Assembly (NCBI GenBank): GCA_019745315.1
Contig: JAIETH010000001.1
Coordinates: forward strand, 13,049 to 77,048
Origin: Patescibacteria group bacterium
GTDB lineage: Bacteria; Patescibacteriota; Minisyncoccia; Phycocordibacterales; UBA918
Reading direction: 5' to 3'
DNA: 64,000 nucleotides
Shown here: positions 1 through 64,000 of the stretch, one piece after another
How positions within the stretch are numbered: position 1 is the stretch's first letter
How the letters are laid out: every line of letters begins with the position of its first letter
Translations under genes and position numbers: made by a program
The notes under the pieces: generated by a model
Databases searched by the model: none
The model's input: only the letters and a program-made list of their open reading frames with translations
What the model was told of the DNA's origin: nothing

Positions 1-83
1 ACACACTTATTTATATTTGCAAGTTTTTATAAAATGTTTTTAGGAGATTCTTAGAGTATTTAGAACTTTGCTATACTTTAAAA

Positions 84-989
84 ATGAACAACTCAACTCT
101 AATAATTAACGGAGAAGAATATACCTTTGTAAAAGTGAGGAGTCATATGCCTATTTCTATATACAAAGGCACAGATACCTATCTCAGAATCGGACCAAAG
201 AATTTGATTGAACAAGAAATTAACTATCACAAGAATCTTTTAAAATTTGGTTTTCCTATACCAGAAATTTTACATGAAGGCACATATGAAGATTTGTGCT
301 ATTTTACAGAATCTTCGTTTGGCGATGAGCACCTAGGTCAAATTTTTGGATCAAATGCTATAAACTCCATAGTTTCGGATGATGATTTTTCGAAGCTATT
401 GAATGTAGTAAAAATATTTGCCCAAGCTCAAATAAAAACTATAGGAACGCAGGCATTTATATTTAAAGATTTTAAAGAATTAATTAAACTTGATGTGTTG
501 CTGGAAGAATTGCCTTTACTTGGTAAAGACACACTCAAAGCACTAGAAAAAGTTGAAGATCGAATTACTCAACTACCCTCTGCTTTAACGCATGGAGACT
601 TTAATCCATACAATATCTTTGAAAAAGGTGTTATTGATTGGGAAAGAGGTTCATACTCTCCTTTAGGATACGACTTGGTTACGAATATCTCACAGACTTT
701 CTTCTTTCCTTTGGGAGGAGATTATGAATATAGCGCTCGATATCGTTACTCATCAAAGCAAGTGGAGGAATACTGGCAGGCGATAGATGAGGTCTGTACG
801 GAAGCCGGTATTCATTCAATATCTGAATATAGAAATGACTTTATATTTTGTCGAAGCGTCTGGTCAGCGGTGCGTATGCATCAGTGGCCAAAGATTCAAG
901 AATGGCGGTATCGACAGTATGAAGCGCTTCTGGGGATATACTTGAATGATGGAGATCTTACGTACTTTTTAAGTGATTATAAAGCCTAA
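84..989 (+). CDS. phosphotransferase-family protein (APH/choline-kinase-like kinase fold)
   Basis: Carries an HGDFNPYN motif, matching the Brenner HGDxxxxN catalytic motif of aminoglycoside/choline kinase-like phosphotransferases. The 301-aa ORF has a clean start. Confidence 0.5.
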   Translation: MNNSTLIINGEEYTFVKVRSHMPISIYKGTDTYLRIGPKNLIEQEINYHKNLLKFGFPIPEILHEGTYEDLCYFTESSFGDEHLGQIFGSNAINSIVSDDDFSKLLNVVKIFAQAQIKTIGTQAFIFKDFKELIKLDVLLEELPLLGKDTLKALEKVEDRITQLPSALTHGDFNPYNIFEKGVIDWERGSYSPLGYDLVTNISQTFFFPLGGDYEYSARYRYSSKQVEEYWQAIDEVCTEAGIHSISEYRNDFIFCRSVWSAVRMHQWPKIQEWRYRQYEALLGIYLNDGDLTYFLSDYKA

Positions 990-1010
990 GCTTTTTAAGA
1001 TATATACTTT

Positions 1011-1559
1011 ATGCAACCAGAAAAATCTTCTCACTCACACATAACCCTCCATACTGCGTCGTCGGTGTCGGTGTGGTCGTATTGGCCTATCGCTGCTATT
1101 TATGTAGTGTCGGCAGTTATATCGCTCTACACAGTGCGGTGGCATGCGTACCCTGACTACATGTCTCACCTTATGGGATTTGTACTTGTGTTTTTTGGTC
1201 TTATAAAACTTTCTGATGTGGTGGGGTTTGCGAATGGGTTTGCTCAGTATGATCCATTAGCAAAAAGGAGTATTGTATATGCGCAGACGTACCCATTTTT
1301 AGAACTATTTCTTGGAGTTCTGTTTATCCTCCAAGTATTTATTCTTCCGGCGACAGTTATAACGCTCTGTATATATAGTGCGAGCCTCTGGGGCGCACTG
1401 CGATCGCTCGCAAAGAAAGAAGAGCTTCATTGTGTGTGTCTCGGTACCTACTTTAAGTTACCGCTTTCAACGGTGACCATTATTGAAGCAGGCTTTATGA
1501 TAGGTATGTGTATATGGATGCTTGCTATGATTAAAAGTATGACTACTATGGTCATGTAA
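1011..1559 (+). CDS. polytopic membrane protein, MauE/DoxX-like
   Basis: Four predicted hydrophobic helices. The CVCLGTYF motif resembles the CGCFG motif of MauE/DoxX-family proteins. Confidence 0.35.
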   Translation: MQPEKSSHSHITLHTASSVSVWSYWPIAAIYVVSAVISLYTVRWHAYPDYMSHLMGFVLVFFGLIKLSDVVGFANGFAQYDPLAKRSIVYAQTYPFLELFLGVLFILQVFILPATVITLCIYSASLWGALRSLAKKEELHCVCLGTYFKLPLSTVTIIEAGFMIGMCIWMLAMIKSMTTMVM

Positions 1560-1572
1560 TATAAATAAAACC

Positions 1573-2205
1573 ATGAAAAAACAATCAATTATTGTAGCCA
1601 TTATCCTTCTCGTTGGTGCCGGAGTTGCAGTTGCATACGCAGTATCGAATGGTGGTTTTGGAGAACGTGACTCTGTGCCAATGGGTATGCACCGCATGCC
1701 AGACGGCTCAATGATGAGTAATGGTGCAGGTGACGCCATGCAAATGGGTGCAATGGATCATTCAATGATGATGGTCAAGAGTGAGCGGGAATTTCTTGAA
1801 GGTATGATTCCACATCATCAGGAGGCAGTTGATACTGCCAAAGAGGTAATTGCTCGCGGTGGCTCAACAGCAGAGATAAAGAAGCTTGCTGAAGATATCA
1901 TTGTGGCTCAAGAAGCAGAGATTGCTTCAATGAAGGGGTGGTATGAGGTATGGTATGGCATTCCATATACTGCCAATAATTTTTATAAGCCAATGATGCG
2001 AGACCTCTCTGGCCTTGAAGGAGCTGCTCTTGATCGAGCGTTTCTAGAAGATATGGTGATGCACCATATGGGAGCTATTATGATGGCGCAAAGTGTAGGG
2101 GCACATATTGAACATAGTGAAATACAAACGCTCGCAGAGACTATTGTGCGTACGCAGACAAACGAGATTACATACATGCGTCAGTTGCTTGAAGGACTAA
2201 AATAG
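1573..2205 (+). CDS. DUF305-family protein (secreted/periplasmic, Met-rich N-terminal segment)
   Basis: N-terminal signal-like helix. Two HH motifs (MIPHHQEAV and MVMHHMGAI) are typical of DUF305 four-helix-bundle proteins. A Met-rich stretch (MGMHRMPDGSMMSNGAGDAMQMGAMDHSMMM) looks like a Cu(I)-binding Met motif. Confidence 0.55.
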   Translation: MKKQSIIVAIILLVGAGVAVAYAVSNGGFGERDSVPMGMHRMPDGSMMSNGAGDAMQMGAMDHSMMMVKSEREFLEGMIPHHQEAVDTAKEVIARGGSTAEIKKLAEDIIVAQEAEIASMKGWYEVWYGIPYTANNFYKPMMRDLSGLEGAALDRAFLEDMVMHHMGAIMMAQSVGAHIEHSEIQTLAETIVRTQTNEITYMRQLLEGLK

Positions 2206-2227
2206 ATCCCACTTCTGTTGTAGATAG

Positions 2228-2719
2228 GTGGGTCATTCTTGGTATACTTGGCTTATGAAGAAAGCGCCTTCGCGGCTTACCAAGAAGACCTTCGGACTGA
2301 TGCTCCTTGTGCCTTTTGTTGTTGGTGTGTTTGTATTTACCTTTTTCCCTTCAGGTATCAATGCGTCATATATTCGTGCCAAAGAATTGATTGAAGGCAC
2401 TGTTGTGGAGGATACAATTGCTAGTATTCAGCGTGAGTACACAAAGCATTTTACGTCCATAACCATCACGCAAATAGACGGCAACAGCTTAACGCTGCAA
2501 GGAAATGCAGTGTGGGAAGCGCAAAATGAAATTGATGAGCAGATTCACATTAGAAAGATAGAAGGAGTAGTGACGCTTGTGGCGGGTGCGAGCTCGGAAA
2601 ATAAAGATGATTGTAGTGTCGAGCTTACTGTTGAAAAAGATACTGTGAAAGGCAAAGATCAGAATAGCTGTAAAGAAATGGATATGAATTTTGATGGAAC
2701 TAAAAGGGAAGCTGAATAG
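2228..2719 (+). CDS. hypothetical membrane-anchored protein
   Basis: ORF with one N-terminal transmembrane segment and no recognisable motif. Confidence 0.35.
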   Translation: MGHSWYTWLMKKAPSRLTKKTFGLMLLVPFVVGVFVFTFFPSGINASYIRAKELIEGTVVEDTIASIQREYTKHFTSITITQIDGNSLTLQGNAVWEAQNEIDEQIHIRKIEGVVTLVAGASSENKDDCSVELTVEKDTVKGKDQNSCKEMDMNFDGTKREAE

Positions 2720-2730
2720 AGTCTCACAAT

Positions 2731-2763
2731 AAAAAACCGCTTTCGAGAGAAAGCGGTTTTTTA
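2731..2763. terminator. bidirectional rho-independent terminator between convergent genes
   Basis: Hairpin aaccgctttc-gagag-aaagcggtt, flanked by an A-run and a T-run. Confidence 0.6.
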
Positions 2764-2769
2764 TGTCTG

Positions 2770-3699
2770 TTATTTGGTATGAAGGTGAACGTAGATATCT
2801 TCAAGTGCACGTACTGCGTCTCCTGTTGAGATGTTGTTTTGGTGGTATTTGATATTGGTACAGTCTCCTGCAGCCCAGATACCCGGTGTGCTCGTCTGCT
2901 GGGTCCAAGGATCGATTTTGACACGCTTAAGGTCATCGAGCTCCACGATGTCGCCAAGATACCCTGTAGTTGGCACGAGACCAATCTCAACAAAGATTCC
3001 ACTCGTTGGAAGTTCTATAATTTCCCCTTCAGCATTTTTATACTTAATCGCAGTCACAAACTTTTCTCCAACGACTTCAGTTGGAGTTGCGTTGGTGAGT
3101 GCTTTCATTTTAGGATTTTCAAGTACACGAGCAACGGTTACTGGGTCAGCACGAAATTCTGAGCTTCGGTGGAGGAGGGTAACGCTCTTAGCGTACGCGA
3201 GGAGTTGCGCAGCACTTTCAAAGCCAGCATTTCCTCCTCCGATAACGACAACGTCTTGTCCAGAGAATAGTGGACCGTCACATGACGCACAGTAGGTAAG
3301 TCCTCTCTGATCAAATTCGACAGCCCCTGGGACATCAAGCGTGCGTCGTGTTGATCCTGTTGTGATTAATACGGCGCGAGATTCAGCGGTCTCACCATTT
3401 GAAAGCGTGACCTTGAAACGCATGCTGCCGGTATCAATTTTTTCTATTTTCTCAACAAGAATATTTTCTTTAATAGTGACAACATCTCCTGCATAGGCTT
3501 TGAGATGCATTTCGAGACTTTTTCCAAGATCTGCGCCAGAAATAGATGTGGTTCCTATCCAGTTTTGAATATCAGATGATACAACGCTTTGACCACCCCA
3601 ATCACGAGTTACAAAAAGTGTTTTTAATTGTTTGCGAGATGCATATACGCCCGCTGCGACTCCGCCTGGTCCTCCTCCGATAATTACAAGATCAAACAT
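2770..3699 (-). CDS. trxB: thioredoxin-disulfide reductase
   Basis: N-terminal FAD-binding motif GGGPGG. Redox-active CASCDG (CxxC) motif. NADPH-binding motif GGGNAG. Length is typical of TrxB. Confidence 0.9.
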   Translation of the reverse strand: MFDLVIIGGGPGGVAAGVYASRKQLKTLFVTRDWGGQSVVSSDIQNWIGTTSISGADLGKSLEMHLKAYAGDVVTIKENILVEKIEKIDTGSMRFKVTLSNGETAESRAVLITTGSTRRTLDVPGAVEFDQRGLTYCASCDGPLFSGQDVVVIGGGNAGFESAAQLLAYAKSVTLLHRSSEFRADPVTVARVLENPKMKALTNATPTEVVGEKFVTAIKYKNAEGEIIELPTSGIFVEIGLVPTTGYLGDIVELDDLKRVKIDPWTQQTSTPGIWAAGDCTNIKYHQNNISTGDAVRALEDIYVHLHTK

Positions 3700-3763
3700 A
3701 GAAAAATCCTAAATGAGTACGACAGAAGCATAGCATATAACGTGCTGTCGTGTGAACGTGTAC

Positions 3764-3794
3764 AAAAAAACTGAGCGATATGCTCAGGTTTTTT
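3764..3794. terminator. rho-independent terminator downstream of ftsZ on the minus strand
   Basis: aaaaaaa-ctgagc-gatat-gctcag-tttttt, a perfect stem flanked by A and T runs. Confidence 0.55.
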
Positions 3795-3859
3795 ATATTT
3801 TTATAGAAAGTGTTTGAGAAATGAAGGAAAGCCGGTACCGTCTTCTACGAAGACCGTAT

Positions 3860-4009
3860 ACCTTGTGGCTACTTTTCTGCGCAGGCTTGAAAAGGTAGCT
3901 CGCAAGGTTCGCAGTGCCGCCTTCAGAAGGCAGGCACGTCTCTTACAGAGACTGTATACCTTGTCGGTATTTTTGTTCGCAAAAGCTCCAAAAAGTACCA
4001 GGCAAGGTT
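3860..4009. repeat. two tandem copies of a hairpin-forming repeat element of about 50 nt (a third copy lies at 36237-36280)
   Basis: Shared core accttgtGGCTACtttt...(loop)...TAGCTCGcaaggtt, with outer ACCTTG/CAAGGT arms and inner CTTTTC/GAAAAG arms. Copies are at 3860-3909 and 3958-4009. Confidence 0.5.
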
Positions 4010-4010
4010 C

Positions 4011-4075
4011 GCGGTACCGCTTTCCGAAGGTCTAAATTATTTTAATTTAGACCTTCTCAAGAAAGCGGGTACCGC
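4011..4075. repeat. long imperfect inverted repeat centred on the ftsZ stop codon
   Basis: Arms gcggtaccgctttccgaaggtctaaatt and aatttagaccttctcaagaaagcgggtaccgc. The right arm encodes the conserved FtsZ C-terminal peptide (AVPAFLRR). The left arm is its inverted, degenerate copy. Confidence 0.5.
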
Positions 4076-5284
4076 GCCCCAATCATCATCTTCATCATCT
4101 GAAGCGACTGGTCGTGGTTCACGAGGGGGTGGGGGCGGTATGTCAGACTTCTTCTCTTCACGCTCACGAATATCATCTACCTTTGGAGGTGGTGTTGGGA
4201 GAGAGTTAAAGATTCGTCCACGAGGTGCTTCTTTTTCAACGGGAGTATCTTGGGGAGCTGGCTGTACCTGGGGAGCTGCAACAGACGCACCGAAGAATGT
4301 TGGGCGACCATGTCCGCTACCACCTGAAACTTCAGGGAAGCCAGTTGCAATTACTGTTACCTTAAGCTCATTCTTCTTGAGCTTTTCATCGCGAATTGCT
4401 CCGAAGATTACCTTCGCATGAGGATCAATTGATTCAGTGATCACGCGTGCTGCATCCTGTACTTCAAGCATTCCAAGATCATCTCCTCCAGCAATTGCAA
4501 AGAGTACGCCCTTCGCTCCTGTTATTGAAACTTCAAGGAGAGGAGAATTGATTGCAGCACGAGCTGCTTCTTCCGCGCGTTTCTCTCCGCTGCTGACACC
4601 AACACCCATGAGTGCAGATCCAGCATTTTCCATAACAGAACGGATATCGGCGAAGTCGACGTTGATGATACCTGGCATCGTGATGAGGTCTGAGATTCCT
4701 TCAACAGCTTGCTTCAATACATCGTCACAAATCGCAAATGCATTTTTGATAGATGTTTCTTTATCAACGATTGCAAGAAGACGATCGTTTGGCACGATGA
4801 TAAGAGCATCAACTTCCTTTTTAAGTTCCTCAATTCCTTGCATTGCAAGACGCATGCGTTCTTGTCCTTCAAATGAGAATGGTTTGGTGACAACGCCAAC
4901 AGTAAGGGCGCCGCTTTCGCGTGCGATTTTTCCAACAACAGGAGAAGCTCCTGTTCCAGTACCACCTCCCATACCACCTGTAATAAAGATCATGTCTGAT
5001 CCTTTGAGTGCGTTTGCAATTTCTTCACGAGTTTCTTCTGCTGCACGTCGTCCCATGTCAGGATTTCCTCCAGCTCCAAGACCACGAGTGAGATTTTTAC
5101 CAATGTGAATTTTCTTTTTTGCGAGTGAGTGATGAAGGTCTTGTGCGTCGCTGTTGATTGCGATGTATTCAACGCCACGAACTTTTGCGTTCACCATGTG
5201 ATTGATCGCGTTGTTTCCAGATCCTCCAGTTCCTACAACACGAATGCGTGCGAAAGATTCAACGTCTGTTTTTATCTGTTCCAT
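4037..5284 (-). CDS. ftsZ: cell division GTPase FtsZ
   Basis: Tubulin signature GGGTGTG. Conserved C-terminal peptide DDDWGAVPAFLRR after a Pro-rich linker. The likely start is the internal Met (MEQIKTD...) at 5284; the ORF track extends to 5368. Confidence 0.92.
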   Translation of the reverse strand: MEQIKTDVESFARIRVVGTGGSGNNAINHMVNAKVRGVEYIAINSDAQDLHHSLAKKKIHIGKNLTRGLGAGGNPDMGRRAAEETREEIANALKGSDMIFITGGMGGGTGTGASPVVGKIARESGALTVGVVTKPFSFEGQERMRLAMQGIEELKKEVDALIIVPNDRLLAIVDKETSIKNAFAICDDVLKQAVEGISDLITMPGIINVDFADIRSVMENAGSALMGVGVSSGEKRAEEAARAAINSPLLEVSITGAKGVLFAIAGGDDLGMLEVQDAARVITESIDPHAKVIFGAIRDEKLKKNELKVTVIATGFPEVSGGSGHGRPTFFGASVAAPQVQPAPQDTPVEKEAPRGRIFNSLPTPPPKVDDIREREEKKSDIPPPPPREPRPVASDDEDDDWGAVPAFLRRSKLK

Positions 5285-5394
5285 ATGGTGTGTAAAAGTT
5301 AATCGCGGATACCCTCTCTTGTGGTCGCTATCATACCAGAGACCCTGAGGTTGTGCACTTATTGACACCTACACTCTTTCATGCGCTTGCCATA

Positions 5395-6564
5395 TCAAGG
5401 AAGAAATTGTTTAAACCAAGTCAGTAATGCGTTCCCTGTACGGCGCGCAATTTTAATACCACCTTCTTCTTCACCTCCAGAAACTCCCCAAATACAAAGC
5501 CCGTATGCGACTGCCCATGATGCGTCGCGCACCTTTCCGTTTTGACTTGGGTCGAGGGTTGCAATACGAGAGGGGAGTCTGAGGGCTGCGCGAGCAAGGT
5601 CTTGGATCGTAGTAATTCCTGATCCTCCGCCAGTGATGATGATTCCCGCAGGAAGAAGCCCATCTCTGTGAATGCGCTTGAGGTGCGAATCGATAAGCTC
5701 AAAAATATCTGAAAGTCGTGCGCCCACAATCTCATCAAGGCGTCGTTTTGAATATTGAGAACTGGTTGGGTTTCCGCGCTTTATTTTTTCAGCTTCTTCA
5801 AGAGGAATCTTGAGACCAAGTGCAATATCGTTTGTGATATCAGAGGAGCCAATAGGGAATACCTTAAGAGAAATAGGTGTTCCGTTTTCAAATACAACAA
5901 TAGAGACGGTTTCAGCTCCTATGTTAGCAAGGACGCAACCTGCGCGCTTTTGCGCTTTGGTGAGCATTACGAGACTTCCTGCAAGGGGTGACGCCATGAC
6001 GTCGTCTACCACAATCCCAGTGCTCTCAACTGCCTGCACAAGATCATTAAGGTGTTGTTCAAAGCAGGATACGAAGAGTGCATCAACTTCAAGCTTTGTG
6101 CCTTTCATGCCGTGAGGTCGACCGAGTACCTTTTCGCCATCGATTGAAAATCCAAGAGGAATAGCGTGGAGGATTTTACGATTTGGAATTTTGTCTGAAA
6201 TTCGTTCCTCACTATCAACCATCGCTTTATCGATATCTGTTTGTGTTATTTCTGAATCGGCACGAGAGGTAATAACTTCGCCGCGTGCGTGTATCTCATC
6301 GAGCCCAATTCCTCCGATAGAAAGGAATGCGCGATGAATAGGTTGCCCAGTTGCTTTCTCTGCTTGACTGACTGCAGAGCGGATACTTTTAAGTACGTCT
6401 GATTCATTGATGATATATCCGTGTCGAAGTCCACGAGATTCTGCAAAGCCGGTACCGACAATTTGGGGAAGTCCGCGCGCTTCATTTTTTTGTGGTGCAC
6501 GAACAACCACAACCTTGATTTGGTAGGTTCCTACATCGATGCCAGTTATATAACGCTCAGCCAT
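5395..6564 (-). CDS. ftsA: cell division protein FtsA (actin-like ATPase)
   Basis: N-terminal IDVGTYQIKVVVV phosphate-1 motif and an IITGGGS-type motif. Lies immediately upstream of ftsZ in the canonical order. Confidence 0.9.
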   Translation of the reverse strand: MAERYITGIDVGTYQIKVVVVRAPQKNEARGLPQIVGTGFAESRGLRHGYIINESDVLKSIRSAVSQAEKATGQPIHRAFLSIGGIGLDEIHARGEVITSRADSEITQTDIDKAMVDSEERISDKIPNRKILHAIPLGFSIDGEKVLGRPHGMKGTKLEVDALFVSCFEQHLNDLVQAVESTGIVVDDVMASPLAGSLVMLTKAQKRAGCVLANIGAETVSIVVFENGTPISLKVFPIGSSDITNDIALGLKIPLEEAEKIKRGNPTSSQYSKRRLDEIVGARLSDIFELIDSHLKRIHRDGLLPAGIIITGGGSGITTIQDLARAALRLPSRIATLDPSQNGKVRDASWAVAYGLCIWGVSGGEEEGGIKIARRTGNALLTWFKQFLP

Positions 6565-6597
6565 AGAGAGTGGTGTGCGAGCGCTCAGAAAAATACA

Positions 6598-6978
6598 TTA
6601 CGACAAATGATATCGTTTTGTATATCGAGCCTCGACTTCTTCCATTGTATCCCCGTGTGCGTATCCTTTCAAATGAAGTAATGCGTGAATAAATAAATAT
6701 CCGATGAAACCTTTTTCAGTCATGCCAAATTTTTGTGCCTCGCGACGTGCTTGTCGTGGATTTATATACACTTCGCCTTCAGTATCCGATAACGGAAACG
6801 ATAATACATTTGGAATGTATGTTTTATTTCGATAGAGAGTATTCAGTTTCTTGCTCCGTGTGTCGCCTACAAAAACCAACGAAAGCGCATATGATGCGCC
6901 CATGATGTCGTCGGTAATTTTTTTGAAAGGAAGAGAGGGGACGGACGTTCGTGTCGTAGAACGGAGTTCAAAAGACAT
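6598..6978 (-). CDS. ybeY: rRNA maturation endoribonuclease YbeY
   Basis: HALLHLKGYAHGD matches the HxxxHxxGxxH zinc-binding motif. Size is 126 aa. Confidence 0.8.
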   Translation of the reverse strand: MSFELRSTTRTSVPSLPFKKITDDIMGASYALSLVFVGDTRSKKLNTLYRNKTYIPNVLSFPLSDTEGEVYINPRQARREAQKFGMTEKGFIGYLFIHALLHLKGYAHGDTMEEVEARYTKRYHLS

Positions 6979-6981
6979 GGA

Positions 6982-7224
6982 CTAGTGACGTGCCTGCTTT
7001 TCTGGCACCTTACCAAGCTTCACAAGTTCTTCGTACTTGTCCTTACGAACGAGTGCTCGTAGGCGTTCCTTGCGGTGTGAGTTGCGTGACTTTACTCGCT
7101 CATAGTAGCGTCCATTACGTGTCTTCGGAACAATACCCGCTCCCTGGAGACGTTTTGTAAAGCGACGCACCAAATTAGAGGTGCTCTCGTTTGCGTTTTT
7201 CTGTACTTCTACGTTGATAGCCAT
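6982..7224 (-). CDS. rpsU: 30S ribosomal protein S21
   Basis: Basic protein with an S21-like RFTKRL...GIVPKTRNGRYYE...RK core. Start trimmed to MAINVEV at 7224. Confidence 0.7.
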   Translation of the reverse strand: MAINVEVQKNANESTSNLVRRFTKRLQGAGIVPKTRNGRYYERVKSRNSHRKERLRALVRKDKYEELVKLGKVPEKQARH

Positions 7225-7281
7225 GTCGAAAAATGTACCATGAAGCCTTCTTTTCTGCAAGATTTTAGACCTCCTGTATAT

Positions 7282-8466
7282 CTATACCCGGAGAGCCCGC
7301 TTGAGGTGGGAAACTAGGTTTCCTAAAGGTACGGTCTCTTGAGACGAGGATCGCATGTCACGAAGGATTACCGTGCCATCTACGTACTCTTTTTGACCCA
7401 AAATAATGGTGTAAGGGACTCCGTGAACCCGGGCTTTCTCAAGTTGGGTTGAGAGAGAGTCTGAGGCAAGAGATTGGTGTGCGTGAATGTGTGCGCCCTT
7501 TAATTCCTCGAGGAGGGAGAGTGTGCGAAGCTTGGGTCCAAGTCCAAGTTGAACAATAAAAATTTGAGGATCAATATGTGAGGCACGTGGAAGACGGGCT
7601 GGTAATTTACGTTCTTTGAGTGTTACCACAGCACCAACTGCCGGAATGTTTTTCTTGGTGTGCTGAAACAGAAATTCATCATATCTTCCTCCGCGCGCTT
7701 CGATAGGAAGAGCTTCTTCTCTATTTTCATGTGTATACGCAGCAATAGAGAAAAGTGTTTGAGAATAACACTGGTGATGTCCAAGAAGTCGGGCGTCTAT
7801 TTCGTAGAGTGTTTCGCTGAAGTCTAAGTATTCAATGATTTCACGAAAATGCTTCCTGCTTGATTCATTTAAATACTCAAGAGAGCTTGGGCTCTTAAAG
7901 CCGATCTCATGCTCATTCTCAATAAGGTTTGCGAGGGAAAGGAGAGCGTGCTCTTTCATTAGTTCGCGTGCGGTACTCGGTAATAGTTCTAGTCTCTTTT
8001 TAAGATAGTTGTTGAGTTCACGAGAATAGCGAGTTACTGATTCACGGTCTCCGAGAGAATTGATTCGTACATGCTGAGATGAGTCAGGTATTTCAAGATC
8101 ACGAAATAGTGATCGCACGGTGTGAATAAGGAGTGATTCTGCAATACTTTTTTCTACACCAATAACATGAAGCGCAAGTGCTATATCGTTAGTGCGAGGA
8201 ACATCTTCTATTGAGTAGAAAAGCGCTGGTTCACCAAGTCCATGAAGATTGTGTTCGAGGTAGTGTCCTGCCCCAGCTGCGAGCATTCCTTGGAGTGCGT
8301 CAATGCGTTTTTGTGGCGCAAGGATTTTTGTATCATTTTTCTTCTCACAGTTTTTACAACGGGTATCACTTTTAATATCTTCAAGTGCACGAAAGCCGTA
8401 GTGGTGAGCGGTGTGTGAAGCTTTTTTTATAAAATCTGTTGCAGAGGGTAGAGATACAGATGTCAT
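7282..8466 (-). CDS. class II aminoacyl-tRNA synthetase of the HisRS/HisZ family (divergent histidyl-tRNA synthetase-like)
   Basis: GGRYDEF motif 3 of HisRS. C-terminal anticodon-binding-type domain (YTIILGQKEYVDGTVILRDM). The N-terminal catalytic motifs are divergent. Confidence 0.55.
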   Translation of the reverse strand: MTSVSLPSATDFIKKASHTAHHYGFRALEDIKSDTRCKNCEKKNDTKILAPQKRIDALQGMLAAGAGHYLEHNLHGLGEPALFYSIEDVPRTNDIALALHVIGVEKSIAESLLIHTVRSLFRDLEIPDSSQHVRINSLGDRESVTRYSRELNNYLKKRLELLPSTARELMKEHALLSLANLIENEHEIGFKSPSSLEYLNESSRKHFREIIEYLDFSETLYEIDARLLGHHQCYSQTLFSIAAYTHENREEALPIEARGGRYDEFLFQHTKKNIPAVGAVVTLKERKLPARLPRASHIDPQIFIVQLGLGPKLRTLSLLEELKGAHIHAHQSLASDSLSTQLEKARVHGVPYTIILGQKEYVDGTVILRDMRSSSQETVPLGNLVSHLKRALRV

Positions 8467-8472
8467 AGTTGG

Positions 8473-9060
8473 TTACTTAGCGTCAGTTGATAACGGCTGT
8501 TCAAGTTCTCCCGGCAAAATCTCCATGGTTGATACGGGTAGGAGGCGAATGAGCGCTCTGCCGATAATGAGATCTTCATTGAGTGTGCCCCATACGCGGG
8601 AGTCAGAGCTCGCGTCTCGATTGTCTCCCATAACAAAGTATTCGTTTTCTCCCAACTCTTGGGTCAGAAGAGTGTCTGGATTCATCGAATCGATATATGG
8701 TTCATCCAACACAAAACCATTTGGGTTTTGTGAGTTGGTAATAGAAACAGTGGTGCGGTCAATAGTTATGGTTTCGCCGGGTAAACCGATGATTCTTTTA
8801 ATGAAAAACTTTTTAGGGTCTTTTGGATATCGAAATACAATCACGTCTCCGCGTGTTGGGGCTTCGAGGCGATAGGAGAGTTGGTCTACAATCAAATATT
8901 GACCCGTCTCAAAGGTCGGTTCCATTGAAGCGCCTTGGACTATAAATGGTTGTGCGACAAAAATTCGAATAGGTATAACTATAAGAAGAGCAATAATGGT
9001 AAATCGTATGATTTCAACAAGAAAGTTTTCTTCTTTGTGTGTCGTATCTTCTGGGTACAT
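8473..9060 (-). CDS. lepB: signal peptidase I
   Basis: GASMEPTF (the catalytic Ser box, SM-PT) and GDNRDASSDSRVWG box E. N-terminal TM helix. Start trimmed to MYPEDT at 9060. Confidence 0.85.
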   Translation of the reverse strand: MYPEDTTHKEENFLVEIIRFTIIALLIVIPIRIFVAQPFIVQGASMEPTFETGQYLIVDQLSYRLEAPTRGDVIVFRYPKDPKKFFIKRIIGLPGETITIDRTTVSITNSQNPNGFVLDEPYIDSMNPDTLLTQELGENEYFVMGDNRDASSDSRVWGTLNEDLIIGRALIRLLPVSTMEILPGELEQPLSTDAK

Positions 9061-9133
9061 ACGTAATTTGCACCAGTATATCCGTGAAAAATGTTTGACA
9101 CAAGTTTCCCTTGGCGTGCACAATAGGGATGTT

Positions 9134-9718
9134 ATGCATATTATCGTCGGACTAGGAAATATTGGAGAGAAATATGAACACACACGACACAATGTTGGTC
9201 GTAGTATTGTCGTGGCGTGGGTAAAAAAATATGGCGGATCCTTTGTGGCGTCTGCTCAGTATCGAGGTTTGTTATGGAAGGGAGATATAGCTGGCGACGA
9301 GGTCTGCGCACTGTTGCCTGAGACATTTATGAATGAGTCTGGTGGCTCTGTAAAAAAACTTGTAACAGGGAAGAATGCTGTTGAGCATCTTGTTGTGTTG
9401 TATGACGACATCGATCTTCCATTTGGTACGATTCGCATCTCGTTTAATCGTGGAGCGGGTGGGCATAATGGAATTAAATCTATTGTGACAGCGATTGGTA
9501 CAGAAGCGTTTATTCGAATACGTATTGGCATTGCCCCTGTGTTTCGTGGCGTTATGCGGAAACCAAAAACACCAGACGCTGTGCTCGCGTGGGTTTTGGG
9601 AGACTTTACTAAAAAAGAAGAGAAGGCCCTGGAGGGAATAGCAACTCGTGTCAGCGAGGCAATAGAGCATATCGTGGGACGTGGGTATGAGTCTGCGATG
9701 AATGCGTTTAATGGATAA
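9134..9718 (+). CDS. pth: peptidyl-tRNA hydrolase
   Basis: MHIIVGLGNIGEKYEHTRHNVG is the canonical Pth N-terminal motif. Start taken as the internal Met at 9134. Confidence 0.88.
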   Translation: MHIIVGLGNIGEKYEHTRHNVGRSIVVAWVKKYGGSFVASAQYRGLLWKGDIAGDEVCALLPETFMNESGGSVKKLVTGKNAVEHLVVLYDDIDLPFGTIRISFNRGAGGHNGIKSIVTAIGTEAFIRIRIGIAPVFRGVMRKPKTPDAVLAWVLGDFTKKEEKALEGIATRVSEAIEHIVGRGYESAMNAFNG

Positions 9719-9818
9719 TAAGTCGCGCGTATCCATTCACGACATAACCCTTCCGCTAGCCTTCCAAGCGACTCCGCTTCAGGGTATGTCGTAAAGGGAT
9801 TATGTAGACTCAGAACAA

Positions 9819-9851
9819 ATAAAAAGAGGCGCCGTATGGCGCCTCTTTTTA
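9819..9851. terminator. bidirectional terminator between pth and rpsA
   Basis: aaaaagaggcgcc-gtat-ggcgcctcttttt perfect hairpin. Confidence 0.6.
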
Positions 9852-9867
9852 TTTGTATCGAGATTTT

Positions 9868-10992
9868 TTACTTAACTTCTTTAAATGAAAGAGTCATACG
9901 ATGATCCTTCGGTTCAAAGAGGCTAATCTTAAAGCTGTACTTCTTACCAAGCTCAAGCGCGTTGCGAAGTTCTGCTTCGCTTGCAAACTCAGAGATGTGT
10001 ACGAGTCCTGCTACTCCTTCTTCAATAGACGCAAGAGCACCATGCTTGTTGTACTTGATGATCACACCATCAACAACCTGGTCTTTCTTGTATTTTGCTG
10101 ACGCAAGAACCCATGGGTTTTCACGAAGCTGTTTAATAGAAAGAGAGATTTTGTCGTCTTTTACTTCAATCACCTTTACCTTAACCTTGTCGCCAACGGT
10201 AAAGAGTGTGCGAGTATTTTCAACAAGTCCCCAGTCAATTTCAGAGATGTGTACGAGTCCTTCAAGTCCTTCTTCAAGCTTCACAAATACTCCGAAGTCA
10301 ACTGCGCCAGTAACTTCTCCTTCGAGTACGTCACCAACGTTGTACTTGCTCACCTTCACTTCCTTCTCTTCTTTTTCTTGAGGTCCCTTTTCAGAGAAGA
10401 TAAGCTTTCCTTCCTTCTGGTCTGCAGTAATGATGATTACATTAAGGTGCTGACCAACAAGCTGCTGAAGTTCAGAGAGGATCTTGTCCTTGTCTCCATC
10501 TTCAACGCGAGGGTAGTGCTCGGCTGCAAGCTGACTTGCAGGGAGGAATCCCTGAATGCTCTGCCACTCGATGATAAGTCCTCCTTTGTTTGCTTCTTTA
10601 ACAACAAGGCTAAGTACCTTCTTGTGCTTAACTGCTTCTTCAGCATCGCTCCAGATAAGAGCTTGTCGAGCTTCCTTAAGAGAAAGTTCGATATATCCGT
10701 CCTTGTTCTTTGTATCAACTACTTTTGCAGCAATGATGTCGCCAACTGAAACCTTGCGGAGTACGTCGCGTGCATTCATGTACTCGCGTCCGTAGATAAG
10801 ACCTGAACCAAACGGGTGCATGTCTACATATACACGTGCGCGTCCTATTGCTGAAACAGTACCTTCAACAAGCTCTCCTGCCTGAGGAGGAGTTGGAGTA
10901 TCTGCTATAAGAGCATCCATGAAATGCTCCTTTTTTGCTTCTTCTGCCTCTTCGCCCTGAAGAGTTACCTCTACATCGTTTTTGTTTGTCAT
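9868..10992 (-). CDS. rpsA: 30S ribosomal protein S1 (multiple S1 domains)
   Basis: Repeated S1 OB-fold motifs (GxxVxGxV...DFGxFV...GLxHxSE). Start trimmed to MTNKND at 10992. Confidence 0.85.
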   Translation of the reverse strand: MTNKNDVEVTLQGEEAEEAKKEHFMDALIADTPTPPQAGELVEGTVSAIGRARVYVDMHPFGSGLIYGREYMNARDVLRKVSVGDIIAAKVVDTKNKDGYIELSLKEARQALIWSDAEEAVKHKKVLSLVVKEANKGGLIIEWQSIQGFLPASQLAAEHYPRVEDGDKDKILSELQQLVGQHLNVIIITADQKEGKLIFSEKGPQEKEEKEVKVSKYNVGDVLEGEVTGAVDFGVFVKLEEGLEGLVHISEIDWGLVENTRTLFTVGDKVKVKVIEVKDDKISLSIKQLRENPWVLASAKYKKDQVVDGVIIKYNKHGALASIEEGVAGLVHISEFASEAELRNALELGKKYSFKISLFEPKDHRMTLSFKEVK

Positions 10993-11240
10993 TTTTCTAT
11001 GGAGGTGATACCGATCCGCGTGCCCATGTCTCGTGGCCGTAATCGCGCACCCGGGGTTACCCGATATCACACAAGTTAATAATGAAAAGACACGCGGACT
11101 ATAGCATAAAAAACACCCTCTATGCAATATCTGCGCAGAGGTGCTTTCGGTGGTGATTTATGGATTTTTTTGAATGTACGTCATGACAATATGTAACACA
11201 TCAGGTATGATAGAGAGACTAATTTTGAACTTTTGTATTT

Positions 11241-11870
11241 ATGGTTATCACATATCACGGATTGGAGTGTTTTAAGGTGTCGTTTGGCAATCTGACCATT
11301 GCGTTTAATCCTTTTTCTAAGGAATCTGCAAAGAAGTATGGATTAAAGGAAGTTAAGTTTGGTGCCGATGTGGTGTTTGTCACTACGAAGCACCCAGATT
11401 TCAATGGTGTTGAGCAAGTTACTTATGGAGAGAAGGTGCCATTTGTTGTATCGGGTCCTGGAGAGTATGAAGTAGGAGATCTCACAATACGTGCGTTTGG
11501 AGTTCCTACTGTCTACGACGGAGAAGAGCGTTTCACCACTGTCTATCAAGTTACTCTTGAAGGAGCGAATCTTTTGTTCCTCGGACCAATTCCAAATGCA
11601 AAACTCGATTCTTCACTCCTTGGTTCCCTTGGCGAGATTGATATTATTTTTGTGCCAGTAGGCGATGGTGAGGTGCTTGACGGCGCTGCAGCATCCGCAC
11701 TTGGAGTAAAGCTTGAGGCACATGTCATTATTCCTATGCATTATGAAAAAGATACACTCGCTGCCTTTTTGAAAGAGGAGGGTGTTTCTGTGAAGCCACA
11801 AGATAAATTCACTATTAAGAAAAAAGAATTGAGTGCTCTTGAAGGAGAGGTTGTGGTGTTGGGTGAGTAA
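11241..11870 (+). CDS. metallo-beta-lactamase-fold hydrolase-like protein
   Basis: ITYHGLECFKV...TKHPDFNG resembles UlaG/YtkL-type MBL-fold proteins, but the HxHxDH motif is incomplete. Confidence 0.4.
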   Translation: MVITYHGLECFKVSFGNLTIAFNPFSKESAKKYGLKEVKFGADVVFVTTKHPDFNGVEQVTYGEKVPFVVSGPGEYEVGDLTIRAFGVPTVYDGEERFTTVYQVTLEGANLLFLGPIPNAKLDSSLLGSLGEIDIIFVPVGDGEVLDGAAASALGVKLEAHVIIPMHYEKDTLAAFLKEEGVSVKPQDKFTIKKKELSALEGEVVVLGE

Positions 11871-11910
11871 GTGGACAGACGGCGCAATCTCAATATCTCA
11901 AAAGATATTT

Positions 11911-12342
11911 ATGATATTGAAATACATTGAAAATGTTCGAAAACAGCCGCCAGCAGCACGTAAACGCTTTGCATTCTTTTTTGCTCTCGGATCTACGGCG
12001 CTCATAATGATTCTGTGGGGCTTTACACTTCCGACTCGCTTTTCTTCTCTCGATATTAATGGAGACGATATGCTTGGTGCAGCAGGAACGGAAGAGCTCC
12101 AGGAAAATCTAGAAGAAGGAAAGGGTACTGTGAATCAACTTCTTGAGGCAAGTAAGGCTTTCCGAGAAGGTTTAGATACTGCAACGAGTACCACAGGGTA
12201 TCAAATGAATGATACTTTCCTGAGCGCAACAACGAGTGTTAATTTTTCATCAACGACACAGCCAGCCGTTCAAGAGGAAAAACCACGAACAATACTTATT
12301 GCTACTACCACATCTGCGGGAGGAGATAGTGCTCCGCGCTAA
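11911..12342 (+). CDS. hypothetical membrane-anchored protein
   Basis: ORF with an N-terminal TM segment and a Ser/Thr-rich tail. Start chosen downstream of the MBL gene stop. Confidence 0.3.
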   Translation: MILKYIENVRKQPPAARKRFAFFFALGSTALIMILWGFTLPTRFSSLDINGDDMLGAAGTEELQENLEEGKGTVNQLLEASKAFREGLDTATSTTGYQMNDTFLSATTSVNFSSTTQPAVQEEKPRTILIATTTSAGGDSAPR

Positions 12343-12392
12343 ATATGATATAGTTGTTGGCACACATACAAACGTTTTTCTAGTAACTACCT

Positions 12393-14888
12393 ATGGCAAA
12401 AAAGAAAGCATCTGACAATAATGAAGCTCCAAAAGAAGTTCCTGTAGATGATCGAGGGGGTGCGGGCGTTATTGCTCAGAGCATCACTGACGAGATGCGT
12501 ACATCGTATCTTGATTATGCGATGTCTGTTATTACGTCACGCGCATTGCCTGACGTTCGTGATGGATTGAAACCTGTACATCGTCGCATTCTCTATTCGA
12601 TGCGCTTAAACGGTCTCACGTCAACTGCAAAGTTTAAGAAATCAGCAACTGTAGTGGGAGACGTGCTTGGTAGTTTCCATCCCCATGGAGACATGTCGGT
12701 GTATGACGCGATGACCAAGCTCGCACAAGATTTCTCAACACGGTACCCACTTATCCTTGGTCAAGGAAACTTTGGTTCTATCGATGGAGACTCTGCTGCG
12801 GCCTACAGGTACACTGAAGCAAAGATGTCAAAGCTCGCTGAAGAGCTTCTTCGTGATCTTGAAAAAGAAACAGTCAACTGGCGTCCTAACTACGATGGTA
12901 CAAAGCGTGAGCCGGAAGTGTTGCCTGCTGGAGTCCCTAACTTACTTCTTTTGGGAACCTTGGGTATTGCGGTGGGAATGGCGACAAATATTCCTCCTCA
13001 TAACTTACGCGAAGTAGCTGATGCAACTGCGCATCTGATTGACGATCCTAAAGCAACAAATGATGACCTCTTGCAGTTTGTAAAAGGTCCTGACTTCCCA
13101 ATGGGCGGAATTGCCTTCAACCAGAAGGATATTTCTCATGCCTACGCAAACGGTCGTGGAGGAGTGGTGGTGCGTGGAGAAGCTGAGATTGTAGAAGACA
13201 AGAAAGGTAACTTCTCAATCATCATTACCTCTATTCCATATCGCGTGAACAAAGCGGATATGTTGATGAAGATTGCTGATTTAGTACGTGAAAAGAAGAT
13301 CGAAGGAATTCGTGATCTTCGAGATGAATCGACTCGCGATATTCGTGTGGTTGTAGAGCTTAAGAGTGGTGTGCATCCTCAGACAGTTCTCAATAAGCTC
13401 TATAAGAGCACGCAGCTTGAAGAAACATTCCACTACAACATGGTTGCTCTTGTTGATGGTATTCCCCAGACTCTTTCTTTGAAGTCAATTCTTCAGTCGT
13501 ACATTCTTCATAGAAAAGAAGTGGTTCGCAGACGTACCGAATTTGATCTCGCGCGCGCACAAGACCGTGAGCATATTTTGCTTGGTCTCAAAAAAGCACT
13601 CGATCACATCGATGAAATCATCAAGCTCATTCGTGCGTCAAAAGATGTGCCAGAAGCTCACGCCGCATTGATGAAGAAGTTCCAGTTCTCTGATAGACAG
13701 GCGACAGCAATTCTTGATATGCGCCTCCAGAAACTTGCAGGTCTTGAGCGCAAGAAGATTGAAGACGAACTCAAAGAAGTACAAGCTCTCATTGAGGAGT
13801 TGATTGGTATTTTGAAGAGTGAAAAGAAAATGCTCACCATTATCAAAAAAGAACTCCTTGATATTGCAGAAAAATTTGGTGATGCGCGTCGCACAAAGAT
13901 TGTAAAAGGTGGCGTGAAGATGCTTAATCCGGAAGATCTTATTCCTGATGAAGAGAGTGTGTTGGTGGTAACACAGGGAGGATACGTAAAGCGTACGAAT
14001 CCATCTGAGTACCGCGCGCAGCGACGTGGAGGAGTTGGTGTTGTTGATCTTGATACCAAAGAAGAAGACTTTGTAACGACGCTTCTCAATACCTCAATGC
14101 ACAGTGACCTCCTCTTCTTTACCGATAAAGGAAAGGTCTATCAGACAAAGATGTACGATATTCCTGAAGGGAAGCGTGCTACAAAGGGTAAGTCGGTAAT
14201 GAACTTCCTGTCTCTTTCGGCTGAAGAGCGCGTGACATCAGTACGCGCAATGAGCAAAGATGACAAAGGGAAGACGCTTTCTCTTATCATGGTCACCAAA
14301 CAAGGTATCGCCAAGAAAGTGGACGCTGAAAGCTTTAAGGATGTGCGACGAAGCGGTCTCATCGCAATCTCGCTTGCAGCTGATGATTCTCTGATCGAGG
14401 CTCAGTTTGTAGAGAAAGGAGATGAGATGATGCTTGCAACCTCTGGAGGGCAATCAATTCGATTTAAAGAATCTGATATTCGTGAGATGGGACGTACAGC
14501 TGCAGGAGTGCGCGCAGTAAAACTTTCAAAAAATGACTACGTGGTAGCCGCAAGCGTTCTAAAGAAAGATGAAAAAACTGCAGACTTTCTTGTGATGTCT
14601 GAAGCAGGATACGGAAAACGAACTGCAATGAAAGAATACAAAGTTCAGAAACGAAGCGGTTCTGGTATTAAGACAGCGAAGGTTACTTCTAAGACAGGAA
14701 AAATTGTGGGAGGACAGATCTTGCTCGCGCAAGATGTTGCTGAGGGTGAGCTCGTGGTTATGTCCAAAAAAGGACAAGTAATTCGTCTTGCACTTAAAGA
14801 AGTTCCGTCTCTCGGAAGACAGACGCAAGGTGTGCGTATTATGAAGCTCCGTGACGGAGACTCCATTGCCTCGATTGTGTATTTTTAA
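12393..14888 (+). CDS. gyrA: DNA gyrase subunit A
   Basis: [26 protein letters not shown] active-site region (Tyr in HRRILYS). GyrA-box beta-pinwheel C-terminal domain. 831 aa. Confidence 0.95.
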
Positions 14889-14892
14889 AGAC

Positions 14893-14922
14893 ACAAAAAA
14901 AGAGGGAAAGCCCTCTTTTTTT
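14893..14922 (+). terminator. rho-independent terminator after gyrA
   Basis: aaaaaaagaggg-aaag-ccctcttttttt. Confidence 0.65.
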
Positions 14923-14996
14923 GTGAGTGAATAAAATACAGAGGATCTGCGTATAAACTATGCACCCAAAATTTTTATAAAAATAAGTATACCCAC

Positions 14997-15572
14997 ATGC
15001 TGAATATCAAGATTATTGTTGGAAGCACTCGAGAAGGACGTTTTAGTGAAAAGCTCGTGCCGTGGATTCAAAACGCTGTGACTGAAGCGGGTATGAATCC
15101 TGAGGTGCTTGATCTCCGCGATCATCCGCTTCCATTTTACAAAGAGGCTGGATCTGCTGCGTATGTACAAAATGGAGAATATCCAGACCCACTCGTGCGC
15201 GCATGGGCAGAAAAAATTAAAGAAGGAGACGCGTTTATAATTATCGCCCCAGAATACAATCACGGATACACTGCGGTACTTAAGAATGCGCTCGACTCAA
15301 TCTATGGAGAGTGGAATAATAAGCCAGTTACATTCGTGGCGTATGGAAGTGTAGGAGGAGGCAGAGCGGTTGAGCAGTTGCGTCAGGTTGCCGTTGAGCT
15401 CCAGATGGCGCCAATCAGAGCTGCTGTACATATTCCTGCTCCATGGAATATGCGTGATGAAAAGGGAGATCTTAAAGAAGGAGCGCTTGATGGGTATGCG
15501 CATAGCCTTACAGATGCACTTACACAACTTGCATGGTGGGGGGAGGTACTGAAGACTGCTCGCGCAAAATAA
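14997..15572 (+). CDS. NADPH-dependent FMN reductase (flavodoxin-like fold)
   Basis: N-terminal IKIIVGSTREGRFSEKL matches SsuE/YieF-type NAD(P)H-dependent FMN reductases. Confidence 0.7.
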   Translation: MLNIKIIVGSTREGRFSEKLVPWIQNAVTEAGMNPEVLDLRDHPLPFYKEAGSAAYVQNGEYPDPLVRAWAEKIKEGDAFIIIAPEYNHGYTAVLKNALDSIYGEWNNKPVTFVAYGSVGGGRAVEQLRQVAVELQMAPIRAAVHIPAPWNMRDEKGDLKEGALDGYAHSLTDALTQLAWWGEVLKTARAK

Positions 15573-15587
15573 TCTTTTCTAAAAGAA

Positions 15588-15620
15588 TGAATAAAGCCGC
15601 ATATATGCGGCTTTATTCAT
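15588..15620 (+). terminator. terminator hairpin
   Basis: aataaagccgc-atatat-gcggctttatt. Confidence 0.5.
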
Positions 15621-16044
15621 GTATAATTACGGACATATGAAGAATTGGCATCAATCGCACAAACAAACATCTCGTCTTTCGGGGAAACTTGCTGACGCAG
15701 TGGCGCGTGGAATGGGTTCGTGGAAATTTATTTTTCTGCAAACGGTGTTTGTAGGAGTATGGATCGCTCTCAACATTGTGGGTATTGTGCGCGGATGGGA
15801 TCCATATCCATTTATACTTCTCAATCTTATTTTTTCTACACAGGCAGCGTACGCAGCGCCGATTATTATGATGGCGCAAAATAGGCAAGCTGAACGCGAC
15901 CGCCATCACGCTGAGGCAGATTATGAGACAAATCGCCAGGCAAAAGAAGAAATTGAGGAGCTCCAAAAAGGACTTAATAGAATAGAGATAGAGAAGCTCG
16001 ACAAAATCCTCGCTCTATTAGAAAAAAAGAATATACATAAATAG
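15619..16044 (+). CDS. DUF1003-family membrane protein
   Basis: Two TM helices followed by AQNRQAERDRHHAEADYETN and a coiled coil, typical of DUF1003. Confidence 0.55.
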   Translation: MYNYGHMKNWHQSHKQTSRLSGKLADAVARGMGSWKFIFLQTVFVGVWIALNIVGIVRGWDPYPFILLNLIFSTQAAYAAPIIMMAQNRQAERDRHHAEADYETNRQAKEEIEELQKGLNRIEIEKLDKILALLEKKNIHK

Positions 16045-16053
16045 AAAAGACGT

Positions 16054-16752
16054 ATGATACAGAAAATTCCGGCAGCCGATCGCCACTATGCTGACTATGG
16101 GTCATTACAAACGTACTGGCTCTTTTCGTTTTCTGACTACTATGATCCAGAGAATATGAACTTCGGATCTCTCCGTGTATTTAATGATGATGTGATAGGG
16201 GCGCAGAGCGGCTTTCCTGATCACCCACATCGTGATATGGAAATTCTGACTATTGTGCACTCAGGCACTCTCACTCATGGTGATAGTATCGGCACCTCTG
16301 CGACCATTGGTGCTGGAGAGGTTCAGCGAATGTCTGCGGGTGGGGGAATTGTGCATTCAGAAATGAATAAAGGTGATGAGCCAGTGCACTTGTATCAACT
16401 GTGGTTTTCTCCGAATCAAAAAACAGAAAGTGGGTATGAGCAAAAAACAGTTGATACGTCTCAATCTCCGCTCTCTGTGCTTGCGTCGTATGAAGCGTCT
16501 CCGGGTGTGCTTCTTCGTTCGGATGCAGTAGTGTATTCTCTCAAGCTTGCACCTCACGAGTCTACTACTCTTATAGTTCCTGAAGGGTGGGGATGTTTCG
16601 TATATGTAAAAGAAGGTGTCGTTGATCTCTCTAGTTCTTCAGAGACAGAACGTTTCAGAGAAGGTGATCAAGCACGAGTGCTCCAGGAAACAAATATTTC
16701 TTTTTCTTCAGAGAATGCTGCAGAGGCTCTTGTTGTTGTGGTGCGTGTCTGA
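16054..16752 (+). CDS. pirin-family protein (cupin)
   Basis: HPHRDMEILTIVHSGTLTHGDSIG matches the pirin N-terminal metal-binding motif. Confidence 0.8.
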   Translation: MIQKIPAADRHYADYGSLQTYWLFSFSDYYDPENMNFGSLRVFNDDVIGAQSGFPDHPHRDMEILTIVHSGTLTHGDSIGTSATIGAGEVQRMSAGGGIVHSEMNKGDEPVHLYQLWFSPNQKTESGYEQKTVDTSQSPLSVLASYEASPGVLLRSDAVVYSLKLAPHESTTLIVPEGWGCFVYVKEGVVDLSSSSETERFREGDQARVLQETNISFSSENAAEALVVVVRV

Positions 16753-16801
16753 GTGAGGATTTTAATATAAAAATCCTCGTACATGCATGATGATACGAGG
16801 A

Positions 16802-17155
16802 TTACTTCATGTGGTTGCCCGCGATGTACATCAGTCCACGCAGAAGACCGAGGCCAGTCTGCGTTCTGTGAACTGCAGGTGGGTCCTTAAAAATCTCCAC
16901 GAGCCCAAATCGCTGCAGGTTCTGGAGCTCGGACCTGAGTGAGTCCATGCTGATCCCAGTATGCTGCGCAAGTATCCCAAGGTGGTATGGCGAAGGTGCT
17001 CTGGTATGCGCATACACCCTCAGCACGATCTGCATCTGCAGAGCCGTCATGTGAGGGTATGTCCTCGAGACGAGTGTCATTACCTCGAGGAACATCTCTC
17101 CGTATTTCGCAGGGTTGCGGTTGCCGAGCGGCATTGCCGTTATGGTGCCTTCCAT
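16802..17155 (-). CDS. winged-helix transcriptional regulator-like protein
   Basis: LGILAQHTGISMDSLRSELQNLQRFGLVE is a helix-turn-helix plus wing pattern. Confidence 0.35.
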   Translation of the reverse strand: MEGTITAMPLGNRNPAKYGEMFLEVMTLVSRTYPHMTALQMQIVLRVYAHTRAPSPYHLGILAQHTGISMDSLRSELQNLQRFGLVEIFKDPPAVHRTQTGLGLLRGLMYIAGNHMK

Positions 17156-17170
17156 GACGTTTCCCCTTTT

Positions 17171-17299
17171 TTATATGAGCGTCAGAAGCACAGCGGCGGC
17201 GAATACGCCCGCTGTCACATACACCTGCTTCTTGCTGGGACTGGTGGTCAGCATGTACATGCCGACTACTGATCCAACCAAAAGAACGACGATGAGCAT
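17171..17299 (-). CDS. small two-helix membrane protein (43 aa)
   Basis: MLIVVLLVGSVVGMYMLTTSPSKKQVYVTAGVFAAAVLLTLI. Only the hydrophobic C-terminal part of the 100-aa ORF looks protein-like. Confidence 0.25.
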   Translation of the reverse strand: MLIVVLLVGSVVGMYMLTTSPSKKQVYVTAGVFAAAVLLTLI

Positions 17300-17411
17300 T
17301 TTGCTCCTCCCATGGGTTGATGTCTGTATTATACGGTAGTACGTATAATAGGTATTGTCAATGGTTTGGTATATTAAAAAACTACCACGAAAGGGTAGCG
17401 TATCTCTGCGA

Positions 17412-17777
17412 TTATTTTTGTTTGAGGAGTTTCCTGAGACCGCACAATGCTTCGCGATAATTAGACGCCTCAAATTTCAGGCGAATTTTCTCGAGAGAGT
17501 CATCAAATACGCTTGAAAAAGAAGGTATCTGTGTAAATGTTTCTCGTGCCCGCTCTATCCACCCCGTCTGTTTTTGAGGATCTCCCACATACGCCTCTTG
17601 GATCGCGAAGTAAAGCTTTTGAAGTGGCGTGACTGCGTTCGTCTCTTCCAAGACCTGCTTGCCAAAAACGAATCGGGCTTCATCAACCATTTCTATCTTT
17701 ACCGCTGACCTAAAGCAAATGGTAGCACCGTTTATTCGTAACCGGTCTCCTGGCCTCATTGAAAGAATGAGAGACAT
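17412..17777 (-). CDS. FlbT-like protein (flagellin synthesis repressor family, PF07378-like)
   Basis: N-terminus MSLILSMRPGDRLRINGATI is close to the FlbT consensus M-LKLSLKPGEKFVLNGAVV. Downstream blocks TPLQKLYF and NYREAL are also conserved. Confidence 0.45.
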   Translation of the reverse strand: MSLILSMRPGDRLRINGATICFRSAVKIEMVDEARFVFGKQVLEETNAVTPLQKLYFAIQEAYVGDPQKQTGWIERARETFTQIPSFSSVFDDSLEKIRLKFEASNYREALCGLRKLLKQK

Positions 17778-18092
17778 TGTAGTTTCTCCAAGATCAATTT
17801 CTAAGGTGCAGACTAGCGCGAGGTCGTGATTAGGTCAAGTTCTATATATATGGTGTGGTAGGTGGCAGTGTAATAGAGAGGGTGTGCTCACGTCTTAATA
17901 GATAGGGATACAAACGTATCTACACACTATACATCTTCCATATTTCGACATTCTTCTAAGATCGACTACAGACATGCTGTAAAAGAAGAAAATATATAGA
18001 GTATGTGCTCTGGGCACCACTTTGTTTTTCTAGTACAGACACTCACAAAAATCACGATCATTTAATTCTATTAGTTTTAAAATAAAAAATAT

Positions 18093-18359
18093 ATGGTACA
18101 GATAAAATCTATTAATACGACAGCAGCATTTGTTATCGGAGCAACTCTTGTCGCAGCAACTTTTCTGAGTATTCCTCTTTCTACGTTTGCAGCAACATAT
18201 GCATACGTAGACACTACAGGAGATGTAAAATCAGTTATCGCAAATGATTGGATGACCGCTATCAAAATGGCTCCAGGTATTCATATGCGTAGTGGTGTTC
18301 TTCTCCTTAACACAGCTGCAGACTACAATATTGTTGGAAATGATGTTTCTGGTTCATAA
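18093..18359 (+). CDS. small secreted protein
   Basis: Signal peptide with AxA-like cleavage region (TFAATYAY). 88 aa. Confidence 0.35.
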   Translation: MVQIKSINTTAAFVIGATLVAATFLSIPLSTFAATYAYVDTTGDVKSVIANDWMTAIKMAPGIHMRSGVLLLNTAADYNIVGNDVSGS

Positions 18360-18387
18360 TAACTCCGTAACCTAACCGAGGTGTGGT

Positions 18388-18420
18388 AGAAAAAAGGATG
18401 TTTAGGCATCCTTTTTTCTA
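18388..18420 (+). terminator. rho-independent terminator
   Basis: aaaaaggatgtttaggcatccttttttct. Confidence 0.55.
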
Positions 18421-18475
18421 CCACACTGTTTCAGGAATAATGCTTTGCTATTTCTCGTCACTCAGTAAAATAAAA

Positions 18476-19363
18476 ATGCGTAAAATAAAAAAATATATAT
18501 CTAGTGGAATACTCTTGAGCGCACTCTTTTTTGCGCTCAGCATTCCACATGATGGAGAGGCATATCACACACACGTTCCGTGTTCGGTGACAACGTGTGT
18601 GGTGTCTGTTACGACAACATCGCTCAAATCAACGTCTGGCACCAAAACTATTTCTGGAACTGCCGATGGACTCACGAAGCTTTTTATAAAACTCTATAGA
18701 GAAAGTGACAATTCGTTAGTGTATACCAGCAAAACAGTAACGGTGAGGAATGAAAAGTGGAAAGTAAAGATTCCAAGCTCTGCTTCAAGAAAAATAAAAA
18801 GCGACTCATATAGAGTTGAAGTGTATTCTGAAAAGAAAAAAGACGCTGTCATGCTCGTAAGCAGTACCCTTGTTGTTGGTACACAAAACAATACTACACA
18901 AAATATATCCGTAAAATCATCATCTCTCTTGGTGGTGGAGCCGGTTCCATTGCTCTTTGGAGGTACGGCACGAGCGGGGGATGCGGTATCGGTAGCATAC
19001 GTGCAGGTGATCAATGTGGGTAAAGAAGAAGCTCGTATTGAAGGGTTTACACTTACCCAAAATGGTTCCGCGTCAGTGGATGCACTTCAGGCACTACGAG
19101 CAGTAGATGATAGTGGACTCATACAGGGATCTACAGAAAGTACGTCTGTCGGATTGCAGTTTAAGAACGGATCAGCATTTGTACCAATCCAAGCAGTATT
19201 TGCCCCAGGTCAAATGCGTCTGTTTACCATAAAGGCTGTAGTGAAAAACGATACTGCTCGATATGCGGGTACGCAACTCCAGATCAATCTCGCAAGCGCT
19301 CATGCGAATGCATCATTGAAAGGAATGTTCCCTATGTACGGTACGACGTGGACGATACAGTAG
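18476..19363 (+). CDS. secreted hypothetical protein
   Basis: Start placed after the terminator at MRKIKKY. Signal peptide present. Ser/Thr/Val-rich beta-type composition. Confidence 0.45.
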   Translation: MRKIKKYISSGILLSALFFALSIPHDGEAYHTHVPCSVTTCVVSVTTTSLKSTSGTKTISGTADGLTKLFIKLYRESDNSLVYTSKTVTVRNEKWKVKIPSSASRKIKSDSYRVEVYSEKKKDAVMLVSSTLVVGTQNNTTQNISVKSSSLLVVEPVPLLFGGTARAGDAVSVAYVQVINVGKEEARIEGFTLTQNGSASVDALQALRAVDDSGLIQGSTESTSVGLQFKNGSAFVPIQAVFAPGQMRLFTIKAVVKNDTARYAGTQLQINLASAHANASLKGMFPMYGTTWTIQ

Positions 19364-19381
19364 TCGATATTAGAGATAGAG

Positions 19382-19408
19382 AAAACACCCATTGATGGGT
19401 GTTTTTTT
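19382..19408. terminator. bidirectional terminator
   Basis: aaaacaccc-attgat-gggtgtttttt. Confidence 0.6.
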
Positions 19409-19414
19409 ATGCAG

Positions 19415-20386
19415 CTATCTCTTTTTCAGTAGGCTTTGTGTGATGCTATAGATCATATCTGATACTTGTTTTGAGTCGCTCGTATAGATTAGAGACGTAT
19501 GGTCACCTGATATAAAATCTCGAAGCGGGTAACCAGTGTCTTCAGCAATTCTTCTGTTAATGTAGGGCAGTGTGATTGCACGCAACGCTCTATCATTTTT
19601 TGCTGTACTTTTGCTCGTAACAAGTGCACTCATGCTGCCCGTCTGATTGACTACAGGTCCTCCAGAAACTCCTGAACTTCCTGCTTTTGAATCCTCAAGC
19701 GTAACCACATCAGCAGATGAGGTGTCATTAGAAAAGCTCCGAATATTTGTAATGCTTGACGTTGCTGTGAGGATAGTAAGTTTTTTATTTATTCCATAGA
19801 AATCAAGTTTTTCTGTTGGGTAGCCTGTTATAGTCACCGCATCTTTTTCAGATCCAGTATTCATGGTTTCCAAAGGAAGGGTGGGGAATATCTGCGGAAG
19901 CGTGCTACTCGCGCTTCCTGTTATGAGGAGAAGTGCAAAATCATCTTCACCTGTTCCTTTTGGTTTTTTCTTTGAAAGCTCAGCCACATTTTTTTCTACC
20001 CAAAGAGGAGGCATATGTATGATTGAGGCGGTATATGCTGCTTTTGCAGGAGAGCCTGTTCGCACAGTGCATTCACTTCGCACCTTTCCTCCTTTTTCAT
20101 TGGGTAGTAAGAAAAATTGTGCAACGTGAGCATTGGTGAGTATGACTCCGCGACTATCTATGATGACGCCAGTGCCACTTGCAGCGAATTTCTTTTTTTT
20201 GATGGTAAGTGTGCAGTAGAGGTTAACAGTCGCGTTCGCAATTGGCGAAGAAATTTCTACAGGCACCTCAGATGATGTCACAAAGCGGACGGATGCAGCG
20301 TGTGTTGTTTGAGGAGTGGCGTACAGTATCAGAAGCGCGGTCGTTATACCAAAGAATGTGTATCGCGTAAGACTCCTGAGACTCAT
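19415..20386 (-). CDS. trypsin-like serine protease (S1C/HtrA-like catalytic domain, no obvious PDZ)
   Basis: Signal peptide. ILTNAHV His box. GSSGVSGGPVVN Ser box. Confidence 0.8.
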   Translation of the reverse strand: MSLRSLTRYTFFGITTALLILYATPQTTHAASVRFVTSSEVPVEISSPIANATVNLYCTLTIKKKKFAASGTGVIIDSRGVILTNAHVAQFFLLPNEKGGKVRSECTVRTGSPAKAAYTASIIHMPPLWVEKNVAELSKKKPKGTGEDDFALLLITGSASSTLPQIFPTLPLETMNTGSEKDAVTITGYPTEKLDFYGINKKLTILTATSSITNIRSFSNDTSSADVVTLEDSKAGSSGVSGGPVVNQTGSMSALVTSKSTAKNDRALRAITLPYINRRIAEDTGYPLRDFISGDHTSLIYTSDSKQVSDMIYSITQSLLKKR

Positions 20387-20400
20387 ACTATTTAACTTAA

Positions 20401-21291
20401 TTAGCTTTGTGGTTCGAGTACAGGTAACGGAGCAGCTCCTTCAACTGGTCCACGTTCTTCATCAAGTAGATATCCGTCAATAGCTATTGCTCGTTCAGTT
20501 TTTAATAGTGAGGTAATGGCTTCTTTGGTATCGTTCGCTGCGATAGCTTCAAGTGTTTCTTGTATTTGGGTTATGGCACGACGCTGTGCATCAGATCCGT
20601 TTGCTATCTGTGGAAGTTCCTGACTTATTTTTTCTATATGGAAGCCCAAGTAGGAATTAATTGCTTCTTGGTCTCCCGCGTCAATAAAGAGTGTTATCTG
20701 TGCATCAAGTGCATCGTCGACATTTTTTCGTGTTCCTTGAAGATTGCTGGCAATAGAGGCAAATTCCTCGGTGCTATCTGCAAGTGTATCGTGTGCATGC
20801 ATAATAGTTGAAAGTCGCGCAAGTGCATCAACTTTTGATTCGAGTGCAAGAGATGATTTTTCTATCGTTTTAATCGCATCGCTGCTTTGTCCGTCTACGA
20901 CATTGGCAAATGATGTGAGTGTCTCAGGGCTTGTAGTTGCTATATCTCTCTCAAGATATATAAGTTCATTGAGACGTGCATCCATTTGTTCTAATCTCCA
21001 CGAAACGCGAGCATCCGAGGTTAATTTTGTAAGGGCAATTGCGTTTTCAGCAACATGAACTTTTACAGGATACAGCTTATTTCCTGGAAGGCTTCCATAT
21101 GACATGTACCCAAGCATTGCTGTGATGCCAATAAGAAGCGCAACAACTCCTAGGGTCGTATATGCAACCATGGGTGTGATGTGTGCTCGTACCCACATGG
21201 TGTAGCAAGAAATATGAGATGTTATTTTTTGGAAAAAAGGCACAGCCGTATCGGTTTTTTCTGGCGTAAATTCATTCTGATTATGTTCCAT
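20401..21291 (-). CDS. hypothetical membrane-anchored coiled-coil protein
   Basis: One TM helix near the N-terminus. Long helical region. Confidence 0.4.
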   Translation of the reverse strand: MEHNQNEFTPEKTDTAVPFFQKITSHISCYTMWVRAHITPMVAYTTLGVVALLIGITAMLGYMSYGSLPGNKLYPVKVHVAENAIALTKLTSDARVSWRLEQMDARLNELIYLERDIATTSPETLTSFANVVDGQSSDAIKTIEKSSLALESKVDALARLSTIMHAHDTLADSTEEFASIASNLQGTRKNVDDALDAQITLFIDAGDQEAINSYLGFHIEKISQELPQIANGSDAQRRAITQIQETLEAIAANDTKEAITSLLKTERAIAIDGYLLDEERGPVEGAAPLPVLEPQS

Positions 21292-21444
21292 TTTTTATAT
21301 AAGTTATTTAAGAATAGACGGAAGGTCTATATATGGAAGTATATCACTTTTATGTGCATTTTAATCGGATTTTTTGTATGTAATGAGTCGTCTGTTGTGA
21401 CGGCTCAAGATTGAGGCTTTATTTTCAGCGCTAACATAAAATAT

Positions 21445-21564
21445 ATGGATACAACACCAGAAACGACTCATACGTGTACAACATGTCACCATGAGCACAA
21501 GAACGAAGATGGCTCATGTTCATGTGGATGCAAAACATCAACTAAAAAAGAAGACGCTGCATAA
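21445..21564 (+). CDS. small Cys/His-rich protein (39 aa), absent from the ORF track
   Basis: MDTTPETTHTCTTCHHEHKNEDGSCSCGCKTSTKKEDAA. Followed directly by a strong terminator. Confidence 0.3.
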   Translation: MDTTPETTHTCTTCHHEHKNEDGSCSCGCKTSTKKEDAA

Positions 21565-21600
21565 AAATAAAAAGCCTCTCTTGAGAGGCTTTTTTATTTT
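21565..21600 (+). terminator. rho-independent terminator
   Basis: aaaaagcctctc-ttga-gaggcttttttattttt. Confidence 0.6.
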
Positions 21601-21619
21601 TATGGTCCCACTCTCTTAT

Positions 21620-22177
21620 TTAGAATGTATGTAGTACGCCGTCAGCACCAACCTTTAGAAAGAGGGTCATGTCAGGAGGAGGTTCTATTGGGGTAGATTC
21701 GGTTTGATCGTATGGTGCAAACTGAATACTGAGGACTTTTGAATCTGATTGTACTTTGGTTAATTGTGGAGTTATGTTCTCTCCCACATAAAAAGCATTA
21801 GTTGCAATAAATCCTTCAGATGTTTTGAGGGCGACGACTGCGTAGTAAAAGAGTCCGCTTTCTCCAGTTTTTTGAGTTACCAGAAAAGCAATGTCTTCGA
21901 GACTGTCTCCATTTATATCTCCCACGCTTTCGTATCCTGCGTATGTGGTAGTGATTTCTATAGTTCCGCCCGGTTCCATGAGCATCTTTGAGGATCCATT
22001 CTCAAGTGTGATTTTTTGAGATTCAATTGTGAAGCTTGCATTCTTTGCATCGAAAACAGGTTGTTCTGCTTGAGGTGTTTGAACTGTAGGAGGAGCAGGT
22101 TTATTTTTTGTTAGAAGGACAAATAGTAATGAGAGCGAGACGAGTGCGATTGCTACTAATAAATATATTTTTTTCAT
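21620..22177 (-). CDS. secreted hypothetical protein
   Basis: MKKIYLLVAIALVSLSLLFVLL signal/anchor. No motif recognised. Confidence 0.45.
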   Translation of the reverse strand: MKKIYLLVAIALVSLSLLFVLLTKNKPAPPTVQTPQAEQPVFDAKNASFTIESQKITLENGSSKMLMEPGGTIEITTTYAGYESVGDINGDSLEDIAFLVTQKTGESGLFYYAVVALKTSEGFIATNAFYVGENITPQLTKVQSDSKVLSIQFAPYDQTESTPIEPPPDMTLFLKVGADGVLHTF

Positions 22178-22309
22178 GCATTTAGCATAGCACGGGCTTG
22201 TGTGGTGGTGAGTAAAAAATCACAATAATTTATTTCAATATGTGGATATTAAAAAACCACCTTCCTCGGGCGGTGCGAGCATGCTCGCACCGCTGAAGTG
22301 GTGGGTTGT

Positions 22310-22732
22310 TCAGGCGAACTTGGCGAAGTTCTCGGCGGCCCTATGTCCGCTGATGGTCTCGCCGTGGATGCAGTGGCACAGACCGTGATGCAGCTGCTCC
22401 CGGTCGAGGCCCATGTTGTCCATGACGGCGCCGATGGTCGGCTCCGTTGCGACACCCGCGGCATTCAGCGCCGCGACGACCGGTTCCAGCACGGTGCCGG
22501 CGGTGGAGAACGCCCGAATCGCATCGTCCGTCATGAACTCGATCGCCGGCAGCGTCTTGAACTGATGACCGCTGTGGGCGCGGAGCGCAGTGACAGCGAG
22601 CGCGCGCCGATCGTCGGGGCCCAGCGTCTTCGGCGGGTGGGTGGCCGTTGCGCCGAGAAGGGCGCGCCGACGCAATCCGACGCCAGCCAGGCCACTCCGA
22701 ACGAGTGTTGCCAATGATGCCATGACACACAA
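22310..22732 (-). CDS. hypothetical protein encoded on a GC-rich islet
   Basis: Conspicuously GC-rich ~480-bp segment with ORFs in several frames. This frame has the most protein-like composition. A perfect GC-rich palindrome, ggcggtgcgagcatgctcgcaccgc (22267-22291), lies just downstream. Confidence 0.3.
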   Translation of the reverse strand: MCVMASLATLVRSGLAGVGLRRRALLGATATHPPKTLGPDDRRALAVTALRAHSGHQFKTLPAIEFMTDDAIRAFSTAGTVLEPVVAALNAAGVATEPTIGAVMDNMGLDREQLHHGLCHCIHGETISGHRAAENFAKFA

Positions 22733-22877
22733 ATCCTCTTTTGGGTTTGGGTTGACGGAGCCGAACCTTGTGGGGGAACTTCTCCTTTTTTACGGTAGCA
22801 CAGAAGTTTTTATTAATAAAGACACAAACAAAAACACTCAGTGCTGAGTGCGTGTAAAGTGTTTTTGTTGGGGGGCT

Positions 22878-23342
22878 TTATCGGGTTACCGAAATGGTCG
22901 CTCCGTCTTGTGCATTGGGAGCAGAAACTGTTACTCTCCCATCAGCATCTTTTTGTATGACATAGTCTGTGTCGTATGCTTCACTACAGTCAGTCACTGC
23001 TGCTCCTTTATGTGTTGAGGTTGGGTCGGTAGGCAAGGCTGGTATATATTTCGGGACAAGCTGCGCGCACATATCAGCGCCACTCGTGCTTATGTCACGC
23101 GGAGTCGTGCTGCTTATTTCTTCGCTAATTTCTCCTTTAGAATCCACAATCATTTGTCCTACTCCGTTAAGGATTGCGTTTATATTACTTGCACGCTGCG
23201 TGTTATTTGCTTGCGCAAATTGTCGTGTTGGATTAATGGCGACCAATACGACAGCTGCGAGGATGGCGATAATACCAATAACGATAAGAATTTCTATCAA
23301 CGTAAAACCTTTCTTAAAAGAAACGCTTCTGTGATATTTCAT
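22878..23342 (-). CDS. type IV pilin (prepilin-type N-terminal cleavage/methylation domain)
   Basis: MKYHRSVSFKKG|FTLIEILIVIGIIAILAAV is a class III signal peptide with G-F cleavage site and Glu+5. Confidence 0.75.
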   Translation of the reverse strand: MKYHRSVSFKKGFTLIEILIVIGIIAILAAVVLVAINPTRQFAQANNTQRASNINAILNGVGQMIVDSKGEISEEISSTTPRDISTSGADMCAQLVPKYIPALPTDPTSTHKGAAVTDCSEAYDTDYVIQKDADGRVTVSAPNAQDGATISVTR

Positions 23343-23416
23343 TACACGTATACTAGGTTAATAAATACTACTGTAAGTATATAACCAATTTGTTTTGTCA
23401 AACGTATTCCTATTCG

Positions 23417-23833
23417 TTATTGTGGATTTCTTTCTTCCCATGTATGAATCGTCGCGTCAGGTGTTTCTATGGTGACGTACAGGTGCGTATGAGATGAGCC
23501 AGATTCAGCATGTGCATGAATCCCACGGATTGTCGTATCGATATGGGTTATTGATACAATTCGACACTCATTTGTTTCTATGGGCATTCTGCCACTGTAG
23601 GGGAGAGACTCATGTGTTACAGAAGGATTGTTTTTAATAAATACACGAGCTATTTCTATGCACGACTGTGCAAGTTTCTCGCTCAGTATTTTATTTTCAA
23701 AATTCAGAACCATATATCTATGGATGATATGTGACTCTGACACAACAAGAACAAAACTAAACAATAGAGTTGAAATAATGAGTGTGGATATAAGAGCAAT
23801 AAATCCTCTCTTTTTTGATATCGGGTTTGCCAT
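23417..23833 (-). CDS. pilin-like/pseudopilin protein
   Basis: MANPISKKRG|FIALISTLIISTLL prepilin-like N-terminus. Confidence 0.5.
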   Translation of the reverse strand: MANPISKKRGFIALISTLIISTLLFSFVLVVSESHIIHRYMVLNFENKILSEKLAQSCIEIARVFIKNNPSVTHESLPYSGRMPIETNECRIVSITHIDTTIRGIHAHAESGSSHTHLYVTIETPDATIHTWEERNPQ

Positions 23834-23835
23834 TC

Positions 23836-24333
23836 CTAGAAGTGAAACTGATAGACGAATGGTTCTATAGCATTGCCGTTTGCGGTAAAAGAAATGACCA
23901 TAAATCGCTTATTATCTATCTCAGAAAATATGTGGAGTGCTTTAAAATTGGTGATGGCGACTCGGCTTGAATTGAGAGGTCCGAGAGGTTCGGTCTCTTC
24001 GCTATAGAGTAGGGTGGTACTACTTAACATAAAGGTGAACACTCCTTCGATGCTCAATGTACTTTCTCCGCTCATATTATCGGAGCTCGGAATAATCCCC
24101 TCTATATCAGAGGGTTGTGTTATTCCTTTTGATAGAGCGTATTTAATTTTAGACAGTATGAAGAGTGTTTCTTGTTCTGTTGCGCTGTTGATTTCTTGAG
24201 ACTGAGCGTATTGGAGGAGTGTGTATGTTGTAGAAAGGGTGGTTGCAATAACAATGCTAAATATGACGCTGTATAACAATGTTTCTAAAAGAGTGAATCC
24301 TTTTTTATTTTTTACACGAGCGTTCATGGTCAT
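23836..24333 (-). CDS. pseudopilin (prepilin-type N-terminus)
   Basis: NKKG|FTLLETLLYSVIFSIV. Confidence 0.6.
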   Translation of the reverse strand: MTMNARVKNKKGFTLLETLLYSVIFSIVIATTLSTTYTLLQYAQSQEINSATEQETLFILSKIKYALSKGITQPSDIEGIIPSSDNMSGESTLSIEGVFTFMLSSTTLLYSEETEPLGPLNSSRVAITNFKALHIFSEIDNKRFMVISFTANGNAIEPFVYQFHF

Positions 24334-25789
24334 ATATGGTTAAAATTTGAGTAGGATTTTCGGCACGTAATGCGTATATAACATTAAATGCATAGGTAAG
24401 GCTTGGTACGGAGGTAGAGATATCCGAGACCATGCATATATTTTTTTGTGTAATATTTTTTTCCGCTGCGTTGATTTCAAATATAAAAAATGGGTGAGTT
24501 GTATCTGAAGTAGCAACAAACAAAATATCTTTTTGAACAACTATATCGGTGACTCTAGTTCCGCTTCTGAGTAGGAGTTTTTGATCCGCTATGACATTTG
24601 GATTTCTGGGGTCTGTAATATCGAGCACATACAAATCTTTGTTTTCACCGGTAGCGCGTTCGCGTCCCATATATAAAAAATTTCCAATTAAAAACAAGGC
24701 AGTTCCATAAAGATTGCCACTTGGACTAAAGCTGCCTATGAATGTTATTGCCTCTGGCTCTGAAACATCATAGATAGTGAGTTCTGGATAGCGCGCCTCT
24801 GAGGCTGATGTAGCGAGATATGCAATTGTTTGGGTAGGTGTATGTTGGTTTTTCCCAATTACAATGTCCTCCACGTTATGGTTTACATTAAAGCTCCCGA
24901 CCCAGAGAGGTCTTTCTGGTGAGCAGTTACGTACAGAATTTTGCATACAAATTATATGAAACTCGTTATTTCGAGTGCTTGGTATGGATCCGAGATTTGC
25001 GAGATAGGGTAAACCGATATAAATATTTCCATCAAAATACGCGATACTTTTTGGAGTAAGGCACGCGGCACAGCTTGAAGTTGTATTGGGAAGTGTGACG
25101 CTCGCTACAATAGAGCTTGTTGAGAGTAGTTCAGGATCTTTAATATGTACTATCTTGAGTTGCTCTGAGCTGCTCGCATGAAGTACATACGCATACTCAT
25201 CTTTTATCACTACGCCTAGTGCGCCAGCTCCAATATTCAGCTGACTTACAAGTGTTACGTGTGTCGGTTCAATCTTTAAAATCCATATGTCCTCACGTGA
25301 GGGGAGGGTATTTGCTGTGGTGATAACCGCATACTTTTTTGTATCATGTGTAAAAAAAGCCATATCTGTTCCGGTGCCAGAAATGGTTGGGATGTATGTA
25401 GTGCTCAGTGTTGGATTATTCCATAGAGATGGGGGTGTGGGATCACAGGTTTCTTCTGCGAGTTTTTCTTCATACGCAGACTCGTGTATGAATTCATTAA
25501 TTGAAACAATAAAATCTCTATTTGTATCTCCATCCCACTGTGTGCGTGTGTTTTTTATATATGAACATGGATTTATATATAGTGAGGTTGATGCGATGAC
25601 GTAGTCATTTCTACTAACCGTTTTGTAGCTATCATGATTTGTAACTGTATAAAGAATTGCGGAAAGTGTCATGCGTCCGTCAATTAAGGCTGTTTGTCCT
25701 CCGAATATAACTTGAGACGCGCTGGACAGAAAAATAAGTGAGATGGTGCACGCTATAAGTAACTCAATAGTAGAAAAACCTTTTTGCAT
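24305..25789 (-). CDS. prepilin-like protein with LVIVD-type beta-propeller repeats (putative pilus tip/adhesin component)
   Basis: MQKG|FSTIELLIACTISL N-terminus. Repeated L-x-IYDVSEP / LYVLDITDPRNP motifs resemble LVIVD repeats. Confidence 0.55.
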   Translation of the reverse strand: MQKGFSTIELLIACTISLIFLSSASQVIFGGQTALIDGRMTLSAILYTVTNHDSYKTVSRNDYVIASTSLYINPCSYIKNTRTQWDGDTNRDFIVSINEFIHESAYEEKLAEETCDPTPPSLWNNPTLSTTYIPTISGTGTDMAFFTHDTKKYAVITTANTLPSREDIWILKIEPTHVTLVSQLNIGAGALGVVIKDEYAYVLHASSSEQLKIVHIKDPELLSTSSIVASVTLPNTTSSCAACLTPKSIAYFDGNIYIGLPYLANLGSIPSTRNNEFHIICMQNSVRNCSPERPLWVGSFNVNHNVEDIVIGKNQHTPTQTIAYLATSASEARYPELTIYDVSEPEAITFIGSFSPSGNLYGTALFLIGNFLYMGRERATGENKDLYVLDITDPRNPNVIADQKLLLRSGTRVTDIVVQKDILFVATSDTTHPFFIFEINAAEKNITQKNICMVSDISTSVPSLTYAFNVIYALRAENPTQILTIYDHERSCKK

Positions 25790-25793
25790 ATAT

Positions 25794-26264
25794 TCACCAC
25801 TCAATACGGCCCCAGCTATTCACATACACAGACGTTGAAGCAGTTGCTGTTTTAAATGTAGTTGTGCCTGCTCCACTGATCACGTTACCTGATAGTTTTT
25901 CAAAAACTATATCGGAAGGGGTCTGTATATCTATTGGGGTGTTTCGAGTGACATATGTATTGCTTGGATGAGTGGGATCAAAAGATTCCCCCTCAAAAAG
26001 AACAAATCTTTCTTTTTCTATGTGTATTCCATGGTGAGTGTCGTCTATATTGGTGAGTGCGCGCATGCGTTGAGGCACTAGGAGTAGCGAAATAAACATA
26101 TCGCGCTCTGTAAGGATGTTTTGCTGTGCAATATATTTTGAACTCAGGTATATGCCGCAGAGAGTGATGATGCCTACGAGTGCAAGAGTCACTATTATTT
26201 CTATAAGACTAAAAGCGCGTTTTCTGCTCATAAGGTTACCGTTGCATGTTTTTGGTAATTTCAT
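25794..26264 (-). CDS. pseudopilin (prepilin-type N-terminus)
   Basis: RKRAFSLIEIIVTLALVGIITL. The true start may be the internal Met (MSRKRA) near 26231. Confidence 0.5.
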   Translation of the reverse strand: MKLPKTCNGNLMSRKRAFSLIEIIVTLALVGIITLCGIYLSSKYIAQQNILTERDMFISLLLVPQRMRALTNIDDTHHGIHIEKERFVLFEGESFDPTHPSNTYVTRNTPIDIQTPSDIVFEKLSGNVISGAGTTTFKTATASTSVYVNSWGRIEW

Positions 26265-27393
26265 AGATAGGTGAAATGATTGCTGTTGCGATAGTTCCTA
26301 CAAAAAGCCCCATGACGATAAGAAGTACGGGTTCTATGGTAGTACTCAGGTTTTTCGTTTTTTCATCAAGATCTTCTTCGTAAAAACGATTAAGGTAGAG
26401 AAGTGTTTCATTGAGTCGCCCCGTCCTTTCTCCAACAGCTATGAGGTGAACAAGTATTTCAGGAAAAAGATTTTTATAACGCTCGAGTTGTGTAGATACG
26501 TGCTCGCCGCGCATACTGTGGCGTGCAATATTTGCACATGTATGTCTGTAGATACTATTGGGAAGAGTTTGAGCGGTGGTTGCAAGAGCTTCGGCATAGG
26601 GAATTCCGGATTGTAGAAGAAGTCCAAATGTTCGACAAAAGCTTGCGCAGTTATAGGTGCGGGAAAGGGTACTACAAATGGGTACGAGTAAAATCAGTCT
26701 ATCCCACGCATGTCGTACATTGCTCTGTGTCTTTTTTAGATATTGAAAAAATATAATCAGCATTACAAAACATATAAAACTCTGAATTCCCCAGTTACTT
26801 AAAAAAGTGCTTGTGGCGAGTAGTGCGCGAGTAGTAAACGGTAGCTCTATAGATAGACTTATAAAAAGAGGCATTATTTTTGGAAAAATAAAAATAGTTA
26901 AAAAACCAGTAACGCCAAGGGTTGCCAGCACGATGAAAAAAGGATATATCAGCGCGCTACGTATTTTGCTTTTGAGTAGATACGATTTTGTCAGTTCATC
27001 GACCAGATATCGTAGGTTGTGTGCAAGTGAACCAGTATCTTCTCCTACTTTTATAAGATTTATAGTAAGTTCTCCAAAAGTATTCTGGTATTTGTGGAGG
27101 CTTGTATGCAAATAGTATCCCGACGATATATCGTTTCCGATATTGTGAAAAAGTCGTTTGGCTCTTTTTGACGATGTTTGATTTTCTATGATTCGGAGAG
27201 TTTCTGGTAAGGGGATTCCAGCCTCTATGAGAAAGCTTAGTCGTTTTGCGAAAAGAATTTTTTCTTGAGTTGAAAGAGCTGTAAAAGAAGTATTTCGCGC
27301 CTGAAGATAGATATCAGTAGACTGATATTTTAAAAAACGAACGATCTTATTCATATATCGATCGAAGTACCTCGGCGATCGTGGTGTGGCCAT
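26236..27393 (-). CDS. pilC: type IV pilus assembly platform protein PilC (GspF family)
   Basis: Two GspF-type repeats, each with TM helices. Immediately downstream of pilB. Confidence 0.8.
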   Translation of the reverse strand: MATPRSPRYFDRYMNKIVRFLKYQSTDIYLQARNTSFTALSTQEKILFAKRLSFLIEAGIPLPETLRIIENQTSSKRAKRLFHNIGNDISSGYYLHTSLHKYQNTFGELTINLIKVGEDTGSLAHNLRYLVDELTKSYLLKSKIRSALIYPFFIVLATLGVTGFLTIFIFPKIMPLFISLSIELPFTTRALLATSTFLSNWGIQSFICFVMLIIFFQYLKKTQSNVRHAWDRLILLVPICSTLSRTYNCASFCRTFGLLLQSGIPYAEALATTAQTLPNSIYRHTCANIARHSMRGEHVSTQLERYKNLFPEILVHLIAVGERTGRLNETLLYLNRFYEEDLDEKTKNLSTTIEPVLLIVMGLFVGTIATAIISPIYEITKNMQR

Positions 27394-28588
27394 CCTGCGC
27401 TTTGTAAAGACCGTCCTCGAGCATAGTTGTCATTCCTTCTTCGATTGCTGTCTTTTTTATATCCGCTGCAGATGCTCGCAGTAAAATAGCTTCACGTATT
27501 CGGGGGCTTACGGAAAGTACTTCATATATTCCGATGCGACCAGAAAAACCAGTAAAATTACACGCTTCGCATCCTTCTCCTATATAAAACGCACCCGGAA
27601 CTATGTATCCATTTTCAGTGATACGAGTAGGGATGAGGGCTGTGAGATTTTGTCGCTCTGCGTAGGTGAGTAAGACCTCATGTTTGCACAAAGTACAGAT
27701 TTTTCGCACGAGCCGTTGACCTATTGCGATTGACACAGTTGAGGCTACGAGATATGAATCGATTCCCATATCAAGGAGGCGGGGAAGTGTTGTTGCAGAG
27801 TCACTCGTATGAATAGTGGAAAGTATCAAGTGTCCGGTTAGTGCGGTATTTATAGCAATCCCAGCAGTTTCTGAGTCGCGGATTTCTCCAACCATAATAC
27901 TATTGGGGTCTTGGCGCAGAATAGAGCGGAGTCCGTTGGCAAACGATAGTCCCGCACGAGGATTTATAGGTATTTGTGTTATGTCTTCAATGGCATATTC
28001 CACAGGATCCTCGATGGTAATAATAGAAGTTTCTTTCTTGTTAAGTAATTTAATAAGGGTGTAGAGCGTTGTTGTTTTGCCCGATCCTGTGGGTCCTGTT
28101 GCAAGAATCATTCCAAATGGTAAGTGCGCTGCGCGCATAATTTTTTGTCTATCAGAATCAGAAAAACCAAGTGTCTTTAATGTGAAGTGGGATGCGTGGT
28201 CTGTGAGGAGGCGTAAGATAGCATTTTCTCCATGGTATGTAGGCATTATTGATACACGGATATCAATTGGATTTTCATTATTTTTTTGATAACGAAAACG
28301 CCCGTCTTGGGCTGTTTGATGTTCATCTGTTCGTAGGCGCGAGAGTACTTTGATGCGCATTATTACTTCCTCACGTATTGCTTTTGGAAAGGTAGCAATA
28401 GTTTCGAGTTCTCCATCTATGCGAAATCGTATAGATACGTAGTGTTCGCCAGGAAGTATGTGTATGTCGGACGCACGAAGAGCATGTGCCTCCTCTATGC
28501 AGCATTCAACAAGAGAGATAATAGGAATGGTTCCTGTTTGAGAAAGCAGTTCAGTTACACGAGACGAGGTAACAGACGTACTGTGCAT
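27347..28588 (-). CDS. pilB: type IV pilus assembly ATPase PilB (GspE family)
   Basis: Walker A GPTGSGKTTT. Asp box and His box present. Tetracysteine CTLC...CEAC motif. Confidence 0.88.
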   Translation of the reverse strand: MHSTSVTSSRVTELLSQTGTIPIISLVECCIEEAHALRASDIHILPGEHYVSIRFRIDGELETIATFPKAIREEVIMRIKVLSRLRTDEHQTAQDGRFRYQKNNENPIDIRVSIMPTYHGENAILRLLTDHASHFTLKTLGFSDSDRQKIMRAAHLPFGMILATGPTGSGKTTTLYTLIKLLNKKETSIITIEDPVEYAIEDITQIPINPRAGLSFANGLRSILRQDPNSIMVGEIRDSETAGIAINTALTGHLILSTIHTSDSATTLPRLLDMGIDSYLVASTVSIAIGQRLVRKICTLCKHEVLLTYAERQNLTALIPTRITENGYIVPGAFYIGEGCEACNFTGFSGRIGIYEVLSVSPRIREAILLRASAADIKKTAIEEGMTTMLEDGLYKAQDGHTTIAEVLRSIYE

Positions 28589-28681
28589 ATTGTATATGTA
28601 TCATATAACTTCTTCTAAAATTTAAAGAGTATTGTTGGGAATAAGTCAAAAATTAGTAATACCTAAGAAACTTGTCAGTCT

Positions 28682-28714
28682 TTGTATTGACATTGTCAAT
28701 ACAAGATATATACT
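28682..28714 (+). promoter_or_regulatory. sigma70-like promoter overlapped by a palindromic operator upstream of dinJ-yafQ
   Basis: Palindrome ttgtattgaca-t-tgtcaatacaa (28682-28704) contains TTGACA (28687-28692). TATACT (28709-28714) lies 16 nt downstream. The ATG at 28721 implies a leaderless or very short-leader mRNA. Confidence 0.5.
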
Positions 28715-28720
28715 CATTGT

Positions 28721-28996
28721 ATGAGTACACAAAATACTATCCAAATTAGAATTGACTCCAAGACAAAGAAGGCAGCACGCAAAACTCTTGATGAGCTTGG
28801 TATTGATATGTCGAGTGCAGTTAAGTTGTTTTTAACTAATGTTGTAAACCGTAAGGGAATACCTCTTGATTTACTCACAGAAAATGGTTTTACCCTCGCC
28901 CAAGAGCGGGCGCTAGCTCTTGAAACAGATGTAGCAAAACGTTCTGCAAAACGTTTTGCTACTGTTAATGCTCTCATGAAGGATCTTGAAAAGTAG
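28721..28996 (+). CDS. dinJ: DinJ/RelB-family antitoxin
   Basis: IQIRIDSKTKKAARKTLDELGIDMSSAVKLFLTNVVNRKGIPL fits the DinJ ribbon-helix-helix family. Confidence 0.8.
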   Translation: MSTQNTIQIRIDSKTKKAARKTLDELGIDMSSAVKLFLTNVVNRKGIPLDLLTENGFTLAQERALALETDVAKRSAKRFATVNALMKDLEK

Positions 28997-29282
28997 TCGT
29001 ATGAAATACGAAATAGTGAGGACGAAACGTTTTAAGACAGCATATAAAAGAGTTAGAAATTTGAGAGGTTTTAATAAAGAGATTTTTCTTGAAGTCGTTG
29101 AAACATTGGCATCGGGGGATACGCTCAAAGCAGAGTACCGTGACCATAAGCTCACCGGGAACTTAAAAAATTTTAGAGAGTGCCACTTGGCTTCAGACAT
29201 CTTGCTGATATACCAAATTGATGATGGAATTCTAATTTTGACCTTGGTGAGTATTGGAAATCACGCTCAGCTATTTAAATAA
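28986..29282 (+). CDS. yafQ: YafQ/RelE-family mRNA interferase toxin
   Basis: KDHKLTGNLKNFRECHLASDILLIYQIDDGILILTLVSIGNHAQLF fits YafQ. Overlaps dinJ by 11 nt. Confidence 0.8.
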   Translation: MKSSRMKYEIVRTKRFKTAYKRVRNLRGFNKEIFLEVVETLASGDTLKAEYRDHKLTGNLKNFRECHLASDILLIYQIDDGILILTLVSIGNHAQLFK

Positions 29283-29370
29283 AAAGTTTGAACAGCACCT
29301 CAGGTTGCCAGTTTTTTAGATTTTTCGCTGTCTACACCCACCTGGGTGGCGGAATGAGAAAAGACGTATA

Positions 29371-29910
29371 ATGGGAGCAATGAGTTTTATTTCTCCGGAA
29401 GTCGCCGCAACACACTTTCATTTACGTGTCGGCGATAGAGTCGCTGATTTTGGAGCAGGCAGCGGGCACTTTGTCCGTGCGCTTTCGCGTGCGGTGGGGC
29501 CAGATGGCAAAGTATTTGCTATTGAAATTCAAAAGCAACTCGCGCGTGCGATTGCGGATATGGCAACAAAAGAGAAGTTGTCGAACGTAGAATCTATTTG
29601 GGGAGATCTAGAGGCACTTGGAGGCACCAAATTGCCAGACAAAACGCTCGATCTTGTATTAATTTCAAATACGCTCTCAATGCTTGAAGATAAGCAGACG
29701 CCGCTTAAAGAAGCGCACCGAGTGCTCCGGAAGGGCGGAAAGCTGTGTATTATCGATTGGTCAGATGGGATGGGAGAGATTAAAGTAAACCATAGCCTTC
29801 GCATGAGTGAGTCAGAGATTAAAGATCTTGTTGAGGGACTTGGTTTTGTGTTTGAGAAAGATTTCGGAGGAGGAGCGCACCATTACGGATTAACATTCAG
29901 AGCAACATAG
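29371..29910 (+). CDS. class I SAM-dependent methyltransferase
   Basis: VADFGAGSGHF motif I. Acidic motif II. Confidence 0.65.
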   Translation: MGAMSFISPEVAATHFHLRVGDRVADFGAGSGHFVRALSRAVGPDGKVFAIEIQKQLARAIADMATKEKLSNVESIWGDLEALGGTKLPDKTLDLVLISNTLSMLEDKQTPLKEAHRVLRKGGKLCIIDWSDGMGEIKVNHSLRMSESEIKDLVEGLGFVFEKDFGGGAHHYGLTFRAT

Positions 29911-29911
29911 T

Positions 29912-31210
29912 ATGGGGGACATGCGACCATTTCAGATTATATTAATAGCAACATTTTTGTTGCTTGGTCTCGTTGGTATTGCTTTTTTCGCACTCTATTC
30001 TGGAGTTTCCAAAGACGAGAATCCGTATGGTGCCCAAGTAGTCATATGGGGAACTCTTGATGATGAGCCACTTATTACTGCTCTTGCGATGCTTCGAGAG
30101 AATGATAAAAATGCAAGTGTCATAAGTTATGTACAAAAAGATGCTCGCACATTTGAAACAGAACTTGTGAATGCGCTTGCGGAAAGTCGTGGGCCTGACC
30201 TCATTATTCTTCCGCACGACCTGCTTATTTCATACCGTGCAAAAATAGCCCCGCTCACATTTGACGCGTATCCTGTTCGCACCTTTAAGGATTCCTATAT
30301 AGATGGGGCGGAGATATTTATGTTGAAAGACGGCATCTACGCACTTCCTATTGCTGTCGATCCACTGTTGATGTATTGGAATAAAGATATTTTTTCTACA
30401 AAAGGATTGGCAACTCCTCCGGCGACATGGGAAGAGATGGTTAATGTGACGGTGCCACGTATTGTTGAGAGAGATTTCTCATACAATGTAACCCGCGCTG
30501 CTCTTGCCTTTGGACAGTATGTAAATGTGCGCAATGCAAAAAATATTCTATCGCTCCTCTTTATGCAGGCAGGCAGCGTTATGGCAGTAGATAGCGAAGA
30601 GAGGCTTTTTGTAGAGCTTGATAGAAGTGCCACTATGCAAGGACTTCCTCCTGCACAAGCTGGCCTTACATTCTTCACGCAATTTTCAAATCCTGTCAGT
30701 CAAACATATACATGGAATCGTGCGCTCCCAGAAGATAGGAATGAATTTTTGGCAGGAGACTTAGCGCTCTATTTCGGACTTGCAAGCGAGGTCAATGAAA
30801 TACGAAATGGTAACCCAAACCTTAACTTCGATGCTGCTGAGGTACCGCAAGGAAAAGGGGTTGCAAAGCGACAAGGATACGGAATATTCTACGGAATGGC
30901 TCGTATTAAAAATTCTGAAAATCCAGTCGGCGCTACAAATGCGCTCTATGCACTCGTATCACAAGCGCAATCAGAAAAGTATGCAGATGATTTTGGTTTT
31001 GGAAATGTGTATCGTGCGTCACATCAGAGTATTCCGAGCGACCCGTTTCTTGCTGTTGTTGAGCGTGCGTCACTTATTGTGCGCGGATGGCTTGACCCAA
31101 GTCCTGCGAAAAGCGACAATGCATTCAAGCAAATGGTTGACGATGTCGTATCAGGACGGTTGGATGTATCAAATGCAGTTAAAGATGCGGAGGGTCGCCT
31201 GATGCAGTAA
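29912..31210 (+). CDS. extracellular solute-binding protein-like (ABC-type SBP family 1-like), orphan
   Basis: N-terminal anchor. Size and composition fit a family-1 SBP. No cognate permease or ATPase nearby. Confidence 0.45.
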   Translation: MGDMRPFQIILIATFLLLGLVGIAFFALYSGVSKDENPYGAQVVIWGTLDDEPLITALAMLRENDKNASVISYVQKDARTFETELVNALAESRGPDLIILPHDLLISYRAKIAPLTFDAYPVRTFKDSYIDGAEIFMLKDGIYALPIAVDPLLMYWNKDIFSTKGLATPPATWEEMVNVTVPRIVERDFSYNVTRAALAFGQYVNVRNAKNILSLLFMQAGSVMAVDSEERLFVELDRSATMQGLPPAQAGLTFFTQFSNPVSQTYTWNRALPEDRNEFLAGDLALYFGLASEVNEIRNGNPNLNFDAAEVPQGKGVAKRQGYGIFYGMARIKNSENPVGATNALYALVSQAQSEKYADDFGFGNVYRASHQSIPSDPFLAVVERASLIVRGWLDPSPAKSDNAFKQMVDDVVSGRLDVSNAVKDAEGRLMQ

Positions 31211-31219
31211 TTTTATTTT

Positions 31220-31666
31220 ATGAATTCTTTTCTTAAATATCTAATACCAACTGTATTCGCTTTCTTCTTCATTGTTACGCCACTTTTGACTGTATACGCA
31301 ACAACTACACCCGGAGGCGGAAGTGTGACTCCTCAGGGTGGAAGCGTTACGCCCCAGGGAGGATCAGTAACACCTGGGGGGGGGAGCGTGACTCGCGGCA
31401 ATACTCAAATTCTCAACCCTCTCGGCAGTAGTGATATAACGCAATTTTTTCTTAAAATAATGCAGATTCTTATACTTTTCGCAGTACCTATTATTGTATT
31501 CTTCATTATTCTTTCAGGATTTAAGTACGTGATGGCTCGTGGAAACGCTGCGCAGATAGAAACGGCGACACGGTCTCTTACCTGGGCAGTTATTGGAGGT
31601 GTGCTTATTTTGGGAGCAGAGATTATTCTTCAGGTTATTCAAGGAACTGTAGCGGCGCTCAGATAA
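31220..31666 (+). CDS. VirB2/TrbC-like small membrane protein with an N-terminal GG(S)VTPQ tandem repeat
   Basis: Signal/TM helix. Four GGGSVTPQ repeats. C-terminal helix-loop-helix shared with the four downstream paralogs. Confidence 0.5.
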   Translation: MNSFLKYLIPTVFAFFFIVTPLLTVYATTTPGGGSVTPQGGSVTPQGGSVTPGGGSVTRGNTQILNPLGSSDITQFFLKIMQILILFAVPIIVFFIILSGFKYVMARGNAAQIETATRSLTWAVIGGVLILGAEIILQVIQGTVAALR

Positions 31667-31667
31667 T

Positions 31668-31979
31668 ATGCAGTATACAATTCTTTTCTTCCTACTCCTT
31701 ACAATGCCGATGGTGGTGTATGGAGCGACTCCTCGAAACTTTGCTGAAGTGGTGACCTTTATTTTGGGATACGTACGACTGCTCATAGCCCTTCTGTTCG
31801 GAGTAACATTTGTAGTTTTTATATGGGGACTTACAAAAGCATGGATCCTCAATGGTGATAGTCCTGAGAGTATTGAAAAAGGTCAACAGATGGCACTCTG
31901 GGGAATTATAGGACTTGCTGTTATGGCAAGTATGTGGGGGATAATATCTCTTATCAGAAGTTCTGCAGGGTTGCAGTGA
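31668..31979 (+). CDS. VirB2/TrbC-like small membrane protein (paralog)
   Basis: Conserved block FVVFIWGLTKAW...GQQMALWGIIGLAVMASMWGIISLI. Confidence 0.5.
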   Translation: MQYTILFFLLLTMPMVVYGATPRNFAEVVTFILGYVRLLIALLFGVTFVVFIWGLTKAWILNGDSPESIEKGQQMALWGIIGLAVMASMWGIISLIRSSAGLQ

Positions 31980-32074
31980 TGTGGATCTCTATCGGTATTT
32001 TCTATACACAGAGGGATTCTACAAATACTGCTTTCTTGGTAGAATGGGAGTAACGTTATTCATTAAAAGACAGT

Positions 32075-32452
32075 ATGTTAAAGAAATTTCTATTTGTAAG
32101 TGTGTTATTTTTGTTTCCAATGGCCTTTGTTGCAGCGCAATATGGTCCACAAGCTGATTACGGTGCGATAGGGCGTGTTATCACAAACACCCTTACCTTT
32201 ATCAACAGAATTCTTGTTCCGGCAGTATTTGCGATTGCTTTTCTTGTATTCATCTGGGGAGTGTTCAAATACTTCATCATGGGAGGAGCAAGTGAAGGAG
32301 ATCAGGAGGCTGGTAAGCAGTTGATGATCTACGGAATTATTGGTTTCGTACTTATGGTTTCTGTATGGGGATTGGTAAACGTTGTGGCAAGTGGTCTTGG
32401 ATTTAAACAAGACAGTATCCAGGATATTCCGTCTGTACCTATCACACGTTAG
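32075..32452 (+). CDS. VirB2/TrbC-like small membrane protein (paralog)
   Basis: FAIAFLVFIWGVFKYFIMGGASEGDQEAGKQLMIYGIIGFVLMVSVWGLVNVV. Confidence 0.5.
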   Translation: MLKKFLFVSVLFLFPMAFVAAQYGPQADYGAIGRVITNTLTFINRILVPAVFAIAFLVFIWGVFKYFIMGGASEGDQEAGKQLMIYGIIGFVLMVSVWGLVNVVASGLGFKQDSIQDIPSVPITR

Positions 32453-32467
32453 TAGCGATATATACTC

Positions 32468-32920
32468 GTGATGAAATATATATCTTCAACATGCGCGAGT
32501 CTCGCCATTCTGCTTCTGCCAATGTTTTCTCTCGCACAGAGTGGTCCTCAAAAAGGCTTTGGGGGTATTGGAAAAATAGTTGAGGTTACACTTAACTTCA
32601 TCAACTTTTATCTAATCCCAGCAGTATTTGCAATCGCATTTATCGTATTCATATGGGGTATTTTCAAATACTTCATCATGGGAGGAGCAAATGAAGGGGA
32701 TCAAGAAAAAGGGAAGCAGTTGGCAATGTGGGGAATTCTCGGTTTTGTCATCATTGTATCTGTATGGGGATTGGTGAATGTTATTGCTGACGGACTCGGA
32801 TTTAGTGGAAGCAATGCGCCTCCGTTGCCTAAGATACAAGGCATAGGCGGCAGTGCTTCTGCAGGTAGTGGTAACACTGGTGCTACCACTAACTTAACTC
32901 CTGGAGGAATGGGCTACTAA
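32468..32920 (+). CDS. VirB2/TrbC-like small membrane protein (paralog) with Gly-rich tail
   Basis: Near-identical core to 32075-32452 (GGANEGDQEKGKQLAMWGILGFVIIVSVWGLVNVI). Confidence 0.5.
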   Translation: MMKYISSTCASLAILLLPMFSLAQSGPQKGFGGIGKIVEVTLNFINFYLIPAVFAIAFIVFIWGIFKYFIMGGANEGDQEKGKQLAMWGILGFVIIVSVWGLVNVIADGLGFSGSNAPPLPKIQGIGGSASAGSGNTGATTNLTPGGMGY

Positions 32921-32925
32921 TTACT

Positions 32926-33210
32926 ATGATTGCATTTGCAAATGGAGCAGAACTTACCTACGCTCGAACTCTTCTTCAGAAGATAGAAAGCGCAATTCTT
33001 TTTCCGCTCATCACCTTAATGATGGGGGTTGCGGTACTTGTATTCTTGTACGGGATGTATGAAATGATTCAAGGGGCAGAGAGTGGAGAGGCTCGGGAGA
33101 ATGGACGGAAACACATTCTCTTTGGAGTGATAGGATTTGTCGTTATGCTATCTGCTCTCGCAATTCTACGCATTGCCGCGAATACTGTTGGAGTGACCGT
33201 GCCAAACTAG
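32926..33210 (+). CDS. VirB2/TrbC-like small membrane protein (divergent paralog)
   Basis: Same two-helix architecture (MMGVAVLVFLYGMYEMIQGAESGEARENGRKHILFGVIGFVVMLSA). Confidence 0.45.
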   Translation: MIAFANGAELTYARTLLQKIESAILFPLITLMMGVAVLVFLYGMYEMIQGAESGEARENGRKHILFGVIGFVVMLSALAILRIAANTVGVTVPN

Positions 33211-33291
33211 TTTTTAAAAAACGCAGAAAAAGAAAAAGCCCCGCACGCGAGTGTGGGGCTTGTGCGTCGCAAGGACGCTGGATCATGCTTC

Positions 33292-33810
33292 CTAGAAGCA
33301 TGATCCGTTTTGGTTGGGTCTCCGCCCCCTGCTGGCGAAGACCTGGACATCTTCTCCTGGCTGATTCCGTTTGAATCTCACGGAGTAGTCAGGACGACCA
33401 GAGATCGGAGGAGCCCAGGAGCCATCGGGGCCGAGTGTCTCCACTCGAACTCGTGGATCGAGGCTCCATGTCAGACATGTTCCGGGGATTCCCGAGATTT
33501 CCCTCGACCAGCGGTCGAAGGATGCCATCAGAGGAATTCGTTCCCCTGTTTCTGCCGGCTGCACTGCCTGCGGAGATGTTGCTCCGGGCGTTGCCGTTTG
33601 CGGGGTTGACGGGGGTGAGGTTCTGCTGAGTGCGAATACGAGAACGCCCACCACCATCAGCACCAGTGCCAGCATGATGCCGACCATCAACCACTTGTTA
33701 ACACCTCTCTTCTTGGGAGTGGTCGCCACAGGTGGATGGTGTGCCTCTGGAGCATGTGCTGCTGCAGGGGCGGATGGAGCAGGTATTGGTGCTGCGACCG
33801 GATCAGCCAT
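33292..33810 (-). CDS. Pro/Ala-rich membrane-anchored protein on a GC-rich island
   Basis: PAPSAPAAAHAPEAHHPP low-complexity N-terminus and one TM helix. GC-rich relative to flanks. Confidence 0.35.
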   Translation of the reverse strand: MADPVAAPIPAPSAPAAAHAPEAHHPPVATTPKKRGVNKWLMVGIMLALVLMVVGVLVFALSRTSPPSTPQTATPGATSPQAVQPAETGERIPLMASFDRWSREISGIPGTCLTWSLDPRVRVETLGPDGSWAPPISGRPDYSVRFKRNQPGEDVQVFASRGRRPNQNGSCF

Positions 33811-34007
33811 TTTGGATTCTCCTAGCTGTTGATGTACAAGGTGGCGGCGATGATCGACGCCCCCAGTCCGTAGGATATGAGTTTGGCGATCCTGAAGATC
33901 GCCTGCGATTCCTGGACGATCTTGGGGTCCTTGGCTCTCGAAGAGCCGCTGGTCCTTGAGGGTGCAGGGGAGGGTGCGTGTGCCAAGGTTCTATTCCTTT
34001 TCTTGGG

Positions 34008-34985
34008 TTAGCGCTTGCCCAGGCTTGCTAGCACAGCGGCCAGTGCCTGATGAGCGTTGCCTTCTACTTCGAATATTGTTTTGCTCACGACGCCATACTG
34101 AAGTAGGGCGGCGTTTGCCGCATCCTTCGGAGCGATGCCGGCGGCAGCAAGCTTGGCTGCTGTGGCATCGATCAGGGCGGAACGCGCGCTATTCGAAAGC
34201 GCCGTTTGATACTGCGCTTCGTAGTCCGCGTCAGCTACCACGGCTTCGATAAAGTCGATACCGTAGAGACTTTCGTAGGTGAGCGGCAATCCTCGGCTGG
34301 CGATGGATCGCGCTTCCTGCGAATTCGCGGCAATCGCATTGAAGGTCTCGAATCTGTTTCTGAGACCGCGATTGAGTTCGTCGAGTGCTCCGCGTGCATC
34401 TTGCGCATCTCGATGAGATATCGCCTCCGAGAGATAGCCGCTGCCAATGGCAACGAGCCCTTCTCGGATGATGCTGTCGTCTGCGGCGATGTACCGAGGC
34501 AATAATTTGGGGTCAGCTCGGTACATGTATACTTGCTTTGTCTTGATCGCGGGACCATTTTTTGCAGCGAAGTCCTCCTCCTCTTCCACTGCAACCGCTC
34601 GGAGATTGATGTAATTTCCGAGCTTTCTTTGTTTATAGGGTGCGCAGAAAGACAGGCCCGTTTCATAAACTTCCATATTTGCGTACGGGTCGTCGTCCGT
34701 AGGTTTCCCCAAAACATTGATGGTTATCAGTCCACAATACTCGGGTACTGAAACCATGAACCAGGGAAGGGTGCTGCCGACACAGACAATCCATGCCGAA
34801 ACAGCAAATGGGACTCCCCAATTCACCGGAGCGAGAAGGGATCCCACGAAGACAAAGAAGCAAAAGGAAACGACCCATGCTACCACAGCGATGAGCATAT
34901 CAATCTCCAGACTTGCCTCTTCTGCGAGGTATGTCAGACCTTGGTTCTGTGCCATTTCGGGCTCCTCTGGGTTTTGTCCTGTCAA
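34008..34985 (-). CDS. SPFH/band-7-like membrane protein
   Basis: N-terminal TM helices followed by a domain with stomatin/prohibitin-like composition. GC-rich relative to the host. Confidence 0.45.
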   Translation of the reverse strand: MTGQNPEEPEMAQNQGLTYLAEEASLEIDMLIAVVAWVVSFCFFVFVGSLLAPVNWGVPFAVSAWIVCVGSTLPWFMVSVPEYCGLITINVLGKPTDDDPYANMEVYETGLSFCAPYKQRKLGNYINLRAVAVEEEEDFAAKNGPAIKTKQVYMYRADPKLLPRYIAADDSIIREGLVAIGSGYLSEAISHRDAQDARGALDELNRGLRNRFETFNAIAANSQEARSIASRGLPLTYESLYGIDFIEAVVADADYEAQYQTALSNSARSALIDATAAKLAAAGIAPKDAANAALLQYGVVSKTIFEVEGNAHQALAAVLASLGKR

Positions 34986-35318
34986 AGGACTGTTGGGTTG
35001 AGGTGCTTCCGCGATGCGGCCACCAGTGGATACATTATATCACTATATATATAAATGTCAAGTTTTGTGTGGCTAAAATAGGGCTCTAATGAAGGGGGTT
35101 TGGGGGAGGAGAGAGGGTTTGGTCACAGATAAATTTCTTAGGACTTAGTCACATATAATTATAAAAACTTTTGTGGTCACGAGTCACTAACTTTTTTGCT
35201 CCAAGTTTTCGCAAAAAACTAAGTGCTCCCGACCCCAGCACGCAGTTGCTGAAGCAACATTGCTGCGCTTCCCACAAAAGCACAAAACCTGCCGCAGGGC
35301 AGGTCTTTGTGTCTTTTG

Positions 35319-35399
35319 TGGGCGAGAGAGGACTTGAACCTCCATGGGTTGCCCCGCGTGCTCCTAAGGCACGTGCGTATACCATTTCGCCACTCGCCC
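35319..35399 (-). tRNA. tRNA-Leu (anticodon TAG)
   Basis: Cloverleaf GGGCGAG...CGTGC-CTTAGGA-GCACG...long variable arm...GGTTCAAGTCC...CTCGCCC-A. No encoded CCA. Confidence 0.85.
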
Positions 35400-35592
35400 A
35401 ATTACGTCACCGAATAGTGTACCAGAAAATTTTAGAATGTGCTTGCTTGTCATCACGACTCGCTAAGTCTTTTTGTTCATTTTATTCCAAAAAGTCTAAG
35501 CGGTCGCGATCCCACCTCGCTGTCGCCAAGGCGACATGGCTGCGGTCTGGACTAAAAGCAAAAATAGCACGCAGGTGCTATTTTTGCTTTTA

Positions 35593-35665
35593 GTCCACCC
35601 GGAAGGGCTCGAACCTTCGACAATCTCCTTAAGAGGGAGCTACTCTACCAACTGAGTTACGGGTG
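35593..35665 (-). tRNA. tRNA-Lys (anticodon CTT) with C1-G72 acceptor pair
   Basis: CCACCCG-TA-ACTCAGTTGGTAGAGT-A-GCTCC-CTCTTAA-GGAGA...GAAGGTTCGAGCCCTTC-CGGGTGG-A. The anticodon stem has one G.A mismatch. Confidence 0.65.
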
Positions 35666-35871
35666 GAAATGAGAACCGAAATGAATGCTAGCATTCATTT
35701 CGTTCGAATGCACCACCCGTATAATTTTTATACGGGTGGATTATGATCTTTGTATACTTTTCGCATGGGTATGCGATCAGATGGCTTTCATCCTACAGTA
35801 AAAGAGGCTAATGCTCAATATCTGTTCTGGTGTTACTATATTTGTATTATTGTTAGGATAACAAAAAGTCT

Positions 35872-36150
35872 ATGGCAGTATCAGAACGAGAGTTGGAAAC
35901 AATTCAAAGAGAGATGGAGAGAGATTCGCGAGAATTAGAAGATCGACGCAGAAAAATGACAGATCTGGAACGGGAGGCTGCGCGTAAAAAAACAGAGCTC
36001 GATCGACTTATGGAGCAAATAAAAGATTTGACTTCTCAGGTACAAAAATCTGAAAAGACCATGACCACGAATGAGTCGAAGCTTGAAGAGATGCGACGCG
36101 AATTAGAGAGAACCCTTGCTGCCGCAAAAAACGGATCAACACGAAGGTAG
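35872..36150 (+). CDS. small coiled-coil protein
   Basis: Charged heptad-rich 92-aa ORF followed by a terminator. Confidence 0.35.
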   Translation: MAVSERELETIQREMERDSRELEDRRRKMTDLEREAARKKTELDRLMEQIKDLTSQVQKSEKTMTTNESKLEEMRRELERTLAAAKNGSTRR

Positions 36151-36159
36151 GGATGACAA

Positions 36160-36194
36160 AAATAAAACACCTCAAGTAAGGTGTTTTATTTTCG
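36160..36194 (+). terminator. rho-independent terminator
   Basis: aaaacacc-tcaagtaa-ggtgtttt followed by a T-run. Confidence 0.55.
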
Positions 36195-36196
36195 TT

Positions 36197-36219
36197 TGGT
36201 GCCCAGGGCGGGGATCGAA
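36197..36219 (-). repeat. duplicated 3'-terminal fragment of tRNA-Leu(TAA) (23 nt, with CCA)
   Basis: The minus-strand sequence ttcgatccccgccctgggcacca equals the T-loop-to-3'-end of the full tRNA at 36337-36420. The 5' half is absent. Confidence 0.6.
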
Positions 36220-36336
36220 ACTTACAGTTTCAGTACACCTTGTGGCTACTTTTTCTTTAAAAAAGATAGCTCGCAAGGTTTTCGATCCCCTCAGACCAAA
36301 AAGAAAAAACACCAACAAAGGTGTCTCTCTTTTCGG

Positions 36337-36420
36337 TGCCCAGGGCGGGGATCGAACCCGCACAGCCTTACGGCTACGAAATTTTAAGTCTCGCGTGGCT
36401 ACCAGTTACACCACCCGGGC
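36337..36420 (-). tRNA. tRNA-Leu (anticodon TAA)
   Basis: GCCCGGG-TG-GTG...CGAGA-CTTAAAA-TTTCG, long variable arm, GCGGGTTCGATCCCCGC, CCTGGGC-A. The 3' end is ...CCG, not CCA. Confidence 0.85.
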
Positions 36421-36467
36421 GACGAGGCTATAATAGCAGATTCTAAGGTACAAATTCCACTCTGGTT

Positions 36468-36962
36468 TTACATGTAGTTCAGTTCAAGTTTGTATCGCTT
36501 TTGATTTCGTCCCCGATGTGTCGATTGCAAGCTGTGACAGTTAGGGCAAAGAATACGCAAGTTTTCGATACGGTTATCCGTGTTAATACCGTTTATGTGA
36601 TCAAGCTCAAGTGGTATGCGTCCGTCTTTTGAGATTTCTTTCCATCCACATATTTCACAGAGTGGTTTCTTAAGTTGAGCTAAAAAAAGTCTTTTTTTAA
36701 GTTTATAACTTTGAAAGTTACTATTTTTTACTAAAATATCAGAAAGTGCTACGCGAACTTTTCCAATACCTCTCATTCCCTTACTCCAGCCTCGTCCGGT
36801 GAAATGGTCGGTACGAATATTATATTCATTAAAATATTTCTTTATCTGCGCATAATTACCACCAGCTTCTCTGAGACCTAATAGCACAAGAGCTTGACGA
36901 ACGCTTGTGGCGTTTTGTGCGGCATTGCGTAAGTCATTAACTGTCCATTTTCTTTTCCCCAT
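36468..36962 (-). CDS. HNH endonuclease
   Basis: CEICGW...LELDHINGINTDNRIENLRILCPNCHSLQ is a full HNH zinc-finger motif. Confidence 0.75.
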   Translation of the reverse strand: MGKRKWTVNDLRNAAQNATSVRQALVLLGLREAGGNYAQIKKYFNEYNIRTDHFTGRGWSKGMRGIGKVRVALSDILVKNSNFQSYKLKKRLFLAQLKKPLCEICGWKEISKDGRIPLELDHINGINTDNRIENLRILCPNCHSLQSTHRGRNQKRYKLELNYM

Positions 36963-37035
36963 AAATTATAATGGTTGAGATATAATGAGTCTTGTCTTAT
37001 TAGTCTACCATATTAAATAATTCCGGTTACATATT

Positions 37036-37070
37036 AAAAACGTCATCATTGTTTAGATGATGACGTTTTT
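37036..37070. terminator. perfect 14-bp-stem hairpin downstream of tRNA-Cys
   Basis: aaaaacgtcatcat-tgtttag-atgatgacgttttt. Confidence 0.6.
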
Positions 37071-37075
37071 AATAG

Positions 37076-37148
37076 AGGCTTGGGCGGGAATCGAACCCGC
37101 GAGTGTCGGTTTTGCAAACCGAAGTGTTAACCATTTCACCACCAAGCC
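37076..37148 (-). tRNA. tRNA-Cys (anticodon GCA)
   Basis: GGCTTGG...TCGGT-TTGCAAA-ACCGA...GCGGGTTCGATTCCCGC-CCAAGCC-T (U73 discriminator, typical of Cys). Confidence 0.88.
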
Positions 37149-37161
37149 TTTTTCTTTTTGT

Positions 37162-37509
37162 TTACTCAGCAGCGGGGGTTGGCTTGATATCAAGAGAATC
37201 AAGATGGAGGCGATTTTTCTCTCCGTAATCAATCTCAAAATCAAAGAAAGGAATAATCTTAAGATTACCTTTCTGTTTTACATACCCACGAAACTCGCTG
37301 CCTTTGCGTTTAAGAAAGTGAAGTGCATGTTCTTCATCTTTCTCTGGATATACTGTAACAAAGATTTTTGCGTGACCCAAGTCTGAAGTAATGCGCGCTC
37401 CTGTCACCGTAATAAGTGGAGGAGTATTTGCCTCGTTACGAATAAAAGCCGCCGCAAGTTCACGGAAGAGGGAGGTAAGTCGTTCGTTGCGATCAAAGCC
37501 GTAGGTCAT
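37162..37509 (-). CDS. rbfA: ribosome-binding factor A
   Basis: RbfA KH-like fold motifs (ITVTGARITSDLGHAKIFVTV). Canonical position downstream of infB. Confidence 0.8.
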   Translation of the reverse strand: MTYGFDRNERLTSLFRELAAAFIRNEANTPPLITVTGARITSDLGHAKIFVTVYPEKDEEHALHFLKRKGSEFRGYVKQKGNLKIIPFFDFEIDYGEKNRLHLDSLDIKPTPAAE

Positions 37510-37511
37510 AA

Positions 37512-39017
37512 TTATGAGATGATGGTTTCAAATGCAGCGATGGTGTCTCCGGGAGCGATTTCAGCTTTTGTATCAAGCTGCATACCGTACTCACCATCTG
37601 AGACAGTGTTCACATTTGCTTTCTGTTGCTGGAGATTTTTGATCACACCTTTTCCAATTTCAATATCGCGACGGAGTACTTTAACAGTTTGGTTGAGCGA
37701 GAGGGATCCTTCAAGCACGCGCGCACCAAGTACGTGGGTGGTTTTTTGCACACTGAAGCTTTTGAGGATCTTTGCTTCTCCTGTCTTCTGATCAACTGCA
37801 AGTTTTGGCGTGCGAAGGATGAGTGCTTCGGTAAGCCATTCGGCGAGTTTGTAGATAATATCGAATGTTTGTATCTCTACTCCAAGTCGCTCTGCAAGAT
37901 CTGTCGCTTGTCGTTCGACAGACACATTAAATCCCACTACGATCGCTTTGTCGGTTGCGCCAATATTTTTGATATCGCTTTCAGTGATAGGGCCCACTCC
38001 TCGACTTACTATTTCTACACGAATACGATCTGAAGAAAACTTTGCAATCTCATGCTCAATAGCTTCGATTGTTCCGAGCACATCAGCTTTGATACAGAGT
38101 GGAATGCGCGGTATTGATCTATCGTACGCAGGAGTAGCAACAGGAACTTTGAGGGGAGAGAGTATAAGTACCTCAGCTTCTTTTTTAGAGCCAACTGTTA
38201 TAAAAGTATCTCCCACATTAGGAACCTTTGTCCATCCAACGATGCGTACTGGCTCTGAGAGCCCGGCTTCTTTAATCGTTTTGCCCGCAAAGCTCTCCAT
38301 GATTCGTACAGGAGCAAAACTTGTTCCTGATACAACAAATTGTCCCGTTTTAAGAGTTCCGTTTTTGATGATCAAGGTTGCGCTTGTGCCACGCTTTTGA
38401 TCGAGATCAGCTTCGATGATGACGCCATTTGCAGGAGCGTCCGCATCTCCCGTTAGTTCTGCGAGTTCAGACGCAAGAAGAAGAACTTCGAGAAGTTCAG
38501 GAATTCCTTCGCCAGTTTTAGCTGAAATTGGTACAAAAGGAATATCTCCTCCCATGCCTTCGACATAGATTTCGTTTTCTACGAGACTCGCTTTCGTGCG
38601 CTCAACATTTGCTCCGGGTCTGTCGATTTTGTTGATAGCTACGATATATGGAATATTAGCAGCTTTGATTGAGGCAAGCGCTTCAAGTGTCTGAGGCTTC
38701 ACGCCTTCTTCAGCGGACACAACAAGTATTGCAATATCGGCTACGTCAGCACCACGAAGACGCATCTTCTGGAAGGCTGCGTGTCCTGGTGTATCAAGAA
38801 AGGTTATGTGAGCAATGCTGCCATCGTCTTTTTTGGTGTGTTCAACGACGTAGGCAGAAAGGTGCTGGGTTATTCCGCCAGTTTCTTTATCAACCACATT
38901 CGTCTTTCGAATATAATCAAGGAGCGTCGACTTCCCATGGTCAATATGACCCATCACCACAGCAATAGGGTGGCGCGGTACGAGTCGAGCTGTGTGTGGT
39001 TTAGATGGTGTAGCCAT
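37512..39017 (-). CDS. infB: translation initiation factor IF-2 (short form starting at the G domain)
   Basis: [16 protein letters not shown]1, DTPGH G3, NKID G4. IF-2 domain II and C1/C2 domains follow. 501 aa. Confidence 0.9.
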
Positions 39018-39195
39018 ATATGGTTTGAATAAATGCGATCAGCGTGGAAAGCCGGAGAGGTACCACAGAAGATGCTTCGGGTAAATGTGTAGGCAGAGTG
39101 TAACATATTAGCCTCATAGTTTGCCAGTTTGTCTAGGGTTACAAAAAATAAAATAAAAAACGCCGAAGATTTCTCTTCAGCGGTGCATGCTCTGG

Positions 39196-39534
39196 TTATC
39201 TCCTGGGGTGGCGATACCGAGGACGTTTTGTGGGCTTCTTGGTGGAGATATGCTGGATGGTCAGCATGACCCCGAGGCAGATCAGCTCGTTCATGAAGCC
39301 GCGATCGAGCTTCTTGTTGATGAGCTCGAGTCGCTTGATCTGCTGCTCGATTGCGCCCCGCAGGATGCTTGCCTCGTAGCCTTGGAGCTCCGATCGGCGA
39401 ATGAGTTCGCCGATCGTTCTGAGCCTCTCGGTGTCGCCTCGCGCCATGCCGAGTGCGCCGATCATGGCGGGCAGGGCAGTCAGTGAGGAGGTCGAGTTGC
39501 GCAACAAACGTTCGCGCGTCATGGGATGAGTCAT
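39196..39534 (-). CDS. hypothetical protein on a GC-rich islet
   Basis: 112-aa ORF with visibly higher GC than the flanks. Ends at a canonical terminator (rc caccgctgaagagaaatcttcggcgtttttt, 39159-39190). Confidence 0.4.
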   Translation of the reverse strand: MTHPMTRERLLRNSTSSLTALPAMIGALGMARGDTERLRTIGELIRRSELQGYEASILRGAIEQQIKRLELINKKLDRGFMNELICLGVMLTIQHISTKKPTKRPRYRHPRR

Positions 39535-39645
39535 CAGATCTCCGTTGTGTACTACCTTTGACAGGGATCCGCCAAAGGAAAAATATTTTAATACAATAAA
39601 ACACTTATGTCAATAAATACAAGGTTAGTTTTTCGTATTTAATCA

Positions 39646-40902
39646 GTGAGGCTCTATAATAAGAAACATATGAGTTTTATTACTTCTATATCACGCATTC
39701 TGAAACCAGAGAGGATCTATCTCGATTATGCAGCTGCTACTCCTGTACGTGCTGAGGTGTTAAAGAAAATGACTCCGTTTCAGAGTGAGTCTTTTGCGAA
39801 TGCGAGTGCTATTTATAAAGAAGGTACCGATGCACGTCAGGCAATACAGCGTGCTCGCGCGCAGGTTGCAGGAGCTCTTCGTATTAAAAAAGAAGAGGTG
39901 TTTTTTGTGTCGGGCGGGACAGAGGCAAATAATATGGCGTTGGTAGGTTTCCTTGAGGCGCTTATAGATTCAGGAAGATCACTCGATACCTGTGAGGTTG
40001 TTACAACTGCACTCGAACACCCTTCGATTTTAGAAATCCTTAAGCAGTACCAACAGAAGGGTTTGAGAGTTGAGTATGCGCCGGTTGATGTTGATGGTCT
40101 CATTATTCACAGTGAATTTGAAAAGCTGTTGAGTGATAAAACAGTGCTTGTGACGTTCGCATATGCAAATAGTGAAATAGGGGTTGTACAAGATGTGAAA
40201 GCTATCACGCGAGCTGTGCGTGTATTCAAAAAAGAACATAAAACAGCGTTTCCGTACGTGCATCTTGATGCAAGTCAGGCGCCTTTGTATCTCTCATGTG
40301 CGTTTGATGCCCTAGGTGTCGACATGATGACGCTTGATGCAGGAAAGTTTTATGGTCCGAAAGGAGTGGGTATTTTTGCCAAGAAGCATGGGGTTCCGCA
40401 TGCGCCACTTATGCGGGGAGGCGATCAAGAGGGTGGTGTTCGTCCGGGTACTGAAAATGTTGCTGGTATTGTGGGGTGTGCTGAAGCATTTGGAATTGCA
40501 GTGCGGGACTATGAAGTACGCGCACAGAGAGTCGCCGCTATTAGAGAGTATTGTTTTAAAGAACTCTCAACTATTACTGGAGTAGTTATAAATGGCTCAC
40601 GTGACCAGCGTATTGCTAATAATGTAAATATTTCTATTCCAGGTATTGATGGGGAGTATGCTGCGGTGGTTTTGGATACTAACGGCATTGCAGTATCTAC
40701 CAAAAGTGCGTGCTCTGGCGCAACAGGAAGTGGTTCAAAAGTTATCTATGCACTTGGAGGAGATGATGCACGGGCGCTCTCTACACTTCGTATTACTCTC
40801 GGGGAAGAAACGACAAAACGAAATATTTTGAGACTTGTTCGCGTATTACAAAAGCATGTGACGCACATGCGAGAAACCATTGACCAAATCAATAAAAAGT
40901 GA
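39646..40902 (+). CDS. cysteine desulfurase (class V aminotransferase, NifS/IscS-like)
   Basis: PLP-binding Lys region and active-site SACSGATGS loop with the catalytic Cys. Confidence 0.85.
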   Translation: MRLYNKKHMSFITSISRILKPERIYLDYAAATPVRAEVLKKMTPFQSESFANASAIYKEGTDARQAIQRARAQVAGALRIKKEEVFFVSGGTEANNMALVGFLEALIDSGRSLDTCEVVTTALEHPSILEILKQYQQKGLRVEYAPVDVDGLIIHSEFEKLLSDKTVLVTFAYANSEIGVVQDVKAITRAVRVFKKEHKTAFPYVHLDASQAPLYLSCAFDALGVDMMTLDAGKFYGPKGVGIFAKKHGVPHAPLMRGGDQEGGVRPGTENVAGIVGCAEAFGIAVRDYEVRAQRVAAIREYCFKELSTITGVVINGSRDQRIANNVNISIPGIDGEYAAVVLDTNGIAVSTKSACSGATGSGSKVIYALGGDDARALSTLRITLGEETTKRNILRLVRVLQKHVTHMRETIDQINKK

Positions 40903-40978
40903 TACTATTTTATCGTAAAAGGCTACGCACTCCGTCCATTTGTTTCAAGCGAAGCCTCGTTTATAATTGAGAATAATC

Positions 40979-43663
40979 ATGCCTCCATTTCATAATTTCA
41001 CCTCAAAAGCAAAAGAAGCAATACGAAAAGCTCATGAGCTTGCTATTGAGCGTGGGCAGAATCACGTGAGTCCAGCCCACCTCCTTACCGCCCTCATGAC
41101 ACAGGATGAAACTCCTGTTATTTCTATTCTTGATCGTATCGATGTTGATATCGTCCTTTTGACTGATCTACTACTTGAGTCTATTGAGGGAGGCGATACA
41201 GCGCAGACTATTTCTCAATCATATCAACTCTATCTAACCCCAGATCTCGCGCAGACTCTTGAAGGAGCAGGGAAACTAGCTGAGCAACTTGCTGATGGGT
41301 ATATTGGCGTTGAGCATCTCTTTATCGCAGCTCTTGAGCACCCAGGGCCAACTATCGAAGTACTCAATCGCGCTGGTGTAGATAAGCGAAAGGTTCTTGC
41401 TGCGCTTAAAGAAGTGCGTGAGAGTAATGTGCAAGATGCACAACAGCCGAAAAAGTTTCGCGCGCTTGTAAAGTACACACGTAATCTCACTAAGCTTGCA
41501 CAAGATAATAAGCTTGATCCTGTTATCGGTCGCGATACTGAAATTCAGCGTGTGGTACAGATACTTTCTCGTCGTACAAAAAATAACCCTGTGTTGATTG
41601 GAGAAGCGGGAGTAGGAAAGACTGCAATTGCAGAAGGTTTGGCGCTCGCTATTGCGCAAGGTAACGTTCCTGAGTCTCTTAAAAATAAAGAGCTCCTTTC
41701 TCTCGACCTCGGTCTCCTTGTTGCAGGAACAAAATTCCGTGGAGAATTTGAAGAGCGCTTGAAAGCTATCATGAAAGAAGTGCAGCAAGCAGAAGGCTCA
41801 GTCATTCTCTTTATCGACGAGCTCCACACCATCGTAGGAGCAGGTGCTGCTGAGGGGGCAATTGATGCATCAAATATGATGAAGCCAGCGCTCGCACGCG
41901 GAGAGTTCCGTGTGATTGGCGCAACCACTCTTAAGGAGTATCAAAAATATATTGAACGCGATCCAGCCTTGACTCGTCGTTTCCAGCCTGTGTTTGTAAA
42001 TGAGCCATCAGAGGAAGATGCTATTGCAATTCTTCGTGGTATTTCAGAGAAGTATGAAATTTTCCACGGTGTTCGTATTACTGACGACGCAATTGTAGCG
42101 GCTGTTGAACTTTCAGCTCGCTATATCACTGATAGGTTCTTGCCTGACAAAGCAGTTGACCTTATCGACGAAGCAGCATCAGCTCTTCGTATTTCACTTG
42201 AAAATAAACCTATTGAACTTGCTGATGCTGATCGCAAAATTCGTCGTCTTGAAATTGAGCGTGAGGCTATGAAGAAAGAAGAAGAAATTATCGAAGATAA
42301 AAAGAAAGTACGTACGCGAACAAAAGAAATTGATGCAGAAATTGCAGAATTGAAACAGAAGACTATTAATCTTGAGACAAAGTGGAACAACGAACGCGAT
42401 ACACTAAATGAAATTCGCGGAATGAAGAAGGAGCTTGAAGAGTTGCGTCTTGAAGCAGAGTCTGCTGAAGTTGCAGCTGACTTAGCAAAAACTGCAGAAA
42501 TTCGCTATGGAAAAATTCCACTCTTGGAGCGCCGCCTTGAAGAAAAAACAGCACGTCTTAAGAAGCTTCAGCGCTCACAGAGACTTCTCCGTGAAGAGGT
42601 GATGGAAGAAGATATTGCAGGCGTTGTATCTCGCTGGACTGGAGTACCGGTTTCTCGCATGCTTGAAGCGGAGGCTGTAAAGCTTTCTCGTATGGAAGAA
42701 GTATTGAAGAGTCGTGTGGTAGGACAGGAAGACGCAGTTACGCGTATTGCTGACGCTGTGAAGCGATCTCGCGCCGGAATTGCTGACCCGAACCGACCGA
42801 TAGGATCATTCCTTTTCTTGGGGCCAACAGGTGTAGGGAAAACAGAGCTTTCAAAAGCGCTTGCTGAATTTATGTTTGCTGATGAAAGTGCTCTCGTGCG
42901 TATTGATATGTCTGAATACATGGAGCGTCATTCAGTATCAAAGATCATCGGTTCTCCTCCTGGATACGTAGGACACGAAGAGGGAGGATCTATTACTGAA
43001 ATTGTTCGTCACAGACCATATGCGGTTATTCTCCTTGATGAGATTGAAAAAGCGCATCCTGAAGTATTTAACATTCTCCTTCAAGTACTTGATTCTGGTC
43101 ACCTCACTGACGCAAAGGGTCGCAAAGTTAACTTCAAGAATACCGTCATCATCATGACGTCAAATATTGGAGCAGAACACATTGACCGCATGTCAAAGCT
43201 TGGCTTTGCTGCAGAATCAACGGTTGCAACGCAGTACACTCAAGCGAAAGATAAAGTGATGAATAGTTTGAAGAACTACTTCCGACCAGAATTCCTTAAT
43301 CGTCTTGATGAAATTATTGTCTTCGATATTCTTGCACCTCACGTAATAAAAGATATTGTGCGTAAGCAGATTGATATTGTGGGCGCACGACTCTTGCAGA
43401 AAGAAGTTGAGCTCACGCTTTCAGAAGAAGTGTACGAGTATCTTGCGGAAAAAGGATATAACCCTCAGTATGGAGCGCGCCCACTCAAGCGTTTGATTCA
43501 GACAAAGATTTTGACACCAGTTGCGTCAATGATGATTTCTGAAGGAATGCTCAAAGGAGGAAAGGTAAGTGTGTCATTGAAAGGTGACGAATTTAAATTT
43601 GATGTAAAAAAGAAGCATGCACCGAAAGCTCGATCGCGTGTAGCTGCTGAAGCTCTGGTGTAA
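40979..43663 (+). CDS. clpB: ATP-dependent chaperone ClpB
   Basis: Clp N-domain. Two AAA+ modules ([20 protein letters not shown]). Long M-domain coiled coil. The ATG at 40979 is preferred over the TTG at 40967. Confidence 0.93.
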
Positions 43664-43671
43664 CAAGAAGT

Positions 43672-43722
43672 AAATAAGGTACAAAAAAATACGCACTGCG
43701 TATTTTTTTGTACCTTATTTTG
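43672..43722 (+). terminator. long-stem rho-independent terminator after clpB
   Basis: aaataaggtacaaaaaaatacg-cactg-cgtatttttttgtaccttattt. Confidence 0.6.
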
Positions 43723-44143
43723 TATCGGGTTTGTGTATTCCTGCAACTTTAAAATTTATATAGAGATTCATAAGGTAATTCCATATACCAACAAATCCTG
43801 CAATACCAATTCGACTTACCAGATAGTTCCATTCGAGGATGGTTGTCATGATATACATAAGCCCCATTATGACTAGCAGTCCAGTTGTTCCTATTGTCAG
43901 AAAGGCTACGTAGGTACGAGCAATAGTCTGTTGTGTTTCTGGAAATACAATCCTTCGAACAATAAAATATTGAATTGATGTCGCAATAACAAATGCAATT
44001 CCTGCTGCAATTACCTGGTTTTGAGAAAAAACATCAACCAGTATAAAAAGAAGAAGGAGGTCAAAGCCAAATGCGGTACTGCTGATGAGAGTGTATTTCG
44101 CAAAGCGTTTAATGCTTGCGACTCGTTCATGGCTCAATATCAT
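43715..44143 (-). CDS. GtrA-family membrane protein
   Basis: Four TM helices and the N-terminal KYTLISSTAFGFDLLLLFILV motif typical of GtrA. Confidence 0.65.
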   Translation of the reverse strand: MILSHERVASIKRFAKYTLISSTAFGFDLLLLFILVDVFSQNQVIAAGIAFVIATSIQYFIVRRIVFPETQQTIARTYVAFLTIGTTGLLVIMGLMYIMTTILEWNYLVSRIGIAGFVGIWNYLMNLYINFKVAGIHKPDTK

Positions 44144-44205
44144 ATGTGTACTATATCAGGGAGAGGTATGGAATAAAAAACACCAGTCCAGTATGGTGTT
44201 TAATG

Positions 44206-44568
44206 TTAGAACAAGTCAGGTGGCTGAAAGCAGTAGATCTGCACCGTTCCGTCTGTATATATCGTATAGAAAACAATGGCGTGTCCCGCAAAAGGTGATG
44301 GGTCGTCCGGTTTCGGATCGAGCATTCGGTTGGCTGGCACGGTATGCCAGGTGTTTCTGATGCGCACTTGGTACGACCTGTCTGGTGCGATGCGCCACTC
44401 AACATCGGTGAGTACGTGTAGATCATACAGCGCGCAGCACTTGGTGTTGTCGAGGGCGCGCTGTCTATCGAGCCACTCATTGTGAGCAGAATGATCGATA
44501 TGTGCGTGCGTTGTGTGTGCCGCAAGTGTAGTTACAAGGATCAAGAGCCAAAGAAGAATGCGCAACAT
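44206..44568 (-). CDS. secreted hypothetical protein
   Basis: Signal peptide MLRILLWLLILVTTLAAHTTHA. His-rich N-terminus. Confidence 0.4.
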   Translation of the reverse strand: MLRILLWLLILVTTLAAHTTHAHIDHSAHNEWLDRQRALDNTKCCALYDLHVLTDVEWRIAPDRSYQVRIRNTWHTVPANRMLDPKPDDPSPFAGHAIVFYTIYTDGTVQIYCFQPPDLF

Positions 44569-44673
44569 GTCACGTCCTCCGTTTTGGGTTGCCTGTGTAC
44601 GAGTGTACTCGCTTATTTTGGAAATGCAAAAGTGATAAAGCTGTATATAAAAAAACCAGCTATCAAGCTGGAT

Positions 44674-45285
44674 CTAGGTTGCGTAGGAGGCAATCGCCTC
44701 TCGTATTTTTTCTTCCATCAGAACAGCATATTCCGCCCACGTACCACCAGCATCTTTAAGTGCTGTGATCAGGAGGGGGATGTGATACATCGTCGTTTCT
44801 TCTATCTGAGTCGCTCGCTTTTCTGCTGAACAGGCGCTCATTGTGCGGAGGTTGTGGAGTCGGTCTGCGAGTTTCGCAAACACAGCCCGAGGTCCTCGCG
44901 CGATAACTCTCCCGAGATATTCTTCCGTCGTCTCTTTTCCTTTCGGAAGTTTTGTGAGAGCGCGAAGGTCTTCAGCACGTTCCGTGCCGAAATTCATCGC
45001 TGTTCGATACGGCGAAAGCAGATAGGTGTCTTCGGGAAGGTCATGCAGGAGGATATTGATAATCACCTCCGGATCTCTTCCATTAAATTCGGAGATATAG
45101 ATCCATGCCGCTGCCTTCGGGTGATCGAAGTATCGCGTACCATCTTCTCGCTGTACGCCGCTGTGGCCGTACTTTGAAATAAGGTACGCAAACTGTACTC
45201 GCTCGTATATCGTGGGGTCGAACGCAATTTGAAGTGGAGCAAAAAAGAGCTCATACCCCGGAGGGCGTTTCTGCCACTGTTTCAT
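44674..45285 (-). CDS. HD-domain (p)ppGpp hydrolase-like protein (small alarmone hydrolase, RelA/SpoT HD family)
   Basis: HDLPEDT matches the HDVVEDT motif of the SpoT/Mesh1 HD domain. Upstream His and downstream Asp are present. 203 aa. Confidence 0.65.
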   Translation of the reverse strand: MKQWQKRPPGYELFFAPLQIAFDPTIYERVQFAYLISKYGHSGVQREDGTRYFDHPKAAAWIYISEFNGRDPEVIINILLHDLPEDTYLLSPYRTAMNFGTERAEDLRALTKLPKGKETTEEYLGRVIARGPRAVFAKLADRLHNLRTMSACSAEKRATQIEETTMYHIPLLITALKDAGGTWAEYAVLMEEKIREAIASYAT

Positions 45286-45459
45286 TTCCGTGTCTCCCTG
45301 TAAAAGAACGGGTAGGTGCTTTTGAGCACTCTATATTCAAGAGTAGTTAAACATTTCTCAATCGCAAAAGCTAATTTGAATAACGGTATCTCTATATAGA
45401 TTAAAAATAAAAAACTCGAGAGCAAAGCCAAAATGACTTCTTCTTTCGAGTTGTGGTGG

Positions 45460-46128
45460 CTATGCGGCGAGCTCCATCTCGCCACGTTCCGGATGCCACA
45501 TCCGGAGGGGAACGAGCGATGGCCGGACGCGCAGTCGTTCGACCGCCGCCTCAGCTTCGCGTTGGTTGAAGATGAAAAGCGTGACCGGCAAGAAGCTCGT
45601 CGTCATCGCGGTGTGGATGCTCGCCGCATTTGCGCCATCACGCCGCCCGACGCGACCAGTGCCGATCTGCACGATCGAGTGCTTGCGTGCATGTGATTCC
45701 GGCTGCTGCCACAGGTAGTCCATACCGAAGCGTACGTGCATATCAGCTCCGACCCAGCCGCCGGACCCCAGGTGGTGGCAGATAATCATGTGAAGCAAGC
45801 GGCGGTCATCGAACTTGAAGCTGAGGACAGACCCCAAGTTGACGGGGTTGGCGGCGGTGATCCGTTCAATGAACGGACGTCCGATCCCAACCACATCCTG
45901 GAGCCTGCTGTTCATGCCGATGACGATATCGGCAGGATTTTCGCTGGAGGTGATATCTCCAGTGACGATGTCGGTGATCATTGACCGTCTCCCTGTTGTT
46001 GGTGGTCGAACGTAGAGTATCTGAATTAGAGTCAAAGTCAATTTATTGAAAAAGCTAACATTATCTCTATTAAATAAAAAATCCCACATACGTTTGGTAT
46101 GTGGGTTGGCAATTGTGCACGGCTTCAC
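45460..46128 (-). CDS. macro-domain-like protein on a GC-rich segment
   Basis: ITDIVTGDIT...ADIVIGMN...GIG...LLHMIICHHLGSGGW aligns with the GDIT/VNAAN/GGGV/HTVGPVW blocks of macro domains, but is degenerate. The likely start is the internal Met near 45981. Confidence 0.4.
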   Translation of the reverse strand: MKPCTIANPHTKRMWDFLFNRDNVSFFNKLTLTLIQILYVRPPTTGRRSMITDIVTGDITSSENPADIVIGMNSRLQDVVGIGRPFIERITAANPVNLGSVLSFKFDDRRLLHMIICHHLGSGGWVGADMHVRFGMDYLWQQPESHARKHSIVQIGTGRVGRRDGANAASIHTAMTTSFLPVTLFIFNQREAEAAVERLRVRPSLVPLRMWHPERGEMELAA

Positions 46129-46129
46129 G

Positions 46130-46636
46130 TTATGTTTTTTGGAAGTTGTAGATGGGGTTCACGCCATCTCTCCATCCGATTACTTGCGGATTATTCGGGT
46201 CTGCGATTTCTATGCCGCGAGGATAGAAGACGCAGGCCATCCAGCCCGCCGAAAAGGGAACTCGTCTCGGAAATACGACACACAGAAGCTTGTCGCCTTC
46301 GTCGCTGTGAAGTGCTTGCGATCCACCGATTTCGTTGAACAGGAACATGTTGAGATTGAGATTTGTCGGAACCCAGCCCCATTTTTTCATAAGCCCATGC
46401 CGTTGCCACGTATGGCACGATTCAAACTCTCCGACCCTGAAAAGTCCCTCCTTCATGCGAAACATCACATTCTTGACGCGAGTATGGATGATCGCGTCCT
46501 TCGGTTTGTAGAAAATATCCCACACCGAACACGGGTTGAAGAGGTCGAGCTGGAGCATCCCGTACATGTTGTACGGAAGACCATACTGCTCCAGGGAAGC
46601 CATGAGGAGTTGAGTCCTCAATACACCTGCGTTCAT
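46130..46636 (-). CDS. hypothetical protein immediately upstream of, and abutting, the macro-like gene
   Basis: 168-aa ORF with protein-like composition. Abuts the macro-like gene (overlap/gap of ~1 nt). Confidence 0.3.
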   Translation of the reverse strand: MNAGVLRTQLLMASLEQYGLPYNMYGMLQLDLFNPCSVWDIFYKPKDAIIHTRVKNVMFRMKEGLFRVGEFESCHTWQRHGLMKKWGWVPTNLNLNMFLFNEIGGSQALHSDEGDKLLCVVFPRRVPFSAGWMACVFYPRGIEIADPNNPQVIGWRDGVNPIYNFQKT

Positions 46637-46798
46637 AAGCTTATTCCCCCTCAGGAATGTTCTGCGCTATTGCGCAACCGTTTGCATATAAACACATTTT
46701 TTATAATACGTCAATAATACGCTGAAGGAGAAATATCTTTCTAATTTGTTACGCACAAGCCTTCACGCATGAGCTTGTTATGAGGCTATACTTATACT

Positions 46799-47521
46799 AT
46801 GAAAACGAAAGCGGCGCGGTTGTTTGTGGTATTGCTTGGATTATATCTTTTTCTGTTTAATATTTTTCTTACACTTGCAAGCATTGGAGATACAAACAGT
46901 ATGGCCATTGCTGCTATGGTGTGGGGACTGATGATTGTATGGATTGTATGCGCAGGTGCACTTATGTATATCTTTCGCGATCGTATACGTAGTGTTGTGC
47001 AGTGTATACCGCTTCCGTGGCAGGTGACGTTTGTGCTTGGTGCAACAGCACTCGCGCTGATAGAAGAAGCTGTAACTGTTTCACTTACTAATATGGCGCC
47101 ACTCTTTGGTGCTGTAGCAGGAGAGGCGTATATAACTGCAACTACAAATTATGTAGATCTCGTACTATTTCATAGCGTCATTATTTTTATTCCTCTATTT
47201 ATCGCGTGGTCTATTGTCCTTTCAAAGTATCGTTTCAGTCCTTTTTCAGTCTTTCTTCTTTTTGGTATTACAGGAATTCTCTGCGAGATATCGTTTGGTG
47301 GCCCACAGCAAGTTCTAGGGTTTGCACAATGGATTTTTGTGTACGGACTTATGATATATCTGCCAGCATATTCAATTCCAGATAATCGAAATGCAAAAAC
47401 AGTGAGGCTCTGGCATTACGTCGCAGCTATTCCCGCAACGCTCCTAATTGCGCTCCCAATGCTTATACCTATCGTATATGTCATCACAAAGATATTACAG
47501 CACCCAAGTATTCATTTTTAG
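46799..47521 (+). CDS. polytopic membrane protein
   Basis: Six to seven hydrophobic helices. No motif recognised. Confidence 0.4.
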   Translation: MKTKAARLFVVLLGLYLFLFNIFLTLASIGDTNSMAIAAMVWGLMIVWIVCAGALMYIFRDRIRSVVQCIPLPWQVTFVLGATALALIEEAVTVSLTNMAPLFGAVAGEAYITATTNYVDLVLFHSVIIFIPLFIAWSIVLSKYRFSPFSVFLLFGITGILCEISFGGPQQVLGFAQWIFVYGLMIYLPAYSIPDNRNAKTVRLWHYVAAIPATLLIALPMLIPIVYVITKILQHPSIHF

Positions 47522-47882
47522 TTAATGGTGTGTGAGGTAGAAAAAATAAAAAACAGGAAGGGTATTCCTGTTGTTATGATTCTCGCACAGTGATGTACTC
47601 AAGATCTTCGGGTATGAAGCCGAGATCTTTCCAGGTCACAGTGCCGCTTGCCACGAGTCCTTCGACTTCGTTTCGGAAGTCTCGAAGGGATGTGGGGAGA
47701 GGAGGGCATCCGCGCATAGTGCGGTACTCCTCTTGAAGCAATAGAGCATCGGTAGGCAGCTCGTTGGGAATCATACCGCTCATTTTTGCACCTCGACCAA
47801 TGTCCTTGAGAACTCTATCATTTCGTTTTTATGATGAAAAGTATGTCGTGAGTTGTAATAGTCTAATGGGACACTACGCTTT

Positions 47883-48632
47883 GTGTTACTATTTAAATAT
47901 ATGAAAAAATACCTTATAGCTATTTGTGGATTAATAATAACTTGTATTTTATTGGTCATTTCTTACATCACATATACAAAAAGCGAATTATTGGAGGATA
48001 CGGATAAAGCTTCGGTAACTGTAGTAGATGATAAGGTTCCTACTTCAGCTAAAAGTGACATTGTAGAAACAAATAAAATTCAAAAAACTGATACTAGCAA
48101 ACAAAATGTAGTAACTGCAGCAACTGATACAAGTAAACCAGTTGAAAACAAGGTTCAAGTATTACCTCAAAATACTACGAACGTACTAACCGTGGCTAAG
48201 ATTTCTCCTGATTCAAATTTTGTTATTTCACAAAGCTCAGATATTGAGCCAAAACAAATACCTTTTAAAGTTTTTACAAATTTAGCTCAATCTTCGGTTA
48301 ATGATTATCAATATTGTGTTTCGATCTTAAAAGACGGAACAAGAGCTTCAGAGACTGATTGTGCAAAATTAGATAAGAATCTAGAAATTGATACAAAAAT
48401 TGGTATAACTGATTTAAATTTGGCACCTTATCCAGTAACAGATACGTATCCTGAGGGTGGTTATATTTCAATTGGAGATAATCAACTTGAAATCATGGTG
48501 GCTTTGGTAAAAGACGACCCTAATTTAGTTTATAAAATATCGGGCGATACTTCTCAAAATATGAAAGTTTTAATGGACAGTGCATTAACTATAGAAAAAA
48601 CCGGTGTCTTCACGCTAACTGTTACAAAATAA
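47883..48632 (+). CDS. secreted/anchored hypothetical protein
   Basis: N-terminal TM helix. Thr/Ser-rich beta-type composition. Confidence 0.4.
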   Translation: MLLFKYMKKYLIAICGLIITCILLVISYITYTKSELLEDTDKASVTVVDDKVPTSAKSDIVETNKIQKTDTSKQNVVTAATDTSKPVENKVQVLPQNTTNVLTVAKISPDSNFVISQSSDIEPKQIPFKVFTNLAQSSVNDYQYCVSILKDGTRASETDCAKLDKNLEIDTKIGITDLNLAPYPVTDTYPEGGYISIGDNQLEIMVALVKDDPNLVYKISGDTSQNMKVLMDSALTIEKTGVFTLTVTK

Positions 48633-48889
48633 ATCTAAAGCCTTCTGTAATCGTAGTTCTGGTTTCGAGTTTTTAAATTTTCCTATAAAAATACCACTGC
48701 AAAGTAATAATACTTTTTTGTGCGCCGGGAAGAAATTTTGATCCTTACAGGATCTGTACACCTTTCGTATTTTCTCAAAGCAAAGCTTCTCGAAAATATA
48801 CTCAAGGTCTTCAAATCCTTCACAGAAGCAAAATTATTTGCTTCTTCCGGTGCACATTTTAAAAGCACCCATTAGGGTGCCTTAAAATG

Positions 48890-48972
48890 TGCGCCGGGAA
48901 GGATTTGAACCTTCGTAGCCCGGAGGCGACAGATTTACAGTCTGTTGTAATTGACCACTCTACCACCGACGC
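48890..48972 (-). tRNA. tRNA-Tyr (anticodon GTA)
   Basis: GCGTCGG...ACAGA-CTGTAAA-TCTGT, long variable arm, GAAGGTTCAAATCCTTC-CCGGCGC-A. No encoded CCA. Confidence 0.88.
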
Positions 48973-49039
48973 ATGTAACGGATAGCACATTTCGCAATGT
49001 GCGTGGGTATACGGTAGCACAGGTTTCAGTCGGGGGGAA

Positions 49040-49945
49040 GTGTGCGAAACTCCTCGCATACCTCAGCGATTGAATGGTATTATTTTAATACGTTATATGG
49101 GCTACCGAGCGGTTATCTTTTCTTTTTTTCTCTTCCTGGTACCACTTGTATTTGTGTATGGTGCGCCGATAGTGCCTCCTCCTCCTTCAAGCGGTCTTGG
49201 ATATAGGGCATGTGATCTGTTGACACTCGTTAACAACGTCATGAAGTTTCTCATATATATAAGTGCGTTTATCGCTGTGCTTCTTGTTGCGTTTGCAGGA
49301 TTTAAGTCAGTGATTGGGGGAGAATCCGCAGAATTAGGAAGTCTCGCTGTTGCGATTGGTGGTGGAATTCTCCTCATGCTTTCTGGGTGGCTCATAGTGG
49401 ATACGGTCATAAAAGTATTTACCGGAGGACGTTTGGGGCCATGGAATTCAATACAGTGTGTTGAGAATTACGAAATAAGCAGGACTACATTTGTTCCTTT
49501 GAGTGGTACAGGTGGCGGAGGTGGGGTGATACCAGGACTTGCTCCCCAGGGAAGAGGAAACTGTTCAGCAGAAGCTCTTACTCCGGTTTTCGGGAGTCAG
49601 GCGGCAACTTTTTCTTGTATCGCACAGCGAGAAAGCGGGTGTAATCCTGGGCTACCGAGCGGTGTCGATGTGGGCGCAGATGGAAACGCGGTTTCGTTTG
49701 GTTTATATCAGATAAATATCAGCGCACACCCAATGGTGTGTGATGGTCAGAGGGTAAACTGTCCTGCTGCATTTTCTTCGATGTATACAGCTCAAAATAG
49801 AGGTGTGAGAGTGGTGAACCAAGAGTTATATATACAGTGTCGTGCGCTTGCGACAAATGCGAACTGTAATTCACAAACAGCACAGTCATTGTTTCAGCGT
49901 AATGGATTGAATCCGTGGCGAGCGCAGAATAATAGGTGCTTCTAG
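49040..49945 (+). CDS. VirB2/TrbC-like pilin domain fused to a lytic-transglycosylase-like (SLT) domain
   Basis: N-terminal block ACDLLTLVNNVMKFLIYISAF...two TM helices is shared with 51058. The C-terminus has AQRESGCNPG...VSFGLYQINIS (the E-S...GLMQ SLT motif). Confidence 0.5.
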   Translation: MCETPRIPQRLNGIILIRYMGYRAVIFSFFLFLVPLVFVYGAPIVPPPPSSGLGYRACDLLTLVNNVMKFLIYISAFIAVLLVAFAGFKSVIGGESAELGSLAVAIGGGILLMLSGWLIVDTVIKVFTGGRLGPWNSIQCVENYEISRTTFVPLSGTGGGGGVIPGLAPQGRGNCSAEALTPVFGSQAATFSCIAQRESGCNPGLPSGVDVGADGNAVSFGLYQINISAHPMVCDGQRVNCPAAFSSMYTAQNRGVRVVNQELYIQCRALATNANCNSQTAQSLFQRNGLNPWRAQNNRCF

Positions 49946-49960
49946 TTCAATAAATACACT

Positions 49961-50512
49961 ATGTCTAACAAAATTATTTTTATACTGATAGCGCTGGTAG
50001 TAGTTATGGCTTTGGGGCTTGGAGTAACTTTGTTTATGAGGAATTTACAAAACCCCGAGGAGCCTACTCCTTCGTTTGAATTTCCAGGCGGGAGCACGAC
50101 TCCACCGACAACGTCAGAAAACACGATTCCGGCTGCTGATACCATGTCTATTCAAAATGCTGAGAACGCTACCGTTTCAATTCGTGATTTTAAAAAAGAC
50201 CCTACAGTGATCGCTGACCCTAATAATGCTGGTCAATATATTATCTCGGGAGGTATTGAGCCATCATATGAAAAAAATGCATTCAGTATTATCTATGTGC
50301 CCATTGATCAAAGTTTCACCGTCACTCTGTTGCAAGAGCCTTTGAATGAATCTCGCGAAAAAGCAGAAAAAGAATTGCTAGAAAAATTGGGGATTGGTCA
50401 ATCAGAATTGTGCGCATTGCGGTATGCGGTCTATGTCCCTCGTTTTGTGAACGATGTACTTGCGGGAGAAAATCTTGGATTTAGTTTTTGTCCAGGCGCA
50501 ATTCCGCTTTGA
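49961..50512 (+). CDS. membrane-anchored hypothetical protein (paralog of 50546-51070)
   Basis: N-terminal TM helix. Shared C-terminal architecture (…ELCALRYAVYV…). Confidence 0.4.
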   Translation: MSNKIIFILIALVVVMALGLGVTLFMRNLQNPEEPTPSFEFPGGSTTPPTTSENTIPAADTMSIQNAENATVSIRDFKKDPTVIADPNNAGQYIISGGIEPSYEKNAFSIIYVPIDQSFTVTLLQEPLNESREKAEKELLEKLGIGQSELCALRYAVYVPRFVNDVLAGENLGFSFCPGAIPL

Positions 50513-50545
50513 TCGTATGGTATCGTATACACTATAGATAAGACT

Positions 50546-51070
50546 ATGATGAAATATCTCCTCATTGTGTTTTTTGGTCTTATGGCAGTCGGAGCAGCTG
50601 GCTATGGAATTTATATCGCAGCTACACAAGACCTGACTACTGAAGAGCCTCCTCTATCAGAGCCTATTACCGTCTTTCCTGTTCCGGCACCCGATACCGT
50701 ACAAGGCGGTTTTATGTTAGTTACAACACGAGATGAAGATAAGGTGCGGGTTGCTGATGTGCGTAAAAATCCTCTTGAGGTACAGATAGATCCTGACACA
50801 GGGAAGCCAATTTATACTCTTGTGTCTTCGCGGTGGGTAGATGGTAGGGGGGAAGGGTATGGACTGGCATTTGATGAGGGCTTTGGACTCTTTGTGGTAA
50901 CGGTGCATGAAGACTCATCTGGTACACAGCAGATACTTGCTGAACGTGAATTGCTTCGACGACTTGAAGTTTCCACTAAAGATTTTTGTCGATTACAATT
51001 TTATCTAACTGTCGTAGAGGCAGACGGATCATGGAGTGAGAGCACGAAACCTTCGCTATGCAATTTGTAA
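50546..51070 (+). CDS. membrane-anchored hypothetical protein (paralog of 49961-50512)
   Basis: N-terminal TM helix. C-terminal …DFCRLQFYLTVV… block. Confidence 0.4.
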   Translation: MMKYLLIVFFGLMAVGAAGYGIYIAATQDLTTEEPPLSEPITVFPVPAPDTVQGGFMLVTTRDEDKVRVADVRKNPLEVQIDPDTGKPIYTLVSSRWVDGRGEGYGLAFDEGFGLFVVTVHEDSSGTQQILAERELLRRLEVSTKDFCRLQFYLTVVEADGSWSESTKPSLCNL

Positions 51071-51939
51071 AACCTCTTAAAAAGATAGCCCAGATTGGTA
51101 TCTATGTCGGCGTACTTTTCTGTGTGCCACTATTGATGTTGGCTGCTGAGCGTCTTGTGCCCTGTGAGGGGAATGCATGTCGGGCATGTGATGTACGAAC
51201 GCTCTTAAAGAAGCTGATCGATTTCATGATCATGCTTGGCGGGTTTATCGCAACTATCCTTCTTATGTTTGCAGGGTTTACCATGGTCACCGCTGCAGGA
51301 AATATGGGGAAGATTGAGGAGGCAAAAAGTACCTTTAAAGCAGTCATTATCGGTATGTTTATCATACTTACGGGCTACTTAATTGTAGATACCTTCATGA
51401 AAACATTTGTAACGGGAAGTGTTTTTAATGGAGCTCCTTGGGATAACATAACCTGCGTACCAAACCCTTTAATTGAACGAACTCCTCCTGCTGCCATTGG
51501 AGGAGGTGGAACTGTGGTTGGAGGAGGTTCGACTGTTGGAGCTACTCCTGGGGATGTGGCTGCTTTGCAGCAAGCAGGCGTCACTGTTCAGTCGGGTGTC
51601 AATATGAGTCAGGTGAGTGGAAGTAGAATAACTCAAGCTGTTGAGATGGCGAGCGCATGTAGTATCGCAAATGGGGGAACTGCAACATCTAATGCGTGCG
51701 GTGTTCAAATTAGCAGTGGGTATAGAGCTGGCAACGGTCAGTCAAATCACGGAAATGGTACTGCGGTGGATATTTCTGGACGTAACGAAACATTTAATAG
51801 GTGGATGAATAGCCAAACAGCAGCACCATCTGCCTTCGGAGGATATAGGACAATTAATACAGGGCAGGGAGCATGTACCTGGCATCCTAACGAGGGTGGG
51901 GGCGGATATCACTGGCATTGCTCAGATACAGGAAGGTAG
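51058..51939 (+). CDS. VirB2/TrbC-like pilin domain fused to a peptidase M15-like (D-Ala-D-Ala/L-Ala-D-Glu peptidase) domain
   Basis: N-terminal block ACDVRTLLKKLIDFMIMLGGFIA...two TM helices. The C-terminus has SNHGNGTAVDISG and GGGYHWHC (the H-x6-D ... H zinc triad of M15). Confidence 0.5.
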   Translation: MQFVKPLKKIAQIGIYVGVLFCVPLLMLAAERLVPCEGNACRACDVRTLLKKLIDFMIMLGGFIATILLMFAGFTMVTAAGNMGKIEEAKSTFKAVIIGMFIILTGYLIVDTFMKTFVTGSVFNGAPWDNITCVPNPLIERTPPAAIGGGGTVVGGGSTVGATPGDVAALQQAGVTVQSGVNMSQVSGSRITQAVEMASACSIANGGTATSNACGVQISSGYRAGNGQSNHGNGTAVDISGRNETFNRWMNSQTAAPSAFGGYRTINTGQGACTWHPNEGGGGYHWHCSDTGR

Positions 51940-52002
51940 TTCGCGGGTTTTGATTGACTAAGCACACCCTTTCACATACCATTCCTTTTGAGGAGATATT
52001 TC

Positions 52003-52076
52003 GGGCGATTAGTTTAGTGGTAGAACATAGGTCTCCAAAACCTACGGTGGGGGTTCGATTCCCTCATCGCCCGCCA
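52003..52076 (+). tRNA. tRNA-Trp (anticodon CCA), CCA-3' encoded
   Basis: GGGCGAT...TAGGT-CTCCAAA-ACCTA...GGGGGTTCGATTCCCTC-ATCGCCC-G-CCA. Confidence 0.9.
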
Positions 52077-52181
52077 AGTCGTGCTAGCACGAGACGCTAG
52101 GAATAAAACTTATAATTCAAATTTAAGTGACAAGTTTTATTTAAAATGAAATTATAAAATATTAACTTTAATAGACTATTT

Positions 52182-52676
52182 ATGAATATAATTAATTTCC
52201 TAGATTTTACAGACCCGCTCGTAATAATGTTTACGGTAGATTTGTTTATTGCACTGGTTATCGGTTTTATAATTGGCGCAGAAAGAGAATCGCGAGGTAA
52301 AGACGCTGGAATCAGTACACATACATTTGTAATTGTTGGCGCGATGTTGTTTACGTTTCTTTCAATGGTTGTTGATCCAGCCTCTAAATCTCGGATTGCT
52401 GCTCAAATTGTTACTGGTATTGGTTTCTTGGGAGCGGGTATTATTCTCAAAGATGGAGCACAAGTTAGAAATTTAACTACTGCTGCTAGTATTTGGTTTG
52501 CCGGAGCAATCGGAATGGCTATTGGTTTTGATTATCATGAAATTGCTATTATTGCTGCGATAGCATCAGTTTGTATTCCTCGCATCCCTCATATCAGTAG
52601 CAAAAAAACGAGGCAAGGCAGTAAAAAAAATACTAACGAGGAAGAAAAAGACGCAATGCAATTTAGTGACGATTAA
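52182..52676 (+). CDS. mgtC: MgtC/SapB-family membrane protein
   Basis: LVIGFIIGAERESRGKDAGISTHTFVIVGAMLF is the MgtC signature region. Confidence 0.75.
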   Translation: MNIINFLDFTDPLVIMFTVDLFIALVIGFIIGAERESRGKDAGISTHTFVIVGAMLFTFLSMVVDPASKSRIAAQIVTGIGFLGAGIILKDGAQVRNLTTAASIWFAGAIGMAIGFDYHEIAIIAAIASVCIPRIPHISSKKTRQGSKKNTNEEEKDAMQFSDD

Positions 52677-52763
52677 TAGTATTGCATGAGCGCCAATTGG
52701 CGAATATTTGTAATTAATTAGAATAGCCAAAATAACATTAGATCAACTAAGAAAAAGCCGGAT

Positions 52764-53444
52764 ATGAAATCTATTATTACTAACCCATGGTTTGAGCGAT
52801 TAGTACTTGCTATCATCGTGGCCAATGCTATTACTCTTGGACTTGAAACCTATCCCGCCATTATGTTGGCGTACGGTAGCACTTTAATGAAGCTAGATTT
52901 GGTTTTTGTCGGGTTCTTTGTAATTGAGCTTTCGTTGCGTCTTTCAGTTTTAGGTCGCACGTTTTGGCAAGACGGATGGAACTGGTTTGATGCGACAGTG
53001 GTTGGGTTAACGGTTCTTCCATTTTTAGGAGTGAGCGGGATTGGTAACGTATCGGCTTTTCGAGCAGTCCGGCTTTTACGTGTTCTGAGCATTATTCCAT
53101 CTTTTAGACGGGTACTCGCGGGTATCGGCCGAGCACTTTCAGGAAGCTTTGCAGTAATGGCAGTATTAGCTGTAATTCTTTATGTATATGCAGTTGTGTC
53201 GGTAAAACTTTTTCGTGATGTAAGTCCTGAAAAATTTGCCGATCTAGGAACGTCGTTTTTTACCTACTTTCAAATTATGACCCTCGATGCTTGGAGCGAC
53301 ATCGTACTTCCTATTATGGCTGTGTACTGGTGGGCGGGAATGTTTTTTGTAAGTTTTATTGTAACAGCTGTATTTATCTTACTGAGTATCCTCATCGGTG
53401 TAGCTAGTAACGCAATGAATGAAAATGACACTGAGAAAAAGTAA
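52764..53444 (+). CDS. voltage-gated ion channel, BacNaV-like (single 6TM repeat)
   Basis: S4 with Arg every third residue (FRAVRLLRVLSIIPSFRRV). Pore loop FTYFQIMTLDAWSDIV, compared with TLESWS(M) in NaChBac/NavAb. Confidence 0.7.
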   Translation: MKSIITNPWFERLVLAIIVANAITLGLETYPAIMLAYGSTLMKLDLVFVGFFVIELSLRLSVLGRTFWQDGWNWFDATVVGLTVLPFLGVSGIGNVSAFRAVRLLRVLSIIPSFRRVLAGIGRALSGSFAVMAVLAVILYVYAVVSVKLFRDVSPEKFADLGTSFFTYFQIMTLDAWSDIVLPIMAVYWWAGMFFVSFIVTAVFILLSILIGVASNAMNENDTEKK

Positions 53445-53537
53445 TTATTTATTGAACGTATTTAAAGTTTGTATGTTTGATGCAAACTAACTTTTTTATT
53501 ATTTAAAGTAAGTTGAGAATTAAAACTAGAAATAATC

Positions 53538-53668
53538 TACCTTTTCTGTTTAAAAGTTCCATCTTTGAGCAAAAACTTAATACACCTCCTAATATCTATA
53601 TCTTCGACTTCAAAGTTAACGCCCTGCCCAAGCAAGAATGCATTTAATCTTTTACGCCCTACACGTAC
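53538..53668 (-). pseudogene. 3'-terminal remnant of a second serine recombinase gene
   Basis: Minus-strand translation ...AFLLGQGVNFEVEDIDIRRCIKFLLKDGTFKQKR* aligns with the C-terminus of the intact recombinase (…SVLGQELNFEIGDIDIKPYIKFLLKDGTIEEKR…). The rest of the gene is absent. Confidence 0.55.
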
Positions 53669-53689
53669 AAAATTGTATATCCAAATCTA

Positions 53690-54025
53690 TTAATAATTTA
53701 TCGCTTTTCGTTTTTTAGGTTCGGGTAACTCATCAAACGTAATTTGTATAAGTTTACTTAACCAAACATGATCTTCAATCTTTTCACTATCAATTTGAAT
53801 TGAAGGCTTTGCCCCAGGACAGGCAATGCCTTCAATATAATCGTTACCTAGATATTTTTGTCCTCCGACTGTCCTTTTTATAAACAATGTATCGCTACAA
53901 ATAAGACCTACTACTTTTCCTTCTTTATACAATGCATATTCGCCAAACATTTTCTTTACAGTGATAGCTCTTAGGTCAACCAGTTGATCTAAAATGTATT
54001 CAACTGTGCTGGGGCCAGTTGCCAT
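53690..54025 (-). CDS. TfoX N-terminal-domain-like protein
   Basis: LRAITVKKMFGEYALYKEGKVVGLICSDTLFIK matches the TfoX_N pattern (MFGG.glY...la.v.dd.LylK). Confidence 0.5.
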   Translation of the reverse strand: MATGPSTVEYILDQLVDLRAITVKKMFGEYALYKEGKVVGLICSDTLFIKRTVGGQKYLGNDYIEGIACPGAKPSIQIDSEKIEDHVWLSKLIQITFDELPEPKKRKAINY

Positions 54026-54031
54026 GTTTTT

Positions 54032-54445
54032 TTAAAATAAACCCAATGCAAAACTAATTACTCCACCCATAAAACCCACAGTTGCAACCGCAGCAATAAT
54101 GTCTGCAATAATTGGTTTAAAGTTATTGAAAAGATGAGATGTGGCGTACCAGTATGTACTCGTCATAATAGAAATCATGCCTCCGATAAATCCTCCAATT
54201 AAAACACCTTCCGCTAGGGTATTTGTTTCTGTCCACTGTGTGAATAGGATGGTGAGAAGTAACGAATATGCGACACAGGAAATGAAAAGCCAGATTAAAC
54301 TCGATTCAGCGTCACTTTTCTTAAAACCTTGAGCAGAGGTCATGTTATTTGCCATGAACTTGCCGAGTGCGAATTCAAATACAAACCACCCGATAATGAA
54401 ATAGCCAACTGCACCCAGGGCTGTTGCGGTAATTATTTCTAGCAT
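54032..54445 (-). CDS. four-helix membrane protein
   Basis: Hydrophobic 137-aa ORF. Confidence 0.4.
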   Translation of the reverse strand: MLEIITATALGAVGYFIIGWFVFEFALGKFMANNMTSAQGFKKSDAESSLIWLFISCVAYSLLLTILFTQWTETNTLAEGVLIGGFIGGMISIMTSTYWYATSHLFNNFKPIIADIIAAVATVGFMGGVISFALGLF

Positions 54446-54486
54446 ATACGAATTATTATATACTTAATTTAATGGTCTTATCTTGT

Positions 54487-55809
54487 TTAATGCAATGATA
54501 TCTGTTTATTTTGCAATAGTATTTCACTTTTAAAACACGACATAATCTCTCGCTTCTCTTCAATCGTCCCGTCTTTAAGTAAAAATTTTATATACGGCTT
54601 AATATCTATATCTCCAATCTCAAAGTTAAGCTCCTGACCGAGCACAGACGCTTCAAATTTCTTATACCTCGTTACTTCAGCCGCGATCTGTTTTTTAACC
54701 GTTAAGTCATGTATGGCTATCGTATCGACTAGACTTTGCAGTTGCTTAATGAGTTCTGTCTCTGAAACATAACCACACGGACAATGTTTATCTATTGCTC
54801 TAGTGCAACCGTAGTAGACATGAACGTTCATACCACCACCTTTCAGCTTTTTGTATTTCTCACTAGCACTAATACCAGATCCGCATAGACCACATTTCAT
54901 AATGCGAGTGAAGGCAAATTCATGGTCTGCTCGTGTCTTTAGCTCATTTCCCTTAACTTGAGCTTGTACCAGATCAAAAAGTTCTTTGGTGATAAGTGGT
55001 GCATGTTTACCCTGATACCAATTGCCACTGTTTTTAGGATATTCAAAGACTCCGTAGTAGAAGTGGTTATCAAGGATTTTGTAGATGTTACCGAGGCTCA
55101 AATGCTTCTTGCTCGGCAACGCTCTGAAATTCAGCTCGAATTTAAGCCAGTTGTATACTTTCCTGCCACTCCACTTTTCATACGCTACTTTTTCAAATAC
55201 CTGTTTAATCACCTGTCCTCTCTCAGGATCAATGTATGTCTCACACTTCCTATCCATGCGTTTTTCTTTTAGATAACCAGTTGGTGCAGGTGCCGGCCAT
55301 AAACCCATTTCAACTCTGGTCTTTAGTCCACGCTTCACATTAATACTTTTGTTGTCGTTTTCTAGCTTGGCTTGAGAACACAGAATCATCAAGAGAAACT
55401 TCTCACTCGGTGTGTTCGTAAATGTTTGTCCGTATGTGCGTATTTCACGGAGTAGATGTTGATCCATGAGATCAACGAGTGAACCGAGGTCACCTGCATT
55501 TCGACTCAATCGGTCTGGATGCCAGACAATAATGCCGTTGAAGCGTTCTCGTCTAATGTCCTCAAGTATTTCTTTAAAAACTGGTCGTTGCCCTGAGTCC
55601 TTTGCAGAATGTGACTCACGCCTAATCTCTACAATCTCCAACCCTTCACGTTCTGCAATTTCACACATCTCCTTAACTTGAGAGTCGATGGAAAGAGCTT
55701 GTTTCTCATCAGACTCAGTACTTTTGCGTGCGTATAGTAGGTACTTAACGGGCACTTTTGGTACATCAGTCTTTACTCCAAAGTTGTTCATTACTTGCGT
55801 TTCCATCAT
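54487..55809 (-). CDS. large serine recombinase (resolvase catalytic domain + recombinase domain + zinc ribbon + coiled coil)
   Basis: YARKSTESDEKQALSIDSQ catalytic Ser region. GIIVWHPDRLSRN. Recombinase-domain zinc ribbon CGLCGS...C..CGY. 440 aa. Confidence 0.85.
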   Translation of the reverse strand: MMETQVMNNFGVKTDVPKVPVKYLLYARKSTESDEKQALSIDSQVKEMCEIAEREGLEIVEIRRESHSAKDSGQRPVFKEILEDIRRERFNGIIVWHPDRLSRNAGDLGSLVDLMDQHLLREIRTYGQTFTNTPSEKFLLMILCSQAKLENDNKSINVKRGLKTRVEMGLWPAPAPTGYLKEKRMDRKCETYIDPERGQVIKQVFEKVAYEKWSGRKVYNWLKFELNFRALPSKKHLSLGNIYKILDNHFYYGVFEYPKNSGNWYQGKHAPLITKELFDLVQAQVKGNELKTRADHEFAFTRIMKCGLCGSGISASEKYKKLKGGGMNVHVYYGCTRAIDKHCPCGYVSETELIKQLQSLVDTIAIHDLTVKKQIAAEVTRYKKFEASVLGQELNFEIGDIDIKPYIKFLLKDGTIEEKREIMSCFKSEILLQNKQISLH

Positions 55810-56002
55810 TAATTAATGACAGACCTGCACGAGATGCATAGCTATGCAGACTAAGAAATACGTCACATACTCGCTGATTGTCCTTAGCAAAAGTGCAAAC
55901 ATGCGATAGAGTGAAATCGGTAGCAAAATCTGCTATTATTGTTCTCGAACAATTGAATATTAGACCTAACCCCTTAAGTCTCTTGAGGATATGGTCGCAA
56001 AT

Positions 56003-56145
56003 CCGTCCAAAGTAAAAAGCTCCTAATCAGGGCTACTTTGGACGGTCATATCGGGAAACTGGTATGGGCATATCTCACGGGGTATGTCGGCTTGGTTAGG
56101 AGCTTTTTGCTATCTGATCAAATTATTAAAAACCGTCCAAATAAT
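56003..56145. promoter_or_regulatory. nested inverted repeats/operator-like motif cluster in the divergent intergenic region next to the recombinase gene
   Basis: IR1 ccgtccaaagta (56003-56014) / tactttggacgg (56035-56046). IR2 aaaagctcctaa (56015-56026) / ttaggagctttt (56096-56107). A third ccgtccaaa copy lies at 56133-56141, directly before the ATG at 56146. Confidence 0.4.
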
Positions 56146-56646
56146 ATGAATACAATCAAAAAATGTCCTAAGTGCCAAAAAGAGGTCGATGCAAAAGCAA
56201 CTAAGTGTCCGTACTGCCAGTCAGACACAAGAAGCTGGGTAAGACAGCATCCAATCGGAGTGTTCCTGCTCTTTCTCATCTTTTTACCAATCGTTATCAG
56301 TCAGATCAATGCTGAACCAACACCAGTGCAGACTCCAGCTCAACAAATTCATGAAGTGAAGTTTCAAAGTGCAAGAATTCTTGCAAAGTCACACATAGAG
56401 AAAATTCCCCTTACTTCACCATCGACAGCAAAATACAATCCACCGACTACAAAAGTTGACCCAACAGATCCGAATCTTTTTGAAGTTTCGTCATACATAG
56501 ACAGTCAAAACGGATTTGGTGCAATGGTTCGTACATATTGGTCAATGAAGCTTAAGTTCAAAGGTGAAGATACTCAAGAATCAGTCGAAACAGATGCAAA
56601 CTGGGAAATCGTTGAGTTCACTTTTGACGGCGAAAAGATTAAGTAG
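56146..56646 (+). CDS. zinc-ribbon membrane protein
   Basis: CPKCQKEVDAKATKCPYCQ zinc ribbon followed by a TM helix. Start trimmed to MNTIKK at 56146. Confidence 0.4.
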   Translation: MNTIKKCPKCQKEVDAKATKCPYCQSDTRSWVRQHPIGVFLLFLIFLPIVISQINAEPTPVQTPAQQIHEVKFQSARILAKSHIEKIPLTSPSTAKYNPPTTKVDPTDPNLFEVSSYIDSQNGFGAMVRTYWSMKLKFKGEDTQESVETDANWEIVEFTFDGEKIK

Positions 56647-57109
56647 TTTTAGAAGCGTCTTTCTGCGGAATCCATCTATCCAGCATCTCTCTCGCTCTCT
56701 TTACTGCATTAGCAGCTTTTTCTGCACTGTCACGGTTTAGCTTTTCTTCCATCTTTCTCTTGTTCTGATAATGGGTCTCAATTCGTTTTTGCTCAAATTG
56801 ATCATTTGAGGCATCTCGATGTCTGAATGGCATTTTGTATGCTTCGTGCCTATGACTTAACCAGTACTTTGTGTATGCAGCATCTTTATTTTTGATGCCA
56901 GTAAGGACATTGCTTTCTGCCACATCATTTACCAAACCCACACCAAATCCCATAGCCTTATTCACCTCATTGAAGCTGTCTTCGCTTTCATTCATCCACC
57001 GATAAAACGTCTGACGAGAAATGCCAAACTTTTCACAAACCACTTGAATAATAGGAGTACGTTCTAGCTCTTCTAAAATCTTACTCCATAACACTTTAGT
57101 TTTCTTCAT
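56639..57109 (-). CDS. HTH protein resembling a phage terminase small subunit
   Basis: KILEELERTPIIQVVCEKFGISRQTFYRWMNE is a terminase-small/transposase-type HTH. A basic coiled-coil C-terminus follows. Confidence 0.4.
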   Translation of the reverse strand: MKKTKVLWSKILEELERTPIIQVVCEKFGISRQTFYRWMNESEDSFNEVNKAMGFGVGLVNDVAESNVLTGIKNKDAAYTKYWLSHRHEAYKMPFRHRDASNDQFEQKRIETHYQNKRKMEEKLNRDSAEKAANAVKRAREMLDRWIPQKDASKTT

Positions 57110-58532
57110 GTGACTGGACCTTTACTTTGAGACCAGTCAGCTTCTCATAGCGATTAATAATAAGATCGCAGAAGGCTGGTTCAAGTTCACAACCGTACAC
57201 TCTTCGACCAAGAGCGTTACCTGCGATTAAGGTACTTCCAGAGCCAAGGAAACTATCGAGAATGATGTCGTTCATCTTAGTACAGCGTTTGATCGCTTTC
57301 TCATGAAGACATGGTGGTTTAGACGTAGCGTGTTTATAGTCTTTGGCGGCTAAACGCTTGGCGGTCCAGATATCTATAAAGTCGTCAACCTCGCTAAGTA
57401 AGTTGTTGCCTGTGCTAAGTTCTTTATTCATCACTTCGTTAAGGTTGGTAATCGGTTCTGCCAAATGTGGTTTGCCACGAGTTCCGTATACCACAGGCTC
57501 GTATACCTTATTGAACGCCACGCCAGGTACGGGGTTCTGGTTATTTTTCAACCATAAACACACTCGCTTATTGCTGATTCCGAGTTGCCTGTATATCTCC
57601 TGTACAACCCCGATAAATACTTGATCGCACCAGTAGAAAACATGAGTATCTTTATTTGATACCGCTAAGGCTGACTCCATACTATCTTTGAGAAACTTCT
57701 GGTATTCAGCAAACGTTCGTTTATCTTTTACATTTCCTCCATAGTCTTGCTTTCCTCCAATACCGCCGTTGTAGTCGATGTTGATGTTATAGACGGGGTC
57801 AGAGTAAATCATTGAGACTTTCTCATTGCCAAGGAGTCGCTTTAGAGTTTCTGGCTTAGTAGAGTCGCCGCAAATAACCCTATGCTTGCCGAGAGTAATA
57901 AGGTCACCAAGTTTCGTCTTTGGCTCTACAATCTTCTTTAATTCTTTTTCTTCGTCAAAACTATCGTCGGCAACCTCTGTCTCTTTGTCGTAGATGTCTG
58001 ACAACTCAATATCGTCAAAACCACCAAACTCAAGTGCACCCATTTCAAATCCTTTGAGTAGATCGAAATCCCAGTCGCCACCAAGCTTGTTAGAAGCGAT
58101 GAGATACTCGTCTGATTCTTCTTTAGTTAGCTTACGGTTCGGAACTCTTACATCAATAATTTCATCACCACGATTAAGAAGCTGAAGGGCCTTGATTCGT
58201 TGATGGCCTGCAAGGATAGAGCCATTAGCATCTATGGCAGGTATTTCTACTAAGTTGTATTTCTTCAGGCTTCGCTTCAAGTCCGACATTTGTTTGTCGG
58301 TAATAGAGCGAGGGTTAACGTCTTGAGGGATAAGATCATTAACTCGCCTTTGGGCTGTTGCCCATATAAGTTTTTTCATACCTACACTACGTTTACTATT
58401 TTTAAGTTTGGCTGCGCCCAGTTTCAGGGGGCAATTGTTATCGCAGTCTTTACGTGTGGTATGAAATGTATCTATAACAAGTTTATCAATTTGATAAACT
58501 ATGTCAATGGGTTTATACTGGGGATATGTCAA
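57096..58532 (-). CDS. ParB-like nuclease domain fused to a beta-class N4/N6 DNA methyltransferase
   Basis: ParB/Srx motif EIPAIDANGSILAGHQRIKAL. MTase motif IV SDPVYNI (DPPY-like). Motif I DSFLGSGST lies near the C-terminus (beta-class order). Confidence 0.75.
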   Translation of the reverse strand: MTYPQYKPIDIVYQIDKLVIDTFHTTRKDCDNNCPLKLGAAKLKNSKRSVGMKKLIWATAQRRVNDLIPQDVNPRSITDKQMSDLKRSLKKYNLVEIPAIDANGSILAGHQRIKALQLLNRGDEIIDVRVPNRKLTKEESDEYLIASNKLGGDWDFDLLKGFEMGALEFGGFDDIELSDIYDKETEVADDSFDEEKELKKIVEPKTKLGDLITLGKHRVICGDSTKPETLKRLLGNEKVSMIYSDPVYNINIDYNGGIGGKQDYGGNVKDKRTFAEYQKFLKDSMESALAVSNKDTHVFYWCDQVFIGVVQEIYRQLGISNKRVCLWLKNNQNPVPGVAFNKVYEPVVYGTRGKPHLAEPITNLNEVMNKELSTGNNLLSEVDDFIDIWTAKRLAAKDYKHATSKPPCLHEKAIKRCTKMNDIILDSFLGSGSTLIAGNALGRRVYGCELEPAFCDLIINRYEKLTGLKVKVQSHEEN

Positions 58533-58783
58533 AGAAACTATCTTTTAAGCAACTCGACATACAAATTGGTCAGAAAATTAAAGGGTGTCGTCAGAAAGCA
58601 AATTACTCGCAAACCAATCTTGCAGAGTTGTTGAAATATGAATCACCAACAGCAATTTCATTAATTGAAAGTGGTGAAAGAAGCCTAAAAATTCACGATC
58701 TTATTATTCTCTGTCAACTCTTTGATAAAGATTATAATCACTTTATTGGTCGTCCGTCTGAACATAAAAATAGGATAATTTAG
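58526..58783 (+). CDS. XRE-family helix-turn-helix regulator
   Basis: QIGQKIKGCRQKANYSQTNLAELLKYESPTAISLIESGER is a Cro/C1-type HTH. Confidence 0.6.
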   Translation: MSKKLSFKQLDIQIGQKIKGCRQKANYSQTNLAELLKYESPTAISLIESGERSLKIHDLIILCQLFDKDYNHFIGRPSEHKNRII

Positions 58784-58844
58784 TAGGACTACTCACATAC
58801 CAGATAAGTTCGAGATACTAAGCTAAAAATGGTAAAATCGAGTT

Positions 58845-61800
58845 GTGATCGCCAATGTTAACTGGAACAACTTTAGGGTAAAATTCGACAACCAAAACGA
58901 GGTCGCTTTTGAACGTCTCTGTTATCTCTTGTTTTGCAAAGAATTTAACAAAAACCTCGGAATATTCAGATTCAAAAACCATGCTGGAATTGAGACCAAT
59001 CCCGTTGAACATGAAGGTAAGATTATTGGTTGGCAAGCAAAATTTTATAGCACAGCACTATCGCAACATACTGCCGATTTCAAAGAATCTATCGATAAAA
59101 CTAAGGAAAGACATCCTGAAGTAAATAAGATTATCTTCTACACGAATCAGGAGTTTGGTCAGGATAAAATGAAGACGGATCCGCGATATAAGAAAGATCT
59201 AGAGACTCATGCAAAATCGAATGGAGTAGAAATTGAATGGAGGACAGGAAGCTACTTTGAGTCACTGTTTGTATCTGAAGACAACTTCAGCATTGCACAG
59301 CATTTCTTTGACCTTAAGCCTGGCATCATTGATTCTATTATTGAACTGCAAAAGTACACCGACCAAGTATTGCAACCGATCCGGTCGCAGATTGCTTTCG
59401 GAGAGAATTCTGTCAAACTTGATAGGTCTTCAATCGTCGGAGGAATCAGAGATACAGCCAAGAACTTTCCGATTGTCGTTCTAAGTGGTGGTGCAGGGGT
59501 TGGTAAAACAGCAGTCGTAAAGGATCTATACGAAGCAGTTAAAGAATCGACACCGTACCTTGTCTTTAAAGCCACGCAATTCAAGAGTGCAACACATATA
59601 AATCAGCTTTTCAAGGATTATGGAGAGATAACAGCAACAGAATTTATTGCTGAACATAAAGATATCAATGAAAAATATGTGGTCTTTGATTCATCTGAGA
59701 GACTTTCAGAGATTGAGGATCAGGATGTATTTAGAATGTTTCTATCCGAACTGGTCACAAATGGGTGGACTGTCATTTTTACAGTACGGCATAGTTACCT
59801 TGATGATCTACGATTTCAGTTAAAGGAATTTTATGGAACCAATTTCGCATCTCTTAATATTCCATATCTCTCAACAGAAGAAGTAGAAAAAATTTCCAAA
59901 GAATTTAAATTTGAAATCCCAAAAAATGCCAGACTGGCAAATCTGCTATTAACGCCACTTTATCTGAGCGAATATTTGCAGGATTATAGCGAGAGTAGAG
60001 CAAACATTAGCTATAATGATTTCCGTGAAACTATCTGGAAGAAACAGATTCAGAACTCAAGTTATCAATCAAATAACTTGCATAGGCGCAGAGAGGAATG
60101 TTTTCTGAAGGTTGCGAAGCAGCGAGCAAATGAAGGTGGTTTCTTTGTAAAAACTGATGAATCAGATCACGAGGCACTTCAAAAGTTAGGGGCAAGCGAA
60201 ATCATAAAATTTGATTCAAAAGCTGGAGGCTATTTCATAACCCATGACGTGTACGAGGAATGGGCGTTGGATATACTCATTGAGAGAGCCTTCAATAGTG
60301 CATCAGACTACCAGAGTTTTTATGCTGAAATTGGTAACTCGCTTCCAATTCGACGTGCTTTTAGGAATTGGTTATCTGATAAGCTCTTTGCTAATGATGA
60401 CAAGGCAAAGAAGCTGATTGAATTTACTGTCCAAGATTCCAGTTTTGAAAATCACTGGAAAGATGAAGTTTTAGTCTCGGTACTTCTTTCCGATTACTCA
60501 GAAGTGTTTTTTGAACTCTTTGAAAAAGAACTACTTACAGATCCTGAGCGAGTAGTTTCAGTCGTAAGCGCTACTGAAGGAATTAGAGTATTTGATATTA
60601 ATTACCAAATTGAGAAGAAACTTATACATAGAATTCTCTTCCTTCTACGCATTGCTTGTAAGACAGTTGATGAGGACTTTTTGAGTCGTCTGGGTTTGAG
60701 TCGTGCAAACGCATTATCGCTAGAAACGATTTTTACTACTCCAAAGGGCAGTGGGTGGTCTTCAACAATTGCTTTCATCAATAAGCATAAAGATAAGTTC
60801 AAGCTCATGTACATGCACGTCATCCTTCCTGTTCTGGACGATTGGAATCGAAGTCATCAGCAAGGTGAGACTACAAAGAATGCAAGCCAGATTGCTCTTT
60901 TTTACTACAATACTCTAACAGCACAAAAAGATTTTTACTTTGGTTCAAGAGATAGTACTAAAGAACCACTAATTAGAACCATTTTAAATGGATCTGGCGA
61001 GATAAAAGAAGAGTTAAGTAAGATTATCAAAGCTGTTGTATTAACAAAAGACACTACACACCGAAGCAGGTATTATGAGTTAGTAAATACAATACTCTCA
61101 TCGATCCTAGATAGTACAGTAGCGGCAAGGAATCTGCCGAAGGAAGTTATAAAGCTTGCGAATCTGTTTTGGTTTGATAATTCTCCTGAGGATGAGTACT
61201 CTCACTTAAACTATCGAAATGATCTTGAACAGTATTACGGTCTTACGTCGGGTCATCTCGATTATTATCCAGCCAGTGCTTATCAAACCCCAATAGGAAC
61301 ATTGCTCCAAACTGCTCCGCAAGAAACAGTAAATTTTATTCTTGCGTTCACAAATAAAGTAATTGAATATTTTTCTAAATCGGAATTAGGAAACGAAGCG
61401 GAGTACATTGACGTTATCATTGACGAAGTTGGAACAACCGTTAAACAATATATTGGTCACCGTATTTGGAACATATATCGTGGCACCCAGACGAATCCTC
61501 CTTTACTAGAGTCCATTCACATGGCTTTAGAAAGTTGGTTACTTTGGTTAGCAAAGACATATGATGTAGAATTGGTAGAAAACTGGTGTTTTTATTTAAT
61601 TAAACATTCCCGATCTACATCAATTACGGCAATAGTTGTAAGTGTGGTTCTTGCTGAACCAACAAAGCTTTTCAATGTTGCAAAGATTCTTTTAAAGAAT
61701 AAGGATTTCTTCTTCTTTGATCTCTCTCGACTGCAGTTAGATAGATCACATGCAAAGTTTTCCTACTCAATGGCTCATGATCCTGGAGGGATATTTAGAA

Positions 61801-63680
61801 ACGAACGATTGCAAACTTGTGAAGATAAGCATCGTGAACGCTACCTTGAAAATCAAGCTTTGAATTACCAATTATTTTCTGACGAAGGTGAAAAAGAAGA
61901 TTTGGCAAAAGGTAGGCAAGAGGCCGTATGGAAGATACTAGACGAACATTATGCAAAGTTACCAAACAAGAAGAAAGAAACTAACAGCGATAAAACGTGG
62001 AGACTTACCTTGGCCAGAATGGATCGTCGAAAGATGAAAATCTCTACAGAGGAGAAAGACAAACAAATTTTTATAAGCTTTAATCCTGAAATTGATCCTG
62101 AACTGCGACAGTACAGCGAAAATGCTCAAGCTAAGAGTTCAGAGGCATTGAAATATACGCCTTTACAATTATGGTCTCACAATAAGTTTGAGAAGAATGA
62201 GGATGCTAAAAAGTATCTTCAATATGAAGATGGTCACGATTTGACACTTTCTGAAACAAAGACAATTCTTGAAAAATTAACTATCGAGAAAGACGAAGGG
62301 AGCCAATTTAGGTTGTTCTATCATTCAGTTCCAGCTTACGTTTGTTCTGTACTTCTCAGAGATTATGCAGAAGAGCTAAGTCCAGAAGACGCAGAATTCT
62401 GTAAAGATATTGTGCTTGACTATGCTTCCATGCCTTTACGGGAAGGTTACAGCTATCAGATTGGAGATGGATTGGAAGCAGCAGTAAATATTCTTCCTCT
62501 TCTAATCAAAAAGTTCCCTAAGGACGCTGCAAAAATTAAAGAAGTGTTATTATTGATCCTCTTTGATTCTTATCCAATCGGTACGAGTCAGCGAGTTTCT
62601 GATTATGCAGTCGCATCCATTTTGCAATATTTATGGCCAGAAAGTCCTAATGATGCTAATGCCATACTGTATGGATATTTGTTACTTAAACCAAAATTTG
62701 ATCAGATAAGTGAATCTATCAGGGAAGAGAACCGAAAGAATCAGAAACGTGATTTTTCTAGAATTCCAGTGCTGAAACGATTCAAGAAAGAATGTAAAAC
62801 TGGAATTAAGAAAGTTGTTTCCAGTCAGCTTTCTTATGGAAATATACAAAATGCCGCTGAAATAGATCCTGACGTACTCGTGACCGCTTTTCTATTAGTA
62901 CCATTAAAAACTACCGACGCTGATCATAAGAAGTTTTTGCGAGACATAAGTCCGACTCTCATTGAGGCATTTAAGAATGAGGACAGAGAAGAACGCCTCG
63001 ACTATGTTCTTGAACACAGGTTCTTGGATAAATTTGCTCACTTCGTACTTTACTCACCCAAAGAAGAAATTGAGGCGTATGTAGAACCATTCATCGAGCT
63101 TATTGGCGACTTCAGACGAAGGAAGGATGTGGCTGATGTATTCGAAGCGTTTATTATTGCGGAAGATGCAATAAACCAGTACGAGGAATTCTGGATTGTG
63201 TGGCAAGTTTTCTATCCAAAGATAGTAGAACTCTGCTCAGATGAACACCACCTCAGGTATTCAGAGAATGTCGTCTATAAGTATCTCTTGGCTGTACAGT
63301 GGAATAAGGCTGCTAAAGAGTGGCATTCTCTGAAAGATAGAGAGCGGGCTTTCTTCAAGAAAGTCTCTGAGGAGATGGGTGGGAACGCACCTGTTTTATA
63401 TGCACTTGCAAAACTTCTAAACGATATTGGAAGTAACTTTGCCACTGACGGTATCGCTTGGATTAGCGGTTTACTACAAAAGAATTCAAATCTTTCTCAT
63501 AAAGAATTGGAAGTAAACACCGTTTACTATCTAGAAAATCTTGTACGAAGCTATATTCTCAAGAATCGTCAAAAGATTAAAACTGACCCACAGTTGAAAA
63601 AGCAGATCCTTGTCATTTTAGATTTTCTCCTAGAAAAAGCTTCGGTAACTGCCTACCTATTGAGAGAAGATATTTTATAA
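58845..63680 (+). CDS. 1611-aa STAND-type P-loop NTPase with N-terminal Mrr-like PD-(D/E)xK nuclease motif and long C-terminal helical repeat region (Avs-like candidate anti-phage protein)
   Basis: N-terminus AFERLCYLLF...HAGIETNPVEHEGKIIGWQAKFY parallels Mrr_cat (FE.L...LL...DGGIDI...VQCKRY). Walker A VVLSGGAGVGKTAV. Walker B-like YVVFDSSERL. About 1200 aa of Leu/Glu/Lys-rich predicted helical repeats. Confidence 0.7.
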   Translation: MIANVNWNNFRVKFDNQNEVAFERLCYLLFCKEFNKNLGIFRFKNHAGIETNPVEHEGKIIGWQAKFYSTALSQHTADFKESIDKTKERHPEVNKIIFYTNQEFGQDKMKTDPRYKKDLETHAKSNGVEIEWRTGSYFESLFVSEDNFSIAQHFFDLKPGIIDSIIELQKYTDQVLQPIRSQIAFGENSVKLDRSSIVGGIRDTAKNFPIVVLSGGAGVGKTAVVKDLYEAVKESTPYLVFKATQFKSATHINQLFKDYGEITATEFIAEHKDINEKYVVFDSSERLSEIEDQDVFRMFLSELVTNGWTVIFTVRHSYLDDLRFQLKEFYGTNFASLNIPYLSTEEVEKISKEFKFEIPKNARLANLLLTPLYLSEYLQDYSESRANISYNDFRETIWKKQIQNSSYQSNNLHRRREECFLKVAKQRANEGGFFVKTDESDHEALQKLGASEIIKFDSKAGGYFITHDVYEEWALDILIERAFNSASDYQSFYAEIGNSLPIRRAFRNWLSDKLFANDDKAKKLIEFTVQDSSFENHWKDEVLVSVLLSDYSEVFFELFEKELLTDPERVVSVVSATEGIRVFDINYQIEKKLIHRILFLLRIACKTVDEDFLSRLGLSRANALSLETIFTTPKGSGWSSTIAFINKHKDKFKLMYMHVILPVLDDWNRSHQQGETTKNASQIALFYYNTLTAQKDFYFGSRDSTKEPLIRTILNGSGEIKEELSKIIKAVVLTKDTTHRSRYYELVNTILSSILDSTVAARNLPKEVIKLANLFWFDNSPEDEYSHLNYRNDLEQYYGLTSGHLDYYPASAYQTPIGTLLQTAPQETVNFILAFTNKVIEYFSKSELGNEAEYIDVIIDEVGTTVKQYIGHRIWNIYRGTQTNPPLLESIHMALESWLLWLAKTYDVELVENWCFYLIKHSRSTSITAIVVSVVLAEPTKLFNVAKILLKNKDFFFFDLSRLQLDRSHAKFSYSMAHDPGGIFRNERLQTCEDKHRERYLENQALNYQLFSDEGEKEDLAKGRQEAVWKILDEHYAKLPNKKKETNSDKTWRLTLARMDRRKMKISTEEKDKQIFISFNPEIDPELRQYSENAQAKSSEALKYTPLQLWSHNKFEKNEDAKKYLQYEDGHDLTLSETKTILEKLTIEKDEGSQFRLFYHSVPAYVCSVLLRDYAEELSPEDAEFCKDIVLDYASMPLREGYSYQIGDGLEAAVNILPLLIKKFPKDAAKIKEVLLLILFDSYPIGTSQRVSDYAVASILQYLWPESPNDANAILYGYLLLKPKFDQISESIREENRKNQKRDFSRIPVLKRFKKECKTGIKKVVSSQLSYGNIQNAAEIDPDVLVTAFLLVPLKTTDADHKKFLRDISPTLIEAFKNEDREERLDYVLEHRFLDKFAHFVLYSPKEEIEAYVEPFIELIGDFRRRKDVADVFEAFIIAEDAINQYEEFWIVWQVFYPKIVELCSDEHHLRYSENVVYKYLLAVQWNKAAKEWHSLKDRERAFFKKVSEEMGGNAPVLYALAKLLNDIGSNFATDGIAWISGLLQKNSNLSHKELEVNTVYYLENLVRSYILKNRQKIKTDPQLKKQILVILDFLLEKASVTAYLLREDIL

Positions 63681-63696
63681 AGCTAGTAGAAAAATT

Positions 63697-64000
63697 ATGA
63701 ACTACGATGAACTTATAAAAAACTGGCATGCCAAAGCAATAAACGAGGATTTCTTCTCGGGCTTTGTTTTTGAATACTTGGCATTTATTGCGTTTCTAAG
63801 GAAGCGTCTTTTTCAGGATGCTCGTGATGATAGAAGAGCTATTCAGATGTTAAAGCGTGATGAGGAAGTGAGGGCTGAATATTTGCATTGCGTTAAAGCT
63901 GACGAACATCTTACTGATGCTTGGAATAACATCATCGCCGAATTGGTGAGGGCGCAACTCGGTAATGTCAGAGGTAATGGAAACATTGTCGATGAAATTG
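63697..64000 (+). CDS. hypothetical protein, 5' part only (runs off the window)
   Basis: ATG 17 nt after the STAND stop. MNYDELIKNWHAKAINEDFFSGFVFEYLAFIAFLRKRLFQDARDD... with no stop before 64000. Confidence 0.35.
   Translation, partial: MNYDELIKNWHAKAINEDFFSGFVFEYLAFIAFLRKRLFQDARDDRRAIQMLKRDEEVRAEYLHCVKADEHLTDAWNNIIAELVRAQLGNVRGNGNIVDEI

Follow-up and report, generated by a model that had tools for sequence, protein, structure and literature searches.

Pilin-fused predicted cell-wall hydrolases in a conserved chromosomal operon of Patescibacteria

We found that a Patescibacteria chromosome carries a tight four-gene operon (A-B-C-D, positions 49097-51939, forward strand) between tRNA-Tyr and tRNA-Trp genes. 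Positions are those of the window, the 64-kb stretch of a 316-kb contig that was analysed. The two outer genes each fuse a VirB2-like pilin module to a predicted cell-wall hydrolase domain, and the two inner genes encode membrane-anchored paralogs. This fusion architecture is common in Patescibacteria, where it occupies a conserved chromosomal site, and is unusual in comparison with characterised T4SSs. The initial annotation had called it unusual without qualification, which holds against characterised systems but not within Patescibacteria. In our reading, the cassette is a pilin-anchored equivalent of VirB1: a conserved chromosomal operon whose products include two peptidoglycan-cutting enzymes that are tethered to the membrane and act outside the cytoplasm. 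Our confidence in this reading is evenly balanced.

Results

Layout of the operon

The upstream boundary of the cassette is tRNA-Tyr (GTA; 48889..48972, reverse strand; Rfam RF00005, 60.3 bits) and the downstream boundary is tRNA-Trp (CCA; 52003..52076, forward strand; Rfam, 71.6 bits), both called by ARAGORN. The four genes lie on the forward strand. The open reading frame of gene A (49040-49945) opens at GTG 49040; its likely start is ATG 49097, which matches the start of P0001, a homolog of 95% identity. From this ATG, gene A (49097..49945) encodes a 282-aa protein with a signal peptide, a two-helix VirB2-like pilin module, a Gly-rich linker and a predicted SLT_3 domain. Gene B (49961..50512, 183 aa) encodes an N-terminal membrane anchor, a Pro/Thr linker and a globular domain (residues 61-183), and gene C (50546..51070, 174 aa) a divergent paralog that shares the anchor and two-Cys layout of B. 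Gene D (51058..51939, 293 aa) encodes a signal peptide, a PF18895 pilin module, a Gly-rich linker and a putative small LAS/M15-like metallopeptidase domain. Gaps of 15 nt and 33 nt separate A from B and B from C, and C overlaps D by 13 nt. Open reading frame coordinates, ARAGORN and Rfam all agree with the initial annotation in placing four genes between these two tRNAs. Upstream, ClpB (40967..43663, forward strand) is a conserved synteny anchor, with about 5 kb of extra genes between it and tRNA-Tyr in the window. Five small PF18895 pilins form an array at 31220..33210 (forward strand), with MTase and solute-binding-protein genes ahead of it at 29371-31210.

The pilin module of A and D

The proposal that A and D share a pilin-like N-terminal block resembling the proteins at 31-33 kb stood up well. 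Their N-terminal halves share 38% identity across 131 aa (E=1e-22). Besides the signal peptide, the match takes in the two hydrophobic helices and a PW..C motif, and therefore reaches far beyond the generic signal peptide that had been considered as an alternative explanation. D exceeds the gathering cut-off of Pfam PF18895, T4SS_pilin (30.8 bits against 26.6), and matches TrbC/VirB2 at E=1.2e-4; the product of gene D is also named 'pilin' at NCBI and is identical to P0008, 'pilin [Patescibacteria group bacterium]'. On its own, A scores only 16.5 bits against TrbC, and its tie to the pilin family runs through its identity with D. Most fused relatives score 29-45 bits against PF18895. The five small pilins, all above the PF18895 cut-off (29-41 bits), are free-standing relatives of these modules: their identity to the N-terminus of A is 19-31%, and they align with A and D over the hairpin, in which a short polar loop joins two long hydrophobic helices (in A, about aa 36-122; 49202..49462, forward strand; ending in a GPW..I.C motif). 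In an AlphaFold2 model of D, the helices span residues 39-78 and 83-122 (pLDDT about 68-85). By sequence homology, then, A and D each carry a VirB2/TrbC-like pilin module related to the 31-33 kb array.

Across 86 fused proteins, the full pilin hairpin and the family-specific motifs are retained. A conserved A-x-A site lies ahead of the module. The Cys after helix 2 is kept in 85 of the 86 proteins and the Trp in 92%, and 84 of the 86 have one or three Cys before helix 1, which makes the Cys total even. The Pfam family, signal peptide and two long helices are common to A, D and PF18895 arrays such as SEML1_0014-0019 of Ca. Southlakia epibionticum. However, known PF18895 members are stand-alone proteins of about 90-150 aa, whereas A and D, at about 290 aa, each end in a catalytic-type domain of 130-150 aa. 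Moreover, the five pilins of the window lack the Cys pattern, while A and D have a conserved, putative Cys staple and the GPW..C motif.

The predicted glycosidase domain of A

The C-terminal domain of A (about aa 152-282; 49550..49942, forward strand) contains eight Cys, a GLYQIN motif and the predicted catalytic Glu179 (49631-49633, forward strand), which lies within CIAQRES. The E-S...GLYQIN motif on which an SLT-like assignment had been based is therefore present, with an invariant Glu. The assignment holds at the level of the lysozyme/SLT superfamily but shifts from canonical SLT to SLT_3. A itself falls below the Pfam cut-offs of both families, with 12.5 bits against SLT (PF01464; E=0.11; cut-off 21.3) and 20.9 bits for the full protein or 24.6 bits for the domain alone against SLT_3 (PF18896; cut-off 27). 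All six homologous C-terminal domains, that of A included, match SLT_3 (best E=7.8e-9), and since the other five aligned domains match it, A would be a divergent SLT_3 member by transitivity. Some family members also match Pfam SLT (E=2.8e-6). E179, G202 and Q205 of A are invariant in the alignment with its homologs, and a Glu, a Gly and a Gln are likewise invariant across 28 diverse A-type domains.

Which chemistry might this domain perform? With GH22 and SLT-GH23 enzymes, the A family has in common a C-I-A-x-x-E-S motif followed by G-x-F/Y-Q-I-N. The nearest solved structures by sequence are C-type lysozymes (PDB profile search, E=2e-5, Glu35 aligned); hhalign against human lysozyme gives 87.6% probability, and the Cys30 and Cys116 positions of human and insect C-type lysozymes coincide with Cys of the A family. 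However, GH22 enzymes use a second carboxylate, Asp52/53. In a test of the catalytic pair the Glu aligned, but A has Ser in place of the Asp, and the family members inspected have Ser, Ala or Thr there, none of them acidic. Therefore, single-Glu chemistry, either that of a lytic transglycosylase or that of an inverting muramidase, is more likely for A. Altogether, these comparisons support a lysozyme/SLT-superfamily domain with a catalytic Glu, of the Cys-rich SLT_3 type and with predicted activity, at the end of A.

The putative peptidase domain of D

The C-terminal domain of D (about aa 165-293; 51550..51936, forward strand) contains SSGYR, SNHGNGTAVD and HWH. The latter two match a zinc-ligand pattern, H-x(3-6)-D plus a distal His, within SxHxxGxAxD. 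The candidate ligands are His231 (51748-51750) and Asp238 (51769-51771) in SNHGNGTAVD and His285 (51910-51912) in HWH, all on the forward strand. Six orthologs all retain H231, G234, D238, H285 and W286, and so the H-x6-D...H triad that had suggested an M15-like enzyme is real. The family assignment itself fared less well. D scores 13.3-15.7 bits against VanY, Peptidase_M15_3 and M15_4 (E=0.013-0.039), below their cut-offs of 23-25. When D is set against true VanY-type orthologs by HMM and hhalign, the alignment is limited to the SxHxxGxAxD motif. A PDB sequence search with the domain returned nothing at E<=10, and the AlphaFold2 model (pLDDT 64) was too poor for a fold test and gave no fold match.

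D has SGYR, SxHxxGxAxD and a C-terminal His in the same order as M15/LAS enzymes of the VanY, VanX and Ply500 type, although it gave no significant HMM, hhalign or fold match to them. The segment from SGYR to SxH is about 35 residues long in VanY but only about 6 in D, and D lacks the ExxH catalytic Glu of VanX and VanY and has HWH instead. HWH fits the LAS HxH pattern, with no Glu at position -3 and a second His that varies among orthologs. Clear VanY members occupy the D-equivalent position in the related loci L004, L027, L038 and L071; the first three match VanY at 49-56 bits, and the L004 protein matches PDB 5zhf and 2vo9. The C-terminal domain of D is a putative small M15/LAS-like zinc peptidase, a call made at the level of motifs only.

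Genes B and C

The suggestion that the middle genes encode anchored paralogs is confirmed by sequence comparison. C matches B by BLASTP at E=3e-7 and matches a B-family HMM built without C at E=8.4e-11, which makes B and C genuine but distant paralogs with one membrane anchor each. The 67 homologs of B are all hypothetical proteins of Patescibacteria, and no Pfam domain was found among them. The AlphaFold2 model of B is confident (mean pLDDT 89.8), and Foldseek searches with it against PDB and BFVD gave no significant match. B is predicted to be extracytoplasmic and is devoid of catalytic motifs; it ends in NLGFSFCPGA..L, of which the peptide NLGFSFCPGA is highly conserved. A second B-type gene occurs only in the window and in L001, and loci with two hydrolases mostly have a single B-type gene.

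Distribution and genomic context

A profile search with full-length A recovered about 454 clusters (50% identity) at E<=1e-30. Among 59 species-representative loci from Patescibacteria, 57-58 have a pilin-lysozyme fusion immediately upstream of B. Most loci have the order ClpB, tRNA, A, B, an optional pilin-peptidase gene, MiaA and ParB, and about 60 species keep the operon order. The neighbours are housekeeping genes (ClpB, MiaA, AhpC, ParB and RelA). tRNA-Tyr and/or tRNA-Trp stands beside the cassette in most related genomes: tRNA-Tyr is at the equivalent position in L001, L002, L005, L007, L009, L010, L014, L016, L029 and L037, and tRNA-Trp lies on one side of the cassette or the other in most loci checked. 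The downstream pilin gene is missing from 52 of 67 loci, i.e. most genomes retain only A and B. Where present, it encodes a C-terminal domain that varies by genome: VanY, other LAS-like motifs, or a CHAP/NlpC-P60-like domain (sub-threshold). Judged from these domain assignments, the logic of glycosidase plus peptidase is general.

Searches of A by tblastn against plasmid and phage collections gave no match, and we found no published description of a pilin-hydrolase fusion cassette. VirB4, VirD4, VirB6 and PrgI were absent from the window open reading frames scanned, from the annotated neighbours of L001, L002, L004, L005 and L007, and from the nine open reading frames scanned in L078. The only T4SS linkage that we found for the cassette, which itself lies between ClpB and MiaA/ParB, is in L078, where the A-B pair stands directly ahead of a small-pilin array and behind MTase and solute-binding-protein genes, the same as those ahead of the array in the window. 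The initial annotation had suggested a compact wall-breaching or secretion apparatus and proposed a check for VirB4 or VirD4 elsewhere in the genome. No ATPase or channel gene occurs in the cassette, the window or the five annotated related loci. The cassette is thus no secretion apparatus in its own right and resembles an accessory module of wall hydrolases.

Discussion

VirB1-type hydrolases such as PrgK (pCF10), TraG (pIP501), CwlT (ICEBs1) and TcpG (pCW3) open the wall for the T4SS. In monoderms, such enzymes are membrane-anchored and extracytoplasmic and combine a lysozyme/SLT-like glycosidase with a CHAP, NlpC/P60 or LytM peptidase (PMC12102498). The cassette is predicted to have the same pairing, and its relatives swap in CHAP/NlpC-P60-like domains. 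However, monoderm VirB1-type enzymes carry both activities on one protein behind a single transmembrane helix, whereas the cassette splits them over two proteins anchored by a VirB2-like pilin hairpin. The cassette also differs in that its predicted glycosidase is of the Cys-rich SLT_3 type and is accompanied by a dedicated partner family (B), and in that its genes lie outside any T4SS cluster.

The only Patescibacteria T4SS locus tested experimentally is that of Ca. Southlakia epibionticum, SEML1_0006-0019, which was reported to be essential (PMC10633639). It encodes a lysozyme-like/Cys-proteinase protein and an M15B-like peptidase beside VirB4, PrgI, a VirB6-like protein and six PF18895 pilins (PMC10633639). 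SEML1_0006 (lysozyme-like) and SEML1_0007 (M15B-like) are thus a pair of enzyme classes genetically tied to PF18895 pilins, as in the cassette, and this pairing of separate enzymes with VirB4 and pilins is our reason for seeing in the cassette an equivalent of VirB1 with a pilin anchor. The likeness is one of listed domains: SEML1_0006/0007 have other lysozyme families listed (PF18013, PF01832) and no PF18895, and they are unfused and adjoin virB4, while A and D are fused and no virB4 neighbour was found.

How might such a pair work? After Sec export and cleavage of the signal peptide at the conserved A-x-A site, the two long helices would enter the membrane and, like those of VirB2/TraA, leave both ends on the outside. 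The Cys parity suggests that a disulfide may staple the segment before helix 1 to the segment after helix 2, and the eight Cys of the A domain, together with the conserved Cys pattern, support an extracytoplasmic location for the C-terminal domains of A and D. A flexible Gly/Pro linker would keep each catalytic domain at the wall, where A would supply a lysozyme-like glycosidase or lytic transglycosylase that cuts glycan strands and D a LAS/M15-like zinc peptidase that cuts peptide stems, with B and C as single-pass partners. Since the anchor is homologous to free pilins, the enzymes would probably be recruited to, or co-assembled with, a pilin/T4SS-like structure, and would open the wall locally, like PrgK, TraG(pIP501) and CwlT. 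B would most likely position or restrain the glycosidase, although its role as a partner is a guess.

A serious rival, given that no VirB4 or VirB6 was found nearby, is that A and D are housekeeping autolysins for growth, division or turnover, that their hairpin is merely a two-helix anchor drawn from an abundant local family, and that B and C are regulators, much as EnvC/NlpD and IseA control autolysins. We think this unlikely, if well worth keeping in view. It would suit the core-genome position and strictly conserved synteny beside ClpB, MiaA, ParB and RelA in dozens of species, the retention of A and B only in most genomes, the failure to find T4SS genes adjacent to the cassette in the window and five annotated loci, and the missing plasmid and phage matches. 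However, the anchor is not generic, as it passes PF18895 and keeps the pilin hairpin and family motifs across 86 proteins; in L078 a pilin array directly adjoins the A-B pair; and a pair of like enzyme classes sits inside the S. epibionticum T4SS locus reported to be essential (PMC10633639). Accidental resemblance, in which generic signal peptides, hydrophobic helices and chance motifs coincide in unrelated or non-coding open reading frames, has a negligible probability. The Pfam scores of both catalytic domains do fall below curated cut-offs, but the alignments of A and of D show no variation at the putative catalytic residues. We rejected this explanation on the N-terminal match of A and D (E=1e-22 over 131 aa), the PF18895 score of D, the hundreds of full-length homologs and the operon order kept in about 60 species.

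Could the enzymes instead be aimed at a host? VirB2/TraA-type pilins have both termini outside the membrane, on the outer face of the filament, which could allow a C-terminal domain to be displayed from a Gly/Pro linker of roughly 30 residues. A and D might then be minor pilins in a filament of small PF18895 proteins that digest the host wall at contact, with B and C as immunity or inhibitor proteins. This reading, which we consider improbable, gains from the strict adjacency of A and B, reminiscent of effector-immunity pairs, from an extracytoplasmic B with a conserved NLGFSFCPGA peptide and no catalytic motifs, from the two B-type genes and two hydrolases of the window and L001, and from the swappable peptidase domain. 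However, most genomes with two hydrolases have only one B-type gene, and typical polymorphic toxin loci do not share the fixed core-genome site and vertical conservation. If every subunit carried a domain of 130-150 aa, steric clashes would follow, and A and D could therefore enter a filament only rarely; we found no report in the literature of any Patescibacteria PF18895 protein polymerising into a filament, and the episymbiotic lifestyle of the lineage is assumed. The boldest form of the idea, for which we hold out little hope, makes A and D the enzyme-bearing minor pilins of a VirB2-like 'wall-drilling' pilus that breaches host peptidoglycan, and B and C membrane-anchored hydrolase inhibitors of new fold that protect the producer. 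If true, an ultrasmall episymbiont would breach host peptidoglycan with a filament displaying a glycosidase and a peptidase; we found no catalytic T4SS pilus of this kind in the literature.

What would a pilin-anchored VirB1 equivalent mean for these bacteria? A link between the cassette and episymbiosis is plausible. Moreover, in a census of 3,035 genomes, most VirB2-bearing Patescibacteria were without a recognisable VirB1 (PMC12102498). Pilin-fused hydrolases would fill this gap, and may explain how Patescibacteria manage without a separate VirB1 enzyme.

Results

The four genes of the cassette follow one another closely on the forward strand: the pilin-lysozyme fusion A (49040-49945; likely start ATG 49097, 282 aa), the anchored protein B (49961-50512, 183 aa), its paralog C (50546-51070, 174 aa), and the pilin-peptidase fusion D (51058-51939, 293 aa). 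P0001, a database homolog 95% identical to A, begins at the same Met as ATG 49097, and an NCBI protein identical to D is named 'pilin [Patescibacteria group bacterium]', which places the window in a candidate-phyla-radiation (CPR) genome. A and B are separated by 15 nt and B and C by 33 nt, while C and D overlap by 13 nt; therefore, the four genes fit a single operon. The only Rfam matches within 48000-52600 are tRNA-Tyr upstream (48889-48972, reverse strand) and tRNA-Trp downstream (52003-52076, forward strand). ORF coordinates, spacing, and Rfam thus establish that the tRNA-bracketed four-gene block of the initial annotation is real. Minus-strand ORFs in the interval are all ≤102 aa, and we found nothing supporting them. 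A promoter and terminator scan gave counts that were not above those of shuffled sequence.

The N-terminal anchors of A and D are homologous to PF18895 pilins. The two N-termini share 38% identity across 131 residues (E=1e-22), a match that spans the signal peptide, a short Cys segment, two long hydrophobic helices with a short polar loop between them, and the GPW..I.C motif. Generic signal-peptide similarity was rejected as an explanation given this length and E value. D scores 30.8 bits against Pfam PF18895 'T4SS_pilin', above the curated cut-off of 26.6, and matches TrbC/VirB2 at E=1.2e-4; A matches TrbC weakly. In PHROGs and NCBIfam, both proteins have weak matches to pilin-like conjugation proteins (Mbov_0395 family, TcpD). 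All five small free-standing pilins at 31220-33210 (forward strand) exceed the PF18895 cut-off, and the same hairpin aligns in A, D, and these five proteins, which are 19-31% identical to A. The pilin module that had been proposed for A and D, and its likeness to the 31-33 kb paralogs, therefore both hold. In the first small pilin (31220-31666), four tandem copies of a GGSVTP(Q/G) repeat separate the signal peptide from the hairpin.

AlphaFold2 places the helices of D at residues 39-78 and 83-122 (pLDDT about 68-85). A Cys follows helix 2 in 85 of 86 fused relatives, with a preceding Trp in 92%, and in 84 of the 86 the stretch from signal peptide to helix 1 holds one or three Cys, which makes the total even. 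The five free pilins of the window do not have this pattern. We infer from the sequences that one or two disulfides may staple the outer ends of the A/D hairpin. Such a staple would put both ends outside the membrane, giving an out-out topology. This is also the topology of VirB2 and TraA.

The C-terminal domain of A is a lysozyme-superfamily domain with a conserved Glu. It falls just under the cut-off of 27 bits for SLT_3 (PF18896; 20.9 bits for the full protein, 24.6 for the domain alone), and canonical SLT gives no significant match (E=0.11). SLT_3 is matched by all six of the homologous domains aligned (best E=7.8e-9), and SLT by three of them. The Glu (E179 of A, in CIAQRES) and the Gly and Gln of GLYQIN are invariant across 28 diverse domains. 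Searched against the PDB, A-domain profiles returned solely C-type lysozymes among the best 60 of 199 matches at E<=1 (best E=2e-5), and hhalign gave 87.6% probability for human lysozyme; a PDB search with the single sequence of P0006, a homolog of the SLT-hitting subtype, gave no match. The A domain resembles GH22 C-type lysozymes at Glu35, the GIFQIN segment, Cys30, and Cys116, whose positions coincide in the alignment, and differs at Asp52/53, where A has Ser and the family members inspected are non-acidic. The invariant Glu and the non-acidic residue at the Asp52/53 position point to a single-Glu enzyme, predicted to work as a lytic transglycosylase or as an inverting muramidase. Moreover, the eight Cys of this domain indicate an extracytoplasmic location. 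By sequence, the solved structures nearest to this bacterial SLT_3 domain (49550-49942) belong to animal C-type (GH22) lysozymes rather than to SLT/GH23 enzymes, and the domain may link lysozyme families in evolution. Precomputed Pfam annotations already show the two-domain architecture, P0006 carrying PF18895 and PF18896.

D carries the motifs SSGYR, SNHGNGTAVD (SxHxxGxAxD), and HWH in the order found in M15/LAS zinc peptidases. Six orthologs all keep the metal-ligand-type residues H231, D238, and H285; HWH fits the LAS HxH pattern, its second His is not invariant among orthologs, and the ExxH Glu of VanX/VanY is absent. Matches to VanY, M15_3, and M15_4 are sub-threshold (E=0.013-0.039, 13-16 bits; cut-offs 23-25). 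The D-type profile had no PDB match at E<=10, hhalign of D-type against one VanY-type ortholog aligned only 15 residues (probability 2%), and the VanY-type HMM found nothing significant among D-type proteins. Foldseek against the PDB with an AlphaFold2 model of D (4-sequence alignment, pLDDT 64) gave only helical-bundle noise. At the same cassette position and on the same pilin module, four related loci encode clear VanY members: L004, L027, and L038 score 49-56 bits, and L071 is detected by the VanY-type HMM. The L004 protein matches PDB 5zhf and 2vo9, and all four share a C-terminal HW....GR ending with D. This context supports the assignment of the C-terminal domain of D as a probable zinc peptidase.

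Fused C-terminal domains at the D position are of VanY type, HWH/HWD mini-LAS type (as in D), Cys-rich type, or CHAP/NlpC-P60-like (sub-threshold in Pfam), and by these assignments the peptidase domain is exchanged modularly on the pilin module. The Cys-rich type, the third kind on downstream pilin fusions (L013, L018, L024, L061, L070), has no Pfam match. Its motifs, ISSISD...SCHYGG..C.G.SYAVDFGD...HLHVS..G..CGCN (SCHYGG...SYAVDFGD...HLHVS type), suggest that it may be another LAS-type metallopeptidase. Taken together, the domain calls of the initial annotation were essentially right. Its SLT-like domain on A is a lysozyme-superfamily domain with an invariant Glu but matches SLT_3 rather than canonical SLT, and its M15-like domain on D keeps the H-x6-D...H residues invariant but stands at the motif level only.

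B has a helix at its N-terminus (residues 3-29), followed by a linker rich in Pro and Thr and then by a globular domain (61-183). Two Cys of this domain are near-invariant, and its C-terminal NLGFSFCPGA..L is almost invariant. Its AlphaFold2 model is confident (mean pLDDT 89.8), and Foldseek with this model found nothing below E=0.18 in the PDB and BFVD. There was no consistent Pfam match across 49 B-family members and nothing informative for B in PHROGs and NCBIfam. C is a divergent paralog of B (pairwise E=3e-7; E=8.4e-11 with an HMM of the B family from which C was left out).

How widespread is the cassette? The initial annotation called the fusion unusual, yet it is not rare. A full-length A-type profile search of 1.84 billion representatives gave 30,981 matches at E<=1e-3 and 454 at E<=1e-30, and nearly all of the top 150 are proteins of 280-350 aa matched over the full profile length; the pilin-lysozyme fusion is a large family. 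Scanning one genome per species for the B motif yielded 70 loci, nearly all labelled Patescibacteria (Paceibacteria/Parcubacteria, Adlerbacteria, Kaiserbacteria, Nomurabacteria), while a few bear other labels. A and B are strictly paired: among the 59 loci whose upstream DNA is long enough, 57 have a pilin-lysozyme fusion directly 5' of B on the same strand (local HMM census), and L030 has a further one upstream of B, evident by eye. A further pilin gene lies downstream at 15 of 67 loci with downstream DNA, and 14 of the 15 are fused (>=230 aa). The surrounding order is fixed: ClpB, tRNA-Tyr and/or tRNA-Trp, A, B, (pilin-peptidase), MiaA (reverse), AhpC, tRNA-Leu, ParB, RelA (reverse). A tRNA-flanked genomic island was rejected, since the same two tRNA kinds and the same neighbor genes flank the cassette in dozens of species; the recurrent tRNAs mark an ancestral arrangement rather than island borders. 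A had no match in plasmid and phage collections, which argues against a mobile conjugation module. The cassette is a widespread, vertically inherited feature of Patescibacteria.

The window departs from this order on both sides. About 5 kb of extra genes (43700-48880) lie between ClpB and tRNA-Tyr, which are adjacent in related genomes; they include an ORF with weak RelA/HD-domain similarity (44674-45285, reverse) and a secreted-looking protein of 249 aa (47883-48632), and GC peaks at 0.505 at 44-46 kb. Downstream of tRNA-Trp (52100-63700), the MiaA-AhpC-ParB-RelA block of most related genomes is absent and GC drops to 0.37-0.40. Its genes encode an MgtC-like protein (52182-52676), a membrane protein resembling ion-transport proteins (52764-53444), a large serine recombinase (54487-55809, reverse), an N6/N4 DNA methylase (57096-58532, reverse), and a 1611-aa AAA-type protein (58845-63680). 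An integrated element, or else a rearrangement at tRNA-Trp, may account for this region.

The initial annotation also took the block for a compact wall-breaching or secretion apparatus. It is not a self-contained secretion apparatus: neither the window nor five annotated related loci have a VirB4, VirD4, or VirB6 close to the cassette. At L078, a methyltransferase, a solute-binding protein, and BipA are followed in turn by A, B, three small pilins, and a double pilin. Thus, the two separate loci of the window form a single cluster in one genome. A SAM-methyltransferase and a solute-binding protein (SBP_bac_8/SBP_bac_1) precede the small-pilin array both in L078 (754-8582) and in the window (29371-33210; methyltransferase 29371-29910, solute-binding protein 29912-31210), which suggests a conserved larger neighborhood around PF18895 pilins. 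A few kb from the array lie type IV pilus genes (24305-28588, reverse). Their products are a PilB-like ATPase (381 bits for T2SSE), a PilC-like protein (T2SSF), a prepilin bearing an N-methylation motif, and a protein of 499 aa that contains LVIVD repeats. Between these genes and the array is a small overlapping, toxin-antitoxin-like ORF pair (28721-29282). An ORF with an HNH-endonuclease-like motif (C..C...LELDHINGINTDNRIENLRILCPNCH; 36468-36962, reverse) lies inside a tRNA cluster at 35.3-37.1 kb (tRNA-Leu, Lys, Leu, Cys).

Discussion

As far as we found, this pilin-hydrolase cassette of Patescibacteria has not been described previously. It is kin to T4SS-associated wall hydrolases and to CPR VirB2-like pilins. 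Neither the fusions nor the B family is mentioned in Quinonero-Coronel et al. 2025 (PMC12102498), a 2025 T4SS review (PMC12857230), or the other literature searched. A parallel is the T4SS locus of Ca. Southlakia epibionticum listed in the supplement of Wang et al. 2023 (PMC10633639). There, SEML1_0006 is lysozyme-like twice over and carries a Cys proteinase, SEML1_0007 has M15B-peptidase structural matches, and SEML1 0008 (VirB4-like), 0010 (PrgI), 0012 (NTF2-like), 0013 (VirB6-like), and 0014-0019 (PF18895 pilins) follow. The cluster is reported to be essential for growth on the host (PMC10633639, main text). This locus has the same pair of enzyme classes as A and D, but unfused, and genetically tied to pilins.

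We infer that A and D are muralytic and that they work with a pilin/T4SS-like system, which would make the cassette a VirB1 equivalent; B would act as a partner or regulator. The main rival is that A and D are a housekeeping autolysin pair merely borrowing a pilin-type anchor. The core-genome location of the cassette favors such a pair, and we give the autolysin explanation roughly one chance in four. A bolder proposal makes A and D minor pilins that carry their enzymes on a filament directed against the host wall, with B and C as immunity proteins; it strikes us as improbable, more so than the autolysin pair.

Why do so many pilin-bearing genomes seem to lack VirB1? Using PF18895 and PF04956 to find VirB2-like pilins in 3,035 genomes, Quinonero-Coronel et al. 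found that most genomes with such pilins lack VirB1, and hence that pilus biogenesis may not need it (PMC12102498). For at least Paceibacteria/Parcubacteria lineages, the cassette suggests an alternative answer: the wall-cutting enzymes are fused to pilin modules, and profile searches therefore label the fusions simply 'pilin'. As a Rosetta-stone link, the fusion ties pilins to wall hydrolases. The cassette also defines a strictly co-inherited partner family, B, with a confident predicted fold unmatched in the structure libraries searched (PDB, BFVD).

Patescibacteria form a very large group whose members are mostly uncultured. Ca. S. epibionticum, the one species that has been tested genetically, cannot grow on its host without its T4SS-like system, which includes VirB2-like pilins (PMC10633639). 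If the A and D enzymes act on the host wall, they would give direct molecular access to the way in which episymbionts open host cells.

What the first reader, a model, noticed from the sequence alone, without database searches (positions are those of the whole stretch)
52077..64000. Island downstream of tRNA-Trp carrying MgtC, a BacNaV-like channel, a serine recombinase and a phage/defence module
Immediately after the CCA of tRNA-Trp the sequence turns AT-rich. MgtC and a voltage-gated channel are unusual cargo for a minimal genome. They are followed by TfoX_N-like and membrane genes, an intact large serine recombinase, a ParB-MTase fusion, a terminase-small-like HTH protein, an XRE regulator and the giant STAND. 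This organisation is typical of an integrated element or defence island. The right end lies beyond the window.
Basis: partly seen in the sequence, partly recalled or inferred. Interest (0 to 1): 0.6.

Follow-up and report, generated by a model that had tools for sequence, protein, structure and literature searches.

The report
tRNA-Trp mobile island with LOOT RNA
The segment is one copy of a widespread, apparently undescribed family of mobile DNA islands in Patescibacteria that sit at tRNA genes, carry a serine recombinase and anti-phage cargo, and give a genomic home and a likely role to an orphan structured RNA called LOOT.

Summary

The integrated-island reading holds by comparison with about 100 related loci.
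- The LSR is 65-98% identical across Patescibacteria.
- Its 3' end faces the 3' end of a tRNA-Gln, tRNA-Ser or tRNA-Trp gene 1-10 kb away (48 tRNAs in that arrangement, 3-8 in the others).
- In seven relatives a 16-27-nt repeat of the tRNA 3' end marks the far end, giving elements of 10-18 kb with no other recombinase.
- A palindrome (window 52079-52092) follows the tRNA at fixed spacing only in such islands.

The window's own far end lies beyond 64 kb. No empty site was found.

The "att-like palindromes" at 56003-56107 are a LOOT RNA (Rfam RF03000, 79.9 bits). LOOT lies beside this LSR in about 50 of 82 loci. It leads a hypervariable, mostly membrane-protein gene. Two further covarying segments reach that gene's start codon, so LOOT is probably a cis-acting switch, not a trans sRNA.

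The parts
52003..52076 (+). tRNA-Trp(cca). Its 3' end is the inferred attachment junction of the island (attL, host side).
   Evidence: ARAGORN; Rfam tRNA 71.6 bits. Family pattern of tRNA-Gln/Ser/Trp facing the LSR.
52079..52092 (.). 14-bp perfect palindrome TCGTGCTAGCACGA, 3 nt after the CCA. It is the conserved element-side arm of the tRNA-proximal junction; the wider motif is AGTCGTGCTAGCACGAGACGC at 52077-52097.
   Evidence: It is the only copy in the window. The same motif sits at fixed spacing, 26 nt from the T-loop TTCRA, after 24 tRNA-Gln/Ser/Trp genes and after no other tRNA. It is absent from the host flank after the distal repeat in L048, L066, L068 and L071.
52182..52676 (+). MgtC-family membrane protein, cargo on the arm between the tRNA and the LSR.
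   Evidence: Pfam PF02308, E 1.6e-34.
52764..53444 (+). Single-domain voltage-gated-type ion channel (BacNaV-like, 226 aa), cargo.
   Evidence: Pfam Ion_trans, E 1.1e-37. About 40 Patescibacteria homologue clusters, then roughly 40%-identical Maricaulis channels. The homologues lie in unrelated contexts.
53690..54025 (-). TfoX_N-domain protein, cargo.
   Evidence: Pfam PF04993, E 6.3e-9.
54032..54445 (-). Small membrane protein, weakly DUF1761-like, cargo.
   Evidence: Pfam PF08570, E 3.8e-5, below the cut-off.
54487..55809 (-). Large serine recombinase, the only recombinase of the element. Its 3' end faces the tRNA.
   Evidence: Pfam Resolvase, Recombinase and Zn_ribbon_recom; phrog_95 integrase, E 2.5e-60. 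Nearest solved structure is SPbeta YokA, E 2e-12. More than 8000 homologues, the top 120 at 69-98% identity. Flanks diverge at its stop codon.
55810..55885 (-). Conserved 5' leader of the LSR gene, about 70 nt, containing the palindrome TGCATAGCTATGCA at 55835-55848.
   Evidence: Present upstream of the LSR in loci with and without LOOT. Function not tested.
55911..55939 (+). Promoter-like site for LOOT (GTGAAA, 17-nt spacer, TG-extended TATTAT).
   Evidence: Consensus scan. The TATTAT element is conserved in LOOT-bearing loci. This is a consensus match only.
55963..56088 (+). LOOT RNA (RF03000), with four hairpins P1-P4. P1 carries CCUAA.C/AUGG and P3 an invariant GAAA loop.
   Evidence: Rfam 79.9 bits against a gathering score of 46.4. 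Folding z-score -7.1. In 55 copies, 91% of cells are paired and 44 of 45 pairs show compensatory change. Invariant positions.
56091..56111 (+). S1, a segment complementary to the apical 5' strand of P2 (56011-56031). It contains a U-run.
   Evidence: Inverted repeat I2. Duplex energy -26 against -11.7 kcal/mol in cross-locus controls, p 1e-28. On a MAFFT alignment, 78% paired and 14 of 18 pairs compensatory, including G.U.
56133..56141 (+). S2, a copy of the P2 5' arm (CCGTCCAAA), complementary to the P2 3' arm, ending 4 nt before the start codon of the next gene.
   Evidence: Exact 9-nt copy in 37 of 51 LOOT copies against 0 of 510 controls. R:S2 is 87% paired with 8 of 9 pairs compensatory and 0 of 500 shuffles as good.
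56146..56646 (+). Gene X of this copy: a zinc-ribbon, single-TM membrane protein of 166 aa in the hypervariable slot that LOOT leads.
   Evidence: Weak zinc-ribbon hits; phrog_13160, E 7e-15; TM segment at residue 32. The slot holds Ltp, Imm_superinfect, DUF4352, bPH and other families elsewhere.
56639..57109 (-). HTH protein in the terminase-small-subunit position of the family backbone.
   Evidence: Pfam HTH_28; phrog_4102 TerS, E 5e-6. Found in 43 loci between the methylase and TerL.
57096..58379 (-). ParB-like domain plus N6/N4 DNA methyltransferase. The ORF extends to 58532, but the likely start is the ATG at 58379.
   Evidence: Pfam N6_N4_Mtase, E 2e-28; phrog_498 and phrog_620 ParB-like. 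Present in 56 loci with a median length of 427 aa.
58526..58783 (+). XRE-type HTH regulator, divergent from the methylase. It takes the place of the LexA/CI-like S24 repressor seen in other members.
   Evidence: Pfam HTH_3, E 8e-9; phrog_3 and phrog_8 repressor. Family f4 is Peptidase_S24 plus LexA_DNA_bind.
58845..63680 (+). Avs4 antiviral STAND NTPase, defence cargo on the distal arm.
   Evidence: PADLOC Avs4, 1911 bits, profile positions 3-1570 of 1570. Same position in L001.

Best explanation
Window 52077 to beyond 64000 is one integrated copy of a family of 10-18 kb mobile islands of Patescibacteria.

How it is integrated (inferred):
- The family's large serine recombinase inserts the element at the 3' end of a tRNA gene, here tRNA-Trp and elsewhere mostly tRNA-Gln or tRNA-Ser.
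- The element carries a copy of the last 16-27 nt of the tRNA, so the tRNA stays intact and a partial copy marks the far end.
- Next to the tRNA the element begins with a conserved palindrome (52079-52092).

Layout, read from the tRNA:
1. A variable cargo arm, here MgtC, an ion channel, TfoX_N and a small membrane protein.
2. The recombinase gene, pointing at the tRNA.
3. An optional LOOT-plus-variable-gene cassette.
4. A phage-like backbone of a TerS-like HTH protein and a ParB-methylase. Most relatives also have a large terminase; this copy does not.
5. A repressor, here XRE.
6. A second cargo arm holding a defence system, here Avs4.

No capsid, portal or tail genes occur in any delimited member, so the element looks like a phage-satellite-like defence island and not a prophage.

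LOOT RNA:
- It is transcribed from its own promoter away from the recombinase gene, as the 5' leader of the variable gene.
- That gene usually encodes a membrane-anchored protein, including known superinfection-exclusion families.
- After the four LOOT hairpins come two more covarying segments. S1 can pair with the top of hairpin P2 and contains a U-run. S2 lies just before the start codon and can pair with the 3' arm of P2.
- The alternative pairings have similar predicted stability.
- The RNA therefore most likely switches between a compact fold that leaves the start site open and folds that terminate transcription or mask the start site.

Shown: gene identities, the family, the tRNA linkage, the repeats in relatives, and the RNA covariation.

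Inferred: that the LSR itself performs the tRNA integration, the satellite lifestyle, the direction of the switch and what triggers it.
For: Family and linkage:
- LSR homologues exceed 8000, and the top 120 share 69-98% identity. In species-representative genomes 500 stretches encode a relative, nearly all in Patescibacteria MAGs.
- The backbone methylase > HTH > TerL > LSR recurs: the methylase in 56 loci, HTH in 43 and TerL in 40. TerL matches phrog_38 at E 2e-73.
- tRNA asymmetry is 48 against 5, 8 and 3.
- Distal repeats of the tRNA 3' end (16-27 nt, 94-100% identical) occur in L024, L048, L066, L068, L071, L031 and L041.
- No tyrosine recombinase was detected in the delimited elements among the genes scanned; several proteins gave no Pfam hit.
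- Cargo includes CBASS, Thoeris, Shedu, restriction-modification and copper-resistance genes. The window's cargo is Avs4.
- The junction palindrome sits at fixed spacing after Gln, Ser and Trp tRNAs only.
- L001, whose LSR is 98% identical, shares the Avs4-XRE-methylase-HTH-X-LOOT-LSR block but has a different LSR-to-tRNA arm.

LOOT:
- Rfam hits in the window, L001 and L002.
- My own covariance model finds 48 full-length and 2 contig-truncated copies in 82 loci, nearly all 150-280 bp upstream of the LSR on the other strand. It finds none in 241 kb of control loci.
- Covariation is strong.
- S2 and S1 statistics.
- The alternative folds are near-isoenergetic.
- 41 of 55 X proteins have a predicted TM segment. 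Pfam families include Ltp and Imm_superinfect.
Against: - The window's own distal end and repeat are not visible, and no empty tRNA-Trp site was found in a relative.
- Composition is only mildly atypical.
- Serine integrases are generally reported, to my knowledge, to target protein-coding or intergenic sites and to need only a 2-bp core. A 16-27-bp tRNA repeat is the classical signature of tyrosine integrases. A recombinase acting in trans is not excluded.
- This copy lacks TerL, so it may be a decayed or non-packaging variant.
- Homology with L001 stops exactly at the LSR stop codon. Taken alone, that could mean the element ends there.
- For LOOT, no transcript data exist. The basal P2 stem has almost no G-U pairs, which is unusual for a purely RNA-level helix.
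Confidence: 0.72

Rival explanations
1. Composite region. The LSR element ends at the LSR stop codon (about 54.45-54.49 kb). MgtC, the channel, TfoX_N and the DUF1761-like gene would then be ordinary chromosomal or older accessory genes that happen to lie between it and tRNA-Trp.
For: - Nucleotide homology with L001 (LSR 98% identical) ends about 30 bp inside the LSR 3' end, and the downstream genes differ completely.
- Flanks of all LSR copies diverge at the stop codon.
- Homologues of the channel sit in ordinary chromosomal contexts elsewhere, for example next to secE-nusG in L098.
Against: - The family-specific palindrome arm lies directly after tRNA-Trp, 2.4 kb from the LSR, and is identical to that of related elements at tRNA-Ser.
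- In the delimited relatives the repeat-bounded element always includes the variable LSR-to-tRNA arm.
- No second tRNA-core copy or palindrome lies between 52.1 and 54.5 kb, which a junction between two elements would require.
- GC is lowest in this segment, 0.367.
Confidence: 0.12
2. An immobile remnant. The region is a decayed prophage or island fixed in this lineage, the LSR no longer moves it, and the tRNA linkage reflects ancient events or another integrase acting in trans.
For: - This copy has no TerL and no structural genes.
- The same junction is present in two other samples of the same strain (L083, L084).
- Some loci have the LSR alone, without the backbone.
Against: - The LSR ORF is intact and 98% identical to a copy in a different genomic context.
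- 65-85% identity across classes of a very divergent phylum, several copies per genome and tandem arrays point to recent horizontal spread.
- Exact 18-27-nt repeats persist in relatives.
Confidence: 0.12
3. LOOT is not a cis-acting leader. Either it is a trans-acting small RNA, as Rfam types it, or its perfect palindrome P2 plus S2 are DNA-level protein-binding or recombination sites used for cassette exchange.
For: - Rfam lists LOOT as 'Gene; sRNA'.
- The P2 basal stem has only Watson-Crick pairs, about 0.7% G-U against about 16% in P3 and P4.
- The LOOT-X cassette occupies at least three positions relative to the backbone and is absent in about a third of elements.
- One LOOT type is joined to four different X genes, in the window, L002, L043 and L050.
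- The U-run in S1 could end a short RNA.
Against: - LOOT is always followed on the same strand, within 45-110 nt, by an ORF whose start codon abuts S2.
- S1 pairing includes many G.U pairs, so it is strand-specific and RNA-level.
- The invariant GAAA loop and the CCUAA/AUGG receptor-like loop point to a folded RNA.
- The P2 arms differ completely between LSRs that are 98% identical, so the LSR cannot read them as sequence.
Confidence: 0.15
4. A complete temperate prophage whose structural genes lie beyond the window.
For: The element has a repressor, ParB-methylase, TerS-like and (in relatives) TerL genes, and an integrase. Thirteen related contigs are in IMG/VR.
Against: - Seven relatives are fully delimited at 10.4-18 kb. 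The Pfam scans of their non-backbone genes gave defence, restriction-modification and metal-resistance hits or none, and no capsid, portal or tail domain.
- The IMG/VR contigs show the same small module, judged by similarity to the families already found.
Confidence: 0.04

Closest known systems
Phage satellites and phage-inducible chromosomal islands (PICI, P4-like) that carry defence hotspots
   Same: - Size of 10-18 kb.
- An integrase, a CI/LexA-like or XRE repressor with a divergent early operon, packaging genes without structural genes, and variable slots filled with anti-phage systems (CBASS, Thoeris, Shedu, Avs4).
- Integration at fixed chromosomal sites.
   Different: - The recombinase is a large serine recombinase, not a tyrosine integrase.
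- Many members have a large terminase as well as the TerS-like protein.
- No replication or primase module was recognised.
- The host phylum is Patescibacteria.
- No helper phage is known and induction is untested.
- This copy lacks TerL.
Serine-integrase prophages and elements (SPbeta SprA/YokA, TP901-1, A118, phiC31, Bxb1)
   Same: The three-domain LSR architecture. The nearest solved structure is SPbeta YokA. The recombinase gene lies near one end of the element.
   Different: - Those integrases, to my knowledge, target sites in or between protein-coding genes, with essentially a 2-bp common core.
- Here the junctions overlap tRNA 3' ends with a 16-27-bp repeat.
- Closely related LSRs sit at different tRNAs (Ser-gct, Ser-tga, Ser-gga, Trp).
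- The protein is short (440 aa) and only distantly related (E 2e-12).
tRNA-associated genomic islands with tyrosine integrases
   Same: Insertion at the 3' end of a tRNA gene, reconstitution of the tRNA, a partial tRNA repeat at the far end, tandem accretion, and mixed cargo.
   Different: No tyrosine integrase is present. The recombinase gene is not next to the tRNA; it is separated from it by 1-10 kb of cargo and points towards it.
LOOT RNA motif (Rfam RF03000; Weinberg et al. 2017, PMC5737381 is the source paper, but the motif is not described in its main text and no supplement was held)
   Same: Full-length match to the four-hairpin consensus, well above the gathering score.
   Different: - Rfam types it as an sRNA gene. 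From memory, it was known only from metagenomes without an assigned organism or function.
- Here it is placed in Patescibacteria, tied to one mobile-element family, and extended by about 60 nt (S1, S2) to the start codon of a downstream gene.
Lysogeny-module superinfection-exclusion genes such as ltp of Streptococcus phage TP-J34
   Same: A small membrane or lipoprotein gene beside the integrase, transcribed from its own promoter. Some X genes are Ltp-family or Imm_superinfect-family.
   Different: The slot is far more variable, and it is preceded by a large structured leader that is not known for ltp.
Riboswitch-type or other conformational 5' leaders with expression platforms
   Same: A compact conserved fold followed by mutually exclusive helices. 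One contains a U-run and one covers the translation start.
   Different: No ligand or trigger is known. The switching helix is hypervariable in sequence and Watson-Crick only. The downstream genes share no common function beyond being mostly membrane proteins.

Membership tests
LOOT RNA (Rfam RF03000) | Covariance-model score at or above the curated gathering score over the full model | tested here: met
   79.9 bits against 46.4, model positions 1-121 of 121, E 2e-13.
LOOT RNA (Rfam RF03000) | Four-hairpin secondary structure supported by covariation | tested here: met
   In 55 copies, 91.4% of cells are paired, 44 of 45 pairs show double-sided change and 0 of 500 shuffles do as well. The alignment was fitted to the model, so it leans towards the structure. 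Single-sequence folds give the same four hairpins, z -5.5 to -8.2.
LOOT RNA (Rfam RF03000) | Acts as a free-standing trans-acting sRNA (Rfam type 'Gene; sRNA') | tested here: inconclusive
   Context argues for a cis-acting leader: an ORF always follows, and S1 and S2 covary with P2. No expression data are available.
Large serine recombinase (serine integrase) | N-terminal resolvase catalytic domain, recombinase domain and zinc-ribbon domain | tested here: met
   PF00239 E 2e-21, PF07508 E 5e-12, PF13408 E 6e-7. The sequence has the YARKS motif at the expected catalytic-serine position (assignment by eye). phrog_95 integrase.
Large serine recombinase (serine integrase) | Catalyses attP x attB integration of the element that encodes it | not testable with these tools
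   Inferred from three points: it is the only recombinase detected in seven delimited elements, its orientation to the tRNA is constant, and the junction arm is conserved.
tRNA-integrated genomic island | Begins at the 3' end of an intact tRNA gene | tested here: met
   The family-specific junction arm starts 1-3 nt after the CCA of tRNA-Trp.
tRNA-integrated genomic island | Direct repeat of the tRNA 3' end at the distal boundary | not testable with these tools
   For the window itself there is no copy within it, and the sequence beyond 64 kb is not retrievable. The feature is met in seven relatives.
tRNA-integrated genomic island | Empty site in a related genome | tested here: inconclusive
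   The only relatives of the flanking pilin gene are on 1.3-kb contigs. Channel homologues lie in unrelated contexts.
Avs4 (antiviral STAND) | Full-length match to the Avs4 profile, including the NTPase core | tested here: met
   PADLOC PDLC02169, 1911 bits, residues 4-1611 on profile positions 3-1570. Weak AAA and NACHT hits in Pfam.
Phage satellite (PICI-like) | Integrase, repressor and packaging gene(s), with no virion structural genes, in a 10-20 kb element | tested here: met
   Met for the family. In the window the only packaging-type gene is the weak TerS-like HTH; TerL is absent.
Phage satellite (PICI-like) | Induction, excision and packaging by a helper phage | not testable with these tools
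   No helper phage is known and there are no experimental data.
Complete prophage | Capsid, portal, tail and lysis genes within the element | tested here: not met
   The Pfam scans of the non-backbone genes of the delimited elements found none. The IMG/VR relatives show only the same small module by family similarity.
Riboswitch or conformational leader | Conserved fold followed by mutually exclusive helices that affect termination or initiation | tested here: met
   S1 and S2 covariation. Energies are near-equal, with a mean difference of 4.2 kcal/mol, and the minimum-energy fold alternates among the three helices across loci.
Riboswitch or conformational leader | A defined ligand or signal | not testable with these tools
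   The downstream genes share no metabolic theme.

The most novel reading that the evidence does not exclude
LOOT is a new class of signal-responsive riboregulator that gates the superinfection-exclusion slot of a phylum-wide family of serine-recombinase satellites. Its hypervariable, Watson-Crick-only triplet (P2 5' arm, P2 3' arm, S2) would work as an element-specific address. LOOT RNAs of co-resident or incoming elements could then cross-regulate or ignore each other, like the incompatibility groups of plasmid antisense RNAs. In parallel, the LSR would be a serine integrase that reads the universal tRNA T-arm, so that it can be re-targeted among tRNAs simply by carrying a different tRNA-end copy.
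Probability: 0.15. Interest if true: 0.8.

Novelty: new variant of a known kind. Interest (0 to 1): 0.6.

Why it matters
- Patescibacteria have tiny genomes and few described mobile elements. A family of serine-recombinase islands with hundreds of members that moves Avs, CBASS, Thoeris, Shedu, restriction and metal-resistance genes would be a main route of accessory-gene flow in the phylum.
- tRNA-end targeting by a serine integrase, with near-identical enzymes found at several different tRNAs, would widen what these enzymes are thought to recognise. That matters for their use as genome-engineering tools.
- LOOT has been an orphan motif. Placing it in a host phylum, a genetic context and a testable cis-regulatory model, with defined nucleotides to mutate, turns it into an experimentally approachable RNA.

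Tried and rejected
Searches that led nowhere:
- Exact-protein look-ups of the window's Avs4 and LSR found nothing.
- The source contig (NCBI, 315,805 bp) is visible only as a name. Two short contigs of the same strain were retrieved, so nothing beyond 64 kb could be read.
- The empty-site search through the flanking T4SS-pilin gene failed. Only three homologues exist, and the two that are not identical to the query are on 1.3-kb contigs.
- The empty-site search through the ion channel found homologues in three unrelated chromosomal contexts with no MgtC, tRNA-Trp or LSR.
- The metagenome scan with Avs4, meant to reach the distal end, found Avs4 in other contexts. Only L105 has an LSR, and it is a different 553-aa one that overlaps tRNA-Asn.
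- Searching the window for a repeat of the tRNA-Trp 3' end found none. The other short repeats in 51.9-64 kb look like chance matches, apart from the LOOT I2 pair.
- The literature held nothing on LOOT beyond a list mention, and nothing on serine-recombinase islands at tRNAs in Patescibacteria.
- An exact-pattern scan of public collections for LOOT was considered and dropped. Only about 14 positions are invariant, which is too few for specificity.

Ideas rejected:
- P2 as the LSR att site. It is intact in integrated copies, and its sequence differs completely between LSRs that are 98% identical.
- A tyrosine integrase among the roughly 300-360-aa proteins near the element ends. These turned out to be a SMODS cyclase, ThsA, an Exo_endo_phos nuclease, an AAA ATPase or proteins with no hit.
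- A half-site spacing model for attP and attB. It fits L024 and L048 but not L066, L068 or L071, so it is not claimed.

Alignment problems:
- MAFFT misaligns the variable P2 arms, giving 52% pairing for L:R in A6 against 97% in the model-based alignment.
- The first MAFFT alignment of three LOOT copies was unusable.

Full report
**1. Observation**

tRNA-Trp(cca) lies at 52003-52076 on the + strand. GC falls from 0.440 upstream to 0.386 in 52077-64000, with the lowest value, 0.367, between the tRNA and the recombinase gene. The GC3 of the genes does not differ significantly from the rest of the window, so composition is only a weak hint.

- MgtC, 52182-52676.
- A 226-aa single-domain Ion_trans channel, 52764-53444.
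- A TfoX_N protein, 53690-54025.
- A weakly DUF1761-like membrane protein, 54032-54445.
- A three-domain large serine recombinase (LSR), 54487-55809.
- An HTH protein with only weak similarity to small terminase subunits, 56639-57109.
- A ParB-like plus N6/N4 methylase fusion, 57096-58379/58532.
- An XRE regulator, 58526-58783.
- A 1611-aa STAND protein, 58845-63680. It matches the PADLOC Avs4 profile end to end at 1911 bits.

**2. The palindromes at 56 kb are an RNA**

An Rfam scan of the whole window gave six tRNAs and one other hit. That hit is LOOT (RF03000) at 55963-56088 on the + strand, at 79.9 bits against a gathering score of 46.4.

LOOT lies 154 bp upstream of the LSR start codon on the opposite strand. 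It folds into four hairpins with z = -7.1.

**3. The recombinase defines a large family**

The LSR has more than 8000 database homologues. The best 120 clusters are all about 440 aa long and 69-98% identical. Those that carry names are from Nomurabacteria and Pacebacteria, and several lie on contigs of 0.4-1.1 Mb.

A scan of one genome per species found 500 stretches that encode a relative. The 80 loci kept are almost all from Patescibacteria MAGs, and some genomes hold two copies. Identity this high across so divergent a phylum points to horizontal spread.

I called ORFs in all loci and clustered them. This gave a recurrent backbone of methylase > HTH > TerL > LSR. The methylase is in 56 loci, the HTH protein in 43, and a 494-aa protein in 40. 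That protein is a large terminase by PHROGs (phrog_38, E 2e-73).

To the left of the methylase, on the other strand, there is often a LexA/CI-like S24 repressor. The window has an XRE regulator in that position, and it lacks TerL.

**4. The islands sit at tRNA genes**

ARAGORN on all loci showed an asymmetry, which I counted. Within 10 kb of the LSR there are:

| Position relative to the LSR | tRNA genes |
|---|---|
| Downstream, opposite strand (3' end points at the LSR 3' end) | 48 (24 Gln, 15 Ser, 3 Trp, 6 others) |
| Downstream, same strand | 5 |
| Upstream, opposite strand | 8 |
| Upstream, same strand | 3 |

About 0.6 Mb was searched on each side. The window has the majority arrangement.

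In seven loci a 16-27-nt repeat of the last part of that tRNA (94-100% identical) lies in the same orientation on the far side of the backbone. These repeats delimit elements of 10.4-18 kb.

The delimited elements have the same layout:
- The arm between the distal repeat and the repressor holds defence systems. Examples are a SMODS cyclase plus Cap15 (CBASS), ThsA plus ThsB (Thoeris) and SduA (Shedu).
- The arm between the LSR and the tRNA holds type I, type III or Eco57I-like restriction systems, a copper-resistance cluster (CopA, multicopper oxidase, CsoR, DUF305, assigned by reading the sequences) or Hsp70-like modules.
- None of the proteins scanned there is a tyrosine recombinase, although several gave no Pfam hit.
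- No capsid, portal or tail gene turned up in those scans. The thirteen relatives in IMG/VR, classified only by similarity to the families already found, show the same small module.

**5. A junction hallmark ties the window's tRNA-Trp to the family**

Directly after the tRNA in these islands comes a palindrome, G(T/A)GCTAGC(A/T)C. Its centre is always 26 nt from the T-loop TTCRA. It follows 24 tRNA-Gln, tRNA-Ser and tRNA-Trp genes and none of 21 other tRNAs.

In L048, L066, L068 and L071 the host sequence after the distal repeat lacks the palindrome, so it belongs to the element. Where it also follows a distal repeat (L024, L041, L038/L078), the arrangement looks like tandem or successive insertions.

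The window carries TCGTGCTAGCACGA at 52079-52092, and this is its only copy. The wider 21-nt arm, AGTCGTGCTAGCACGAGACGC, is identical to that of the elements at tRNA-Ser in L005, L007 and L057. In the window, no second tRNA-core copy or palindrome lies between the tRNA and the LSR.

I therefore read the MgtC-to-DUF1761 block as this copy's LSR-to-tRNA cargo arm. Two observations fit a hypervariable arm flanked by conserved sequence. Homology with L001 (LSR 98% identical) stops at the LSR stop codon. The flanks of all copies diverge there.

**6. What could not be done**

- The window's distal end is beyond 64 kb. The source contig could not be read further.
- Searches for an empty site through the flanking pilin gene, the ion channel and Avs4 found no sufficiently close relative.
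- That the LSR itself performs the tRNA integration is an inference. It rests on the LSR being the only recombinase detected, on its constant orientation, and on the conserved junction arm.
- To my knowledge serine integrases usually target non-tRNA sites with a 2-bp core. This point is therefore both the most interesting and the least proven for the element.
- L105 adds a parallel case. There a different 553-aa LSR reads across the 3' end of tRNA-Asn on the other strand.

**7. LOOT in context**

Rfam finds LOOT in the same place in L001 and L002. Two rounds of my own covariance model found 48 full-length and 2 contig-truncated copies in the 82 LSR loci. It found 8 more in 13 IMG/VR loci and none in 241 kb of unrelated loci.

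In most loci LOOT lies 150-280 bp upstream of the LSR on the other strand. Other placements also occur:
- In four loci it lies about 100 bp after the LSR stop codon on the same strand.
- In a few it lies to the left of the methylase.
- Seventeen loci have TerL running straight into the conserved LSR leader, with no LOOT.

Covariation is strong. 91% of cells are paired, 44 of 45 pairs show double-sided change, and 0 of 500 shuffles do as well.

The invariant nucleotides are CCUAA.C and AUGG in the internal loop of P1 and the GAAA loop of P3. From memory, the first two resemble the 11-nt GAAA-tetraloop receptor. That resemblance was not tested.

**8. LOOT is the leader of a variable gene**

An ORF always follows LOOT on the same strand. 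These 'X' genes are highly diverse. 41 of 55 encode a predicted transmembrane segment, typically a short N-terminus (often a zinc ribbon), one TM helix and an outer domain.

Pfam hits include Lipoprotein_Ltp, Imm_superinfect, DUF4352, bPH and T5orf172. The window's X (56146-56646) is of the zinc-ribbon-TM type.

Two further segments covary with hairpin P2.
- S2 is an exact copy of at least 9 nt of the P2 5' arm, and so is complementary to the P2 3' arm. It ends 1-7 nt before the ATG of X in most of 37 of 51 copies, against 0 of 510 cross-locus controls. The arm has more than 25 different sequences. On a structure-blind MAFFT alignment the R:S2 helix is 87% paired, with 8 of 9 pairs compensatory and 0 of 500 shuffles as good.
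- S1 lies just after P4 and contains a U-run. It is complementary to the apical 5' strand of P2. The duplex energy is -26 against -11.7 kcal/mol, p 1e-28. The helix is 78% paired with 14 of 18 pairs compensatory, many through G.U, so it acts at RNA level on this strand.

The three helices (L:R, apical-P2:S1, R:S2) exclude or cross one another. Their constrained energies differ by about 4 kcal/mol on average. The predicted minimum-energy fold alternates among them from locus to locus.

A promoter-like site with an extended -10 element precedes LOOT.

The simplest reading is a conformational leader. The compact LOOT fold leaves the start region of X free. The alternative pairings either form a terminator-like helix or mask the start region. 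Nothing here indicates what shifts the balance.

**9. Oddities left open**

- The basal P2 stem has almost no G-U pairs (about 0.7%, against about 16% in P3 and P4).
- Its sequence is uncoupled from LSR relatedness. It is identical in the window and L002 (LSR 76% identical) and unrelated in L001 (LSR 98% identical).
- The same LOOT type is joined to four different X genes.

These points suggest module swapping, and perhaps selection for specificity. They also keep alive a DNA-level or trans-acting role, which I rate at about 0.15.

**10. Verdict**

The element is best described as a new variant of known kinds. It is a tRNA-inserted, satellite-like defence and cargo island that is driven, by inference, by a serine recombinase and not a tyrosine recombinase.

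The unexpected part is the LOOT RNA. It is a known but orphan motif, and it now has a host phylum, a fixed genetic context and a specific, testable cis-regulatory model.

Noticed in passing
window 55810-55885 (palindrome TGCATAGCTATGCA at 55835-55848): A conserved leader of about 70 nt lies upstream of the LSR start codon. It is present in loci with and without LOOT and comes in two sequence types: CGAGTATGYGACG...TCTGCATAGCTATGCA...TCTGTCATTAAT, or GTTGCCAACAAGTTGTCGACA...GCTTAGCAAAAG. It could be an operator or an RNA element that controls recombinase expression.
   Followed up: partly
window 1-2205: GC is 0.344 in the first kilobase. A DUF305 protein at 1573-2205 belongs to the same family (f13) as copper-resistance cargo found next to LSRs in other loci, and is 72% identical in DNA to L002 2717-3136. 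This may be the edge of another accessory region.
   Followed up: no
window 49040-49945 and 51058-51939: Two T4SS_pilin (PF18895)-type genes with small secreted-protein genes between them lie just upstream of tRNA-Trp. The second is nearly lineage-specific, with only 3 homologues at E<1e-20 in 5.8 billion proteins.
   Followed up: partly
L033, L059, L065, L085, L096 (e.g. L065 around 7000-9840): A 350-aa reverse transcriptase (RVT_1, YADD motif) recurs next to the Ltp-type X gene and LOOT, in the order RT > Ltp < X < LOOT <. Its relation to LOOT and to the element is unknown.
   Followed up: no
L105 16297-17991: A different, 553-aa LSR has a 3' end that overlaps tRNA-Asn(gtt) on the opposite strand. 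It is in an island with a 77%-identical Avs4 and a copper-resistance cluster. This is an independent case of a serine recombinase abutting a tRNA 3' end.
   Followed up: partly
L038/L078 (same contig JAQTUL010000010.1); L024 1973; L041 3075: Two elements lie in tandem about 13 kb apart. In several loci the tRNA-core-plus-palindrome junction is repeated at the distal end. Both suggest successive insertions at one tRNA.
   Followed up: partly
L053, L058, L090/L091: These loci have second, more divergent LSR genes near the main one. In L090/L091 two LSR genes are adjacent.
   Followed up: no
window 52764-53444: The channel's pore region reads FQIMTLDAWSD (TLDAW, where I recall TLESW from NaChBac). 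The protein ends right after S6, without the C-terminal coiled coil I recall in BacNaV channels. Close homologues are rare, about 40 clusters, all in Patescibacteria.
   Followed up: no
window 56111-56124 and 62695-62708: A 14-nt perfect inverted repeat (TATCTGATCAAATT / AATTTGATCAGATA) links the LOOT expression platform to a site inside the Avs4 gene. It is probably a chance match.
   Followed up: no

Follow-up and report, generated by a model that had tools for sequence, protein, structure and literature searches.

Organisation of the island at tRNA-Trp

The window analysed here, a stretch of 64,000 nucleotides of a patescibacterial contig (JAIETH010000001.1), contains a tRNA-Trp(CCA) gene, a large serine recombinase gene that converges with it and, between the two, cargo genes and an orphaned recombinase 3' end (Table 1). 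From this fragment towards the tRNA the order is Ion_trans, MgtC, a hairpin, a palindrome and the tRNA gene itself, and 17 nt separate the stop codon of the fragment from that of Ion_trans. At the tRNA the G+C content falls from 0.46 to 0.36-0.38, the MgtC and Ion_trans cargo being as low as the rest of the island. Based on the layout of tRNA and palindrome, the conservation of core as opposed to cargo genes in related loci and the drop in G+C, the island starts at about position 52077 and extends past the end of the window, and the fragment is inside its cargo zone. The fragment thus lies within a tRNA-bounded island that has an element att at its left end and its right boundary beyond the window. 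Its geometry is the normal one of the family, in which the recombinase 3' end converges on cargo that abuts the att at the tRNA. Directly upstream of tRNA-Trp, the gene at 51058-51939 encodes a protein of the T4SS_pilin family (PF18895) with two diverged paralogues in the window (49115-49486 and 31415-31648). Local peaks of G+C (0.53-0.56, over a background of about 0.43) are found at 22001-23000 and 33001-35000.

Table 1. Features of the tRNA-Trp island; positions are those of the window.
Feature	Position	Strand	Basis
tRNA-Trp(CCA), putative integration target, convergent with the recombinase	52003-52076	+	
Perfect palindrome TCGTGCTAGCACGA, 2 nt past the CCA end of tRNA-Trp; putative element-borne att arm and left end of the island	52079-52092		
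Cargo on the side of the orphan tail, convergent on the fragment: MgtC (52182-52676), Ion_trans channel (52764-53444)	52182-53444	+	
3' end of a second large serine recombinase gene, orphaned (codons ~381 to stop); pseudogene fragment	53462-53660	-	In-frame match to the family C-terminus
Premature in-frame stop, TAG in place of the GAG (Glu of the EKRE motif) of relatives	53537-53539	-	
Junction, ~30 nt from the TfoX_N stop codon to the start of family homology; no match, no att-like palindrome	53661-53689		
Cargo of the intact recombinase: TfoX_N-domain protein (53690-54025), DUF1761-like membrane protein (54032-54445)	53690-54445	-	
Intact large serine recombinase (440 aa), predicted integrase of the element	54487-55809	-	Pfam Resolvase, Recombinase, Zn_ribbon_recom
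LOOT RNA, divergent from the recombinase start; conserved core	55963-56088	+	Rfam RF03000
Conserved core genes: HTH protein (56639-57109), N6_N4 DNA methylase (57096-58532)	56639-58532	-	

The intact recombinase matches PF00239, the N-terminal resolvase catalytic domain (E 2.3e-21), PF07508 (E 5e-12) and PF13408 (E 6e-7). The catalytic motif YARKST (Y26-A-R-K-S30-T) is invariant in 13 family members, and residues 24-385 align to SPbeta SprA/YokA (PDB 9dxh). The domains, the motif and this alignment together identify a large serine recombinase (LSR), which is predicted to be the attP x attB integrase of the element. The AlphaFold2 model is of low confidence (mean pLDDT 52.5) and gives rough secondary structure only, with helices predicted at 350-423.

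For comparison, related loci were collected from several sources. The family is very large: a protein search gave 8000 matches, the best 120 of which are 69-98% identical; the few matches with a source name come from Nomurabacteria and Pacebacteria. With one genome scanned per species, 500 loci were obtained, of which 80 were kept; almost all of these belong to metagenome-assembled genomes (MAGs) of the Patescibacteria group. IMG/VR contributed 13 further family loci. The comparison set consists of 94 other loci, 81 from genomes and 13 from IMG/VR. Among the 81 related genome loci the HTH protein is kept in 55 and the methylase in 54, and homologues of MgtC, Ion_trans, TfoX_N and DUF1761 are found in none. 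A metagenome scan with the Ion_trans protein returned one homologue of 78% identity in an unrelated context, with neither recombinase nor tRNA nearby, and relics of the core genes were not found elsewhere in the window. Further into the island, 58845-63680 encodes a protein of 1611 aa with weak matches to AAA/NACHT-like NTPases, a part of the island that is common with locus L081 (79% at the amino acid level); exact look-ups of this protein and of the recombinase returned no record.

LOOT RNA was identified with 79.9 bits (gathering score 46.4), 154 nt upstream of the recombinase start. It was found by cmscan in 9 of 10 related loci (L022 9709-9836, L081 8763-8895, L005 9727-9859 and others) and by a sequence-only nhmmer profile in 40 of about 90; 30 of these copies are on the strand opposite to the recombinase, 135-460 nt upstream of it, and four lie 69-100 nt downstream. 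With this recurrence beside the recombinase, LOOT looks like a core part of the serine-integrase element family. LOOT is an orphan RNA, and the integrase neighbourhood gives it a genetic context. The listed TTG start of the adjoining Zn-ribbon ORF (56038-56646) overlaps LOOT. Alignments with its homologues begin no earlier than residue ~31-37, so that translation probably starts at the ATG at 56146.

The 3' end of a second recombinase gene

A sequence-only reading of this stretch had reported that about 130 nt on the minus strand (53538-53668) parallel the C-terminus of the intact recombinase. The translation was reproduced (53537-53689 on the minus strand ends in GRKRLNAFLLGQGVNFEVEDIDIRRCIKFLLKDGTFKQKR followed by a stop), and tblastn with the intact protein matched residues 383-440 to 53653-53480 with 57% identity (E=7e-14). 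A C-terminal query reached E=3e-17 in tblastn and a profile HMM of the family C-terminus matched over its positions 18-74 of 74 (E=2e-16). The homology had also been claimed for the nucleotides, and indeed both 28-nt blocks quoted are present, at 53594-53621 and 54604-54631, within a local alignment of 115 nt (53520-53634 against codons 389-427) at ~77% identity. The score of this alignment is 40, whereas 500 dinucleotide-preserving shuffles averaged 10.5 (sd 1.2) and reached 16 at most (z=25). The position of the copy about 0.8 kb from the intact gene, and on the same strand, agrees with that reading as well.

Two points of the earlier description needed revision. The homology spans 53462-53660 rather than 53538-53668: it passes the premature stop in frame, ends at a terminal TAA (53462-53464) and fades upstream at ~53660, 30 nt from the TfoX_N stop codon. 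Moreover, the copy had been called decayed, which holds in so far as one stop disables it but overstates the damage, as the fragment of ~60 codons has no frameshifts and no indels. This single stop breaks the conserved EKRE..CF motif. Only residues ~381-440 of the LSR protein are covered, all of them after the zinc ribbon and outside the catalytic domain. The homology is significant and in the reading frame of the family, and in a tblastn search of the window with the intact protein there was no recombinase-like match other than the fragment and the intact gene. Judged by its sequence, 53462-53660 is a real but non-functional relic of a second, diverged LSR gene.

Could the fragment nevertheless have a role, as a 32-aa peptide from a TTG ORF (53537-53635), a regulatory RNA or a secondary recombination site of the integrase, the latter providing alternative C-termini or a split-integrase att? 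Its reading frame is preserved, and it follows the recombinase, DUF1761 and TfoX_N on the same strand, a gene order from which it may be transcribed. Against a function speak the stop within the conserved motif, the lack of an Rfam family match at the site, and the observation that, apart from the coding homology, no att-like palindrome, inverted repeat or other repeats tie the site to the intact gene, the longest run identical between the two being only 14 nt. An identity of this length is too short for efficient homologous deletion by RecA-dependent recombination. Furthermore, an orphan recombinase tail was found in none of the 94 other family loci, searched by tblastn with 83 C-terminal queries and with the profile HMM on six-frame translations, so the relic is idiosyncratic to this locus. 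Nothing suggests any function of the fragment, and we consider one very improbable.

Related elements co-occur in the group from which this MAG comes, and a chimeric join of reads from two such elements was therefore considered. A Logan contig from run SRR15085127 (2620 nt) is, however, 100% identical to 52478-55097 and spans both junctions, and a second run, SRR15085116, yields the side with the tRNA, MgtC and Ion_trans. With an identical contig across both junctions, an assembly artefact is hardly credible.

Ancestry of the fragment

The shared strand, the distance of 0.8 kb and the 77% nucleotide identity in the best 115 nt would all fit a local duplication of the 3' end of the resident recombinase, e.g. 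when DUF1761 and TfoX_N were inserted, with the unused copy then decaying neutrally. The pattern of the differences argues otherwise. Between fragment and resident gene they pile up at third codon positions (19, 10 and 29 at positions 1, 2 and 3; p ~0.01 in our own chi-square test on these counts). Compared with the nearest relatives, synonymous sites of the fragment are saturated (pS 0.69-0.77) while non-synonymous change is only ~0.2 (pN 0.20-0.24), and functional family members compared with each other give the same values. Genes of other genomes match the fragment as closely as the resident gene does: the identity is 69% to L001 in nucleotides and 65% to P0022 in amino acids, against 67% and 57% to the resident gene. 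The presence of a single stop and no indel in ~60 codons also argues against a neutrally decaying copy, and we regard a local duplication as improbable.

The third-position excess, the saturated synonymous sites and the equally close relatives show a separate family member: the fragment derives from a related but distinct recombinase gene and not from its neighbour. Since pS and pN are as between functional genes, selection was still acting on the parent gene during most of the divergence. The gene was disabled fairly recently, given that the fragment has acquired a single stop and no indel.

The element family in Patescibacteria

Of the 41 loci in which the recombinase is followed by a tRNA gene, all 41 have the two genes convergent, at a distance of 0.9-9.7 kb, and the tRNA is Gln in 24, Ser in 15 and Trp in two. 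In five loci, 18-35 nt of the tRNA 3' end recur at a distance of 7.5-8.5 kb on the upstream side of the recombinase, adjoining the host's own trailer; these copies delimit elements of ~10-18 kb and show the palindrome to be element-borne. In three bounded elements the LSR was the only recombinase seen, with no tyrosine integrase among the 25 most-matched of 40 Pfam families. On the strength of the convergent tRNAs, the 18-35-nt repeats and the missing tyrosine integrase, tRNA 3' ends, namely those of Gln, Ser and Trp genes, appear to be the target of this LSR family. Near a tRNA-Gln, L056 has two convergent family recombinases, 10001-11308 (+) and 17423-18697 (-), 48% identical and 6 kb apart, and in L044 (16397-16568) the element abuts a partial tRNA-Gln duplicate ~100 nt from the complete gene.

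The palindrome of the window is found in identical form at the arm after the tRNA-Ser genes of L003, L005 and L055. It is centred on CTAG, and symmetric variants occur at other loci (TCGAGCTAGCTCGA, TTGAGCTAGCTCAA, TAGAGCTAGCTCTA), with arms that change together (TCGTGC/GCACGA, TCGAGC/GCTCGA, TTGAGC/GCTCAA, TAGAGC/GCTCTA); some loci have versions with a long spacer, e.g. TCTCGTG-13 nt-CACGAG. A palindrome at the equivalent position was found in L003, L005, L008, L012, L022, L029, L031, L046, L055, L057, L068 and L069. It could be a binding arm for the integrase or the hairpin of a replacement tRNA trailer.

The three bounded elements carry S24 repressors, a large terminase, a methylase and defence-type cargo (Shedu SduA_C, ThsB TIR, an AAA protein with an S8 peptidase), the latter mostly between the recombinase and the tRNA. 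Defence-type genes were located at 11338-14707 in L022, 11583-18759 in L069 and 11317-12756 in L046. In the loci examined, an S24 repressor is accompanied by small and large terminase-like genes and by no other structural genes, a gene content which suggests that the elements are satellites or cryptic prophages. The literature was searched for CPR serine integrases that use tRNA genes, and nothing specific was found; the element family is very widespread in Patescibacteria and apparently undescribed.

Probable history of the composite island

Read from the tRNA onwards, the window has the att arm, old cargo, the tail of the old recombinase, new cargo, the new recombinase and the core. This is the order of a tandem pair of elements minus an internal deletion, and we therefore take such a history as the most likely one. 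Two related elements would have stood in tandem at tRNA-Trp, and the tRNA-proximal one would have lost everything from recombinase codon ~380 through its core and the junction att, so that the deletion fused the two into one composite island. The relic would then still be joined to its Ion_trans and MgtC cargo, the att palindrome and tRNA-Trp, with the rest of its gene and element replaced by a block of core genes, LOOT RNA, intact recombinase, DUF1761 and TfoX_N, attached by an illegitimate junction ~30 nt past the TfoX_N stop codon. That the relic represents the last ~60 codons of a second LSR member, left from the fusion of two related tRNA-Trp elements, is in our judgement likely. The composite could also have been formed in another genome and have arrived as a unit.

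Tandem elements do exist in relatives. In JAQTUL010000010.1 (L076 and L036, 2144-36200) two elements follow each other that share 84% identity over 5.7 kb, with att-like junctions (terminator, palindrome, pseudo-tRNA end) ~13 kb apart, and a further relic segment adjoins a tRNA-like 3' end not called by ARAGORN. In L068 an att relic is found internally, and between it and the tRNA lie 2.6 kb of orphan cargo. In the window, neither an internal att nor a tRNA fragment nor a second palindrome was found in 52100-64000, including the interval between the fragment and TfoX_N, so that a tandem stage is not directly visible; scans for generic repeats and for terminators were of no help. Recombination of attP with attL or attR would not be expected of a large serine integrase, a point that also speaks against a tandem stage. 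Look-ups with a host-flank protein and exact look-ups gave contigs of the same strain only, and neither a second recombinase of full length nor an empty tRNA-Trp site was found. With no internal att surviving and no strain variant, the deletion and the order of events are what we infer from the arrangement. The sequence-only reading had proposed that an earlier related element was truncated or that the locus is a recurrent integration hotspot. The distinct related recombinase, the tRNA 3' end as target and the tandem arrays and att relics of relatives lend support to this proposal, which lacks the relative with a full-length second recombinase and the internal att relic.

A serious rival to a tandem pair with subsequent deletion is a displacement in one step. 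Here the 3' portion of a related element's recombinase would have been imported together with DUF1761 and TfoX_N, by a homologous crossover inside the recombinase gene and an illegitimate one at resident codon ~381, and the fragment would be the original tail of the resident gene itself. Both this origin of the fragment and these crossovers we regard as possible but rather doubtful. A single event would suffice in place of two, and the intact gene is itself a mosaic relative to L081, with 81-90% identity over the first 540 nt and mostly 92-98% thereafter (one 90-nt block 86%). Furthermore, ~120 pairs of loci were compared whose recombinases share 78-98% identity. The homology of most pairs breaks off within 0-85 nt of the stop codon, on its upstream side, a second group of breakpoints lies ~235-320 nt before the stop, and in only seven pairs does it continue for more than 200 nt past the gene. 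L057 and L063, for example, are 98% identical up to 58 nt before the stop, and the window and L081 are 90% identical up to 31 nt before it and unrelated beyond. These breaks near the stop codon indicate that recombinase tails travel with cargo blocks. On the other side, an illegitimate join is still required, and the start of the fragment, ~180 nt before the stop, falls outside both common classes of breakpoints. Between displacement in one step and tandem insertion with deletion the sequence gives no distinction, and under either history the fragment is the scar of two related elements meeting.

Turnover of cargo in the family is very fast, as elements with recombinases 90-98% identical share nothing downstream (L057/L063, L078/L080, L058/L080, the window/L081 and ~100 other pairs). 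Their homology ends within the final 0-85 nt of the recombinase gene, or in a second class at about -245 nt, so that the C-terminal tail of the integrase is exchanged along with the cargo. The orphan tail might conceivably be a scar of general cargo exchange, with the integrase 3' end as recombination anchor and cargo blocks, often for anti-phage defence, moving with a replacement C-terminus until a rare imprecise event stacked two blocks; we hold this only tentatively.

Comparison with known systems

Several known arrangements were considered for the locus. Partition of an integrase gene as in SSV1, where attP lies inside the gene, likewise leaves an integrase piece apart from the gene at the integration site. 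This reading was rejected, since the neighbouring gene is complete and already has residues 381-440, and the fragment, 0.8 kb away, is an extra diverged tail and not a missing half. An integron-like cassette array was discarded as well, since no tyrosine recombinase was seen and no repeated sites occur between the cargo genes, and so was a shufflon-like reading.

In naturally transformable bacteria, homology-facilitated illegitimate recombination combines one homologous anchor with one illegitimate join. It would yield exactly such a duplication of two different alleles, but no microhomology was found at the junction in the window; to our knowledge the process has not been demonstrated in Patescibacteria.

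The intact gene shares its resolvase catalytic, recombinase and zinc-ribbon domains with large serine integrases of prophages, e.g. SPbeta SprA/YokA (PDB 9dxh) and TP901-1 Int. It differs from them in the short length of its product (440 aa) and in the apparent use of tRNA 3' ends with direct repeats of 18-35 nt, as opposed to a 2-bp core in a protein-coding gene.

Tandem islands at one tRNA gene are recorded in the Islander database for tyrosine-integrase islands, each member of an array having its own integrase and its own tRNA fragment (PMC4383910). The elements described here resemble Islander islands in that a tRNA gene is accompanied by a displaced 3' tRNA fragment and the element supplies a replacement tRNA 3' end. 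By the Islander definition JAQTUL010000010.1 is a tandem array, whereas the window, without a second palindrome or tRNA fragment in 52100-64000, is not.

In the tycheposons of Prochlorococcus, repeated integration at a tRNA gene pushes older elements along, fragmented integrases and stacked elements at tRNA genes have been described, and 910 of 937 elements use tyrosine recombinases (bioRxiv 10.1101/2020.12.28.424599). Stacking at a tRNA gene and a cargo-carrying, satellite-like make-up are common to both; a large serine recombinase, a patescibacterial host and a relic without a partial-tRNA marker set the present locus apart. The fragment is thus an ordinary scar of mobile-element turnover, of the kind expected in tRNA-gene islands, and its value is that of a marker, which reveals the tRNA-Trp island as a composite of two related elements. 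It has also led to the anatomy of the elements themselves, with a serine integrase, apparent targets at tRNA 3' ends, the palindrome, LOOT RNA and a cargo zone of fast turnover that begins within the last codons of the integrase. If this setting holds true, it bears on how accessory and defence genes are exchanged among CPR bacteria with reduced genomes.
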